In this document: positions 1 through 64,000 of the stretch, one piece after another
Layout: each line of letters begins with the position of its first letter
Position numbering within the stretch: position 1 is the stretch's first letter
NCBI GenBank assembly: GCA_000004985.1
Contig: GG738848.1
From: Naegleria gruberi
Lineage: Eukaryota
Direction: 5' to 3' (one strand)
Length of the DNA stretch: 64,000 nucleotides
Program-made: the position numbers and the translations under genes
Notes under the pieces: model-generated
The model's database searches: none
Told to the model about the DNA's origin: nothing
The model's input: only the letters and a program-made list of their open reading frames with translations

Positions 1-444
1 AAACCCAAACCCAAACCCAAACCCAAACCCAAACCCAAACCCAAACCCAAACCCAAACCCAAACCCAAACCCAAACCCAAACCCAAACCCAAACCCAAAC
101 CCAAACCCAAACCCAAACCCAAACCCAAACCCAAACCCAAACCCAAACCCAAACCCAAACCCAAACCCAAACCCAAACCCAAACCCAAACCCAAACCCAA
201 ACCCAAACCCAAACCCAAACCCAAACCCAAACCCAAACCCAAACCCAAACCCAAACCCAAACCCAAACCCAAACCCAAACCCAAACCCAAACCCAAACCC
301 AAACCCAAACCCAAACCCAAACCCAAACCCAAACCCAAACCCAAACCCAAACCCAAACCCAAACCCAAACCCAAACCCAAACCCAAACCCAAACCCAAAC
401 CCAAACCCAAACCCAAACCCAAACCCAAACCCAAACCCAAACCC
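1..444. repeat. Telomeric repeat array (CCCAAA)n, 74 perfect units; G-strand repeat TTTGGG
   Basis: Perfect tandem hexamer aaaccc runs from nt 1 to 444. It ends at a unique junction (…acccaacatcgaatatcaaattt…). C-rich strand 5'->3' at the start of a contig is the expected orientation for a left chromosome end. Confidence 0.9.
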
Positions 445-447
445 AAC

Positions 448-1153
448 ATCGAATATCAAATTTATTTTGACTTTCATATATATAGATTTCTTCCCTCAAT
501 CACAAATGGTCTGAAAAGGATAAAATCTTGAAAAAGAACCACTTTTGAAATTTTACCAACATGATGTAGATGATCTATAATGATGTAGAATTCAATTTCA
601 TATCATAAGAATAAGAAATGGTACCGTAGGAAGATAATGGTTGACTTTATAAGGTTGACTTTAAGGAAAGACAAGTCAGACCAACTCTATCAAATACATC
701 ACTTCAATCAACAAAATATATATGAAAATGCTCCATTCGATGTGTAGAGATAGAATATCAAGTTTATTTTCACTTTCATGTTCATGATTTCAACTCACTC
801 TATCATACCAACTAGTCAACTGAGTAAAACGAATGAAAATCTGGAAAATGACCACTCTATTAAACATTACCATCATGTTCAACATCTCAAATACTGCATA
901 TGGTTCAAGTTTCAGACATTTTGGTGAATATTTCATCTTTCAGTAAGGTAAAGGGTGAAATTTCAGAGTTGACTTTGAAGGACAAGGAGGAAATCTTGAA
1001 TATAGAGAACTACATCCTCAATCAACAAAATACATATCAATCGATTGGAAATCATTAGTACATCTCGAAAATATAATTTATTTTATGATTTGAAATCTCT
1101 CCTTGACCTTTTTAGTCAATTAAGACAAATAAGGATGATACAATAGGGAAAGN
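448..1153. repeat. Subtelomeric satellite, higher-order repeat copy 1 (diverged ~300-bp monomers), abutting the telomere
   Basis: Monomers at ~448-700 and ~700-1010 share motif order (gaatatcaa[a/g]tttatttt[g/c]actttcat … gaaaatct[t/g]gaaaa … [a/g]gttgacttt[a/g]aagga … catc[a/c]t[t/c]caatcaacaaaata) at roughly 65-70% identity. The whole block recurs at 2540-3018 and 3320-3870. Confidence 0.75.
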
Positions 1154-1562
1154 NNNNNNNNNNNNNNNNNNNNNNNNNNNNNNNNNNNNNNNNNNNNNNN
1201 NNNNNNNNNNNNNNNNNNNNNNNNNNNNNNNNNNNNNNNNNNNNNNNNNNNNNNNNNNNNNNNNNNNNNNNNNNNNNNNNNNNNNNNNNNNNNNNNNNNN
1301 NNNNNNNNNNNNNNNNNNNNNNNNNNNNNNNNNNNNNNNNNNNNNNNNNNNNNNNNNNNNNNNNNNNNNNNNNNNNNNNNNNNNNNNNNNNNNNNNNNNN
1401 NNNNNNNNNNNNNNNNNNNNNNNNNNNNNNNNNNNNNNNNNNNNNNNNNNNNNNNNNNNNNNNNNNNNNNNNNNNNNNNNNNNNNNNNNNNNNNNNNNNN
1501 NNNNNNNNNNNNNNNNNNNNNNNNNNNNNNNNNNNNNNNNNNNNNNNNNNNNNNNNNNNNNN
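1154..1562. other. Assembly gap (run of N)
   Basis: 409 consecutive n characters. The ORF-track entries made of X residues here are artefacts. Confidence 0.99.
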
Positions 1563-2029
1563 CATTATTCAATATAGAACACATCTAGATAGTTTCCAGA
1601 TCATAAAAGTCAAGCTACTATATATGGTCTTTGATTAAATTTAAAAATAGACTGCCGTTAATTACTGGAATATTAACTCAAAGCTTGATGATGAAGCTAT
1701 TGATTGAAATCAAACCGATTATTGAATATTGATCATTGAATAGGTGAATAATCACTCTCTTGATAATGTTACTTATTCATATTGCATGCAAATCAACCTG
1801 ATTCAATCTACAAAGGTTGGTAGTTGCACCACTTCGTGGCGAAACTACCCATCCACGATCAATCAACATTAGATTCACTTCCATTCAACTCAATTTGACC
1901 GTTATAATCAATAAATCAATGAAATGTTACTTTATTAGCAATACCTATTCAATTTAATGAGTAGATTCACGTCCCAAACATTTGACTTCTCAAAGTCCAT
2001 AATTCAAAAGTTGATACTGACCTGACCTT

Positions 2030-2215
2030 TATATATCTATCAATATAAGAATTGAAACCATCAAATATACATCATTAATAGATCATAAGAAATATAATCA
2101 ATGATATAAATCTTCACTAAGTAATCTCTTAAATAACCCAAATAAATCAACTCTGAATCCTAACCAAACCCAAGAATTCTTCTAAACCCAACCTTCAAAC
2201 CCTAGCCCAAAATTA
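2030..2215. repeat. Dispersed subtelomeric repeat B (copy 1) ending in degenerate telomere-like units
   Basis: About 160 bp (cctgacctttatatatctatcaata…aatcaactctgaatcctaaccaaaccc) recurs at 7843-7995 with ~85% identity. It is followed by degenerate CCCAAA-like units (aaccaaacccaag…ctaaacccaacc…caaaccctagccc), an interstitial telomere-like tract. Confidence 0.7.
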
Positions 2216-2539
2216 TAAACTTATTCAAATATCATTAAATCTTATATCATTCGATAGGAAATGATGAGTAGAACAACGTAGTATATTTAGTTTTTCAATT
2301 TATAAAATATTAACTTTGTAAATAATATCAGATTAAAATTTGTAAAATGATACCATAGGAAGAATGATAATTTCAAAATCCTTTAATGAGATTATATAGT
2401 ATATATCTTCACTAACAACATTCATAATCACTCTCATATGAAATTTCTAAACTTCATGTCTGTAGGTATAAAAGTATCAAGTGAAAAGGGAAGTTGTGAG
2501 GTAAAAGAGGTCAACAATAACTTTTGAGTTTCTCATCAA

Positions 2540-3018
2540 AACATATTATATCCTAATATGAAAATGTTCCATTTGATGAGTAAACATCGAATATCAAATT
2601 TATTTTAACTTTCATATTTACAGATTTCTTCTCAATCACACATGGTCTACTTTGATGAAAAGGATGAAATCTTGAAAAAGGACCACCTATTGAAACTTTA
2701 CCAACATGATGTACATGATCTATAATGATATAGAATTCAATTTCATATCATAAAAATTAGAAATGGTACCATGGGAATGTAAATGTTGATTTTACAAAGT
2801 TGACTTTAAGGAAAGACAAGTCAGATCAAGTCTATCAAAAACATCACTTCAATCAACAAATTACACATGTACATGCTCCATTAGATGTGTAGAGATAGAA
2901 TATCAAGTTTATTTTAACTTTCATAATCAAGATTTCATCCCTTTCATACCATCTAGTCAACTATGGACATGGATGAAAATCTGGAAAATGACCTCTCTAT
3001 GAAACACTTCCATCATGT
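2540..3018. repeat. Subtelomeric satellite, higher-order repeat copy 2 (first part, interrupted by gap)
   Basis: 2578-2960 aligns with 445-800 (taaacatcgaatatcaaatttatttt[a/g]actttcatat… through …gatgtgtagagatagaatatcaagtttatttt[a/c]actttcat). Confidence 0.75.
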
Positions 3019-3319
3019 NNNNNNNNNNNNNNNNNNNNNNNNNNNNNNNNNNNNNNNNNNNNNNNNNNNNNNNNNNNNNNNNNNNNNNNNNNNNNNNNNN
3101 NNNNNNNNNNNNNNNNNNNNNNNNNNNNNNNNNNNNNNNNNNNNNNNNNNNNNNNNNNNNNNNNNNNNNNNNNNNNNNNNNNNNNNNNNNNNNNNNNNNN
3201 NNNNNNNNNNNNNNNNNNNNNNNNNNNNNNNNNNNNNNNNNNNNNNNNNNNNNNNNNNNNNNNNNNNNNNNNNNNNNNNNNNNNNNNNNNNNNNNNNNNN
3301 NNNNNNNNNNNNNNNNNNN
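3019..3319. other. Assembly gap (run of N)
   Basis: 301 consecutive n characters. Confidence 0.99.
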
Positions 3320-3870
3320 AGGTGAAAATCAAGATATCAAAAACATCACTCCAGTCAATAAAACACATATGAAAATGTTGCAAATGATGAGTAGTCATCG
3401 AAAATATCATTTATTCTAATTGGAAATATCTCTAATATATACTTGGAAGTCAACTCTCCCTCAAATGAACAAGTGAATCAGCCAAGTTGCCAATCTCAAA
3501 TTAAATCATATAATCATGTTCCACATCTCAAATAATGTATATAATTCAGTTTTTAGACATTTTGGTAAATATTCCATCATTCACTAAGGTAAAGGGTGAC
3601 TTATCAAGGTTGACTTGGAAAGTTAAGGAGGAAATCTTCAAATAGAGAACTACATCCTCAATCAACAAAATACATATCAATCGATTGGAAATCGATAGTA
3701 AATCTCGAAAATATCATTTATTTTATGATTTGAAATCTCTCCGTTACCTCTTTTGGTCAATTAAGACAATTAAGGATGATACTATAGGAAAAATTACCAA
3801 TCTCAAAATAAATGATAATATCGTGTTCCACATCTCAAATAAAGTGGACTTTCTTCAAATTATATAATTT
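3320..3870. repeat. Subtelomeric satellite copy 2 (continuation after gap)
   Basis: 3540-3790 aligns with 900-1153 (…cattttggt[g/a]aatatt[t/c]catc[t/a]ttca[g/c]taaggtaaagggtga … caatcaacaaaatacatatcaatcgattggaaatc[a/g]t[t/a]agta[c/a]atctcgaaaatat[a/c]atttattttatgatttgaaatctctcc). Confidence 0.75.
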
Positions 3871-4039
3871 CATTTCAAGAAATGCATCCAGTAGATAGTA
3901 CATGGTGATATTTCAATGGCATGGCTGCAAATCTGAAAGATATAGAAACAACTCCATTTTCACTGAAATTAATACCATGATATGTAGACACTCTAATTAG
4001 CATATGATATCAATTTCATGAATATTGGTTCAGTAGATA

Positions 4040-4570
4040 TTGAGTTGTCAACTCTATCATTTTACTATAGAACTTTGACATAAAATCAAAGATTATGCTC
4101 CAACTCACTTATTTTATATGAAATTAGTCTAGAATTGATAACACACATTATATACATCATTTATATACATCCATATACGTATTGAAACAATTCATGAAAC
4201 TTACATTCAGTCAATCAGTAAATGTTCAATGTCAAGAGTGATTATATCCAAGTGTACACTCTATCTCAATGAAAGTACATCCTATTATCGTGTAACTTTA
4301 CCATGTACGTTTAGTCACACTGATATACAACTGGTATCATTTTTAGTGTTTTAGAATCGAATTCAATATGATAATAATAACAATCTGTCAAATTGTCATA
4401 TTTCAACATATAGAATATACTCCATCTCATTCATTTTTCAAAATATCATACAAGTATCAAATATGAATACACTTCCCTAGATGAGGAGAACAATCTGAGA
4501 AAGTTTCACATTCATGGCTCAGTATCTTAAATTCCACTAACTTACCTTAGAAGAAGGTTTACGTTCCATC
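4040..4570. repeat. Subtelomeric segmental duplication, copy D1
   Basis: Collinear (~70-80% identity) with 5020-5194 + 6048-6400. Shared blocks include …aatcagtaaatgttcaat…, …tttagtcacact…ggtatca[t/a]ttt[t/c]agt[g/t]ttttagaat[c/t]gaattcaatatgataataataacaatct…, and …atcaaatatgaatacact…gatgaggag[a/t]acaatctgagaaagtttca[c/a]att[c/g]atggctcagtatctt. Confidence 0.75.
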
Positions 4571-5019
4571 TCAGTCATTTCATAGAGTTATTGATCAATT
4601 CCAACAACAGTATGTTACTCACACATTATAGTACAATTCATGTTTCAAGAGTGATTTCTATGATAAAGTTGATGGAAGTGAGTGCCAAATGGCACTTTCA
4701 CTTCCAATATAGTAGTAAGCTTTGTTAATCCTTTCGATTCTGAGCCATTTTCACATCAACTTGAATCTATTTTTAACTTTTCCGCGCGTTTTTCGGTTTG
4801 ATCAACCGGCAAAAATAATTTTGATCAAGTGATTTTATTGCCACTAGCCACCATCATAACTTGATATATATAAATATTTAACAATTTCACATCAGCCGTA
4901 TATTGTGCCCCATTACCATCACCATCTTTTGACATCATTTGTGATATATATTGTTAATGTATTTAAGGAGAAAAGCTTAATAAATAGGGGTTGACATGGG
5001 ATCCTAACACTCTAGATAT

Positions 5020-6400
5020 TTGACATGATATCATAGATTATACTCCAAATCACTCATTTTACATATAACAAGTCTAGAATTGATATCACATAGTCTATAT
5101 ATCAATTAAATACATCTACAATAGTTAAGAAACATTTCAAACTATTTTCATAAAATTAATCAGTAAATGTTCAATATCTGTACACAAACTCCCTCCGCTT
5201 TTTTAACGGGATCCCAACTTTGATGACCCACAACAGAATAGTTACTTAGTGATTCATCATAATTTAACTTATATGGTGTGCGCCTGTATGTTAACTATCA
5301 TCAGAATTGTTTTCAGCAGTTTATGTGTAGTAGGTCGATTGAAAACCTCAATTGAGTGAAAACATATATGAAAATTTCAAAATCCAATAAAACCAGAACC
5401 AGTATATGCCAAGCTCCAAATATCGAGATATGTACTCAAAACATCTTGAAATATAACCACAATCATTGGTTTGTTGATATTTATTGTCTGGACAAAGATA
5501 TGCAGGGTTAAAGTTGAGCTATTTTTCAAACTCAACTCAGTTGAAGTGGAACTGAAATGGAAGGTTGTTTCGGACTGAGTACCAAATAAGCAAATAAAGT
5601 CCAACAACAAATATTTAAAAAATTTAAGTTTTATTATTGTTTCTACAACCAAAACAATATTGGTTGTAGTTGTATGTTCAGGAACACAATATTCACCAAT
5701 GGGAATGTCTTCCTCCTCCATGAGAACCATAACAGGTCATTCAAAGAGAACTGTGATGAGAGCAGAAGTGGCAACAACCATGTGAACGGAAGATAGCTTC
5801 CTGTATTGCTTGCAAGTCTTATCTGGTAGTGTGGTGGGGCATGATGAAGAGAAAGGACCTTGCTAGAGGAGATGTGGTATTGCCCGTAACACGTTGCCTA
5901 TTTTTTTGTTGATGTTGTTTGTTGAAGAGTGGAAATTAACCTGTAAATTAGAATTTGTTAAATTTTTAATGTAACGGTTTTCAAGCGCGCTTGGAAGTAA
6001 AATGGAGGATCCTGTCAAATTATGAGGGATCCCGTTAAAAAAGCCGGTGAATCCCTTCAACAGATATCAACATTATATATATCCTAGTGAACACTCCATC
6101 TCAGTGAAAGTTATTCCAATCATTCTGTAACTTTACCCAATACGTTTAGTCACACTATTTTACATCTGGTATCAATTTCATAGTTTTAGAATTGAATTCA
6201 ATATGATAATAATAACAATCTTTCAAAATATCACATTTCAAAAAAGAGATTACACTCCATCTCAGTCAGTTTACAAAATATCATACTAGTATCAAATATG
6301 AATACACTCCTCTTGATGAGGAGTACAATCTGAGAAAGTTTCAAATTGATGGCTCAGTATCTTCAAGTCACCTAAGTACCTTAGAATAGACAAGTCAATT
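5020..6400. repeat. Subtelomeric segmental duplication, copy D2 (carries an ~850-bp insertion)
   Basis: Same alignment as D1. The 5195-6047 segment has no counterpart in D1. Confidence 0.75.
5195..6047. mobile_element. MITE-like non-autonomous DNA transposon insertion (~853 bp) bounded by ~21-bp imperfect terminal inverted repeats
   Basis: Left end is ccgcttttttaacgggatccc (5195-5215). Right end is gggatcccgttaaaaaagccgg (6026-6047), whose reverse complement ccggcttttttaacgggatccc matches the left end with 1 indel. It is present only in duplication copy D2. No convincing internal ORF (ORFs 5377-5730 and 5863-6060 show no recognisable similarity), and the target-site duplication is not clear. 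Confidence 0.6.
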
Positions 6401-7842
6401 AAGTACATCAAGTCAACAATTGAAAATTGAAAAATAGTATATTTATTACAAATTAATAAGACTCTTCTAAATAACTATATTGTTTAAATCAATATTTGTA
6501 AAGTTGTCAATACATCATGTCACAGATCATACTCTATATCAATGAATACTTGGCTAAATCAATTGAAATTGACATAGAGTTGTTTATATGTAGTATTATA
6601 TATGTGGTATCAATATCTTTTAAAATTGTCAAGTATTAAGGAAGATCTAAAAAAATAAGGTGGTAATAATGAATAAGTTAGTAAAATCACCTTGAATCGA
6701 TCACTCGTCCCTTAATTGACGCTCCAACATACAACCACCGAACCAACAGTGCTATAGCTTTAATTTCTAGAAATGCTTTATATGAAGAACCCAGTGGTTG
6801 TATGACCATTAAGGGGGAATTGTCAGCTTCTATTAAGAACAACAATTAACAACAAACAACAACAAGAATTGTATCATTATATGATAATAACAATAATTTA
6901 TTAAACAATATGAAAGGGAGAAGTTGCTCCCTCACCAAATGATGGAAGATTCAACTTGATGAACAAGAGATGGTACCTCCACCATCTACTTAAATTCAGT
7001 ATCATTGAAGATTATCCTGATGATCTTGATAAATAGATTCATACATCGGAAAAGTGTTGGAAGCAGAGTAATTTGGCGTTGTATTTTGATAATCGTAATA
7101 TTTTAAAGGGTTAAAAATGGAGTTGATTAATGCGATTATCAAAATAATGGCTTTAAATCCATGGCTATTAGCACTGCCAACAAGCAAATAACTTGTGGAG
7201 TGAGAAGCATTACCACTTCCACCTTCTAAATAATATTAATAAATATTATGTTCAACACAGCTATTAAGCAACAGAAAATTAACAAGTTTAACACCAATTC
7301 AAATACAAAATACTCAACAATTACTGAATTAAATGCAAATGTCCCAACGTCATTTTGTAGAGAATTAAGTTGAACCTATGCGATTTTTCACCTTTTGCCA
7401 AATGGTTGCGTATCTAGCAAGCCCAAGAGAACAAAAAACACAGAAATATCGAGGTAAAACGAGTTGATTATCTCCATTATTTGATAGCAACCAATATTAA
7501 AATTATATATCAGCATGTAGCCGTGAACATTTCCTATCTAATGATATATATTGATGTATATGAAGTCTTATAAATAATGATGTTTTAAGAGCGCAGATTA
7601 ATATCCCAACCCTGTGACAATTACATCCAACCCAATATTTTCCATCATTGGTTTGCTGCTTCAGAACAAAAAATTACAAATTAAGGTGGATTCTTCACAT
7701 ACAGTCACTTTTGCCATTATGGTAATAAACCAACTCAAATAAGGATGAATCAATATTGTTTACTGGAATTGCCATAAAACATTTTTCAGCGAAACTCTTT
7801 CCTGGAAAGACCAGAGGAAAAATCTTTCCAGCTACAGTACTG

Positions 7843-7995
7843 ACCTTTATATATCTATCAATACAAGAAATGAAAATATCAAATTTACATTATTAATAGA
7901 TGATAAGAATTATAATCAATGATATAAATCTTCACTAAGAAATCTCTTAAATAACCCAAACAAATCAACTCTGAATCCTAACCAAACCTCATCTC
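7843..7995. repeat. Dispersed subtelomeric repeat B (copy 2)
   Basis: actgacctttatatatctatcaatacaagaaatgaaaatatcaaatttacattattaatagatgataagaattataatcaatgatataaatcttcactaagaaatctcttaaataacccaaacaaatcaactctgaatcctaaccaaacctc matches 2030-2190. Confidence 0.7.
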
Positions 7996-8054
7996 GCATA
8001 GAGTGGATCCAAATATATTAACAAAAGTGATATTTTACTTGTGAATCAGTTAGT

Positions 8055-11000
8055 TTATTCCAAGTCAACTCTCATTTGTTTTGCAAAGTTAACCTTTAAA
8101 TCCTTCTGTTTCAAAAAGTCATCATATAATTGGGAAGTTATAAATCTTGAGAATGTATCTTCCATATTCAATTCAATCTGTGCTTGCAAATCATTGAAAC
8201 AATCAGCAATTTGCTTTCTCAATCCTCCCTCAGACGAATCCATCATTTCCAAATCCTTATTTTCAACATTCACTTGCTTGTACAAGAGTATGAATTTCTT
8301 TCTGGTCGTTGATGGCACATTCACTTCACAAACAGCATTCGAAACCATGAATAAATCATGAATATTTTTCAAAAAGTCTGAAATTCCATCCAAATATCTT
8401 CCACTTGTGAATAGTTCATTATTCAATAGATAGTCATAGAGATAAATATTTTCAGTTGAGAATTCTGATTGACAGAATTTTTCAAATACTTGACGTGCAT
8501 CTTGATCTTGCAAGAATATTGACAACTTGGAAATATTTCCAATCTTGTCCAAGTTGACCTTCTTTTGAATGTATAATTTGAGAAGGATGAGTAAGGAGAA
8601 ACCACCAAATACCAAAACATAACAGAATTGATACAAAACTTCCATAATAAATACAGCAACATCATATTTGAGTGCTGTATCATAAACAGTAGTTCCCTTA
8701 AATCTATATTCATTACTGGTCAACCCAAGAGATTGTTGAACAATTAGCAAGGCAAAGTAAACCAAATAAATAGCCATTTCAGTTCTAAAGAATAGTGGAG
8801 AATCTAATGAGAAAACTTGAACTCCAGCTCTGCTGACCTTTCCCTTAATATTCGAAATTCTAATTGTGGTCTTCTTTCTTAATGAATTCAAATCGGTTGA
8901 TCCCATCGATTCCAAATTTCTGAAACCTCCTCTACTTCTCTTTCTATAATAAGAAACTGAAATGTCAATAATTGCCACAAGTGAAATAATGATACTAAAA
9001 AGGAAGATAATGACAGTGTATGAAATGGACACAATATATGTATAGGTTTGTGCAGGAATGACATTGGTTCTCACTAAAATTACCCACAAAGTCCAATACA
9101 AAATATTCAAAATTGCAAATGAAATGATTATTGACATGAATACACGAGCAGATGTCAAAACCTTCAAAAATCTGAATCTTACTGAACCTTTCGGTTTGTG
9201 TGTTGAGATTTTTCCATATAAAAGTTTGAGTAATTCAAATCTCACAACTTGAATCACATAGGAAAGAATTGCTGTCAAATTCAAAGTGTTTACAATGATC
9301 ATTGTAACGTTACCAACAATATTCGCAGAATTTTGTTCTTCTTCCCAAATATTGGTATTTGTTTGGAATAAATAGTCAATTAGGACAGATCTCTGAACTA
9401 TGGAAATCAAAATACTTTCTGTCAGTAAAGCAATCATTCCCAAATAAGGTGTAATTAATCTGGACGAAACTGGTTGCTTATTTCTGAAAATAATCAACAT
9501 GACCAATACGAAACCAGAAAGTAATGTAAACACCACACCAAATGCAATCTCAGCATAGTACAGTTTGGAGATTTCCACAGCTTGTGCAATGGTTGGACTT
9601 GATTTGTCATTAGTTCCTGTAACATTAGTTTGTTTGTATTCGATAAATGTGGAAAATTTTGTTGTGTGATTGGAGCTACAGTTGACTTGATTAGCAGTCA
9701 ATCCAATGAATAACATTCCCTTAGTCTTCCAATTTTTACAGGTTTCGTCCCAAAATTTACAAACAATTTCAGTTTCGTTAGTAAACTTGGTAAATTCTTC
9801 TTTGGAAATTGCCAAATTAAGAACGATAGGATCTGCTAAATCAGAAAGTTTTGTCAAATTATAGTTTTGATAATATTTAAAATCAATAATTGAGGATGCT
9901 GTCTTGTTTCCATTAGCATCTACATTCTTGGCATAGGTGACAGATGACAATCCAATGACAGCATTTGTACCTCCAGTTGACTTGGCAATACTTGCAATAT
10001 TCAGTACAACACTACTGTTAAATCCACTTTCCAAAATATTTTTCACAACTGGAGTACTGACAGGTGTGGAATCTGGATTAGTCTGACTGGCAGATGTCTG
10101 AGAAGAATTGGATGGAGCTGTAGTGGTCTGTAACACAATCGTAGCAACAGTTGTGACAATTGCTGGACTTGAATATGTTTCACTTGGAATGGTAACTTGA
10201 GTTTCAGTAGTAGTTGCGGAGGTACTCGTGTTATTCTTATTCGAATCATCAGAAGATGTTGATCCAGTGGAGCTTAATACAGTTGGAACTTGTCCTTTCA
10301 TAACTAGAGTATTAAAAGTTGTCAATGTTTGCTCGACAGTTTCTTGAACAGTGACAGCTGGCGTGGAAGGTGAAGAACTTGAATCAGTTGTTGAAGTGTT
10401 AGTTGAGGTATTGTCTGTACTAATGATATTCGACAAAACTTGCAAAGTACTTGTCAAGACTTCGGTAGAAACCTTTGATTTAACATAACCATAAGTATTC
10501 AGCTCAACTGTGTAAGTGTCAACAACGTTTTCCATGTAAGTATCAACTTTCTTGGTGACTTCTGTTACAATCTCAGTGGTAACCTTCTCAGTTTCCTTAG
10601 TTAGAACATTCAAAGCTGAAAGAGCAGTTTCGGCATTTTCTTGACTAATCTCAATAGCAATGACTTTTTGTAAAATAACTTCTGGAGTAATCTCAATTGA
10701 CTGATCATACAAGAGAACATTCTTCAACTCGTAACATGTTGAATTCATTAAATCTGCAGTCGAATTAGGATAAGAAGTTACAATGACACTTCCAATTGAG
10801 TATTCTTGAAGATTTCCATTAACATCTTGGACAAATGCAATAATTGGAAGAGAATCGTTGGTTACGAATGGAAGCGGAAAGGTTATATCACTAACCGTCG
10901 TGAATTGTGTAATTCTAATAGATTTTTGTAAAGTAGGATGGAAGAAACCATAAGCAAACGAAAGTGGTTGTAATTGGAAATCAGCAATCCAACCACTTGA

Positions 11001-13797
11001 TGAAATATTGAATCTTGTGGCAATAGCAACACCTGTAGATGGTTCAATAGTGATGACATCTGGTATTTTAGGTAAACTCAAAACAGGAATCTCAATAAAT
11101 GTAAAGAAATTTTGTAAACCATTTCTGAAATTCAAATCAACCGTAATTTTTGTAATATCCAATGACTCTAAACTCACAACAGTGCTCAGTGACAATGGAG
11201 GTGACAATAAAATTCCAAATTGATTTCCATTTCCGTTCAACATTCCATTTGAAGATTTCAATAATTGAGTGCTTGATAAACTTCTCAATTTGATTGAGTA
11301 ACTATAACTGAATGAACAATCTTGATAGAGACAATTGAAATCTGAAACTTGAGAATAATCAGATAATGTAATATTGGAAATAATTGCTGATAATTGAACT
11401 TGTTTGGAGGTGTGTAGGTAATAAGTTGGTATTCCATAGGATTCTAGAGATTGAACTGCTCTGAATGTTTGGGAGGTAACCTGTACTACAAAGTCAAACA
11501 ATTGAGATTTGATGGAAGTGTCAATTGTTGTACCATAAAGTGTAAAATAATAGCTACCAGTATTGACATTTGAAAAGTCCAATGAGAAGGAATCAGTACT
11601 TTGGAATGTAGTTACCAACTCACAATTCAAACATATTAATGTAAACATTAAGTTTTGAATTGGATATTCTGTGGCAGTGACAGTAGCTGTCACAACTTGT
11701 GAATCACCCTTGACAATTAAGGTAGATGATAAGGCTGCTGAAACATGGTAGATTAAAATATTTTGACAAACTGAACCTCCGTAAATAGGAATACAAGAAC
11801 AAACATCAGGAGCTGAACATTGACCATGCCCAGAACAAACAACATCTGACACTGAGGAATTTCCATAACAATTGAAGGATTGACATACGTCTCCATAATA
11901 ACCAGCTTGACAGAAACATTTGGTAGATGTCAAGGCCAATCCACCATGTGTACATTGATTAGAGATAGTTTGAGGAACATCATCGCTCAGTAACATACTC
12001 AAACTAAACTGGAATGAAGTTTCTAATGATTCTGAATTGTAATCATAGAAAGAAAGCTTAAACTGATAAGCACCGGCAATATCATAACTATTAAAACTTC
12101 CTTCAAGTGAATATTTCGAATAATTGTAAAAGTTTCTATCAAAAAAATGTTCGAAAGAATTCACAGAGAAACTCTGCACAATAGAACTTGTGGAATTTGT
12201 GTAAATTAAACTGCTAATCTCAAAATGGCTCTCCAGATATAAATCAACATTGACTTTTAGATTGGAATCGAATGAAACTTGGAAATTATTTGGATAGACT
12301 GAGAAATCAAAGTTTTGATTGTCAACAGTCAAAGATTGTGAAATACTTTGAGTGATCATCCACAAGTTAACACTCACAGTCGCATTGTATATATAGTTAT
12401 AACACAAATCACCATGAAAATGACCATCTTGATCAACATATTGAGCTGACAGCGAAATGTCAAGTTTCCAATAATTTCCAAAGGTTGTCTTTCTCACTGA
12501 CGAACTTTCCAACAGTGTACTCAAAGGAATATAATTAGATGTATACGATTGTGTCAGCTCAGTGTCATTCTTTTCTAAAAGTGTCAATTTGATAGATTTC
12601 TCTTCATGATAATTCATACAACCTGTCAAATCATAACCAGAATCATCAGAAAAGAATAACTGATGAGTGTACACATCTGATCTTCCATAATAGGCAATAA
12701 ACTTAATACCACTTCCATCTGGTGAAATAATTCCAGTAATGTTCACATTAGGATAATAATCAATGTCCATAGTTGAGTTGGTTGAGTTATTGTTTGTGGA
12801 ATTATTGTCAATGATTTCTTCGTAGAGTTTGAAGAGTTCTCGTTTGTGAGTGGTACTTGGTTTGGAATGTTGTATTTCGTCTGAATCGTCCATGATAGTT
12901 TTCAATTTGTTATTCGAATCGACCATACGAAGAGAACCAGTTCGTGAAATGTAGAAAATTTCTTCTTCGCCCCAAACTGGAGAAACTCTCAACTTCATAA
13001 CATCTAGGAAGGCATGTTTAGCAAGAGTTTCGTCTGGCGATTCATCGTGATACTTGTTCAATCTCCCACCAATAATATCAAAAGTCAAATCTGGTTGAAT
13101 TCTCTTAATAAAAGTTCCATCAGAACAATAAATTATTCCATGTTTGATGTCAAATGTAAAATAACCAAAAGCTGTTTACAAAGTTCAGTAATAATACAAT
13201 TATTCGAAACTTACTTCCTTTCACATCACGAATAGTACCATCTTCAATCTTTCTAATCAAATTTGTTCTGTAATCGTAGAAATAAATGGTTTCACTCATT
13301 GCGTCTTGAGCCACATGTCCAGGTCGAATACATTCGTCATCATTAGTTTCGTCCTGACATTCATATTTGCTTCCAGCGAGAATGACTTTGTATCCTGAAA
13401 GTAAACGTTTCTTGATGTGATTTCCAGTCGAGTAAATAATTTCATCATATTCAGTCATAAAAAAACTCTGAATTGTTTCTACACTTTCCTCTACAAGAAT
13501 TGACGAATCTCCAAATAAACTAAGCGAACGAATTTGTGTCTTGTTGTGAAGATAAAGCACATGTTGATTCTCCCCGCTTCCATCCACCAACTCTGATATT
13601 TTACATGCCTCTCCACATTCAAATCTTGCAACAATATTGTTATCCTTTAGTTTACGAATTTCTTCTCTATTCGAAACCAATAATTGTCCTTCTTTAGAGA
13701 ATGTGAAGGTGGTGGCAGTTGACTCCACATGGCTGTGCACCAACAACACCAACAACCAAGAAAATACAACCAAGATGCTCAAACAATTGCTTGCCAT
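8055..13797 (-). CDS. Adhesion-GPCR-like receptor with C-terminal RGS domain (signal peptide, beta-propeller-like N-terminus, EGF-like Cys repeats, S/T-rich stalk, GPS motif, 7TM, RGS); 2 exons
   Basis: Exon 1 is 13215-13797, from ATG; N-terminus MASNCLSILVVFSWLLVLLVHSHVES is a signal peptide. A 43-nt GTAAGT…AG intron lies at 13172-13214 (phase 1). Exon 2 is 8055-13171. EGF-like CFCQAGYYGDVCQSFNCYGNSS…CSGHGQCSAPDVCSCIPIYGGSVCQ. GPS-like CKFWDETCKNWKTKGMLFIGLTANQVNCSSNHTTKFSTFIEY immediately before seven hydrophobic helices. C-terminal FEKFCQSEFSTENIYLYDYLLN…FSRFITSQLYDDFLKQK matches the RGS-box consensus. Confidence 0.75.
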
Positions 13798-14221
13798 ATT
13801 TTTTGTTTGTTAAATTATAACGAATCGTCTGCTTTCGAATATTTTTTCATCTTTCCCCAACTTTCAAGAGACCATACTTCTTTAAAAGGCTTGTAACTCA
13901 AAAAATATGAGTTCAAATAATTTATGACATTTGTTAGTGACATGCCAAACATGACAAGCAAACTAAAGTTTCTATTGAAGTATGTCATCATATCAACGGT
14001 ATTGATAGAATTTTGATCTTGTTCATTTGTGTTCACCTTGTTTTTAATACCTTGACAACTCATGTGAAAATCTGTTATAACAAATATGATGTTTGATATC
14101 TATTGGTTTTTTTCTATTTAAATGGTTGTATTAAAAGACAGATTGAATTTATATTAAAAATATTGGGAAATTTCCTAAACTGTTCAATATCTTGGCAAAA
14201 AGTCAAAAAGTTGAATCTGGA

Positions 14222-14612
14222 TGCGTCGACCGGGAATTGAACTTCCTTTTTTGGAATATTATATTTAATATTTAAATAGTTTACAATATTGAATAATGAA
14301 ACAATGTGTACATGTGTTGAAGTAGGGTACCCGTGAATCGATTCACCATATATAGAAGGGTACTATTCAATAAAGAACAACAAAAACAACAACAATAACA
14401 GTATTATTTGATACCGGGAGTCGCTTTTCCTTTTTGGGAATGCTGTGTGGTGCAGTTGGGTGGACGCAATACAATTTGTTAAAAAAATAAAAATAATAAA
14501 AATGAAATTGGGTAACGGGAGACGGTTTACTATATATGGAACATTCAAACATACAATTGAACCCGGGTCACGGCGATGGCAACGCCGTATTCTACCACTA
14601 AACCATCGACGC
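14222..14612 (-). pseudogene. tRNA-Gly(GCC) gene split in the T-loop by a 312-bp insertion (14243-14554) flanked by an 8-bp direct repeat GTTCAATT
   Basis: Minus strand 14612->14555 reads GCGTCGATGGTTTAGTGGTAGAATACGGCGTTGCCATCGCCGTGACCCGGGTTCAATT: acceptor stem, D arm, GCC anticodon loop and T stem/loop. Minus strand 14242->14222 reads GTTCAATTCCCGGTCGACGCA: T loop, 3' T stem and 3' acceptor complementary to the 5' acceptor. Joining the halves at the shared GTTCAATT gives a canonical 72-nt tRNA-Gly. Confidence 0.8.
14243..14554. mobile_element. Insertion of unknown class inside the tRNA-Gly gene (312 bp, 8-bp TSD GTTCAATT; internal palindromes)
   Basis: Bounded by duplicated GTTCAATT, one copy in each tRNA half. 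It has an A-rich end (…attccaaaaaaggaa in tRNA orientation) and internal palindromes gtgaatcgattcac and gggtaccc. ccatatatag and ctatatatgg occur as a reverse-complementary pair. No ORF. An 8-bp TSD suggests hAT-like, but a SINE-like retroposon cannot be excluded. Confidence 0.5.
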
Positions 14613-15061
14613 TTCACATTCACCCAAAATGTATTTTTCATACGTGATGATTTTCTGTAAAAAGCCCAGGCTGAGAGGTATCTTTTTAAAAGCAATTTGT
14701 GTACGAAAAGGTGAACTCTACCACCACCTTAATAAAAAATTTTAAATTATCCGTGCTGACGAGAATGAATATAGGAATATTTCAACCTTAAATGTTAATC
14801 TCCAATATTCTAATTTTCCTCATTATTGGCAATAATTTACTACTAATCACCATAAACTTGAAAATGTCGTCTTTTTGATGATTTGGACCAGCAATTATCT
14901 TCTTAATTTCGGGATATTTTGTTTATAGATATTGTCCACTACATTTTGAATTGTACGTACTTGCTCTTAATAAGGTTCCATATAAATTAATTATAAAATT
15001 AAAAGGTCGACGATTATACAAAAGAACCACCTAGTTTGGAGATTTGAAAACACTAAAAAGA

Positions 15062-18000
15062 ATGAAAGAACCCGTCCAAAAATTGTCGCAGCATCAGCAT
15101 AATTATCAAGCACTTTATCATCTTCGGATTAATCATATGAAATTCTTATTCACCCTTATTAAAATCATTATACTAGCAACAACAACAATAATATTATTGA
15201 GTAGTAGTAGTGACAGGTTCTTATTAGTGGTTCTCTCGAGTAGTACGAGTGGTATTATCAATATTTCGCCGAAAAATCCACAACTTGACTCGGTGCAGTG
15301 GAATGATGAGAGGGAAATTTGGTTTGCACAATCTTGTCCTCTTTCTGGATCGAATAAGAGGTGAGTATTTTCATCACCATCATTGATAATTAATTTTTAT
15401 ATATTATTGATCTGTTTCAACGCTTGCAAATGAACTGTTCACTTCCTTAATATATATTACAACATCATTAATAATTTTTAACTGCTTGCACACATGTATA
15501 TAAAAGATTGGGCATTGAAATGAGGGATGGAATATTGGCTGCCTTTCATGAAGCCAATTCAATAGGAGGCATTTGGGGCTCTAAGAAATTAAAACTATTA
15601 ACTTTTGATGATGCCTACGAACCAACCAATACTAAACAGAATACCGACTTTTTCCTATACAATATAACACCACCGAATACTTCCCTTAATTATGAATCCT
15701 ATTTTTCACAGAATTCCCAATACAGAGAACAGATGAAGAATGTGAAATTGTTTGGATTGTTGGGATTTGTGGGAACACCAACAACTCAGGCTGTATTTGG
15801 AGATGTCGTTTCGAATTCCTTTCCTTTGATTGGGCCTTTTACTGGGGTTGGTTGGCTGAGAACACCATTCTACCCGAATGTTATTAATGTGAGAGCTTCC
15901 TACGATGATGAAACAGCTGCTATGGTCGACTGGCTGATAAATGTCAAGCTCATTAGAAAGATTAGTGTCATGTATCAAGCTGATAGTTTCGGTCAAGCTG
16001 GTTTGAATGGAATTAAACGAGCTTTGGTCGATTATCTCAAAATACCAATTCGCTCCATAGGTAGCTATCCAAGAAACACTCTTCAAGTAGAAGATGCATT
16101 TGCTGAAATTGGTAAAGGTTCACCTTCAGCAATAGTTTGCATTGGAACTTATGCTCCTCTGGCTAAATATATCAAAATGGTAAAGAACATGGCATTTGCA
16201 ACGAATGGAAATAATAATGGATATGAAAATGCTCAGGAAATAATCATCCTGACTGTTAGTTTTGTTGGTTCTTCTGCTTTGGTAAGTGAATTGCAGTCAA
16301 GCGCCCCAATTTCAAACAAGTTTGGCTCAAGTTATTATACAGACAATGTGGTCATTACACAAGTGGTTCCTTCACCATTTAATTTGAGTTATCCTATTGT
16401 GAGATCCTATCAAAAGGCAAGAAAATCATACATACTTTCGAATAATCCTTCGGCTAATCTTTCAGATTTTGTTCCCTCTTTCATAGAACTGGAAGGATAC
16501 ATTGTAGGAAGATTTGTAAACAGTGTGCTACAGAAAATGTCTGGAAATTTGACCAGATCAAACTTTTTAGCGACTTCCTATTTTGGAGGAAGTAGAGCTG
16601 ATGTTACAATTGCAGATTCTTCAATAGGAGATGCATCTGGAGGGGTTTTCAATTTTGATGGAATGCAATTGGGACCTTATAGATGGTGTGACTCAGTCAA
16701 TCTGATCGATATGAATTTACCTTATTCTAATGGTTTCGTATTACCAAGTCAAACTTCGGCCAGCAATAGCAGCGCATGTTCTTCTTTCAATTGTAATCAA
16801 GGAATGAAAGTTGTGTACAAGAGCTCTATCGACATCAAAAACTCCTCAGTTTCCTTTTCTGTATTTGGTGATTTATTTTCTTGGTATAATTACAAATCTG
16901 GAAGCTATTGCATTTCAGATCCAGTTCTTGTAAAGAAACCTCTTTTATTTGGCCAATCAATTAATACAGCATCAGGTGATTTCACTGAAGAACTCATGTT
17001 AAGAAAAGGAATTCTGGCTGCATTCGCTCTTCACAATCAAGGATTGACGTCAAATCAACAAAAATTAGAACTCTTAACAATGTATCATTCAGGAACAAGT
17101 GAAATGTTGAAGAATACGAAGGAATTTGTAGAGATTCATCATGCTCTTGGATTATTAGGATATTCTTCAACTAATTTGAATGTTGACATGTTGTCGAAAG
17201 CAATGACAGACAATTCATCTCAACTGAATGGTATTGCATTGGTGGGAACTGCTTCTACTATTAATTCGATGGATTTCAGATCAAGTTTCTTCCAAAATAT
17301 TATTCACGTTCATAGTTCCATTTTAGAACAATTAGGAACTATTGTGGATTACTCAATTAACACTCTAGGTAGAACAAGAATATCCATTGTTTATAGTAGG
17401 AATCAAGATTCGATGGCAGCTTATTCGATTCTTAACGAAATATTGTCAAGTTTAGATTTAAAACTTGATTCAGAATCGTGTATTCAAAACGAAACTTTTA
17501 TTTCAACTGATACAATCATCAGCGATCTATCTTTGAATGGAGCTAATCCTCAAATCATCATCTTTGCATTCCCTTCAAATGTAAATAATATTGGATCAAT
17601 CATTTCTTCCATTCAACAAACTTTTTCAACAGAACCAAAGTTTAGAAATGAATTGACCATATTTATGATCAATTCATTCTTTAAAGAAAATGTAGAGGTT
17701 GAAATATTACCTTGGATTTCATCTCCCAAGTTGGATAATGTCAAACTAATGTACGTGTCACATGTTCCATCCATAAATGGAACAGCTCACATTTCCATTG
17801 AAAAGTTTAAGGCAGCTATGGAGCTCTACTCTCCAGATCTTTCAAATTTATACAATACCAAAGTGTTGGAAGGTTTCTTTATAGGAAGTTTCATCAGTAC
17901 AATTATGGAAAATCTTGGAAATGAACCAACAAGTCAAAATTTAATCGAAACTATTTATAAGGTAAAGACATTTATCAATTTCCAGACTACTTTTGGTGCA

Positions 18001-20532
18001 TTTTCAGAGTCTTCCACAAGTCCATGTAATTTGGGAATGAGAATGAGTTATATTTATGGGCTTTCGAATAGTGGAGTTTCAGAGATTGCCACGAGAGATC
18101 ATTCTTCAAATTGTGGACTACACAGCTATGTTTCAACAAGAACTTCTGTCATTCACAGTAAGATAGATAGACCAATCTTACTTGGAAGATTAATTCCATA
18201 CAAAAAGGATGAAAATTCATTGCAAAATAAGATTGAATTGCTGAGTGAAGTTTCGACAATTGACATGGATGATTATGCCAGAGGATTGACTACCTATCTA
18301 AGTTATTTATCCTCAAAACAGTCTTACCAAAGTGTCAAGACCAAGAAAATCCACTTACTCACCGAGTATTACAGTTTAACCTCAAGTGGCAAAACTTTTT
18401 CGGACAAGTTGACAGCTCTCATCCAAAAGAATAAGATTTTCGCTCTCGTTGGTTCCATCATTAAATTCGACGAATCTACACTTAGCACTAATGACAAAAT
18501 AGATCAAATCTCCAAAATCCTTTCGAATAACAATATTCCACTCATTGATTCTCTGACAGGAAGTATTCGAATGAGGAAACCTTTTTCACAAATGTTTGTA
18601 AACATTGGTCCTTCGTTGTTGGATCAAGGAATTGCTTTTATTAATTATGCAAAGAGTAGATTTGGTCAAATTGCAATTGTTTATCAAGATTCAGAGTATT
18701 GGAAAGGAGCTTTGGATGAGATTGTAAACTTTTGTAGAATTGAATCGATTACAATAGGTCAATTGAGAGCTATAGATATTTTCAAGTCAATATCAGATCA
18801 AACAGATCATTTTGAGTCATTTTTGAAGGAGAAGGAAGATGTGGCTATATTTATTTTGGCAAATGACGTTCATTCAGCTGAAATTGTTAAATTGACATCT
18901 GTCACACACAAGGCAAATAGTTTTACTAATAATATCTTGTTTGGAATTCCTGTAGAGTCTGCTACCATTGATTTTGAAAGTGCAGTGATGAGCTGTTCCT
19001 CCCTTAGAAATGAAACATCTCCCTTGATTAGTAGTTTCGTTTCTGGTAAATCAGATTCTGAACTAATGTCAATTGTCAGCTCTTACATTTCATCAAACAA
19101 GTTATTAATTACCAAATCCATGTATTCACCCAACTACATCTCCCAAACTCATGATCAATACTCATTTTCCACAAGATTTTACACTCAATTTGCTGAATTT
19201 TCAAATTACCCAAAAGCAAATTATTTCACATTCGAAGGATACGTGATGGGTTACTTTATAGACATGATGATGGGTAGTATCTATCAATCTCAAGGTATAT
19301 CTGATCAAATATCTGATATTGCCTCTCAAGATTTATTAGACGCAATTTATTCAAATTCAGTTTTTGATATAATCTTTAAAAAGATTGGTCCTATGGGATA
19401 TACATGTTCTAACAATACAGAGGCAAGATCTACATGTGAAGATTCTTCCACTTTGGTTGTTGGTTGTGGGTGCAATCAGGGAGCCAAAGCGGTCTATTTG
19501 TCTGGATTGGCCAATTTCACACTTTCTTATAATCAAACTAATCTCAATTTCTTTGACATTTCTGATTATTCCCTGACTTTCAGAACATGTGGAGTTGAAG
19601 CTGTCGTTCCTTCCTTGTCCATCATTGCCATTATTTTCATTGTCATTGGTTCCTTACTCGCTGTATTTATCCTAATCCTTTCTCCAATTCTGAGCTATCG
19701 TTATTACATCTCCAAAAAGGCAATTAAGCATGCACCAACTTCCAAGAATGGTAAATTAGCTTGCTGTTTCACTGATGTCCAAAACTCTACCGTTTTGTGG
19801 CAATCCAATGAAAAGGCAATGAGAGAAGCTTTAGTCATTCACAATCAAATAATGAGACGAAACTTGGAATTATGCAATGGATTTGAAGTCAAGACCAATG
19901 GTGATAGTTTCTTTGTAGTTTTCAAAGATCCAGTCGATGCACTTGATTGGTGTGTCTCTGTCCAACATGATTTACTACATGCCAAATGGCCAGCTGATTT
20001 ATATAGTATGTGGGATTGTAGACCTGAATGGGATGAAGAAAGTAGACGAATGATGTGGTCAGGGGTGAGAGTTAGAATGGGATTACACTATGCACAGGCT
20101 GATTATGTCTTTGATAAGGTCATGAAGAGACCTGATTATTTTGGAACTTGTGTGAATACTTCTGCCAGAGTGGAGGCAATGGCCCATGGTGGACAGATTT
20201 TAGTGACTGAGGAATTCTTTTTGGAAACATGGAGGATTATGAAGACATATTTGTATTCGAATGTAAAGTTTCAGGAGCAGAATTATTATGGCTATGTCCA
20301 CGATATAACTTTGGCCATGTCGAATCCGTTATTGAGCCAAACTGCTTCCTTTACGCAAGATTCAAGTTTCAATAATACGAATAATACGAATAATACTTCA
20401 ATGGTTTCTGGAACTCAGAGTTCTTCGAGTGGAAACACTTCAAAAACTCCAAAGAGTACAGATGTTTCCAGAAAGTTAAATCTGAACGCTGCTTCTAAAC
20501 GAAAGAGACCTAAACATGCTGAGATGATTTAG
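15062..20532 (+). CDS. Receptor-type adenylate cyclase: signal peptide, large periplasmic-binding-protein-like extracellular domain, single TM, class III nucleotidyl cyclase domain; 2 exons
   Basis: Exon 1 runs to 15360. In-frame ATGs at 15062 (MKEPVQ…) and 15137 (MKFLFTLIKIIILATTTIILLSSSS, signal-peptide-like). Donor aag ag|gtgagt at 15361, acceptor …ataaaag| at about 15506 (phase 2; junction uncertain by ±1 nt). Exon 2 runs to the stop at 20530-20532. TM region is AVVPSLSIIAIIFIVIGSLLAVFILILSPIL. The cyclase domain KLACCFTDVQNSTVLWQ…EVKTNGDSFFVVF…GVRVRMGLHYAQADYVFD…YFGTCVNTSARVEAMAHGGQILVTEEF matches class III cyclase motifs (metal-binding D, transition-state N/R). Same architecture as trypanosomatid receptor ACs. 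Confidence 0.8.
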
Positions 20533-20561
20533 GTGAATACACGCTCAAGGGATTAGAAGGC

Positions 20562-20951
20562 ATGACTCGTTTATTCCAAATCAAATCTGAACTGATGCAA
20601 AAGAGAGTTTATCCACCTTTGAAGAATCAACCAGAAGCCCTTTCTAAAGAGAATAGTTCAGTTGCTGTCATTCCAACACCAATGGGACCTCAAGACAATG
20701 ACTCGGTTGAAGTTGGACATTTTAAGAAGGTTCACCGATTGAGTAATTCAAATATTGTGAAGAGTTTACCACATTTTGAGATGGAGATGGGCGAAATTGA
20801 AGCTGAAAGAATAACAGATAGTATTCCTTCATTGAGAAGGTCCATGTCGAGGAAAAATCATAATAAGATTATACCAGCTGCTGATGATAATATGGTTAAT
20901 TTGGTGGATGAAAATGCTTCCACGAGAGCAGAGGTGGAAACTGTGAGGTAA
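20562..20951 (+). CDS. Hypothetical 129-aa protein directly downstream of the cyclase stop (could be 3' UTR)
   Basis: ATG-initiated ORF MTRLFQIKSELMQKR… with no recognisable domain. It ends at a donor-like GGTAAAT. There is no GT donor upstream of the cyclase stop that would join it to the cyclase gene. Confidence 0.25.
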   Translation: MTRLFQIKSELMQKRVYPPLKNQPEALSKENSSVAVIPTPMGPQDNDSVEVGHFKKVHRLSNSNIVKSLPHFEMEMGEIEAERITDSIPSLRRSMSRKNHNKIIPAADDNMVNLVDENASTRAEVETVR

Positions 20952-21246
20952 ATTTTTGGAATGACATTGTTGGTGGTCATTGTTTGACAGTTGCAGGCTT
21001 CAAAACCAGCCATATTCCACAGTCAGTCAAAAAGCCTTCCAATTACTTGTTAACAACTGCCACTCTATCAAAATTAAGCGCAGTGTTGGAATAATAATCA
21101 CATTTAAAAAGTCCATCAATGGCTGCCTCAATCAAATTTAAAATGTCCTCAGCGCACATATGTTACTATTTTTAAAAAGCCCATTGAAATAATTCTTAAT
21201 ATTTCAAAACAACAAAAGAAAATACATCAATAAGTTGAAATTTAAA

Positions 21247-21666
21247 ATGAAGGGTTACCATCCAAGATTCTATTATCATGACTACACCTACTATAGACCA
21301 AGAATATTCCCAAGATTCGTCTTTGGTATGCTCGTTGGTGGATTTATTGGCTATGCATGGGGAAGAAACAACAATAACCATCAAGGTGGAAGTGGATGGG
21401 GTAATAGACACAATTATTGGGATTACAATAGAAATAATAACAACAATAACTCAAATCCACAACCTTTCAATAATCAAAGTAATCCAGTTCAATATCAATA
21501 TAATCCTCAACCTCAACAAGCTCAATTACAACAACCATCTCAACAATATCCACAAAATATTCAACCTCAACAAACTCAATTACCACAACCTTCCCATTCA
21601 GTTCATAATCATCCAACTATGAATATCAATTATCCTGAGGAAAACAAACCAACCAATCAAAATTAA
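21247..21666 (+). CDS. Hypothetical small Q/N/P-rich protein with one predicted TM helix
   Basis: ATG at 21247. MKGYHPRFYYHDYTYYRPRIFPRFVFGMLVGGFIGYAWGR is followed by an N/Q/P-rich low-complexity tail (NNNNNNSNPQPFNNQSNPVQYQYNPQPQQAQLQQ…). Confidence 0.4.
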   Translation: MKGYHPRFYYHDYTYYRPRIFPRFVFGMLVGGFIGYAWGRNNNNHQGGSGWGNRHNYWDYNRNNNNNNSNPQPFNNQSNPVQYQYNPQPQQAQLQQPSQQYPQNIQPQQTQLPQPSHSVHNHPTMNINYPEENKPTNQN

Positions 21667-21722
21667 GCTCATTTGCACCAATCAACACAATCAGCATGTA
21701 TATAATATAGCAATAAATTAGT

Positions 21723-23749
21723 TTAATGATGAGATAATTCTGATATTTCCTTATTGACTTGTTTGAGAGCTAGTTTGGCTCTGGAATGTAAAACTTCCTC
21801 AAATGAATATCCACTCATCTTGCTACATTTCTCCAAGTAGTGTTTGACATCCTTCAGAAGGGCAAGTTTTTCTTCCTTCTTTTCTGCAGGGACTTGTTTA
21901 GATTCGAATAAGTAAATTGATTCTCCAATTTCATAATACGAAAAGGCAATCCACTGTTTTTCCAACACAATGTGGTGCTCATAGGAAACTGCCTTTTTAA
22001 ATTCCTCCTTACTTTCCTCATGTTTTCCAAGTAATCTCAAAAATTGACCTCTCACAACTGCCAATCCAGCTTGAATATCATTTCCCAATTTGGAATGGTT
22101 ATCAATGACAATTTCATTTGAAGTCTTGATAAATAATTCGTACAATGGCTCAGCAATGTCTATTTGCAAATTGGCTAAATCTCTCTTGACATATAAAAAG
22201 TGGAAGACTGACATGAACATCATTAAATGTTTTTCCTTTTCTGTTTTTAAATATTTGAAAACTTCAACCTTTTCAGCAGCAAATTTGTCAATTCTTGATC
22301 CCTTTGAAACATATTTTCCAAAACTATCAATCAATTTGTTAGTTCCCTCAATATCTCCGAGTCTTAATTTACAAGCAGCCAGCAACATGGCCGAAATTCC
22401 TTTCGTATCAAAATCCTTTTCAGAGCTCACTAATATATTCAAATAATGTGATGCCTTTTCAAAATCCTCAGTCAAAAAGTAACACCAGCTTAATTCATGT
22501 ACGAGGATGTTTGGCATAAAACCCATCGATTCTTCACAAATTGTAATGGCCTCACTCAAACTGGTAATGGCATTCGAAATGTCTCCCTTCTTTCTTTCAT
22601 AGTGAGATTTCATCATTTTAAATCCACCACTTCTAGGGAAGATCTTTTCTGATTTCTCTAATAATCCACCTGCAATGGCAAGTTTAGTTTCACGATCTTC
22701 CAATGCTCTTGGAATGAACAGATAATTCATTGATAACATGAAGGAGGCAACTCCAAACTGTCTTCCACCATATTCATGATCAAATTTCATTAATTCCAAA
22801 CCATGATCTCTATCTGCATCAAATCCAATCATACTCAAAATGGAAGTTAACATGGGTGGTAGAATTGACAACATGAAATTGAAAATTCTATAAAAATCAA
22901 ATTCAACAAATTTCCAATCCGTTAATTAATAAACCAAATGAACAATTATAAAACATACCCCATTCCAAAATATACATTATGCAAAACATCACTATGAATA
23001 AACTCATTCGAACTCTTTTCATAACTTTTCAAAGGTTCCACAATATTGTAAACATGTTTGAATTTCAAATATGATTTTCTCAAATTGTAAAACCCTTTAA
23101 AATAAGATCCACTACTAAACTGCACAACTCCTCTCATTAAATGTAATTCACCATCAAGAATTTCATGATCCAATTTTAAATTATTAATTTTCTGATCAAT
23201 TGTCAATTCTTTCAGTTGGCAAAAGTTTTTATGATCCTTCTCGTTGAAATTGTAATAATTTTCATTGTTGGAATATAACTCTTCGTCCATTCTTTCTAAT
23301 TCTTGAATGAGATTCGTCAAGTTTGTTGCCGAATGTTTGTTGAAAAGATAAAGAGAATGTTCAGCTGCTTCAATGGCTTTGAGACTTTCATCTCTCAGAG
23401 AAGTATCACCTGAAAGAACACTTCCCAAAATTGCTATTACATTTCAATATATATCATTCATCAAATAATTTACAACAATTTTCAATATTTAATAACATGT
23501 TCATCACCTTCTCCATCTGTACTACTTACGAATAATAGCCAATTCATAGGCCATTCGGGGAATGCTCTTTGCTAATGGATCTAAATACTTTTTAGCTTCT
23601 GCAAATTCAGTATTCCTGATGAATGAATATTTAAATAATTTACATCATATTGATAATAACAATTAATATTAATAATTGTTAGAATAAACAATATGAAGAA
23701 TAAAAACTCACCAAACCAAATGATTTCCTTTGAGAATGCAATTATACAT
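21723..23749 (-). CDS. TTC39/IML2-family TPR protein (DUF3808-like), multi-exon (at least 4 exons)
   Basis: Exons were traced through GTATGT/GTAAGT…AG introns. ATG at 23749 (MYNCILKGNHLVW), then …NTEFAEAKKYLDPLAKSIPRMAYELAII, then …ILGSVLSGDTSLRDESLKAIEAAEHSLYLF…VLHNVYFGMG, then a 71-nt intron (22875-22945), then IFNFMLSILPPMLTS…ISELSHH (stop at 21723). Length and helical TPR-like composition fit the TTC39/Iml2 family. The family assignment is by recognition only. Confidence 0.6.
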
Positions 23750-23901
23750 TTTTTTCAGATGGTTTTTTAATTAGTTGGACAGATCCAATTCGGAGATAGG
23801 AGTTGAACTGCTCTGATATGGTTTTTTCTCTATTATTCTGTTAATAACTGTAGTAACAATTTGCAAGTTAATGGTAATAAATAATAATAAATTAAGTTTA
23901 T

Positions 23902-25182
23902 TTAAGCATTGACTGGAACACCAAAAGCACAATCAGTTTCAATACCCAATGATCCAAAGGAAACACGAGCAAAACCAGATTCACCCCAGTTACTGTATTT
24001 CATTGAATTTCCAAATATGAATCAATTCGATATCCACAAATAAGAAAAAGAAATTAGAAAATCCAAAATATAATTATAATACTCACGCTCCCCATCTAAT
24101 TATTAACAATTGGTAAACGTTTTAAATACATTGAAAATACTTACGAATTTCTAACAATCCAATATTGACTAGCAGTAGCAGAATCCCATCCCCAACCAAC
24201 AACAGCAACAATATGGTTGACTTGTGGGTTATTAAGAACTTGAGTAAAGACACCTCCAGTGTAAGCTTCGAATTGTGGAGTAACTTGACTATTTAAAAAG
24301 TTAATAATAATCATTCCAACTTGAAATACTTACATAGCACAAGTAACTGGACCACGAGCATAGACTTCATTCAAAATACTATCAGAACCCTTCAAAGTAC
24401 CATAAGCACCAACCTTGAATCTCTTATAGTTGGTGATTGGGTGACAATTAGAGTTACCGAAAGTGGTACAAGTGTAACAAGCATTCATGTCAGTACAAGT
24501 TTGATCTATTTCACACAATGTTAATAATTCATATACTATTAATTTGTTAACACATACCAACAGCTCTATAGTTGTTACAGGTTTCATCAGGAATACCAAA
24601 CTTGTTAGCATAAACGTAAACGCTGTAGTGCTGTTGTTATTGTTGTTGTTCCATCATATCCACACAATATTCATCATATCCAATTATCATATTGTTAAAA
24701 GAATAGTAAAATCATTATAAAAACAATCTGTGTTGTTGAAAAAGACTTACATCACCACCCTTGCAGGAACCGGCATTACCACAAGCCAAAACTATCCATA
24801 TGGTTAATATAACAACAATAAATTAATCAACACACTACATACCATGTTGTGGGGAAAGATAAGCACATGGCCATTGTCCCTTTCTCAAAATATTAACACG
24901 ATCAGCCAAAGTAGATGTACTTGCCATAGCCCAACAACTACCACAAGCTTGAGGAAGGTTTTGACTTCTAATGGTGGAAATATAATTGGTTCCATTAACG
25001 TTACGCCAATCAAAGGCTGTTGGCAAAGCCTTTGCGATAGTAACAGGGAATCTATAGGAAGGAGATTCATTCTTCTTGTTCATTTCACGCAAGGCAACGT
25101 TTGGTTGATAGCATGATTCAAAGGCCATGGCAAAGGAGGCCATCATGATCAAACCAACAACAATCAACAATTTGTTCATCAT
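23902..25182 (-). CDS. Cathepsin Z/X-like papain-family cysteine protease (C1A), secreted; ~7 exons
   Basis: ATG at 25182 with signal peptide [18 protein letters not shown]. Exons joined through short GT-AG introns give …[36 protein letters not shown]|[14 protein letters not shown]|[25 protein letters not shown]|QTCTDMN…RGPVTCA|[49 protein letters not shown]|WGA|[29 protein letters not shown]. This is close to human cathepsin Z ([15 protein letters not shown]…VGWG, WIVRNSWG). Confidence 0.85.
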
Positions 25183-25318
25183 TTTTTTTTTCTAAAATAT
25201 TTTTTTTAAATTTTTTTGAACTCCGCTGAAACTCCATTTCCCTCTTTACTAATTCTTTGATAACAACGGCAAGAATTATTGATTTATTAAGGATTTTATG
25301 GAAATGGAGGAAAAATAA

Positions 25319-27421
25319 CTATTGAGACAGAGTTATCATTTGAAAATCTCTTAATTGTGAACTGGTTGGTCTTTGAGATGGATCCTTCTTTAACATGGAA
25401 AGCACGAATTGAATGAGTGATTCTGAATATGGAATGGATTGTCGTTTGATTTGAGAGTAGAGTTGAGAGAGGACTTGATCTTCATGTTCTGAGAGGAGGT
25501 GGGTGGCTATTATGTATTGGAGTGAATCATTGGTCATGAGTTGGTAAAATGAAACACCGAGAGAGAAAATGTCAGATGGCATTCCATAATTTTCATTTGA
25601 AAGACATTCAGGAGACATGAATGCAACTGTTCCCTTTACAGAATTGTTTTCATTACTAATTTCCTTAGCCTCTCCATAATCTCCAATAACTAGCTCTATA
25701 CTATCGATGAAAGGATCGAAGCTGTCAACAAAAATGTTCTTTGGTTTCAAATCTCTGCATTTCCAATATTATTTTTCAGTTTAGGATAAGAATATTAATA
25801 TATTTTCAAATGAATTATACTAAACCTACCTATGGAGAACATTCCTATTAATGTGAAGATATGACAAACCATCTCCAATTTGATTAATTACACTAATCAT
25901 GAGTTTCTCCGAGAATATTCCATTAATTTTCAAACACTTGTCCAAATCTCCCTTATAATATTTCATTACCAAACAAAGAGCATTATTGAGCCTCTTGGAA
26001 ACAAACAACTCATAAACTTCAACCAATCTAGGATGTTTGAATGAGAGAGTCTTTGAACATTCATCAATTGCCTTTTCCATTTCATTATCCGAAACTCGAA
26101 TGCACTTGATGGCAACCAATCGATTAGAGCTCTTGGTATCCTTACACAGGAAACAATCTCCAAACGATCCCGATCCAATCTTTTCCAAAACTTCATATCT
26201 ATTCTTTAACAAATTATTATTCACATCATCGGTGGAACTTGTTGAGGTCACAGATTGTTGATTAAATGAATTTGTAGTTGTGGTGGTATTAGAATTGTTA
26301 GTTCTTAAAGTATGATATGTATCAATCGAGGAATGAGTTTCAATTTCGTGGTCTGAGAATATGACTGGATTATGCATGTTGAGTGAGACAGATTTTTGAG
26401 TATTTGCATTGGACGAAACTGTATTCGAGTTCAATAATTCGTGGTGATGTTCCTCCAAATGAGGAGATTCCTTCTCTTTCTTTTTGCAACTTTTCACAAC
26501 ACAGCAACCAATTAATGAACCAACTGACAGCACAATAATAAAACAAATAATTGAACCCAAAACTATGGCCACAATGATAATTATCTGTGTAATATCTAAG
26601 GATGAGGCGGAATAAGCTTCAATATTGTAAACTATTGGACATGTGTAATCATTGCAATGAATTCTCACATAGAATGGAACATAATTTGATGAGGTTATGT
26701 ACAAATCTGGAACATTAATTGGAAAATACGTATAGGGAGGAGAAGGTTGAACATTTGAAGAACTTTTCACAAACGAAACTCCATCAAACGAAAGAGAAAC
26801 TGCTACCGAAACTGATGTTTTTCCTATTGCTGCAGTTTTCAGTCTCACAGTTGACTTTCCATTAGTGAGACAGGTTTTACAGACCAATTCCTCTGCATCA
26901 TTCATGGACATGGTGAGAGTTGTGCTTTGAGAAGAAAGTTTGACTTCGTGCCAGAATTTTTCCACAACAAAATATTGAATTCGAATAGTTTCGCTACTCG
27001 ATGGATTAAACAAGACGAAATAAGATTCCAATCCTGTATATAATCTGAATTGGGATACCGATGCTGAGGTTGCATTACTAGCCAAAATCTTGAATGTCTG
27101 ATGATACTTGTCAACTTGTAATTGAGGATAGAGAGTTACTGGAATAACACCCATCACTAATTTACCAGTTGCTTGGTATTCCAAACGGAAATATCCATAC
27201 TGATAACTTGTATTATAATTCACAAATTGCAAAGGACCCAATTCATAGTCAATGATAATGTCATTCAGCTCTGTGTTCATTCCGCATGTCAATTTACAAG
27301 ACATCAAGAGCACTATCAATACCATAACTATCCATCTGATGGAAAATACATCAAAAACTCTGCAGATGAAACTGCCTTGCAATCTTCTTGTCTCGTTTGA
27401 TAACAGTTCTGGTTGCGACAT
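25319..27421 (-). CDS. Single-pass receptor-like Ser/Thr protein kinase (signal/anchor, ~250-aa ectodomain, TM, kinase domain); 2 exons
   Basis: ATG at 27421. TM is IIIIVAIVLGSIICFIIVLSVGSLIGCCVV. Kinase subdomains: GSGSFGDCFLCKD…AIK (Gly loop and VAIK). The catalytic loop HR|DLKPKNIF is split by a 76-nt GTAGGT…AG intron (25753-25828, phase 2). DYGEAK stands for DFG, then SPE and the C-lobe. Confidence 0.8.
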
Positions 27422-27625
27422 TTTTTTATCCTAAAGTTTCATCAACAAGTTCTTTTTTGGTAATTTACAAAGATTGAATTCATGAACTTGTCTCCCATTA
27501 GAAAGGGATGCATTTCAATTTGGTTATTAATGTTATCATGTTAATTTACAAAGAAAAAACAATTCTAGTTGACAAAATTTACGATTTTCTGAACATCACT
27601 TTAGAGCGAATATTGGTAAAAAGAT

Positions 27626-27630
27626 AAAAA
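27626..27630 (-). terminator. Pol III terminator (T5) immediately 3' of the 5S gene
   Basis: Minus-strand TTTTT (plus-strand aaaaa) directly follows the 5S 3' end. Confidence 0.7.
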
Positions 27631-27748
27631 GACTACAGCACCACAGGTTCCCAAGTTGTCTCCAACCTCAGTACTGATGTGGCTCGACGATGCTTAACTT
27701 CTCAAATCGGACGGGATGAGGTGCATTCATCGTGATATGGCCGTAGCC
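27631..27748 (-). rRNA. 5S ribosomal RNA gene (dispersed copy)
   Basis: Minus-strand transcript GGCTACGGCCATATCACGATGAATGCACCTCATCCCGTCCGATTTGAGAAGTTAAGCATCGTCGAGCCACATCAGTACTGAGGTTGGAGACAACTTGGGAACCTGTGGTGCTGTAGTC (118 nt) aligns along its whole length with eukaryotic 5S rRNA (GCCTACGGCCATACCAC…CCCGTCCGATCTGCGAAGTTAAGC…GGTGCTGTAGGC). Confidence 0.9.
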
Positions 27749-28606
27749 ATTCATAACCATAAATTACGGTTTATTTATCGTTTTTCGAAGGCAAAGCCAA
27801 AATTTGGACCACCTAAAATACCCTGGTTTGATTATTAAATTGATGAAAACATTACAATTACATACTACTATCATCATGACATTAATTTTTATTTACAATT
27901 TGAGTTGACTTATTTACAAAGGTTAGTTTTTCATCAAAGGCTTTCGGAACAATTAGAATACAATATTATTTACATTACAAAGCCTTCACAATAAAGAACA
28001 AGCTATTAAAATTATATAATTGTCATTTGATGATCATGTAAAATATATTACAGTAATACATCATCATCGGAATTAATGATCATGCTTATTTGTATGATAT
28101 TGAGGAGGATTATAAAAACCAGTCATCATCATAATCACCCAAACAAGAACACACAATACAAAGGAAGTCATATAAGCAGCAGGTTTGGTGGACATTCTTA
28201 TTATTTTGTTTGTTAGATGTATTATTAGATATAATTTAAGAGTTTGATCAAACTTCGTTTTTTTCTGAAATATTATTAAATCAAATATTTGACGCAATTC
28301 AATGATATTAATATCTCGCTTCAAGAATATACTGTTTAAAGAGAATCATAGTAATTTAAAGTCTTTGTATTATTGATCAGAAATGAAACATCTCTATTGT
28401 AATAAAGAGTCCAATTAGTTGTGTGAGGAATTGCGATGTTAAGATTCTCAATTTGTGAAAGATCCTTAATGGATAATGCACCCTGATCATTGTTGAATAT
28501 TGTTGAAGAGGAGTTACACCAAGAAGTGGATAATAGTTTATTTACAGTGAATAGTTTACAACAGTCAGGAATAGTTTACAATTAGTTTTTGAAAGAATGA
28601 AATAAA

Positions 28607-29239
28607 TTAATGAAGTTTGGCAAGTTCTCCTTCAATGGCTTCCATTACTTCTTCTAAAACTGTATCACTTCCAGATCTGTACGAAACCTTTCCTTCACTA
28701 TCAATGACAAACTTTTCAAAATCTTCAACTATAGTCTTGAACGAACCATATTTAGTTAAATAATCACAAGCTGCAACTGGACCACTTGGTGATTCTGTTG
28801 ATTTGAGAATTGTCAAATCGTTATTAAAGAAAGAACCTGTCACTGATCTATCTTGAGTTGAGTTAGTGGAAGCATTCAATAATTGTAAAGTACGTTTCGA
28901 ATACAAATCATGATTTGGAATAACAATCAATTCGAAAGGTTTTCCATTCAATTTCAATTTGAATGAACTCAATTGCTTTAAATATTCTTTACAATGCTCA
29001 TTTTCAGTATTCATAAAGGCAACCAAACAAACTTTTCCCTTCATTTGATGTAAATCAATTCTATTATTGTTAATATCCTTTGTTACAAAGTTATAGAATG
29101 TAATTGGTTCATTCATTGCAGAATTGTGATATGAGGCAAACAACAAGCCTTGTTGTTTCTGATAGGATTGGAACATTGTCTTGTTTCTTGCACTTTTAAA
29201 GGACAATTTGTTAATTTGCTTTAAGGTTCTCGATAACAT
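28607..29239 (-). CDS. Glutathione-peroxidase-like thioredoxin-fold protein with N-terminal presequence; canonical peroxidatic Cys/Sec motif not evident
   Basis: ATG at 29239. MLSRTLKQINKLSFKSARNKTMFQ is basic, hydroxylated and free of acidic residues, consistent with a mitochondrial presequence. PITFYNFVTKDINNNRIDLHQMKGKVCLVAFMNT… and …DFEKFVIDSEGKVSYRSGSDTVLEEVMEAIEGEL parallel GPx segments FYDFxVKDIDGxxVxLxKYKGKVxLIVNVAS… and NFxKFLVDKEGNVVxRYxPTTxP. VASKCG is replaced by MNTENEHC. Confidence 0.5.
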   Translation of the reverse strand: MLSRTLKQINKLSFKSARNKTMFQSYQKQQGLLFASYHNSAMNEPITFYNFVTKDINNNRIDLHQMKGKVCLVAFMNTENEHCKEYLKQLSSFKLKLNGKPFELIVIPNHDLYSKRTLQLLNASTNSTQDRSVTGSFFNNDLTILKSTESPSGPVAACDYLTKYGSFKTIVEDFEKFVIDSEGKVSYRSGSDTVLEEVMEAIEGELAKLH

Positions 29240-29895
29240 TTTGTATGTGATTTAAATTATTTGATGATATTAATAAATGGATATTCAACTTTTTGTTGAT
29301 ATTCTACAATTTTGGAAATAGCACAGAAGAGTAGCAGTGAAAATAGCACAAAGGCTTTGATTTGTTTTTTTTGTGTTTTGATTAACAAGATTCTCTCTGC
29401 CAATGCACAACTTTTAAATCATGGCGCTCAAAAATGTGCAATGGAAGAATTAAAGAAAAATTCCGAAAAAAATTCGCGTTTTATTTTTGGTAGTGAGCTG
29501 CTTGTGTGATAATTTCCGAGTGATGCGAAGGCGACAAGATGACCATTTGAGTTTTGTATTGACAAGTGGCAGAACAGCTGGAAATGAATTGAAAGAACTG
29601 GAAAAGTAAGAATAGGAAGTGTGAAGGCTTGGTAAGAATAGTTTGAATGTGGTGAGGAATGCCTGCAGAGAGCAATATTCGCCATTTACGAAAGTTTGTT
29701 TCCACCACAATATTGTAATTGACCAACTGTAAATCGATTGTTTTACAAAGATAATTATCATGTTATCTTGGAAATCTTTCAAATAGTTTGCATTACAGAA
29801 ATGCATTTCAATATTCTGAACTATTAAGCTACATAATTTCACACACTCAATAAATTTCATTTAAATTTGAAAAAACTACTTTAAACTTTTTTTAT

Positions 29896-31311
29896 TTAGT
29901 TTTGAGCAGTGTATTCCTTCAAGATTTGCTTGATGAATGATTCGAGACCTTCAGTCTTAGCAGCTGGAGTAGCAGTGGCAGTTTGGTTGGTAGCAGTCTT
30001 TGGGGCAACAACCTTTGGAGCAACAACAACAGGCTTCAATTGCTTCTTAGCAGCATTGATCTTCTTAACCAACTTCTTCAAGTCAGCCTTCAAACCCTTC
30101 TTAGCAAAAGCCTTCAAGAAAGCCTTCTTCAATTGTCTCTTCAAAGCCTTCTTCAATTGCTTTCTGTTGAGCTTTCTCTTTGGAGCGGCACACTTTCTGA
30201 CCTTTCTCTTTGGAGCAGCACATCTTCTTCTTCTAACAATCTTTCTCTTTGGAGCACAAGTTCTTCTTCTTCTGACGATCTTTCTCTTTGGAGCACCACA
30301 TTTCTTGGCAACTCTTCTCTTCAAGAATCTTCTGATGAATTTTGGAGCTCTTCTTCTCTTTGGAGCAGCACATCTTCTTCTCTTAACAACTCTCTTCTTT
30401 GGAGCAGCACACTTTCTCTTAACAACTCTTCTCTTTGGAGCAGCACACTTTCTCTTTGGAGCTCTTCTTGGGGCTCTTCTGACAGATCTTCTTCTCTTTG
30501 GAGCAGCACACTTTCTTCTTGGGGCTCTTCTTGATGATCTTCTTCTTGGAGCTCTTCTGGCAGATCTTCTTGATGATCTTCTTCTCTTTGGAGCAGATCT
30601 TCTAGTGGATCTTCTTCTCTTTGGAGCAGATCTTCTTGATGATCTTCTACCACCTCTTCTTTGTTGTCTTCTCTTTGGAGCAGATCTTCTTCTTGGAGCT
30701 CTTCTAGCAGATCTTCTGGTGGATCTTCTTCTTGGAGCAGATCTTCTTGATGATCTTCTAGTGGATCTTCTTTGTCTTCTAGCACCTCTTCTGGCTTGTT
30801 GTCTTCTGGTAGCTCTAACTAACTTTCTCAACAACTTTCTGACAATTCTGACAGACTTGGCGAACTTTCTAGAATTCTTCAATTGAGCAACGAGAGTAAC
30901 TAATTCTTCCTTTCTGTTATCCTTCTTCAACTTGTTCAAGTATTTGACAATCTTGGTCAACTTTCTCAAATAAGTAGTAGCAACCTTCTTGGACAATCTT
31001 CTTCTTTCGTGGGAAGTAGAGGTAACCAAACCGAGATTCTTGATATTCTTCAACAACTTTCTCAAATATCTAACAGCTCTTCTCTTACTGGCTCTTCTTC
31101 TTCTTGGTGCTCTTCTCTTTCTATCATCACCTCTTCTTCTTCTTGGTTGGGCATCTCTGGATTGTTTTTCACGTTGATCACGGACTGTTTGCAAGAATTT
31201 TTGCAACATGGCTTCTTGGTCAGCTTGTTCAGTGGTAGCCATTTGAGCGGTGGCAAAAACAGCCAAGAACAAAACAGCCAAAATGGCGGCAAGAATAAAA
31301 CTGCTTCTCAT
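29896..31311 (-). CDS. Secreted hyper-basic arginine-rich repeat protein (signal peptide, then ~440 aa dominated by RRSAP(K/R)RRRS(T/S)RRS and KCAAPKRR(V/R) repeats)
   Basis: ATG at 31311. MRSSFILAAILAVLFLAVFATAQ is a signal peptide. The body is >40% Arg+Lys, with tandem ~10-11-aa repeats, regularly spaced Cys in KCAAPKRR units, and an A/K/V/P-rich C-terminus. Coding DNA is built from AGA/AAG/GCT/CCA/TCT/TTG codons, so the local GC is well above surroundings. The plus-strand ORFs over this interval (poly-L/F/G) are antisense artefacts. Confidence 0.7.
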   Translation of the reverse strand: MRSSFILAAILAVLFLAVFATAQMATTEQADQEAMLQKFLQTVRDQREKQSRDAQPRRRRGDDRKRRAPRRRRASKRRAVRYLRKLLKNIKNLGLVTSTSHERRRLSKKVATTYLRKLTKIVKYLNKLKKDNRKEELVTLVAQLKNSRKFAKSVRIVRKLLRKLVRATRRQQARRGARRQRRSTRRSSRRSAPRRRSTRRSARRAPRRRSAPKRRQQRRGGRRSSRRSAPKRRRSTRRSAPKRRRSSRRSARRAPRRRSSRRAPRRKCAAPKRRRSVRRAPRRAPKRKCAAPKRRVVKRKCAAPKKRVVKRRRCAAPKRRRAPKFIRRFLKRRVAKKCGAPKRKIVRRRRTCAPKRKIVRRRRCAAPKRKVRKCAAPKRKLNRKQLKKALKRQLKKAFLKAFAKKGLKADLKKLVKKINAAKKQLKPVVVAPKVVAPKTATNQTATATPAAKTEGLESFIKQILKEYTAQN

Positions 31312-32088
31312 TTTGAGTTTTCTTTGTATTTTTTTTTAGATGATGAGGAAAGTAAATGTCGCAACTTGCCTCGCATTTTATTGGCTCTTAGATGATTATA
31401 ATGACTACCATAGACGAGTGACAGCGGGTTAAGTTCTTATGACTGCTTGTGGAAACTGATTATGTTAATGATGATTATTGCAATCAAGAAGCAATTTAAT
31501 TGAAAGTGTGTTTTGTATTTGAAGGGTTGCAATACTGGAACTGGCATGAACGAATTGTACTACTACAGTTGAGAGCGCTATTATTGTTGATGAAACCTTC
31601 ATTATTGGTATTGAAGAATTCATGTTATCTTGAATATTTTCAGAAAAAAGAAACTAGACGAAAGATATCAAGAATATGATAAAGAATTAGAATTCTAATA
31701 TTCGATCACCTTTAAATTGAAACGCAGAACAGCAACGGACCAGAATTGATGTAAATATTGACAAGTTAAAATATTTCGATTATCTCATCATTATAACGGG
31801 TTGATTTGTAATTGGAACCGAATCACTATTGCTATCCCATTATTGGATTTAGAGCATTTAAAACAATTACAACAAATATTCAATGCTATTGAATGTTAAT
31901 TACGGAGAGTGTGGTATACTAAGAGAGGAGTGTGAAAAGTCCGTTTGTCCATCTAGATTTAATATTGTAAATGTTTGAGAATTAGATGAATAACACATAA
32001 TTCTATTAAATGGTGAAATGAGAAAAAAGCAGCAATATGAAATATTTGACATTGGGGAAGAATATCATAACAAAATAACAAAAAGTCA

Positions 32089-32160
32089 TAGCAAATCTAG
32101 GTTTCGATCCTAGGACCTATGGGTTATGAGCCCATCGCGCTTCCGCTGCGCCAATTTGCT
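32089..32160 (-). tRNA. Initiator tRNA-Met (CAU)
   Basis: Minus strand AGCAAATTGGCGCAGCGGAAGCGCGATGGGCTCATAACCCATAGGTCCTAGGATCGAAACCTAGATTTGCTA is 72 nt. It has A1:U72, anticodon loop CTCATAA with three G:C pairs in the anticodon stem, and T loop GATCGAAAC (A54/A60), the eukaryotic initiator hallmarks. It is near-identical in layout to human tRNAi-Met. Confidence 0.9.
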
Positions 32161-32627
32161 TTACATTTATATTTCTAAAAAAAACATTTTGAAATATATT
32201 ATCAGACTTTTAGAGCCAGTAGATTCTTTTCTATTACATTTTCTTTGTTGTTATTTGCTTCTTTATATTTTGTATTAATTTGTATTAGCCAAATCAGTAC
32301 TTCCGTAAATTACTTCGAATGGTCCATGTCTTGTCTTTCACTGTTCATCAAATTCTTCTCGAAAGAATCTACCTCTATTCGCAACTCAAAAAAAAGAAGG
32401 TAAAATCTCCTACCACTACAATATTTTAATAATAAAACGAAAATCCAGCTCAGGTTCATCTCTTAAGTAAAACCAAGCAAAATATATGCGCACAATCGGG
32501 AGGCTATTTACTAATTGGTAAACATTATTTCGTTTTGGGAAGTTGGCATAACATATAAATTGAACAATTAAACAAAAAAAAATGACACAACAACAACAAT
32601 TGATAAATATTAATTTTTAATAATACA

Positions 32628-33359
32628 ATGGAAACTCAAATTGTAACAATGGAAGAAGGAACCTATGATGATATTTTGGAATGTTCAATTTTTTCTGATA
32701 ATACACCAACCAGTTCAAAGGAAATAACTTCATCTTTGGAAAGAAAATCTAAAAGAAAAGGAAGAAAACAATCAACTAGCACCAAAAGGAAAAGTGCTGA
32801 GATTGAAGAAGGAAAATCAAAAAAAAGAAAGTCAAATGAGGAAGAGGAATGTGATTTTATTTTGGAAAAAGGAGTTTTTACATTTGAACCAAGCTTTCCA
32901 GAGTGGAATCAAGTACCGAAGCCTGTTTTGGATACGTATAAGGTGGTTTGGGAAATGTTCGCAACTTGTGCTCGTTGTACTATCCATGAACAATTGGAAA
33001 TGAAGAACACAAGTAGAGTGCACCATATGGTAATTGGAAATTGTTTACCAACTGTATTTTATCTTGTATTGAAGGAATCAAAAGGAAAGTTCTATCAGTG
33101 GTATCAAAATGTAATGCAACATGGCATAAAGGTGAAACAAGATTGCATTCAATTTAGATTTAAAGATTGTTTGCCACCTCTAGATAATTTTGATGATTGG
33201 GCTGATTTTAAATTGAACATCACCAACGATACGTTCAAGTATGGTAAAAAAGAAATGGTGCACCACTTAAAGATTAAGTACATTTCTTTGACTTGCAATG
33301 TATCCTCTTTCCAAGTTTATACTTCATTCAAGTTTGAGAAAGAAATTATTTTACAATAA
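32628..33359 (+). CDS. Hypothetical 243-aa protein with basic NLS-like region (KRKGRKQSTSTKRK…KKRKS) and Cys/His-containing C-terminal half
   Basis: ATG-initiated uninterrupted ORF METQIVTMEEG… with no recognisable family. Confidence 0.45.
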   Translation: METQIVTMEEGTYDDILECSIFSDNTPTSSKEITSSLERKSKRKGRKQSTSTKRKSAEIEEGKSKKRKSNEEEECDFILEKGVFTFEPSFPEWNQVPKPVLDTYKVVWEMFATCARCTIHEQLEMKNTSRVHHMVIGNCLPTVFYLVLKESKGKFYQWYQNVMQHGIKVKQDCIQFRFKDCLPPLDNFDDWADFKLNITNDTFKYGKKEMVHHLKIKYISLTCNVSSFQVYTSFKFEKEIILQ

Positions 33360-34089
33360 ATTTGTAATTATCTAATATCCCTCATTGTATTTTCAAATCG
33401 AAAAAAATAGGATCAGAGCATTCTATGGACCAAAACAGCCAAACTTTCATGAACATTCTAGCAGGTCTAACTCATTCAGAAATAAAATTTTTTTCTTTGA
33501 ACATTATCATGTTGAATGTATATGAGTGAAAAATGACAAGAATATGGATTTGAGAATATTAAGGCAGATAGTAGTATCGTGATTCCATTCAGTGTCTGAA
33601 CTGAGCTTGCACTTTGTGAAACATTCAATAATGAAGAGATTTCTCCGAGGATTTTATAGATGGGCGGATGGTTTTAAAATGAATCGATATGATCGAAATC
33701 ATTAACTCTAACATGTATTCTTTTACAAATACTTCTATTAAAAAATAGAAAATTAATTATAAACAGATGTGTGTTGACGGTTTTCTTATTTTGCTATTAA
33801 TCTGTAAATGTTATCCACTACCAATTTTAAAATTCAAACATCACCACCAGTATAGACAATATAGAACGATTTTGTAATTAATACAAAGAACAAGTTCATA
33901 CCAAAGGAATTGTCGTTTTATTGAGAAAATGAGAAAAAAATATTGTAGTGCTCCTCAACATCAATTATCTAAAGTACTGAAACAACATTGTATCGAGTTT
34001 GCATTCTCAAAAATTGTTTCATTTCCATTCAAAATTTATATTGTAAAGTATAGAACTAATTGAGCAATTACTCTCAGAGGTCTGAAACG

Positions 34090-35958
34090 ATGAAAGTATG
34101 CAATTCATCGACGAGCATACCTAAACCATCCTCTACTCCATTGCCTATTCATTGCTCTCATACCAAATTCTCAAAAAAGTCAACCTCCCCTTCAAATGTC
34201 AACGATTGTCATTTGATAATTAAACAACCACGACAAGTATTTTATACACTCATTGAAAAAGAAAAGTCAACATTGAATACAGAGAAAAAAAACCAACTTT
34301 TTCAACCAATGACCTCTAAAAAACACTCAACTAGCTCACCATATTTTTGTAAATTATTCGCTTCACTTCCTTCATCAAGAAGAACAATCAACTCAACATC
34401 TACTATTCACCAATTTAATTCTACTCATAAACAACAACATGAAATATCATCAATTGGTAAATTAACATCAAATCAATTATTAGAAAGGATGAAGAAAGCA
34501 TTTGAATTGGACGAATTGAATCGTTCGCGTATTTCAAATGCTTTTCAAAATGTTCCTCATCCAATTCCTGTAACTCTATCAAACTCAACAATATCTAAAT
34601 TGGAACGTGAAAATGTTGTGTATTCCATTTATAGTCATCCTTCAAGTGTGGTCAATTATAATTTTGAATTACAAAATCCATTACCAGAGCATGTAAAGGA
34701 GTTTTTCAATGGTTCTGAGAGAAGAATTGGATATTGTTGTCATGTCTGCTCAATGCATGCCAAGTCAATAATCTATTCGAATCATGAGAAGTTTCAAATA
34801 TATCATGGAGTGGAAATTGGAAAGGAAGAATTGAAGAAAATTGTTCAAATGTATGGAAATACTTATTCTGGATTGTTGGGTGGAAGAATATGTGATAGAC
34901 ATTATCAACAAATTTGTCTTTTCAATAATTCTATTCTATCCAATGTTTCACTTTCGAATAATGCGTCCAATACTCAACATTCTAGTGATTCGTCTATTGA
35001 AGTTCCAAGATCAAGACCTATTCGAACAGTGTCCTCTGTTTATGCCACCAAAAGATTTGCTTCTCAATTAGAAAATATAAAACATTCTCCAGGAAAGAAG
35101 ACGAAATATGCCACTGACGTTCTGTCAAGTGACGAATATGCCTTGACAACAAGTAGTGAGTCAGAAGAATCTGAAAATGAAGAAGAATTTCCAATTAAAA
35201 GAAGAACTTCAACCCGAAGACAACAAAGACAGGATTTAACATCAACTTTTAAATTGTTAATTCAAGAAGAAAGGCAAGACGAAAGTGGCCAAGCAATGGA
35301 AGAAACTGCTGAGAGAAGTGACTCAAATTATCAATCAATGCCTTCTCACGTTTCAAATTTGAAGCAGACAACTCTCCAATCAGAAGTTTCGAATAACACG
35401 AGCATTCCTTTCAGAAAGAGAAGATTTTTCAAAAGGAATTCCAATTCAATTGCCTCCTCAAAAATTTACAGAAGTTTTGATGTTGAAAATGTTTCGATAT
35501 TTGTAGTTCCTCAATGTAATGAAACAAATATTGAGGAAAATACCTTAAATACCAGTCAGGTGATTAACGATATTGATTCGAATGGATCATCCAATTCGAA
35601 TAGAAGTATCTCTAATTCTAATGATATTGATTCGAATTGTAATTCTACCTTGCCAATGATTCAATGTGCTTCTCCTGAGGAACAGAAACGATTGTATTTT
35701 ATGGACTTTATTGAATATGATGAAGAACAAGAGCAACAATCGAATAATCTGGTAGACGAAACCATGAAAGAAACTGATGACCTTTCTACCAATAAGATTG
35801 AACCAAATGAAAGTTCAGCATCTTCATTAATTGGAGAAACACAGAATTTGAACTATCTTGTAAAACTGATGGAACAATTAGTCAATCACGATGACGAAGA
35901 AGATTATACACAAGAAAATCAACGAAACAATGGAAGAAGAATCATTAAACGAAAGTAA
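34090..35958 (+). CDS. Hypothetical S/N/T-rich low-complexity protein (~622 aa) with a Cys/His cluster (GYCCHVCSMH…GRICDRHYQQIC)
   Basis: The first ATG in the long ORF is at 34090 (MKVCNSSTS…); the track start at 34060 is a non-ATG codon. No recognisable catalytic domain. The Cys/His cluster could be a small zinc-binding module. Confidence 0.45.
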   Translation: MKVCNSSTSIPKPSSTPLPIHCSHTKFSKKSTSPSNVNDCHLIIKQPRQVFYTLIEKEKSTLNTEKKNQLFQPMTSKKHSTSSPYFCKLFASLPSSRRTINSTSTIHQFNSTHKQQHEISSIGKLTSNQLLERMKKAFELDELNRSRISNAFQNVPHPIPVTLSNSTISKLERENVVYSIYSHPSSVVNYNFELQNPLPEHVKEFFNGSERRIGYCCHVCSMHAKSIIYSNHEKFQIYHGVEIGKEELKKIVQMYGNTYSGLLGGRICDRHYQQICLFNNSILSNVSLSNNASNTQHSSDSSIEVPRSRPIRTVSSVYATKRFASQLENIKHSPGKKTKYATDVLSSDEYALTTSSESEESENEEEFPIKRRTSTRRQQRQDLTSTFKLLIQEERQDESGQAMEETAERSDSNYQSMPSHVSNLKQTTLQSEVSNNTSIPFRKRRFFKRNSNSIASSKIYRSFDVENVSIFVVPQCNETNIEENTLNTSQVINDIDSNGSSNSNRSISNSNDIDSNCNSTLPMIQCASPEEQKRLYFMDFIEYDEEQEQQSNNLVDETMKETDDLSTNKIEPNESSASSLIGETQNLNYLVKLMEQLVNHDDEEDYTQENQRNNGRRIIKRK

Positions 35959-36451
35959 ACTGTTTTATTCATATCTAAAAACAAAATCTCTCTTGGAGTG
36001 TTAGCATAAGGCTGAATTGAAATACTTGTTGATCAATCTCAAAATTTTGATCGAGATGGTTTCAACTTTGCTTCCTTCGATCACTAAATTACGAGCTACA
36101 TTGGTGAGAAAGTTGACAAATTTCACACATGGTATTGTCAGCATAAATCCATTGTTTTACATCACAATCTTCGAATTGAAGATCACTAAATGCGACCAAT
36201 CAGCAATTCGATCATTTTGTTAGTATCTTTCCTTCAATTAGGTGAATTAACTTGATATCTTTTTACAGTTTTTCTTGGGCTTTGCCACTTATTTATTTTC
36301 TCGCTGTTTGTCCAGTGATTTTTTGTAATAGGCGAATATTGTTCAATATATTAAACTCACCAATGGTTGGGATGTACATCCTATGCTTAATTACAACTTG
36401 TATTAAGGTCAACAACCGCCAAAATTTTTGATAAAATTAAAATCAAAAAAA

Positions 36452-38687
36452 ATGGCAAACAGGATTGAGGCTATTGTTACTAATAATAGCGAAAACAATT
36501 TTGACTTACAGGATCCACACAAAAAGCGGAAGAGAGATGTATTGTTGGAAACCAACAAAACAAAGAAGGAAGCCTCAAAAAAAAAGAAAAAAGAAAAAAC
36601 GAATGAAGAGAAATCTGTGTCTATTTCCCCACAAAATGAAGGCAAGCTGGCAGTGGCACTCGATATTCTCTCCAGATTCTATGATATCAAGGAGAAATCT
36701 GTTGGAAAACCATCTCAATCCAAACTTGAAAGTATTATCAAGGAAAATAATATTTCCGACTTGATCATGCATGATATTGAAAATATGAAATTTCCCTCTC
36801 ACTTTTCGGTGCGTGGCAAAAGACTTGCAAGAATCATTCAGTACACACTTTATGGATTTGATGTTGTCCTGAACAAAAAACAGACCAATCCTTTATTTGA
36901 GAAAAAGAGTGGAGTTATAACGAATATTGAGAATTTATTAAACTCCTATGTTAAGACATGTAACATTACAAATCTAATGAAGGGTTTGGAGCAGGAAGGC
37001 TTGACTTTCAACAAGAACTATACAACTTTTCTTCAATCCAAAGAACAATTGTTCAATGATCAATCAAAATTATCAAGTGAGGAAATTACAACACTCACAT
37101 TGCAACTTGTTCATGGTACAATGTTGAGCGCAATTATTCCTCCATTTAGGGATTCCAGCTCAAACAGTGAAATTGAATTAAGCAGACATTATTTCTCACC
37201 CATAATGAGTTTTACTACTCTTTTTGATGGTTGTACCGGTGGCTCGTAAGTAACTTTAGCTTGCTGCTTATTTAATATCAGTTAGAAGTTGCAGCATTAA
37301 GGATTACCTTCGTGTAGGAAGTTTGGAACAGAATCTCCAATCTCGTATTCCTGATTTTAGACCTGACGACCATACTCTTGTTTCTTACAGGAATAGTTTC
37401 AAATGTATCAGAATCATAAGAGAAGATTCCTCTGAAGCCTACCATTCACATACAAGCCATACGGATTTTATTGCACTAATTTCACAAATGAAGCTTGCAT
37501 TATCTCATGCTATTAGGGAGCTTATCAAAGAAGATTTTGAAAGCTGGCATGAAGAAATTATTGTTATGGGAATAACAACTGATAGAACAGAATCACACTT
37601 GTATTCAATACACTGTTCTCCAGAAGTTAAGAAGCAAGAGATTGTTCCTTCAAACTATCAACTCACGTTTATTGGCTCATACAAGCACAATATAATCAGC
37701 GATAGAATTCAACTTGTTACACGAATAATAACTGCTTTAATTTATCCAAAAATGGAAGATGTAAACAAATATTTAACTACCATGGCCAGCGAGGTCAGAT
37801 CTACCCAAAAGGATGTTGCATTTCCAAAGTTTTTCCTTGGTAAACCAATATCCTACGACCAGAATTATACTATTAGAAAACGTTCTATCATGAAACAGTG
37901 TAGTATTGAGGGGACAAAATATTTTGTTAAATATCTATCAAACAATTCTAACGAAAGTATGGATAGATATCGGTTCTTGACATTGTACGCATCAAATAAC
38001 AAAAAATTTTCATTTACACTTGCAGGCACCTGTATGAGTGGAATATTTGTGAGTGGTGATGCATTTCCCAATATTATGGATGTTTTTATTGATTTTATGG
38101 TTCAATTGAAACATTTAACAGCTAATTTACTAACTCACAATGATATCAAACCAGAAAATGTTGTACTATTCGATGGTCGATGGTTCTTTATTGACTTTGA
38201 AATAGCAAAAGAGTATATGGTTGTCGAGAATACATATGTAGATGAAAACAATCAACCTTTAAAAACAGAGAGTTTTTCAAGAGGTAGGTGGTAATGTTTT
38301 CTCAATTTTAATTTTGTAAAGGATACAGATCTCCAGAGAGTCAGCAGCAATTTGATTTCACCAGATAGTGATATTTACTCATGCGGATTGATTTTATTGG
38401 AGCTATTGAATGGAAAACGACTCTCTGCAATGGAGGACAACACCATTCTTCAAAAGTACTTGGAACAGGTGCATCCAAGAAACCAAGACGAAGAAACCAT
38501 TCTCTCAATTCTTCCTCACATGCTTATCTCTGATCCTGCACAGAGATTGTGTGCTGATGATTTGTTACACCTTGCTTGCTCTCCTTCAAAGGCTCAAAGA
38601 GCAAAGTCTTCTTGTAGATTCCTATTTTATGGACAAGGATCGTTTCAAGAGAACTTTTTTCAACTTCTCAACAGAAAAGATGTCTAA
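36452..38687 (+). CDS. Kinase-like protein, probably a pseudokinase (K-rich N-terminus, then protein-kinase-like C-lobe with HND and DFE in place of HRD and DFG); 3 exons
   Basis: Exon 1 is 36452-37245 from ATG (MANRIEAIV…). A 40-nt intron lies at 37246-37285 (gtaagt…tcagttag, phase 2). Exon 2 is 37286-38283. A 45-nt intron lies at 38284-38328 (gtaggt…atacag, phase 1). Exon 3 is 38329-38687. HNDIKPENVVLFDGRWFFIDFEIAKEY followed by ISPDSDIYSCGLILLELLNGKRL matches kinase subdomains VIb-IX with substitutions at catalytic positions. Confidence 0.6.
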
Positions 38688-38699
38688 ACGACTAGTGCA

Positions 38700-38920
38700 A
38701 TAGGTTCAACAACATCACCAATATTGAGGCAATCATTCCTCCATTTAGGGATTCCAACTCAGGTAGTGCAATCCAATTTAGTAGAACTATTTGGCACCTA
38801 TTATGAGTTTTACTACTATTTTTGGGGTTTTTACTGGTGGCTAAGCATCTTCTGATTTTTCATATTTTAAGTTAGAAATTGTATCATTAAGGATTACCTT
38901 CATGTAGGAAGCTTGGAAGT
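38700..38920 (+). repeat. Diverged ~200-bp duplicate of the exon1-intron1-exon2 junction of the upstream kinase-like gene
   Basis: …cattcctccatttagggattccaactcaggtagtgcaatccaatttagtagaactatttggcacctattatgagttttactactatttttggggtttttactggtggctaagcatc…gttagaaattgtatcattaaggattaccttcatgtaggaagcttggaag aligns with 37130-37330 (…aattattcctccatttagggattccagctcaaacagtgaaattgaattaagcagacattatttctcacccataatgagttttactactctttttgatggttgtaccggtggctcgtaagtaac…cagttagaagttgcagcattaaggattaccttcgtgtaggaagtttggaac). Confidence 0.6.
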
Positions 38921-39359
38921 AAACTATTTTATTCACGTTATAAAACTAAATCTCGCCAGTGTTAGCATAGGTACGCTGAATTGAAATCAATTTCAAAAGA
39001 ATTAAAACACGTTTCGATTGATAATAGATCTTTACAACAGAGTTTGAAACACATATATGGAAAACGTGATCAACTTTCTCAAAAAAAACTGGCTGGGTGA
39101 CATGACGGCACGTTTTCAACGTGATGTTTTCACGTTTCATGTAAAGTTCAACTAAATTTTTCAAACAATTCGCAAAAAACAAAAAAAACCAACAAATTAA
39201 GGTTGAATAACAAAATTTTAAACAGCTATACACACTAAGATACCAAGAGTATTGAATTGGAATCCAAGCTGACTTTCTAAATTGTAACTTTCAATACTAT
39301 TGAAGATCATAAAATAGTTGCATCTATTAATATATTACTCAAAAAACTTTACAAAAAAA

Positions 39360-39983
39360 ATGACAGAACAACTACTCACACAATCGCCCGTAGCCAATCG
39401 TCAGCAAAATAACAATACCTACAAAGTTTCGGAATCTGATGTTTCATCATCAATCCGAGGACCATTTACTCTAGATTATATTGAACAGCAGAAAACTAAG
39501 GAATTATTAAAATATTGTGTGGCTTTGAGGGATTTTAGGTTGAGAGATAAATACATACAACCCGAAGAGTTGCAGAATTGGGAGATTTGTAAATGTCAGT
39601 TTATGTTTAAGGAACATAACATGATGGAAGTGTTGGTGAGTGAATTGTATAGATTGAAGGGATATGACAGAACGAGTAATGTTATTGGTAGAAATTCGAA
39701 TACTAGCTTGAATGCATTATATAATGAAGTGAATCAAGCACTTCAAGATTTAAAGATTGAGACTATGAAATTACAACCAGTTTATGAGGATTCCAAACAT
39801 AAACATTTGATGGAAATGTGCAATAATAATGAAATATCGACATCATTTTTCTCCAGAGAACAAACACCAGTGGAATTAATATTTATGGAATTCTCCAATC
39901 TTGCTGAGAGGATTGTGGAGCTTAATCAAACAATTATTGAGCCAATTATTAGAAATATTAGTAAAGCTAGTGGTAATTACTAA
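39360..39983 (+). CDS. Hypothetical 207-aa protein
   Basis: First ATG (MTEQLLTQSPVANRQQNNN…) within ORF 39318-39983. No recognisable domain. Confidence 0.4.
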   Translation: MTEQLLTQSPVANRQQNNNTYKVSESDVSSSIRGPFTLDYIEQQKTKELLKYCVALRDFRLRDKYIQPEELQNWEICKCQFMFKEHNMMEVLVSELYRLKGYDRTSNVIGRNSNTSLNALYNEVNQALQDLKIETMKLQPVYEDSKHKHLMEMCNNNEISTSFFSREQTPVELIFMEFSNLAERIVELNQTIIEPIIRNISKASGNY

Positions 39984-40388
39984 AATTAGAAATTGTTCTG
40001 CAAAAGTTTCTTCTTTCAATGTAACCTTAAATATAACCCATGCTTCCAATGAATTGGTTCCGTACCACTTCAATCTCTCAATAAACAAAAACTTATTATT
40101 AACATTAACTTCTCAACTATTTGAAATAACGTTATGAGATTCAAAATAATAAAAAACAATTTCCAAATTGAAAAAAAAACCAACAACAATTCACAGCAAG
40201 GGAATTTTTCTCTCTCGTTGAAGATAACAACAACTCTGAAACTCTAAAAACTCTCTCCGAAGGAAATATCGGATTTTATAGTAGGTTTTAAGATATACTA
40301 GTATTCAATTCTTACGCATCATCATCATCAAATTAATATATTAATATATTAATATTAATAAATTAACAACAACAATTAAATAGCAAAG

Positions 40389-41708
40389 ATGCCGAAGAAG
40401 ACTAAAAAAGAAATTAAAGACGAACGATTAAAATCAGCACTTGCTGATGAAGATTCTGATTCCTACGATGAACAAAGTGATGTTTCTACATCAACCATGG
40501 CTCGTCATGCCACAATGGAACAACTTGCAACAGAATTATCGGAAGGAATTGAAAACCTCACAGAAAAGGCTGCTGCTAAACGTTTGGAAGGCTTGACTAC
40601 TATTTGCAAAATTATGAAATTACGTTATATTATTGAAATTCTAGGTGGACAATTAGAATCTTTAATTAATGGTGCTATTCAATGTTGTGCTAAATCTACA
40701 TCAGCAGAAGAAACAATTTTAGCTTTTAATTTATTTACTCTTATTTCTACAACTATTGGAGGATGTTCATCTGCCAATGACCAAAGAAACTTGTTTGGTT
40801 CCAAGTCTTTGAATACTAGTAAATCAGCCAGTGTAATCCTCACTGAAGATAATAGCTTGAGAATGAAGGAAGTATTAACAAGACATGCTGATGCTGCTAC
40901 AAAGAAAAAGTCCGAAGTTAGATGTGAAGCATTATTCTCCTTGTCAGTATTGGAATTTATGGATTGTTCTCCAGAAGATTTGATTTTGGAAAAGGAAAAT
41001 AACAAGTTGGATGTTTTTAAACAATATTGGAATGACCAAGATGAACAAGTTGCTTCAACAGCTATTGAAGGATGGTCTTTGCTTGCTACAATGATTCCGA
41101 ATAAGTATAAGGTTTCAATTCTTGTTCCATCATCATTGAAACTTTTATCTAGTATTATTGCTTCTGAAACTAAAAGTTCTAGTGAAAAGATTGCTGCAGG
41201 TCAAGCTGTTGCTCTCTTATTTGATGCTATTAATAATATGGAAGATAGTTCAATTGCTCAAGTAGAATATGATAATTTGGTGACAGCCATGAATAAGGTT
41301 GCTTCCATCTCTACTAAATCTGTCTCAAAGAAGGAAAGAGCAACACAAAGAATGAATTTCCGTAACTTTGTTAATACTGTTGAAGATGGTGATTGTCCAG
41401 TTGAAGAAATGAACGTTTCTGGTAATGTTCTCTTGTTTGAAAATTGGGATCGTTTGGTTCAACTTGTCAATTTTAAGAGAGTATTGGAAGGAGGAATTTT
41501 GGAACATTTCAAATTTAATTCAAATCTACAACTTGCATTTGGAGTTGATGGCATGGATCTCAGTGTTGAAAAACAAGCTTCCAAGCTCGATTCCATGCAA
41601 AAGAAATTCTATCTTTCAAAGAATTCTGACTTTAACAAGAATGATACCCTTGAAAAGAATAAGCTCACTAGGCAATTTTCAAATTATGTACAAACTGAAG
41701 AAGATTAA
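40389..41708 (+). CDS. IFRD/Tis7 (interferon-related developmental regulator) family protein
   Basis: ATG at 40389 (MPKKTKKEIKDERLKSALADEDSDSYDEQSD…). Blocks parallel human IFRD1: AAAKRLEGLTTICKIM ~ AKTRQAALEGIKNAL; IAAGQAVALLFDAI ~ RIAAGESLALLFELA; ATQRMNFRNFVNTVEDGDCPVEEMNVSGNVLLFENW ~ RKQRSVFRDVLRAVEERDFPTETIKFGPERMYIDCW. Confidence 0.65.
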   Translation: MPKKTKKEIKDERLKSALADEDSDSYDEQSDVSTSTMARHATMEQLATELSEGIENLTEKAAAKRLEGLTTICKIMKLRYIIEILGGQLESLINGAIQCCAKSTSAEETILAFNLFTLISTTIGGCSSANDQRNLFGSKSLNTSKSASVILTEDNSLRMKEVLTRHADAATKKKSEVRCEALFSLSVLEFMDCSPEDLILEKENNKLDVFKQYWNDQDEQVASTAIEGWSLLATMIPNKYKVSILVPSSLKLLSSIIASETKSSSEKIAAGQAVALLFDAINNMEDSSIAQVEYDNLVTAMNKVASISTKSVSKKERATQRMNFRNFVNTVEDGDCPVEEMNVSGNVLLFENWDRLVQLVNFKRVLEGGILEHFKFNSNLQLAFGVDGMDLSVEKQASKLDSMQKKFYLSKNSDFNKNDTLEKNKLTRQFSNYVQTEED

Positions 41709-41821
41709 ATGTATTTTTATGTCTAACAAGTTTTCAAGTATTACTTTTTGGAATAATGATATTGAACTTTGTGGAATTATTTTTGGATTTTTGGACAATA
41801 TCTTGTTGAATGGAAAACAAA

Positions 41822-43078
41822 CTATTTATTCAAAATTTTCAAATCAGAAGTGGATTCATTCTCATCAGGTAAATGTTTAGCCAATTCGTGCATGGCTGCA
41901 ACTTCATTAAAAGTCACGGAAGAAAGTGAAGATTCATCAATACTAGCAACACGGTGATTTTCCTTCTCATTTTCAATGGTGGCTGGGATAACTCCTTTCG
42001 ATTCAAGATCTGAATATTTGAATGAACCTCTCTTGAAATGAGTATAATAATAGTATTGACTCAGTATTAAACAATCGAGGAAGATATTAATGGTCGATTC
42101 AGTCAACCAAGGAAGACGACCAAGAAGATAATTTGGTTGAACACTGTAGAGCCAAATAGAGGTCAAATAACACATGTTACCAAATATTCCAATGCTGAAA
42201 TAGGTTGGCGACAAGCCGTCGGTTGACTTTCTGGAGAAATTCCAATAAATTTGAGGCAATCTACTGCCAACATACATGATTGCACAAATACAACCAATTG
42301 TATAGCCAATGATACCTTGAACAGTGTTTGGAGGGAAAACGAAATCTTCCTTTTCTTCCTCTACTTCTTGAATGGTCAAGAGTTTTCTGGAATGTTTGGA
42401 AGGTTGACTAAATGGGCTAGTATTTACATTTTGGAAGGAAATTATTAACAAGGTACCCAGTAAGAGTATAATAAATAATGAAACTACTTTGGATGATTGT
42501 AATTGTGTGGATTTCAATTCAACATCTTCAAAATCATCCATCTGACTCGATGTCACATTTGACAAATTTAAACTCGACGAACTAATTGGTGAAATTTCAA
42601 TGGATTTCTTATCCTCAACTTGTTCTTCCTTCTTCTCAACCTTCCTTCCTCTAATCTTTTGCAACCAAACCACATAGTACAAGTATTGGAAAACCAAAAT
42701 GAAATCCATCGAAACAAAATACGAAGCCAACAAAATTTGAGTAATCAATTGACCACTCAATACACACGCAAGCAAATTACTAGCATCTCCCATCACATTC
42801 TGAGCCAAGAATCCAGCAGATAGTGAACTAGCATCTCTATTCTTGAAATTTGCAATAATTTGTGGAAAGAGAGCACACATCCACAAGGCAATCGAAACTA
42901 AACCCACATAGAAAGAAGCTTGTTCCAAAGGTGAATGAACACACTCTCCAAAGACATTATAAATCCAAGGAACCATCTCATTTCCAAGAGCATCAAAGGC
43001 AGAACACAACTCGCTGCTACTCGTTGCAGTTCCATTATTAAATAATGTCTGATTCGTCGTCATATTATTGAACAACAT
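41822..43078 (-). CDS. PQ-loop repeat membrane transporter (PQLC2/Ypq/cystinosin-like lysosomal amino-acid exporter family)
   Basis: First ATG at 43078 (MLFNNMTTNQ…). Two PQ-loop motifs, FPQIIANFKNRDASSLSAGF and SRLPQIYWNFSRKSTDGLSPTYF, each lie within clusters of hydrophobic helices. A long S-rich linker separates them. Confidence 0.7.
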   Translation of the reverse strand: MLFNNMTTNQTLFNNGTATSSSELCSAFDALGNEMVPWIYNVFGECVHSPLEQASFYVGLVSIALWMCALFPQIIANFKNRDASSLSAGFLAQNVMGDASNLLACVLSGQLITQILLASYFVSMDFILVFQYLYYVVWLQKIRGRKVEKKEEQVEDKKSIEISPISSSSLNLSNVTSSQMDDFEDVELKSTQLQSSKVVSLFIILLLGTLLIISFQNVNTSPFSQPSKHSRKLLTIQEVEEEKEDFVFPPNTVQGIIGYTIGCICAIMYVGSRLPQIYWNFSRKSTDGLSPTYFSIGIFGNMCYLTSIWLYSVQPNYLLGRLPWLTESTINIFLDCLILSQYYYYTHFKRGSFKYSDLESKGVIPATIENEKENHRVASIDESSLSSVTFNEVAAMHELAKHLPDENESTSDLKILNK

Positions 43079-44276
43079 TTTACATAAAATTCTATATTGA
43101 GAAACTAATCTAACTAAATGGTACAACAAAATCAATTAAGAAACATGAGGCATGCTACAATTCTATATACTTGTAGTATTATTAGCACATTCAAACTCTG
43201 CACAAAATATGGTGTTGTTTTTTTTTAAGATTTTTTATCTTTGGTGCCAAATTTACTTCTTTAAATAGCTGCAACAATAAGAAGATAAAATTTCGAGTGC
43301 GTACTTTTGAGGTCCACACACGCACCCTCTTAAATTGATTGAATTTAAAGGCGTTCCAACCAACATTAATATAACATTCAAACCCAATACCCCTTAAATG
43401 ATGCACCTGACTATTAATAACCCGACGATATCGGACAAATTTAATCCACAACCAATTAAGTGTGTGTGGAAAGTTAGAGGAGTGGCGAATATGGAGTGGA
43501 AAATTCCCTAGAGTGGCTCCATGGAATGCATTAAGGAAGTGGCGATGAAAAAGACTGGTTTTGGTTGGAAGGAGCTATTCACAGCGAGAATTTGGGTGAA
43601 TTTTCGATAAATTGTAATAGTTTAAAGAAAATATTTTAAAGGAATATTCGAAAAGTGGAAGGTTGATGGGGACTTGGAATGATGCTTGCACAAATGAGAT
43701 GAGGATAAAATTGTGTTAAAATTGTGAGTGAGGTCCACACTTGAGGGAAATTATTGAAAATTCTATTAGAAACTTCAAATTTACCAAAAAATCTCAGCTT
43801 TCTCTGTACAAGATTGTTCAATGTAAATTGATTAGTTTCACATTAATTTAATTTCCATTATTTATTTTCAACATTATTGAGAGTTTCTCTTTCAATTCTC
43901 CCAACAATAAATTATCAAATTCACCAAGAATGTTCACCATCTGAAAATATGTTAGTAAATTTGTATTATTATTAAATAACAATAAAGTTTCCTTAATTTT
44001 TTAATAAAGTATTTTTAATAATTATTTAAAAAAAATGGCGCCACTACTTACCTTAATATTTACGATTTCAATTTCAGAATAATTGATCATCACGATGACG
44101 AACACCACAAATTCCCACTTTACCGTAATCTTTAAATATTACTAATTATTATTCCAAAATTATTACAACTGATTGCTTCCGAAGCCTATTATTTAACGAA
44201 TACGATCAAACTTCACTTCCATTGTGTTATTATTACAGCAAACAGTCGAACAACAAACACAACCAAGAGAAAAAAA

Positions 44277-45263
44277 ATGTCATTACTGTGCACAGATACA
44301 ATTTCGCACTGTTTTAATTTTCTACCAATTGATGACATTGTTTTAAACTGTTCATTGGTTAGCAAACATTGGTTCAAATGTTCGAGGAGCAATAATGTAT
44401 GGAAATATATTTATTGTACCTTGTTTATGGATGATATGTTTGATTGGAGATCTCACACTTCTCGTGGTAAGAAAGACAAGAAATGTGATAAGAAAAAGAA
44501 AAGAAAGTATGATGAATCGTCTGATTCGTATTGGTTTGATTTGTTTCGGAAATACATGATATTTCCAACTGTGAGTGAGCAACAGTTAGAATTATATGAA
44601 TTGGCCATGGGAACAGACATTGCCAAGATTACAGATCCAGAGAAATTACATGAAATTATCTTTTTTATGAGAGGTTTTATGCGTGATTTTGATCATTCAC
44701 TTGTAGACACTTTCGAATACAATTGTTCGAGAGTACATGATGAAGTTAGAGGAAATTATCTAATATTGGCCATCATATTGACAGTCATGTTTGGCAAAAG
44801 AAGGCTGCAATACTTTAGTGATTGGGTGACAATTTCATTGCATCAATACGATTCACAAGACGAGGATGAGGAAGAATTAAGTGACACGTTTAATTGCCCC
44901 CTTCCCACTTTTTGCATGTTAATTCTCTATCCAGAAGCCCAAAATGAAATACCACTCGACGAAAACGATGATGAGAACATTTTGTACAGAGCTGCACCTT
45001 ACTTGGAAAATACAAGTTCCAACGAAAAGGACTGTTGCTTTTTTACAATGGTAGATAATGATGAAGATGGTGATACAGAGGTTATTAGCACAGGTCAGTC
45101 AATTAGTATTTCTAAAAGATATGAAGACGAGCATGGACTTCGTTTCTGTCCAAACTTTTTCAATGCTGGAGCGCGCATTTGTATAGAGAAAATCACAGCT
45201 AGATATTATAATAATAGAGAGTTACTAAGGGTGAATAAATACGATAGCTTCGACTATTGTTGA
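44277..45263 (+). CDS. F-box domain protein
   Basis: ATG at 44277. N-terminal LPIDDIVLNCSLVSKHWFKCSRSNNVWKYIY fits the F-box consensus (LP…I…L…VSK.W……W). The remainder is acidic and uncharacterised. Confidence 0.6.
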   Translation: MSLLCTDTISHCFNFLPIDDIVLNCSLVSKHWFKCSRSNNVWKYIYCTLFMDDMFDWRSHTSRGKKDKKCDKKKKRKYDESSDSYWFDLFRKYMIFPTVSEQQLELYELAMGTDIAKITDPEKLHEIIFFMRGFMRDFDHSLVDTFEYNCSRVHDEVRGNYLILAIILTVMFGKRRLQYFSDWVTISLHQYDSQDEDEEELSDTFNCPLPTFCMLILYPEAQNEIPLDENDDENILYRAAPYLENTSSNEKDCCFFTMVDNDEDGDTEVISTGQSISISKRYEDEHGLRFCPNFFNAGARICIEKITARYYNNRELLRVNKYDSFDYC

Positions 45264-45786
45264 ACTGGAAGCTTCAACACAATACGGTTACATGTTTAAA
45301 TAAATCTAGTTTGCCTGCTGACACCGCAGCGTATTGTGGTTGTTTACCAATCTCCTTAAAAGTTCCCAATAAAACATCTATAGAATTGGATTCCTTATCA
45401 TTTGGGTATTCGATTATATTGGTGAAACCTCCTCCGTTTTGGAACATTCACCTTAAAAGTTCTCTTAATAATGCTCTAGACCATTAACAACTATGGACAG
45501 GGTCCCTCTGTAAAACTTCAGGTTTGCTGGTGCGAGACGTTTTCCGCCAGCACGGTAAGTAGGTGAAGAGAACAATCTGATAGATAAGGGCCATAATCAC
45601 TGATGGGGTTAAAAACCGGTCTTTAATATTCAGCAGATCGGTCTCGAACCTTTGACTGAAACGGCATGAATGATTTATTTGGGCTGGTAATATGCAGAAC
45701 AATCATTAAGAACGCAGTAGACAGATGAAACTATAAATGAAATTAAGAATAAACAATAAAAAAACACTCAACAATACAAGAATAAT

Positions 45787-46260
45787 ATGATGTTAAAGTT
45801 GGACATTGAGGATTTCATTAAGGAATTAATCGAGGTAGGATTTAAACTGCAGCAAGAAGACTGCCTGCAACAACATACTCCAAGTAAAATATCTGATAAT
45901 ACAGTGATGATGACACCTACATCCCACACTCTCACAAGCAACAGTTCATCATCTACGACATCATCAACATCAACAACATGTACCTCCAATGAATATGTAC
46001 CTTTTTTCACATCTGCTCCATTCCAACATGATACAACTCATCAACAACAGGCACAACAACAGTTGCAACCTTATCTTGATCCTTTCCAAATATTTGAGAG
46101 AACTTCTCAGAGGTCTAAAAGCAACCAGAGAACTTCCAAAAACCACAACAATAACAACATGATTGGAAAACCACAACATCGAAATAATGGCTTTACATTT
46201 CAAGAATTCCGTTATCATAAATCAGACAAAAAGAAGACTGTGTTTCATACCCTCAATTGA
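45787..46260 (+). CDS. Hypothetical Q/S/T-rich 157-aa protein
   Basis: ATG-initiated ORF MMLKLDIEDFIKELIEVGFKLQQEDCLQQHTPSK… with low-complexity S/T and Q tracts. Confidence 0.35.
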   Translation: MMLKLDIEDFIKELIEVGFKLQQEDCLQQHTPSKISDNTVMMTPTSHTLTSNSSSSTTSSTSTTCTSNEYVPFFTSAPFQHDTTHQQQAQQQLQPYLDPFQIFERTSQRSKSNQRTSKNHNNNNMIGKPQHRNNGFTFQEFRYHKSDKKKTVFHTLN

Positions 46261-46292
46261 ATTGTAATTCATGCATGATAAAATATTACAAT

Positions 46293-49200
46293 TTAATTAA
46301 AGGTTGTTTCCAGATTTTGATTATCAGCAGCAATCAAATCAGTTTGCAATTCGTCTGATTCTGCTCCATGTTTCAAAAATTCATCCAGGACATATTGTTG
46401 CTCAGCTTTGGAAATGTTAGATTTAGCATGATGCTTGGCACTCAAAAAGTAGCTTTGGGTTGGTTTTCCTTTAATCTCAATCTTCCTCTCCTCAAATTCA
46501 AAATCCAAATCATACACTCTCTCATAAGTTGATCTTGATAAATGAATCCTTCCAGGTTGAGAATTTGATTCCATTCTGGATCCAACATTAATAGTTTCCT
46601 AGAATGACATGTTTAAATATCAACAATACAGTATTGAAATACTTACACCCCACAAATCATATGCAAATTTCTTGGTGCTATTATTTGTTAATATTTAAAT
46701 TTCTAGAAACACTTACCCAATCACTCCAGCAATTGCAGCTCCAGTATTGATACCCACACGAATATCTACTTGATTAAAGTCAGAACTGGAAAAGGTATTT
46801 GCTTGAACTAATTCTTTCATTTTGGAAAGATTGAATTCTCTAATGACACTAAAAGTTTCAATACTAAATCTGAGTACTCTTTCTGGGTGATCACTAGCTT
46901 GCATCTATTAAATTATTATTAGAATTAAAAGAAGAAATGAATTATATACATACCAATCCTCCAACACAGAAATATCTAAATATTCAAATCCATAGAATTA
47001 ATGTCATAAACTAGAGTCTCGAATTTACTTACGCATCTCCAATAGTTTTAATCTTTTCCAATTCATACTTGTCAGTCAATTTATCGAATCCTGTAACAAT
47101 TGTACTCAACATTTGAACAACATCATTGGCACTAAGTGAGCTAGATAATTTAGTAAATCCAACCATGTCACTGAAAAAGCAAGTGATATCAGGCAACTTG
47201 TCAGCAATTAATTTCTCTCCCTAAAATAGATTAGATATTGATAAATATAAATAAATGTAATACTTACACTTTTCAATTGTCTGGCAACAGATTCTGGTAA
47301 CACGTTTCTCAGTAACTTTTCAGAATTCTTCTTCTCTTCAGCTAATAATGATTTTGACTTGTTTTCAGATGTGATATCTCTTATGAAACAGGTAATGACT
47401 CTGTTATTATCGAATAGAGTGTAGGAAATGCTCACTCTAGCTGGGAAAGTAGTCCCGTTCTTTCTTATACATTCCAAATCTAAAGTTTCTCCCTGAATGG
47501 CATTCTTTTCTGAGGCTAGTGAAGAATCTACTTGAACTCTATTTTCAATCAACTTTTTAATTGTTTCCTCACAATTTGGATTGAAGAGAGACCACAATGG
47601 TTTTCCAATTACATCCTCAGGCAATTTACCAAACATTCTTTGGGCTGCAGGATTGTAAACTTCAATATCATAATCATTACATGATACTGCTCCATCTACA
47701 GCAGAATTAAGAATGGACTTGACCTTTAAATCTTCAACCTCCTTCTTATTGAGACTGTTCGCGCCTCTAGAGGAGGAAAATATCTTGTGGTATAGAACAT
47801 AATTTCTCATTTCATCCTTTGCTTCCAAATGATCAATCTTGATATAGTTCAGCAACATTCTCACAGTTTGAACCTCATTAACATGTTTGTCAAAGGAGAG
47901 GACAAGTAAATAGCCAAACAGTGGAACTAAAAAAAATCCAATAACTCCAAATATTGTTACAATAGTAGAACTGTTATCTCTTTCTATGGAACTAACGTAA
48001 ATATTCATAAATTGTTCGAATTCCTTTGCCAACACTTTACAATCAGTGAAAAGTGCATGGAACTCTGGGAATATACTGTACATGTCCTTGTTCTTAGCAT
48101 TGTGCTTTTCATTGATAATAATTGATTCCAGATAGAGTTCATTCATCTTATCATTCAAGCTTGTACACTTCATGGTAGTCGAATTTGAATTTTCACAGTG
48201 AGCTCCCTTGATGAGATTGTCAACCTCAGAAAATAACCCAATTAGTGGCGCAGCATTGGTTGTAATATCGCCATACAATAGCAAATTCCACTCCTTACTA
48301 ATCTTCTTCTTGATTTCATAAACTGATTCATGATATTCAACAACTTCATCCATTGAAAGTAATTTCTTAGAGTTGATTGAATATGTATCGTACGGAAGAA
48401 CAGAAAATATTAAAACCTCTCCAACTTTCCCTGTAATATCATGAGCATCTACTGAGATTGATGCAGAACGTTCCACATTTCTCATAATTCTCTCAGTTTT
48501 ATCAGAGGTAACAAAAACTTCATAAAAGAACATGGAAAAACACAAACAAGTAGTAATGAAAATAAGAGTTGTAAATAACGATGCTCTAAACTTGGGATTG
48601 TTGGTAAAGTTGGATTTGTATGCTCCCTCTCCATTCTCTGCATATTTCGTAGCCATTTGGTGGTAGATCTTTCCAAGAGCATCTTTAGGAATTGTCTTTT
48701 CAACGAGTTTTAACACGGATTTCAAAGATCTCATTATCAACAAGTTGAATATCAACATTAGACCACAAGATATTACTAGTAATCCCAAAGAGCAGAAATA
48801 AAAGTACATGAAAGCATTATTGGTATTACTGACAGTGGCATAGGATCTATCTACAATGTTTGAGCAAAACTCTTTGAATACTGAACTGAAAATATCTCTA
48901 TTGTGCCAAAAATACATGGCTTTGTAATTGGAGAGAGTATTGTTATACTGCTGAGGTGTATAGGTATTGATTTCCTTTAAAAATTGTATCAAAGTGTTGG
49001 TGATTGCTGAAATGGAAGTGTTAAATTGATGTGCAACAGTGTATTCTCCTGGGTATGGACCAATAACAGGATTATAGAAAAGGACACTACTCTCTGAATA
49101 ATCATGAAACATGTCATCACTCATTAAGTCATTCAGAGCGCTGTTTTGAAGCTCCTGTAATGAAGCTAATACATCTCGAATTCTTTCTTTGTGCTCAGTT

Positions 49201-51668
49201 GAAAAGTTGGCCGCTCCTGCATCAATAAGAGATTGAGGCATCATCTGTACTGCATTGTTATTATATAAAGTGAATAGTAATTGCTCCATTCTTATGTCTA
49301 ATTGCATACTCAATGTGGTAATAGAAGGCATACAGGATATTTTGATTAATTTCACATCACTTGTTGAGTTTACCAATAAGGCGATGGAGAAGGAAAAACC
49401 AATAATAAACAATAAGAAAAACAGAGCTATAGAGGATATAATGCAAGAGTAGGTAAACTTATTGTCAGAAGGAGTGGCAAGAGCTGATCTGTACAACATT
49501 TCCTTTTTCAATTGTGGATCTTCTGCAGCTTCCAATCCCATTTTGTCACCAAAATCTTCCTCAACAAATTCTTTTGAATAACCATTTTCCAATCCGTCAA
49601 TCTTTGGTTTTGTAGAGTTTTTTTCCATATTTTTGATTTTAGAAGAGAGTGAGGCTGCACTCTTGGAAATTGATGATCTACTGTCTATTGAAGATCTTGA
49701 ATCATCGTGTGTGGCCCTCTCTTTCAAAGGTACTACCTTATTTCGCATGGAACCTTTTACACCACCAACTGGAGCTTTTGAAATTCGTATCTCTCCTTTT
49801 ACAGTTTCTTCATTCTCAATATCATTGGCTTCCTGATACAATTCTCCTGCTCTCAAATTGTTAAAAAGAATGTTATCAAGGAATTTGCCATACATTCTTA
49901 GAACATTCTTGTCATTACTGAAATCTTTCATCAGATTTTCAAAGGTATTCTCAGTATTAAAGGTCAATTCTGTGATTTTTCTGTTAATTTCCATAACCTT
50001 ACCGTAATTGATTTCCATATTGAAAAATTCCTTCCAAATAGCTTTGTGAAGAGCTAGAATGGAATTGTATTGCTTTTCCAGCTTGGCAAGGATGTGTTTC
50101 ACGTCAACAATACTCATTCCATGTGAAGAATCACTGTTTCTTGATTTGTGGAGTGAAGTTTCAATTTCTTTCAATCTTTCTCTCAAAGTTATTCCTGAGA
50201 AGAAATTCAATTTTTGTTGTTTAACTCTTCTCAATAATCCCAAAGCATATTCATGTGAACCTTCTTCCCAAATGTAAGAAGCTATCAAAGCTGATGAAAT
50301 AATCAATTCTGGTTCTGCAAATGATTTGTGTTGAGCAACTGATTTGATGAATGAAACCGCCAATTGTCTATCACTAATATTATATGCATTTGGCGATGCC
50401 TTCTTACCAGAAAACATTGCAAACTTTAAAAATAGTCCAAGTCTATTCAGTCTCTTTTGCTCCACAAAAGATTTGAAGAGAGAATGACCTCCCCGCTCAA
50501 AATATGTCAATACTGACATTCCAGACCTATCATCAATAGATTTTTCATAACAATCATTCAATAGCATCAACATTTCCTTTCTGATTGAATAATAGAAAAA
50601 CCGTGTGTATGCCTCCATCAAAACAAATCCCCCTAGAAAGCCAATAATCATCAGACCTACTGGAATGAAAGTAAAACCAAGTCCCATATCCCATGAATCA
50701 TTTGAATTTAAAAGAAATGCAATCATTGACCCTATTGGTGAAAGTACCTTTGCAAACAAAACTCCACTCCAAATTGAATTTTCCATTCTCACAAAATAAG
50801 GCAAAAAGTAAAACAAGCAGGGAGCTATGGTTATGGATAACACAATATGAAGCACTGATCTTCCATACATGTACTGATTTGGAATTACATAATTCAATAA
50901 AATTTGCAATTGACTAATTGATAAAAACATGGAAAAGAAGAATGGTGATTCCATTATAAATGGTGATGTGTTTTTCAAATGAGTATTTCCTAATATTTGT
51001 CCATAAATAATAGTATTAACAATAGAAATCAAGATACCAATAATTCCAATAACCATCAAAACAATAGAAGCAACTGATTGGCACATTACAGATGGAGCTC
51101 TCATCAATACATTCTGAGGGTCATCATAATTCTCAAATGACATTTGTGTGGTATAGTCACAATCGAGAAAGGATGTCATTGCAAAAGTACCAATCAAACA
51201 CACAAAGAATTGAATATTTCCATAGTAAAATATACAATTTCTCAATAGTTTCATATTTCTACTTGCAATTTCAACAGATTTAGCTGTCAAGACAAAAATC
51301 ACAAGTCCCAAAATTGAAAAGCAAACAAACAAAACCTCAAAAGCAATTAACCCCTCATAAGGAACCTTATCAATTGACAAGGTTATCAAATAATTAAAAA
51401 CTCTCCAAATCCAATCGCCATATTCTCCCCAATGAAATGAACCCAACATTCCAATTCCCAACGAGGCCAAAATTACATAAACATTCAAGACAACAAAATA
51501 AATGTAATTCTTCATTCCCTTCCGAGGAGTTTTATCTTCAATTGAGACAATCATTGAGAAGATACTCTCCTTCAATTTTATAAGACTCTCCCTTCTTGAA
51601 GTATAACTCGATGAAGAGGAGGTAACTGAGGTATTGGCAGAAGAGCCCATATAGTTACTTTCAGCCAT
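46293..51668 (-). CDS. Multi-pass membrane PAS-domain class III nucleotidyl (adenylyl/guanylyl) cyclase; 6 exons including 22-nt and 31-nt micro-exons
   Basis: Exon 1 is 47268-51668 from ATG: >10 hydrophobic helices in two clusters, then a PAS-like region (…DIEVYNPAAQRMFGKLPEDVIGKPLWSLF…ECIRKNGTTFPARVSISYTLFDNNRVITCFIRDITSE) and LLRNVLPESVARQLKS. Intron 47221-47267. Exon 2 is 47033-47220 (GEKLIADKLPDITCFFSDMVGFTKL…EKIKTIGD). Intron 46976-47032. Micro-exon 46954-46975 (AYFCVGGL, completing the GDAY motif). Intron 46905-46953. Exon 4 is 46717-46904 (MQASDHPERV…VGINTGAAIAGVIG). Intron 46678-46716. Micro-exon 46647-46677 (TKKFAYDLWG). Intron 46599-46646. Exon 6 is 46293-46598 (ETINVGSRMESNSQPGRIHLS…). 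All junctions are GT-AG with consistent phases, and the spliced product restores the canonical cyclase motifs. Confidence 0.8.
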
Positions 51669-52295
51669 TTCTTTCTTGATGATAGATAGAATCGTTAATC
51701 GTTACTATTGATGTTGTTTGATTCAATGAATTGGCTTTGATTTTGTTTGATGTTTTCATCTCTTCACTTTTTGAATCACATACATGTATGAAACTCAACT
51801 CTCTACACATGTTGATAGGAATTGATAGGTGGGGTTTGATGAAAACAAACAACAGTTTGAAAAGGCTCGTAGGAACCTATAATTGCAGGTTTAAATATCT
51901 CCTCAAAAAGGTAGGATGACGGTTGTGTTTTGTAGATTCTGGTGTACCATCACTGGATTTTAGAATAAATTTGTAAATGGTGAACACCATAAGTTGATCA
52001 TTGGATGACCATTTTTTTAAATATTAAATATATATTTAATTGTTAATAGTATTATGAATAATATATTAAACATTAACTTTCAAAGAATGATTACGAAATT
52101 ACAATAACATCATAAACCTTCAATTTCCGATGACTCACTTTGAATTTCAATTTGAAAAACGAATTTGAAGTTAAAATTCAAAATTGATAAAAAAACTTTT
52201 AAATAGCAAAATCCAACAAGTTTCTTTGATTTCAAAAACACAAAAAAACAAATACAACAATCACTTCCATATATCCCAAACATTTTCCTATCAAT

Positions 52296-53492
52296 ATGAT
52301 TTCCAACTCCAATAATTCCAGTCATTGCACAATTAACTTTACAAAAACTGGTAAAACTTTTGAAATGCCAAAACTGAATGTTCCCCTAGTTGCCGATCAG
52401 AATGATCCAACGAAAATGTATTGTCAATCATTCACCGTTGATTCAGATGATCAACAAGTATTGCAATTCTTCAATACCTATGGTTTTGTCGTTTTCGAAA
52501 ATGTACTAAACCAAGAAGAAACTCAAGCCACAGTGAATGATATCTTCAAAATTCTATCAGATGGTACTGAAGGAAAATTTAATCCAGAAGATACCTCAAC
52601 TTGGAATTGTTGGCCACAAAATGCTTTGGAACATTTTGGAAATGTTTCAATTCCAAGTATATTCTCTCGACAATTCTTTATGAATCGACAAAATGAAAAT
52701 GTTGTACGAGCATTTTCAAAGGTATTCCAATTACCAATGACTGAATTGATCGTTAGTCATGACCGTGCCTCATTCTACAGACCTCCAACCATTAATCCAA
52801 AATGGAAGACCAAATCAAATGTTCACTTGGATTTGAATCCAGCTGAAGCTCTCGATGAACCTGAGAATGCCACAGTTTCCTATAATGAATTGAATAGGTT
52901 ACACTATTCATCTGGTAAAGGTCACTGGATCACTGAGAATAATCATGTATGTTCAAAGAGAGATGGTCTGCAAATTCAAGCCCTCATCAATTTGAATGAT
53001 AATCTGAAAGAAGATGGTGGTTTCGTTTGTGTACCTGGATTCCACAATCATTTCAGAGAATTTTTCGAGAATTCCAATCTTGTAAATGAGCTCGGTAGAG
53101 GCAAACCAAGTTTCAGCTTCCAAAAGAATGATCCAGTCAGTGGCAATATCCACCAACTGGCCCAGAGAGTCCCTTCAAAGGCTGGTAGTATTATTATATG
53201 GAATCAATTACTGCCACACGGAAGTACCTTCATGGAGAGCACAACTACTGCCAGATTCAGATCGGCCATGTATCTGAGAATGTTCCCAAAGAGTATGCTC
53301 CTTCGTAGTGGTGCCTCAAAGAGAAGATTGAACAGAAGAGAAGGACTCAGAAAGAAGATTCACAACCTCTACATTAAGGAAAGAGTTCCATTAGAATTGA
53401 CTGATTTGGGTAGAATTGTTTTTGATATTGAAGATGACAATAGTGAATCTGTTTTTGATCCAATTCCTCCATTTGCCAATCATTTGAAATAA
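52296..53492 (+). CDS. Phytanoyl-CoA dioxygenase (PhyH)-like Fe(II)/2-oxoglutarate-dependent oxygenase
   Basis: Single-exon ATG ORF. NVHLDLNP (HxD) and …LLPHGSTFMES (distal His) have the spacing expected for the 2-His-1-carboxylate facial triad of PhyH-family enzymes. The family assignment is by recognition only. Confidence 0.5.
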   Translation: MISNSNNSSHCTINFTKTGKTFEMPKLNVPLVADQNDPTKMYCQSFTVDSDDQQVLQFFNTYGFVVFENVLNQEETQATVNDIFKILSDGTEGKFNPEDTSTWNCWPQNALEHFGNVSIPSIFSRQFFMNRQNENVVRAFSKVFQLPMTELIVSHDRASFYRPPTINPKWKTKSNVHLDLNPAEALDEPENATVSYNELNRLHYSSGKGHWITENNHVCSKRDGLQIQALINLNDNLKEDGGFVCVPGFHNHFREFFENSNLVNELGRGKPSFSFQKNDPVSGNIHQLAQRVPSKAGSIIIWNQLLPHGSTFMESTTTARFRSAMYLRMFPKSMLLRSGASKRRLNRREGLRKKIHNLYIKERVPLELTDLGRIVFDIEDDNSESVFDPIPPFANHLK

Positions 53493-53664
53493 ATTATTCT
53501 CTCTCAAAAGAAAACTAATAGAAACATTTTTAATTCCACACACACATTTTCACACACTTTCAAAATGTTATCCACACAAACTAGTTCATTAAAACATTCC
53601 GAAAAATTCAAATCCAAAATTTAAATTAAAAAATTTAGGGATATTATTGAAAAATTTAGTGGAT

Positions 53665-54876
53665 TTAGAAGAGCAACATCTTTTCTGGATCTTCGATCAA
53701 TTCCTTAACTCTCTTCAAGAAAGTAACAGCTTCTCTACCATCGATAATTCTGTGGTCATAAGTCAAGGCAACGTACATCATTGGTCTGACAACAACTTGA
53801 TCACCAATAGCAATTGGTCTATTCTTTGTGGCGTGCATTCCCAAAATAGCAGATTGTGGAGGATTGATAATTGGTGTACCCATCAAACTTCCGAAAACTC
53901 CACCATTAGAAATAGTGAAAGTACCACCTTGCATATCATCAAGGGAGATGGCATTCTTTCTGGCCTTTTCACCCAAGTTAGAAATGTCTCTTTCAATTTG
54001 TGCAATTGACTTGCTTTCACAGTTTCTGACAACTGGAACGACCAAACCATTTGGAGTGGCAACAGCAACACTAATATCGACATAATCACGATAAACAACT
54101 TCATTACCATCAATGACACCATTGACAGCTGGAACTTCAGTAAGAGCAATAGAAGCAGCCTTACAGAAAGCACCCATGAAACCCAACTTTAAACCATCGT
54201 GACGTTCTTGGAAATCGTCTTGGTTAACCTTTCTCAATTCCATAATCTTCTTCATGTCAATTTCATTGAAAGTGGTCAACATAGCATAGGTGTTTTGGGC
54301 TTGCTTCAAACGTTCAGCAATCTTAGCACGAATACGTGTCATTTTAACTCTTCTTTCAGTTCTAGCGAGTCCATTGGCAGAAGTAGTTGGAGCTGATGAT
54401 TGTGTTGGTTTAGCTTCTTCCTTCTTTGGGGTTGGTGTTGGTGTGGCAGTAGGAGTTGGAGTAGAAGGAGTGGAAGCAGTTGTTGTTGTTGTTGTAGTAG
54501 TAGAAGGAGTGGAAGCAGCAGCAGCAGGTGTAGCAGTTGGCTTACCATCAGTATCAATGATGGCAATATCCTTACCAACTTCAACGGTATCCTTGGCATT
54601 AGCCAAAATAGCCTTCAAAACACCAGCTTCTGGAGCACGGATTTCCACAGAGACCTTATCAGTATCAATAGTACAAATGACTTCATCTTCAACACAAGCT
54701 TGACCTGGTTTTTTCACCCATTCATTGATTTCACCTGATGAGATGGAATCACCCATTGATGGAACCTTTATCATAACATCCTTCAAGAGAGAAGGAGTAG
54801 AGTGAAGGAAACGTTGTTGGGAAATGAATTTCTTGCTGGCCAAGATGCGTGATGATTGAACGATAGATCTTCTCAT
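53665..54876 (-). CDS. DLST: Dihydrolipoamide succinyltransferase, E2 component of 2-oxoglutarate dehydrogenase (mitochondrial)
   Basis: Single exon with ATG at 54876. Presequence [31 protein letters not shown]. Lipoyl domain …[49 protein letters not shown]… (lipoyl-Lys in TDKV). A/P/T-rich linker. Catalytic domain …[37 protein letters not shown]…[24 protein letters not shown] with the DHRxxDG active site. Confidence 0.9.
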
Positions 54877-56012
54877 TTTTTGTATTAGATTTTTGAAAAT
54901 TTAAAAATAATAATTTTATTTAAAATATTGATTGTGCGATGAAGAAAAAGCGCCTTTGTAGTCAAATCTGCTTCGGGATTTTTAATTCGGCCATTTTACT
55001 TCTGCTGAAACAATCAATTAAATTATTATTGGCAAAGAGGTATGTTGTCAGAGATTGTGGTGAGTGGGGGGTTATCATTGATTGAATTTATTGCAATTTT
55101 AAACTATTATTACATGCATAATTGATGTATTGATGATGATGAATTGGTTTGAAGAGAGAATCTATTGGCGAGAAGATAGTTCAACAATTCATGCATCATC
55201 GGTATAAAACTGTAAAGAAGATGTTTTTTCTCTCGGGCAATGGTGTTTCAGGACCATGGTCTGATTTTCATTCCAACAATTTTGTAAACATCCAACCAGA
55301 CTATGACTTTTATTACCCAATGGGGTTGATTGTTAAGGTTTTTCAGTAATCATGTACTGTATTCACACTTTTTGTAATCTTGGTGTGAGCAACAAGGTCT
55401 TTGAAAATGCACTTTAGATTTTTAGGAGTTTGAAAACTGTGAATTCATTGAACATCAAACAATACTCCAAGTCGAACCAATTTCTCCATTTGACAATAGT
55501 GTATTGTTTTCTTCATCATGAACTACAACTGAATCTCAACGATTCGATTCAACAAACGTATCCTTAGATAACGAAGAATTTCATTCAATACAAGTTTTGT
55601 TTCATAAGAGGAACATTACATCTTTTGGAGTTAACACATTGAGTAAATTATTATTGTGTTAGGCTACACACTAAATTGTGAATTTATCTATTAAAGCATA
55701 CTTCTTTTTCCAACATGCACCCAATTCTCAGCACATTTGTAACACGGGAATGGAAAATAAATGCAAAACCTATCTCGCACTCAATTACAGTGAGGCTTGT
55801 AGTTAACGGCTAATTCCCTCCAAAATTTTTATGATTAGAAGGTTCCCACTTCGCAATCCAGGTGAATTTACCAAAACAGCAAAGATTTAAAATTACACGA
55901 ACGAAAAAAACAACTCGACAACAATTTTGTGTGTTATTGTAGAACATCACAATTATCTTTGAATATCAAATATACAATCACTCTCTCCCCCATTTCCCTG
56001 TACCCTAGAAAA

Positions 56013-57610
56013 ATGTTCGGATATGATCAAAAGTTTCTCGATTACTCTGTCCTTGAAACCTTCAACAAATTAGATCAACACGGTAAAATTATGGCTGAAT
56101 ACGTGTGGATTGGAGCAGTTGATCCTATGGGTGACGTAAGGTATGTTTATTCATTCTACAATCATGATGATTAATTCTTCTTCTTCTTTCCTCCTACTGC
56201 TTGTTCATAACGACTGTTGGCTTTGTATTTTGGTCAAACTTACATATCGGGGTGTTATTCCTAATTCGCTCTTCATGGAAATTTCGCGTTTTTTCCGTAC
56301 CTACTATTTTTTGGCTGGTGCAACTTGTCGTAATTATCATGCCCTGACCTTGTTTCTTCCTGTGATGAAATAATCATTTATTGAATACTACTCCTCACCA
56401 TACTATGAACTGCTTTTTACTCAACGAACCAATGATCATTACACTCCTAATGATGAATAATTATCTTTCAATGTGTTTTGTTTATTCCGCACTGACAGAT
56501 CCAAAACGAGGACATTAGACTTTATTCCAACCAAGCCAGAACAATTGCCAGAGTGGAACTATGATGGTTCAAGTACTAACCAAGCTTCAGGCCACGACAG
56601 TGAAGTCATCATTAAACCAAGAGCTATCTTTAAGGATCCGTTCAGAGGTGGTGACAATATTCTCGTAATGTGTGACACCTATAGACCAAACGGTGAACCT
56701 CTTGCAACCAATACTCGTGCTCCTGCTGTTGAAATTTTCAACAAGGACCTTTCTGCCAAGCCATGGTACGGTTTTGAACAAGAATATACTCTCTACAGTT
56801 GTGATATGCATCCATTAGGTAAGTAATTTATCATCATTAACTGTTAATAATCAATTCCGTTAAATCATTGAAAATTGATAATTATTCAACAATTTATTAC
56901 ACATCAAATTGTTTCTATTAACCTAAACTCCGATAATTTCCACTCGTCGTTTTATTTAATTTTTATGATTTAAAACAGGTTGGCCAAAGGGAGGTTATCC
57001 TGGTCCACAAGGTCCATACTACTGTGGTGCTGGTGCTGAAAAGGCATTTGGTAGAGCCATTGTTGAAGCCCACTACAAGTGTTGCCTCTATGCAGGTGTA
57101 AATATTTCTGGTATCAATGCTGAAGTAATGCCAGGTCAATGGGAATTCCAAGTTGGTCCTTGTGAAGGTATTTCGGGTGGTGACCATTTGTGGATGGCAA
57201 GATACATTTTGTCTAGATTAACTGAATATTTCCGTGTCATTGTCTCATTCCATCCAAAGCCAATGCAAAACTGGAACGGTGCTGGTATGCATACCAATTA
57301 TTCAACTGAAGTCATGAGAAATGAAGGAGGATATGAAGCTATTTTGGATGCTATCAAGAAATTGGAAGCTAAACATAAGGAACACGTTGAACATTATGGA
57401 GCTGATAACCATTTGAGATTAACAGGAAAATTTGAAACATCCTCCATGGAAAGATTTTCATATGGTGTTGCTGATAGAGGAGCCTCTGTTAGAATTCCTA
57501 GATCAACTGAAGCTGAAAAGAAGGGCTATTTTGAAGATAGAAGACCTGCTTCTAACGCTGACCCATACCTTGTTTCTTCGCTCATCTTTAAGACAACTTG
57601 CCTCGAATAA
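56013..57610 (+). CDS. GLN: Glutamine synthetase type II; 3 exons
   Basis: Exons are 56013-56140, 56499-56818 and 56979-57610. Donors ag|gtatgt and g|gtaagt, acceptors …actgacag| and …taaaacag|, phases 2 and 1. Spliced protein: [104 protein letters not shown]…[30 protein letters not shown]…[27 protein letters not shown]…[11 protein letters not shown]…SVRIPR… All are GS II signature blocks. Confidence 0.9.
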
Positions 57611-57993
57611 TTATAATAGTAATTTCGGATTAGTTTTTATAATATAGTATTCAACAATTTCATTTCAATTTTCTGTATATACAACCTCATTGTATAACAC
57701 AACATTACCCATTGTGTGGGGAGCATATCGAACGATTCGATATCAAGAACTCTTGTGTCAATAAAAAATATTTAATTAATAATGAATTGCTCTCTCTCGC
57801 TCGCTCAAATGCTCAAGAAGTAACATCCTCGCACTTTCTCACTCGAAAATTTCAATTGAATCAAATTATTCTTATTATTGAATTATTCCAAAATATTTGT
57901 TTGAATCAATTTCATAGTATTTGTTTGTTTGGTCAAGACTTTATGTTCTCGCAAAAAGTAGAACTCCATCAATTTACTTCTTTAAAACTTTTG

Positions 57994-60900
57994 TTAAAAA
58001 AAATGCCAAGAACAAACCCAGGTGCTCAAAAAAAGAGATCCAACTCTGCCATTGACTTGACCGAAGAAGATGAAGTTGTCCAAATCTCAGACGAAGAGGA
58101 AGAAGTTATAAAAAAGAGGAATGAAAGGCTACTTCAAAAACAAAGGGAAGCCATGATTAGATACGAACGAGCACAATCAGAGACTAGTTTCAATGAGGAA
58201 TTTACTCAGATAGCCTCTGAATTGTACACTCTCACAAAACACAATGAAAGTATGGAAACTCTCATCACACAAATTGATAGATTAAATATTAAAGATCCCA
58301 TGGAAGAAACGGAAAAATCAAAGATTGATTTATTGGCAGAGCAAATCATTAAACAGAGTGATGATATTGTTAGTTTTAATGTTTCCGGACAAGTATTTAC
58401 CACAACAAAAGGAACCATAAGAAGAGAGAAGGAATCATTCTTGACAGTCTTGATTGATGAAAATTCACATCTTCCATTCGACACGGATGAGTCTGGTGCT
58501 TTTATTATTGAAAGAAGTGCCTTGTTGTTTTCCTATATTTTGAAATATTTGCAAAATTTGGATGAATTTACAGGTGAATTTGATATTGATATTTTACCAA
58601 AGGAAAAGACTGTGTTGAATGCATTGTTAGAAGAGGCTAAATTCTTCAGTCTTTCCAATTTGATAGAAGTTCTAGATAAGAACAACTCTGCTCAAATGTT
58701 GGAGGGTAGATCAGCTGCTAGACTTGTGGATGTTTGGAATTATGGAAATATTGTACGTGATGCTGTTGTGAGTGATGAATATTTGGATCAAATCAAGGAA
58801 AGAGTTCAAAGGCGTAAGGAGCAATTGAATCAACAACGAGAAATGATCAAGAATTTGGTAGAAAATCAACAGAAAAAACAAGTTGAAACCAGAAGAAATG
58901 AATTAGAATCAAAATTAGCTCAAATCAGACAAGATTTAGGAAAAGTTGATTCCTTGACAGTTTTCTTTTCAATTAGTGGAACAATATTTGAAATGGATAT
59001 CTTTCAAGTTTTCAAATTCAAAGAGTCCTTGCTTTGTAAGATTGTTCAAAAATATAACATACCAATTCAAGAAACAAAATCTCGTCCAATTTTCATTGAT
59101 AGAGAACCTGAACAATTCACACACATCAAATATTTTATTGAGAATGAGTGTCTTTCAGAGGATTTATTGTATGGTCGTTCTTATAACAAGAAGGCCCTTC
59201 TCAAGGAGGCTGCTTTTTATAACATTACAGATTTGGTGAAATATTTAGATCCAGTTTACAGATTCCCAATTGAAGAGCTTGGATCACATAACGTCGTCAT
59301 GAAAAGAGAGGAAGACCTACTGAGATCATACTTTGCTACAAATAGAGATCATCCATTGCTGAGCGATCCTTATTTACATTTAATTAATGTATTCGACAAT
59401 TTGGATACTTTCAAAAAACAGCCATTCCCTGATCGTGGAAACATTTTATTCAAACAGTATTCTGATCATTTATTTGTTGAATCCAGAGAGGAGTTTGAAT
59501 TTAACTTTAATTGTTTTACGAAAGGAATTTTTAATGGTATGTAATATTGATAATACTTTAAAAATTAATAGAAATGTTAAGGCATGGATTGGAATGGAGT
59601 TATTATGGCAGGCGGTAGTGTGCTAGCTTGTTTATCATCTGTTCCTGCTGAATCATTTAGAACAACTCAGAAACCAACTTTTTACCTTGATAACCGAAAA
59701 AAGAAGACTCAACTCGAGGATTTAATCCCCAACAATCTTATTGAACCAACTGCAGAAAAGGAAGCAAACTTGCCACATTCTGCTTATTACAAGGCAAGTG
59801 ATATCAAGATGGATTTATTGGGAAAGTCATATTTTTACAATAGAGCAGACACTCATCCATTTGCTGATTCAGATATCGATATATTCCTTTATGGACTTTC
59901 TGAAGAGGAGGCAGAAAGTAAAATCAGACATATTTACGAAACAATTAAGAAGAATACCAAATCAAATATTGTTGTCATGAGGTCATCCATGACAATCACG
60001 ATGCAAGTATGTGATTTTAGACCCGTACAAATTATTTTGAGATTGTACAAGAGCCCTTCTGAGGTATTGATTGGATTTGACGTTGATTGTTGTGTAAGTT
60101 TTCTTAGTATTGCATAATTTTTGTAATATTAGCAAGTGTTTTGCATTTGATGGATCTGAGGTGTTTTGTTTACCTAGAGGTAGAAGGTATGTTTAATTAT
60201 TTGCTTACTATCATCTAAATTTCATTTCAGATCTGTTGTCCATAGTGTGAACTTTGTTGATATTGACAACAATCTACCACCTATGAAAATAGACTTTACA
60301 AATATGCAGGTCGTAAGTATGATAAATCAAATGATAGTCCCTTAACAAAATAATAGGTGGATTTAAGGTGTGTGTTGTTGGGATGGACTCTGATAAAATT
60401 GTGAGAGAGGGTTTGCGTCCAGATGATTCATATTTAAACAATTTTCCTAGTTCAAACTTTGATGTAGTAAAGGCAGATTTCACAAACAGTAGAGGTCTTG
60501 CCAGATTGCTGCTTTTGGAGAAGAAGTCCACCTATATTCTTGGGGAAAAAGATCAACGAGTAACGGAGAATACAATTATCAAATTTACCGCTGAGGAGAG
60601 ACAAAAGTTGTTATTTAATAATTGGGATATGGATAGTGATTATCTTGGAGTTCTTATAGCATTCAAGTATAGAGGAGTACCAACATTCTTTTCTGATTTA
60701 TTGGAAATGTTACAATCTGGCTTAACTCAAACCAAATTGATAATGACTGTGGATGAAATTGAAACTATTCTTAATATTCCTGACCAAAAGCTCGCTCAAT
60801 GTGAACTTACCAAGAGAATTGAGTGGATTAAGATTGATCCAGGTATGTTTTATTTTCTAAAATCTTTTCCAAATCTAATATTTCAAAAAAAGGTCGACAA

Positions 60901-61344
60901 TTCATTGGATCTTTCAAACCAGTAATTGATAACTTTTTTGAGGATTGTTACTTTACCAATGCAGAACTCGTTAAAAGAAGAAAGGAGGCAAACAAACCAA
61001 TCCGAGTTAAATGGTACACACAATCTGGAAGCTTGTTTCCAATTAGCCGTGAAAAAGAAACTGAAGAGGCATATCAAATCTATCTCAAAGACAAATCAAA
61101 GAATATTTTCACTTACACGTCTCCAAGTAATTCAATAATGTCTAGGTTTTTTACTAACCCAACCATTAATTTTGACACAATGAGATCAGATATTTCTAGA
61201 TTAGTAAGATTTGAAATACCATATGCTTCTCATATTTACCCAAGCACAGAAGCATCAATTGCTGGTATTAGTCCAACACCTATTCTATCTAATAATCTAG
61301 AATTGGGCACAATGAAACCACGTATTATCATTGAGGATCTATAA
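57994..61344 (+). CDS. Double BTB/POZ (KCTD/T1-like) domain protein fused to a large uncharacterised C-terminal region; 6 exons
   Basis: ATG at 57994 (MPRTNPGAQKK…); the 57712 track start is a non-ATG codon. Exons are 57994-59536, 59582-60093, 60137-60186, 60231-60312, 60368-60842 and 60965-61344, with 43-122-nt GT-AG introns and consistent phases. Two T1/BTB-like segments: IVSFNVSGQVFTTTKGTIRR…FIIERSALLFSYILKYLQN and LTVFFSISGTIFEMDIFQV…IFIDREPEQFTHIKYFIEN. The C-terminal ~500 aa (…AGGSVLACL…SDIDIFLYG…GFDVDCC…) has no family I can assign. Confidence 0.6.
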
Positions 61345-61678
61345 AAGGTAGAATGTAATGCACTGCGTCTTGCTTGTCTCTTTTCAATCTCTCTACGTTC
61401 AAAATTAAAGCTCTGTCAACAATCTAGATATTCGAATATCTCTTTTAAAAAACCTAAATTGTTACAAAGAGATTAGGCAAGACCTTAAAAGGTTTGGCAA
61501 GATGAAACACACAACTCATATTAAACCACATGCTAACTGCTGGCGTTAATTGCCTACTCATAAAAAACAGTTCAAATTGTGTTGACAGATTTATTCGAAA
61601 CAGATTGAAAATCAAGCATAGACAATCGGGTTCAACCACAGCTAATTAACATTCTTCCGCCACAGCAACTACTAGAAA

Positions 61679-64000
61679 ATGGAAACAATCGGCTTTAAAT
61701 TATTAAACAAACAAAAGAAAAATCACAAACCATCTGTAATAGTTTCGAATACTTCCGAGAGACAAATGCCACACCAAAAGCAAACACTGGATTCATCGTT
61801 TTATTCATCAACAGATTCTTCATGCAATATCATGAATGAATCGGCAACTAACTATGAAGATTATCAGTTTAGTTTCGAAAAATTGTACAGAGAAAAAGAA
61901 ACTAGATTATTAATGAAGGAATACATGGAGATGGGTAAGTAATTAGTTTCTTCATCAACCAACAATTATTTTGAAATCTTCTTGTTTTAAATCTGAACGT
62001 TGTGATTGCGACACATTCATACAAATTTGGTAATCGTCTACTTTGGTGAAAATTGTGGATTTTTTGTTCTGTGGCCATGATTAGAAATGCACTCACCTGA
62101 GAGCTTTAAATTCTTGGACAACATTGAATCCTTAAAGCATTCCTGTCAAAATATTCCATCCTCATCGACACAACAATTGATTGACCAATTTCTTGATCAA
62201 ACTTTCTCAATAATTGAAACATTTATTCTACCTCAATCAGAAATGGAAGTGAATATAGGAAGAAAGGAGAAGGAAGTTGTCATGTTGAAATACAAACAAC
62301 TCCAGAGTCAATGGTCAGAAAGTTCTTCAGCAATTCTTGAACCTGTCAAAATTTGGGAGATTTTTGAAGAAGCAAGAATTGTAATAATGACAGAATTGAA
62401 ACAGGACGTATTTCCAAGATTTATCAGATCTCAAAGGTTTATTAGCTTTATACAGACTCATGATAAGGAGTTCCTTGATAAGATTGGTTTGAATCTTGGT
62501 AGAAGAATTTCAGATACAGTTTCAGTTTCTTCAGACGAATCAAGTGGAAATTCCACTACTCAAAGAAAGAAAGTAACAGTAGATTATAGTGTCAGACCTG
62601 AATTTTATTGGAAAAATTATCAAGCAGATGCTTCAATTCATAACATTACTCAACAAGATGTCAAATTTGTTAACTCATTGACATTAGACAGCAATATTTG
62701 GCAATTATTTAAAGTTGGTGACAAGAAAAAGGGAGAATACTTTGCCAGTTTCGTTTCCAAACAGAAACTCTCAGTTTTCAAACCTGATTCCACAACAGAA
62801 CGACAAGTCAACCCTCAGAAATTATACAAATTCACAGGTGTCATTAATCATTCCTTAGAAGAATTGTTATTCACACTGACAAACCCTGCCTACATGATGG
62901 ATTACGACAATCAACTCAGTGTCGTTGAACAACTTGATTATCTCAATGGATTTGATTATTCTAGCTCAATTTCAGTTCAAGGATCCTCAAGCGCATTTTG
63001 GGAAAATGAAAATTTTGATGATTCGAGTTCTGATGGTGGATTGAGTGTTGATTCACAAAGTAGTACTTCTCCAAAGGTATCTCATTCGGATGATAAGTTT
63101 AGTTCTTCCATTTGCTTGGAAACTTATCCTTTCGGATGGCCAATTTCGAATAGAGATTTTCTTGTAACTCAATCACTTATATACGAAGCTAAAACTCAAC
63201 GATATATTTTGGTAAAAAAGTCAATTTCTCATCCAAATTATCCAAAGAGAAAGGGAACTACTCGTGGATTCATTGTTGGTGGATGGACCATTCAGAGAGT
63301 GACTGAAAATCAAACAAGATTTTGTTTCGTCAGCTTTACTGATATGGATTTAAACGAAAGGGTGTTTAATCAACTTTGTAAAAAGAAGGGAAAACGTTTA
63401 TTTGATGGATTGAATCAAACTCTGGATAGAAATTCTGAAAATGGTTTTCTTAGACCTTTATTCTCATGTGGATTATTGGAAACTTTGGAAGATTTCTTGA
63501 AATTCTACAAATTACCTGAAACTATTCTCAACGAAACTCAAGTCCAAGTATTGAAAAAGCAAAAGAGCGACAAATTCAAGAGTTTCGAAATTGATGGCTC
63601 ACTCGTTCGATTAATCTACGTTTCCAGATATGACGAATCCAAACTTTCTTCCAAAGATTTCGACCAAATCAATCAAGTTTCCAATAGAAACAACCAACCA
63701 CTGAACTTGAGTGGTATCCTTCTCAGTGGTCAAGGCGTTTTCTATCAAGTCCTCGAAGGAGATCCAAAATTCATTTATCCAACCTATGAAAGAATCAAAA
63801 AAGATTCGAGACATTTCGATGTTTGGTGTGTGAGTGAGGAAAGTGGAGTTAAGGAATGTGAAAGACAGTTTTCTAATTGGGCCATGAAATGTGTTGATTT
63901 GGTGAATAGTGATCATTATTTGGCTCAGTTTATGAGAAATATAATCGAAACCTTGTCGAAACTTTCAAAAGCTTCAAGAGATTCGACTAATTGGGATGAA
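61679..64000 (+). CDS. RGS-START-BLUF multidomain protein (5' partial; runs off the window end); at least 2 exons
   Basis: Exon 1 is 61679-61934 (ATG METIGFKLL… to …SFEKLYREKETRLLMKEYMEM). A 150-nt GTAAGT…TTAG intron lies at 61935-62084 (phase 1). Exon 2 runs from 62085 to >64000 with no stop; I translated it by hand. It is absent from the ORF track because it lacks a terminal stop. The RGS box spans the intron (SFEKL…FKFLDNIESLK … FEEARIVIMTELKQDVFPRFIRSQRFISFIQ). A START-like lipid-binding domain follows (…NIWQLFKVGDKKKGEYFASFVSK…PISNRDFLVTQSLIYEAKTQRYILVKKSISHPNYPKRKGTTRGFIVGGWTIQRVTENQTRFCFVSFTDMD…). Then a BLUF domain LVRLIYVSRYDESKLSSKDFDQINQVSNRNNQPLNLSGILLSGQGVFYQVLEGDPKFIYPTYERIKKDSRHFDVWCVSEESGVKECERQFSNWAMKCVD has the conserved Tyr (IYVS), Gln (FYQVLEG), DxRH, and W/M (SNWAM). 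Confidence 0.8.

What the first reader, a model, noticed from the sequence alone, without database searches (positions are those of the whole stretch)
61679..64000. RGS-START-BLUF fusion gene: a candidate blue-light-regulated GTPase-activating protein for G-alpha
The C-terminal segment 63597-63900 encodes a textbook BLUF flavin photoreceptor domain with all photocycle residues: Tyr in LIYVSR, Gln in FYQVLEG, DSRH, and Trp/Met in SNWAM. Upstream in the same continuous frame are a START-like lipid-binding domain and an RGS box split by a 150-nt intron. Known BLUF effector pairings are cyclases (PAC), EAL phosphodiesterases and stand-alone BLUFs. I am not aware of a described BLUF fused to an RGS domain. 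Such a protein would couple light to heterotrimeric G-protein shut-off and would be an attractive optogenetic tool. The gene continues past nt 64000, so a further effector domain such as a cyclase may follow.
Basis: partly seen in the sequence, partly recalled or inferred. Interest (0 to 1): 0.9.

Follow-up and report, generated by a model that had tools for sequence, protein, structure and literature searches.

The report
Naegleria RGS–START–BLUF blue-light sensor gene
The window ends in a real Naegleria gruberi gene that joins a G-protein "off-switch" domain, a lipid-binding domain and a blue-light flavin sensor in one protein; its function has never been tested, but the domain pairing is already in the literature and no cyclase follows it.

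Summary

- The gene stops 21 codons past the window, so no cyclase follows.
- BLUF–RGS pairings were catalogued in silico by Kaushik et al. 2019, and the N. fowleri orthologue is in GenBank as a BLUF protein.
- The window is N. gruberi NEG-M. Its public model XP_002681899.1 is a chimera with the upstream BTB gene. That model splices out half of the RGS box, so Pfam sees no RGS in it.

The same architecture occurs in N. fowleri, Willaertia magna, Acrasis kona (at least 4 paralogues) and metagenomes. It sits inside a larger RGS–START family that lacks BLUF.

The most likely function is a blue-light-modulated GTPase-activating protein for Gα. This is inferred, not shown. I rate it a new member of a catalogued but uncharacterised kind, of moderate interest.

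The parts
61679..61934 (+). Exon 1. It runs from ATG at 61679 (a stop lies two codons upstream in frame) and encodes aa 1-85 plus the first base of codon 86. The N-terminal ~58 aa are low-complexity. From nt 61871 it encodes RGS helices alpha1-alpha2.
   Evidence: Its C-terminal part aligns to the N-termini of Willaertia P0003 and N. fowleri P0006. Against strain contig L001, all its indels are multiples of 3.
61935..62084 (+). Intron of 150 nt, GTAAGT...AG, phase 1. Retention gives G-K-stop.
   Evidence: It diverges 6.7% from L001, against 0.47% for exon 2. The Willaertia orthologue has no intron here and is colinear. The public model instead uses a distal AG, with the exon starting at 62241, which deletes 52 conserved RGS residues.
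62085..64000 (+). Exon 2, open to the window end. By L001 and P0004 the ORF continues 21 codons further to a TAA stop, for about 745 aa in total.
61871..62440 (+). RGS box (aa 65-204, interrupted by the intron). Equivalents of the RGS4 G-alpha-contact residues are present: S89, E91, N142 (= RGS4 Asn128; codon 62252-62254), D193 and R197. There is a ~20-aa insert between alpha6 and alpha7.
62441..62596 (+). Ser-rich, poorly conserved linker between RGS and START (aa 205-256).
   Evidence: Only 16-20% identity to the orthologues. The equivalent stretch in the full-length orthologue model has low pLDDT.
62597..63439 (+). START (helix-grip) domain, aa 257-537. It carries a disordered Ser/Asp-rich insert at aa 373-425 (nt 62945-63103) and a C-terminal lid helix with a conserved KKKGKR patch. 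It is the most conserved part of the protein (62-70% identity to the N. fowleri orthologue).
63440..63601 (+). Conserved helix (SCGLLETLEDF, aa 546-556) followed by a basic, flexible linker to BLUF.
   Evidence: The START-BLUF linker has pLDDT below 50 in the orthologue model.
63602..63889 (+). BLUF domain (aa 592-687). Key codons: Tyr597 at 63617-63619, Ser618, Asn622, Gln640 at 63746-63748, Trp684 at 63878-63880, Met686 at 63884-63886.
63908..64000 (+). Helix alpha3 after BLUF (aa 694-712), which aligns to the OaPAC/bPAC alpha3 helix, and the start of a last helix that ends outside the window.
   Evidence: alignment. The orthologue model has two C-terminal helices. C-terminus taken from L001 and P0004.

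Best explanation
What it is. This is a two-exon Naegleria gruberi gene for a soluble flavin photoreceptor of about 745 aa. The domain order is N-terminal RGS box, START lipid-binding domain, flexible linker, then a C-terminal BLUF domain with two trailing helices.

Proposed mechanism (inferred, not shown):
1. Blue light rearranges the hydrogen-bond network around Tyr597, Gln640 and the flavin, and switches the Trp684/Met686 strand.
2. This changes how the BLUF beta-sheet and its C-terminal helices dock or oligomerise.
3. That alters the availability of the RGS-START module at the membrane, either by unmasking the G-alpha-binding face or by changing START or basic-patch membrane association.
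4. The rate at which the RGS box accelerates GTP hydrolysis on G-alpha therefore changes.

Why this would matter in Naegleria. Some Naegleria G-alpha subunits exchange nucleotide spontaneously, so GAP activity rather than a receptor sets their GTP level. A light-tuned RGS would then act as the receptor itself.

Origin. The RGS-START pair is an older module, with many BLUF-less paralogues. BLUF was added to its C-terminus in Heterolobosea.
For: Shown by tool results:
- One continuous spliced frame.
- All three domains are identified.
- The BLUF photocycle residues are conserved across the family.
- The Asn128 equivalent, N142, is present in all 11 of the 12 family members that still have the RGS box.
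- The architecture is colinear in four heterolobosean species plus metagenome sequences.
- 36 of the 155 relatives collected carry RGS and START without BLUF, including N. gruberi paralogues XP_002673728 and XP_002674183.

From the literature:
- N. fowleri has 13 G-alpha subunits, some self-activating, and its RGS domains act as GAPs on them (PMC9283941).
- Fungal RGS-LOV proteins couple a flavin photocycle to membrane binding (PMC6099885).
- Blue light induces Acrasis kona development, and BLUF genes are up-regulated during its aggregation (PMC11589745).
Against: - No biochemical or transcript data exist for this protein or any orthologue that I could find.
- RGS4 Asn88 and Leu159 are replaced (S92, E189), and an insert sits between alpha6 and alpha7, so GAP competence is not certain.
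- BLUF is at the C-terminus, joined by a low-confidence linker, so no signal-transmitting element to the RGS is evident.
- The sign of regulation (light on or light off) cannot be predicted.
- START is the most conserved domain and RGS the least. This could mean the lipid-binding domain is the real output.
Confidence: 0.5

Rival explanations
1. The lipid-binding START domain is the regulated output. Light gates lipid binding or transfer, or membrane docking. The RGS box only targets the protein to G-alpha-GTP at membranes, effector-like, without light-dependent GAP control.
For: START is the most conserved domain among orthologues (62-70% against 36-43% for RGS). It carries a conserved basic patch on its lid helix. 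RGS-LOV proteins signal by light-switched lipid binding. In N. fowleri and Entamoeba, canonical RGS boxes also serve in G-alpha effectors such as RGS-RhoGEF.
Against: The GAP-critical Asn is strictly kept in every family member that has an RGS box. The fold is closest to GAP-active R4 RGS boxes. No START ligand can be inferred.
Confidence: 0.25
2. The BLUF domain is not a working light sensor here (a constitutive dimerisation or flavin/redox module), and the protein is simply one of the many Naegleria RGS proteins.
For: One Acrasis paralogue (P0091) has Phe for the Tyr and Ser for the Gln, so degenerate BLUFs do arise in this family. No photochemistry has been measured.
Against: In the N. gruberi protein and 10 of 11 aligned relatives, Tyr, Gln, Trp and Met are all present, along with the flavin-binding Asn622 and His662. 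BLUF scores 82.5 bits and is 37-52% identical across the family, except 33% to P0027.
Confidence: 0.1
3. It is a photoactivated adenylyl cyclase (BLUF plus cyclase). This is the reader's suggestion for the part beyond nt 64000, and the name that the Acrasis relatives carry.
For: The BLUF and its alpha3 helix are most similar to OaPAC and bPAC. Acrasis paralogues are annotated 'photoactivated adenylate cyclase subunit alpha' or 'pacA'.
Against: The ORF ends 21 codons past the window. Pfam finds no Guanylate_cyc domain in any of the family members checked individually, the Acrasis ones included, and none of the 76 relatives scanned reports a cyclase family.
Confidence: 0.01
4. Gene-model artefact: the domains belong to separate transcripts, or the gene is really fused to the upstream BTB gene as in the public model XP_002681899.1.
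For: The public N. gruberi model joins the BTB gene to this one. No RNA evidence was available here.
Against: The RGS C-half, START and BLUF lie in one 638-codon open frame. The upstream gene has its own stop at 61342-61344. It is followed by 334 nt with 6-7 stops in every frame and 6.3% divergence between strains, against 0.5-0.75% in the flanking coding sequence. Orthologues in N. fowleri and Willaertia start just before the RGS box, and Willaertia has a different upstream neighbour, a Myb gene.
Confidence: 0.03

Closest known systems
Naegleria fowleri BLUF-containing protein (BAV14116.1, 'sensors of blue-light using FAD'; XP_044556937.1 / A0A6A5BB65)
   Same: It is the orthologue: 48% identity over the whole length with the same RGS-START-BLUF order. 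Pfam scores all three domains at or above threshold.
   Different: It is from a different species, and no intron information is available. As far as I recall (Yasukawa et al. 2013, not readable here) it was reported only as a BLUF protein that is not a PAC. No function has been tested.
BLUF-effector catalogue of Kaushik et al. 2019 (Appl Sci 9:3924)
   Same: It lists 'regulators of G-protein signaling' among BLUF-coupled effectors, as quoted in PMC12562191.
   Different: It is in silico only. I could not read it, so I cannot say which organism it cites or whether START was noticed. The broken public N. gruberi model shows no RGS in Pfam.
Fungal RGS-LOV photoreceptors (BcLOV4; Glantz et al. 2018, PMC6099885)
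   Same: An N-terminal RGS domain is followed by a blue-light flavin sensor, with a link to membrane lipids.
   Different: The sensor is LOV (a cysteinyl-flavin adduct), not BLUF. Lipid contact is made by a polybasic amphipathic helix plus a DUF, not by a START domain. The lineage is Dikarya, so the origin is independent.
Photoactivated adenylyl cyclases (OaPAC, bPAC, N. gruberi NgPAC1-3)
   Same: They have the most similar BLUF sequences, including helix alpha3 (E 6e-19 to 1e-17).
   Different: In PACs the BLUF is N-terminal and drives a C-terminal class III cyclase. Here the BLUF is C-terminal and there is no cyclase.
DLC / STARD8, 12, 13 RhoGAP-START proteins
   Same: A GTPase-activating domain is followed by a START domain in one polypeptide. 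The StarD13 START is among the structural matches.
   Different: The GAP acts on Rho rather than G-alpha, and there is no photosensor.
7TM-RGS proteins acting on self-activating G-alpha (AtRGS1; N. fowleri 7TM RGS1-4, PMC9283941)
   Same: Signal input is made at the RGS/GAP step rather than at nucleotide exchange. One such gene lies in this window at 8058-13088.
   Different: Their sensor is a transmembrane or extracellular region, not a cytosolic flavin domain.

Membership tests
BLUF (PF04940) | Profile match above the curated threshold | tested here: met
   82.5 bits against a cut-off of 25, covering profile positions 1-92 of 92.
BLUF (PF04940) | Photocycle Tyr and Gln, the Trp/Met strand, and the flavin-contacting Asn | tested here: met
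   Y597, Q640, W684 and M686 align to OaPAC Y6, Q48, W90 and M92. N622 and H662 are invariant in the family.
BLUF (PF04940) | Beta-alpha-beta-beta-alpha-beta-beta ferredoxin-like fold | tested here: met
BLUF (PF04940) | Binds FAD or FMN and shows a reversible ~10 nm red shift | not testable with these tools
   Needs recombinant protein and spectroscopy.
RGS (PF00615), canonical GAP-type | Profile match above the curated threshold | tested here: met
   38.7 bits against 23.9 for the spliced product. A profile of three orthologues hits RGS8 at E 1.6e-9 over the whole box.
RGS (PF00615), canonical GAP-type | Nine-helix RGS-box fold, closer to R4-type RGS than to RH domains | tested here: met
RGS (PF00615), canonical GAP-type | G-alpha switch-contact residues (RGS4 S85, E87, N88, N128, L159, D163, R167; numbering from my memory of RGS4) | tested here: inconclusive
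   S89, E91, N142, D193 and R197 are kept, but N88 is replaced by S92 and L159 by E189.
RGS (PF00615), canonical GAP-type | Accelerates GTP hydrolysis on a G-alpha | not testable with these tools
   Needs a GAP assay with N. gruberi G-alpha subunits.
START (PF01852) | Profile match above the curated threshold | tested here: not met
   No START hit for this protein even at E <= 1. Relatives do pass or reach the cut-off of 22: N. fowleri 22.0 bits (exactly at the cut-off), Acrasis kona 23.5, metagenome P0008 27.8, and 38 of 76 relatives at E <= 0.001.
START (PF01852) | Helix-grip fold with N- and C-terminal helices around a nine-stranded curved sheet | tested here: met
START (PF01852) | Hydrophobic tunnel that binds a lipid | not tested
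Photoactivated adenylyl cyclase | BLUF fused to a class III cyclase catalytic domain | tested here: not met
   The ORF ends 21 codons after the window. There is no Guanylate_cyc hit in the full-length proteins.
RGS-LOV (BcLOV4 class) | LOV domain with an adduct-forming cysteine | tested here: not met
   No PAS or LOV hit; the sensor is BLUF.
RGS-LOV (BcLOV4 class) | Light-switched binding to anionic membrane lipids | not testable with these tools
   Only conserved basic patches are seen (KKKGKR on the START lid helix; KKQKSDKFK before BLUF).

The most novel reading that the evidence does not exclude
RGS-START-BLUF proteins are the first natural photoreceptors in which a BLUF domain directly gates heterotrimeric G-protein signalling. 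In heteroloboseans with self-activating G-alpha subunits, they act as cytosolic light 'receptors' by switching GAP activity, or its membrane recruitment through START. They would underlie blue-light behaviour such as light-induced development in Acrasis. They would also provide a single-component optogenetic G-alpha off-switch.
Probability: 0.35. Interest if true: 0.8.

Novelty: new member of a known kind. Interest (0 to 1): 0.55.

Why it matters
If light really tunes this RGS, it would add G-alpha inactivation to the short list of natural BLUF outputs (cyclases, EAL phosphodiesterases, anti-repressors). It would show that input at the GAP step, known from plant and protist 7TM-RGS proteins, can also come from a soluble photosensor. 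It would also offer a compact optogenetic tool comparable to BcLOV4.

There are practical gains already:
- The corrected gene model restores an RGS box that the public N. gruberi annotation destroys.
- The middle domain is identified as START.
- Several Acrasis kona proteins named 'photoactivated adenylate cyclase' are shown to be members of this cyclase-less family.

Tried and rejected
- Transcript evidence. I scanned metagenome contigs for either spliced junction with an IUPAC pattern covering both acceptors. The six hits are 51-67% GC contigs with no homology to the protein, so they are chance matches.
- The search for homologous proteins with the family alignment and with the BLUF region returned almost nothing new. 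The word index limits it, so the family census rests on the exhaustive representative search.
The START model therefore uses the contiguous window translation, and the full-length model is of the Willaertia orthologue.
- The AFDB Foldseek library was unavailable.
- Kaushik et al. 2019 could not be read. Its content is known only through a quotation and my memory. Yasukawa et al. 2013 is not in the library.
- The Acrasis kona supplements held as text do not mention BLUF or these accessions, so I could not link the aggregation-induced BLUF genes to this family.
- I tested whether the PAS_9 domain of the gene at 47211-51668 is a LOV domain. It has no NCRF cysteine motif.
- The cyclase-continuation idea was rejected.

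Full report
**Observation**

The last 2.3 kb of the window carry a + strand gene. An ATG at 61679 follows a stop two codons upstream in frame. It opens an 87-codon ORF that runs into GTAAGT at 61935. Splicing 61934 to 62085 removes 150 nt (GT..AG, phase 1). If the intron were retained it would give G-K-stop. The spliced frame stays open for 724 codons to the window end. Exon 2 alone is 638 stop-free codons in DNA where 6% of codons are stops, a chance of about 1e-17.

Pfam scores the spliced product as follows:
- BLUF: 82.5 bits against a cut-off of 25, aa 592-687, nt 63602-63889.
- RGS: 38.7 bits against a cut-off of 23.9, aa 65-204, spanning the junction.
- START: no hit.

**Gene model and source**

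The window is Naegleria gruberi NEG-M. Protein XP_002681899.1 (EFC49155.1, D2V1F0, 1284 aa, 'predicted protein') contains the window's sequence exactly. That public model is a chimera, for two reasons.
- It joins the upstream BTB_2 gene to this gene by an 'intron' from 60843 to about 61813. This skips the upstream gene's last exons, its stop at 61342-61344 and a 334-nt spacer.
- It uses a distal acceptor (exon start 62241) that deletes 52 residues of the RGS box.

As a result Pfam sees BTB_2 and BLUF in it but no RGS.

- The Willaertia magna orthologue is an intronless 1935-nt ORF, colinear through this point.
- N. fowleri XP_044556937.1 has the same residues.
- Adding exon 1 raises the RGS score from 27.7 to 38.7 bits.
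- Against a 98.1% identical environmental contig (L001), divergence is 0.47% in exon 2, including the disputed 62085-62240 stretch. It is 6.7% in the intron and 6.3% in the spacer.
- Exon 1 is variable, but all its indels are multiples of three.

L001 and XP_002681899.1 both show that the ORF ends 21 codons beyond nt 64000 (...NWDEENHALDVLYQASKQLNDSSKN, then a TAA stop). A convergent gene follows. No cyclase or other domain follows.

**BLUF**

The closest solved sequences are the photoactivated cyclases OaPAC and bPAC (E 6e-19 to 1e-17). The alignment runs through helix alpha3. Y597, Q640, W684 and M686 align with OaPAC Y6, Q48, W90 and M92. Ser618, Asn622 and His662 are also in place.

In a 12-sequence family alignment W684, M686, N622 and H662 are invariant, and Y597 and Q640 are at least 90% conserved. 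The single exception is an Acrasis paralogue with Phe and Ser at these two positions.

**RGS**

A profile of three orthologues matches RGS8 at E 1.6e-9 across the whole box. RGS17, RGS7, RGS1, RGS5, RGS2 and RGS4 follow, and the GRK RH domains score lower.

Using RGS4 numbering (from my own memory of the sequence), the contact residues map as follows:

| RGS4 residue | This protein | Status |
|---|---|---|
| Ser85 | S89 | kept |
| Glu87 | E91 | kept |
| Asn88 | S92 | replaced |
| Asn128 | N142 | kept |
| Leu159 | E189 | replaced |
| Asp163 | D193 | kept |
| Arg167 | R197 | kept |

An insert of about 20 residues lies between alpha6 and alpha7.

**START**

A model of window aa 250-580, built with 80 relatives, has pLDDT 86.7 and pTM 0.84. 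It shows helix-grip topology with a disordered insert at aa 373-425.
- Foldseek returns only START domains at the top: STARD10 6.8e-12, then STARD5, STARD4, CERT, StAR and ACOT11.
- Pfam START reaches or passes the threshold in the N. fowleri orthologue (exactly at the cut-off), an Acrasis kona relative and a metagenomic relative, and hits 38 of 76 relatives overall.

START is the most conserved part of the protein: 62-70% identity to N. fowleri, against 52% for BLUF and 36% for RGS.

**Family**

An exhaustive HMMER search with the RGS+START part found 173 cluster representatives at E <= 0.001. By local phmmer, among the 155 proteins collected:
- 36 carry RGS and START without BLUF.
- 18 carry a BLUF domain: 10 as RGS+START+BLUF and 8 as START+BLUF. 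Several of the latter are fragments.

Named members with BLUF are:
- N. gruberi (this gene).
- N. fowleri.
- Willaertia magna: KAL9658754, and KAL9658275, in which no RGS box was detected.
- Acrasis kona: KAL0486363, KAL0480502, KAL0484174 and KAL0490722.

Three of the Acrasis proteins are mis-named 'photoactivated adenylate cyclase subunit alpha' or 'pacA', although they have no cyclase domain. BLUF-less RGS-START paralogues exist in N. gruberi (XP_002673728, XP_002674183). The likely history is therefore an older RGS-START module to which a PAC-like BLUF with its helices was added at the C-terminus within Heterolobosea.

**Mechanism (inferred)**

N. fowleri has 13 G-alpha subunits, some with exchange faster than hydrolysis. 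It has 28 7TM-RGS proteins and 79 other RGS proteins, and its RGS domains are demonstrated GAPs (PMC9283941). In such a system the GAP step is the control point.

The best reading is that blue light, through the BLUF hydrogen-bond switch and its beta5 strand and C-terminal helices, changes intramolecular docking, oligomerisation or membrane association of the RGS-START module. This would change G-alpha-GTP lifetime.

The fungal RGS-LOV protein BcLOV4, which binds anionic lipids on illumination (PMC6099885), is the nearest characterised analogue. DLC-type RhoGAP-START proteins are a precedent for pairing a GAP with START.

What argues for caution:
- The flexible START-BLUF linker (pLDDT below 50).
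- The unusual C-terminal position of BLUF.
- Two substituted G-alpha-contact residues.
- The higher conservation of START than of RGS.

The main rival is that START-dependent lipid binding or localisation is the real output and RGS is only a targeting module.

**Prior knowledge**

No paper in the searchable library combines BLUF, RGS and Naegleria, or uses 'RGS-BLUF' or 'BLUF-RGS'. However, a review quotes Kaushik et al. 2019 as listing 'regulators of G-protein signaling' among BLUF-coupled effectors. The N. fowleri orthologue was deposited as a BLUF protein (BAV14116.1). From memory, it was described by Yasukawa et al. 2013 as a BLUF-containing protein that is not a PAC. Bosch et al. 2022 do not mention BLUF or START among Naegleria RGS proteins.

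The pairing is therefore catalogued but functionally uncharacterised. As far as I could check, three things appear to be new:
- The corrected N. gruberi gene model.
- The START assignment.
- The recognition of a heterolobosean RGS-START(-BLUF) family.

**Verdict**

I rate it a new member of a known (in silico) kind, with interest 0.55.

Noticed in passing
window 57712-61344 (+) together with 61679-64000: The public N. gruberi model XP_002681899.1 (NAEGRDRAFT_45871, 1284 aa) fuses a two-BTB_2 (KCTD-like) gene to the RGS-START-BLUF gene and deletes half of the RGS box. The BTB gene has its own stop at 61342-61344.
   Followed up: yes
window 62240/62241 versus 62084/62085: Both candidate 3' splice sites read AG|AAATG and give the same 'EM' junction. 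The distal one would yield an in-frame isoform lacking RGS helices alpha3-alpha5. Alternative splicing is conceivable but unsupported.
   Followed up: partly
window 8058-13088 (-): A 1677-aa ORF has EGF-like repeats, a GPS motif (24.4 bits) and a C-terminal RGS domain (36.8 bits). This is the adhesion-GPCR-like 7TM-RGS type described in N. fowleri.
   Followed up: partly
window 15508-20529 (+): A 1674-aa ORF has periplasmic-binding-protein and ANF-receptor domains plus a class III adenylate/guanylate cyclase catalytic domain, so it is a receptor-type cyclase.
   Followed up: no
window 47211-51668 (-): A 1486-aa ORF has TPR_TmcB repeats and a C-terminal PAS_9 domain (E 3.5e-18). It lacks the LOV NCRF cysteine motif. 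The ORF ends in LLRNVLPESVARQLK, which looks like the start of a cyclase domain continued in a further exon.
   Followed up: partly
Acrasis kona proteins KAL0486363.1, KAL0480502.1, KAL0484174.1 (P0013, P0024, P0044): They are annotated 'photoactivated adenylate cyclase subunit alpha' or 'pacA'. They contain RGS and BLUF (plus START in P0013) and no cyclase domain, so the names are misleading.
   Followed up: yes
Acrasis kona KAL0490722.1 (P0091): This paralogue has Phe in place of the BLUF Tyr and Ser in place of the Gln. It is probably a photochemically dead BLUF within the same architecture.
   Followed up: partly
L001 (ENA metagenome ERZ929261, contig k127_405076): This environmental contig is 98.1% identical to window 60679-64000. 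It indicates a close N. gruberi-like strain in that sample, and was useful as a within-species comparison.
   Followed up: yes
window 32089-32160 (-): A tRNA-Met (CAT) gene.
   Followed up: no
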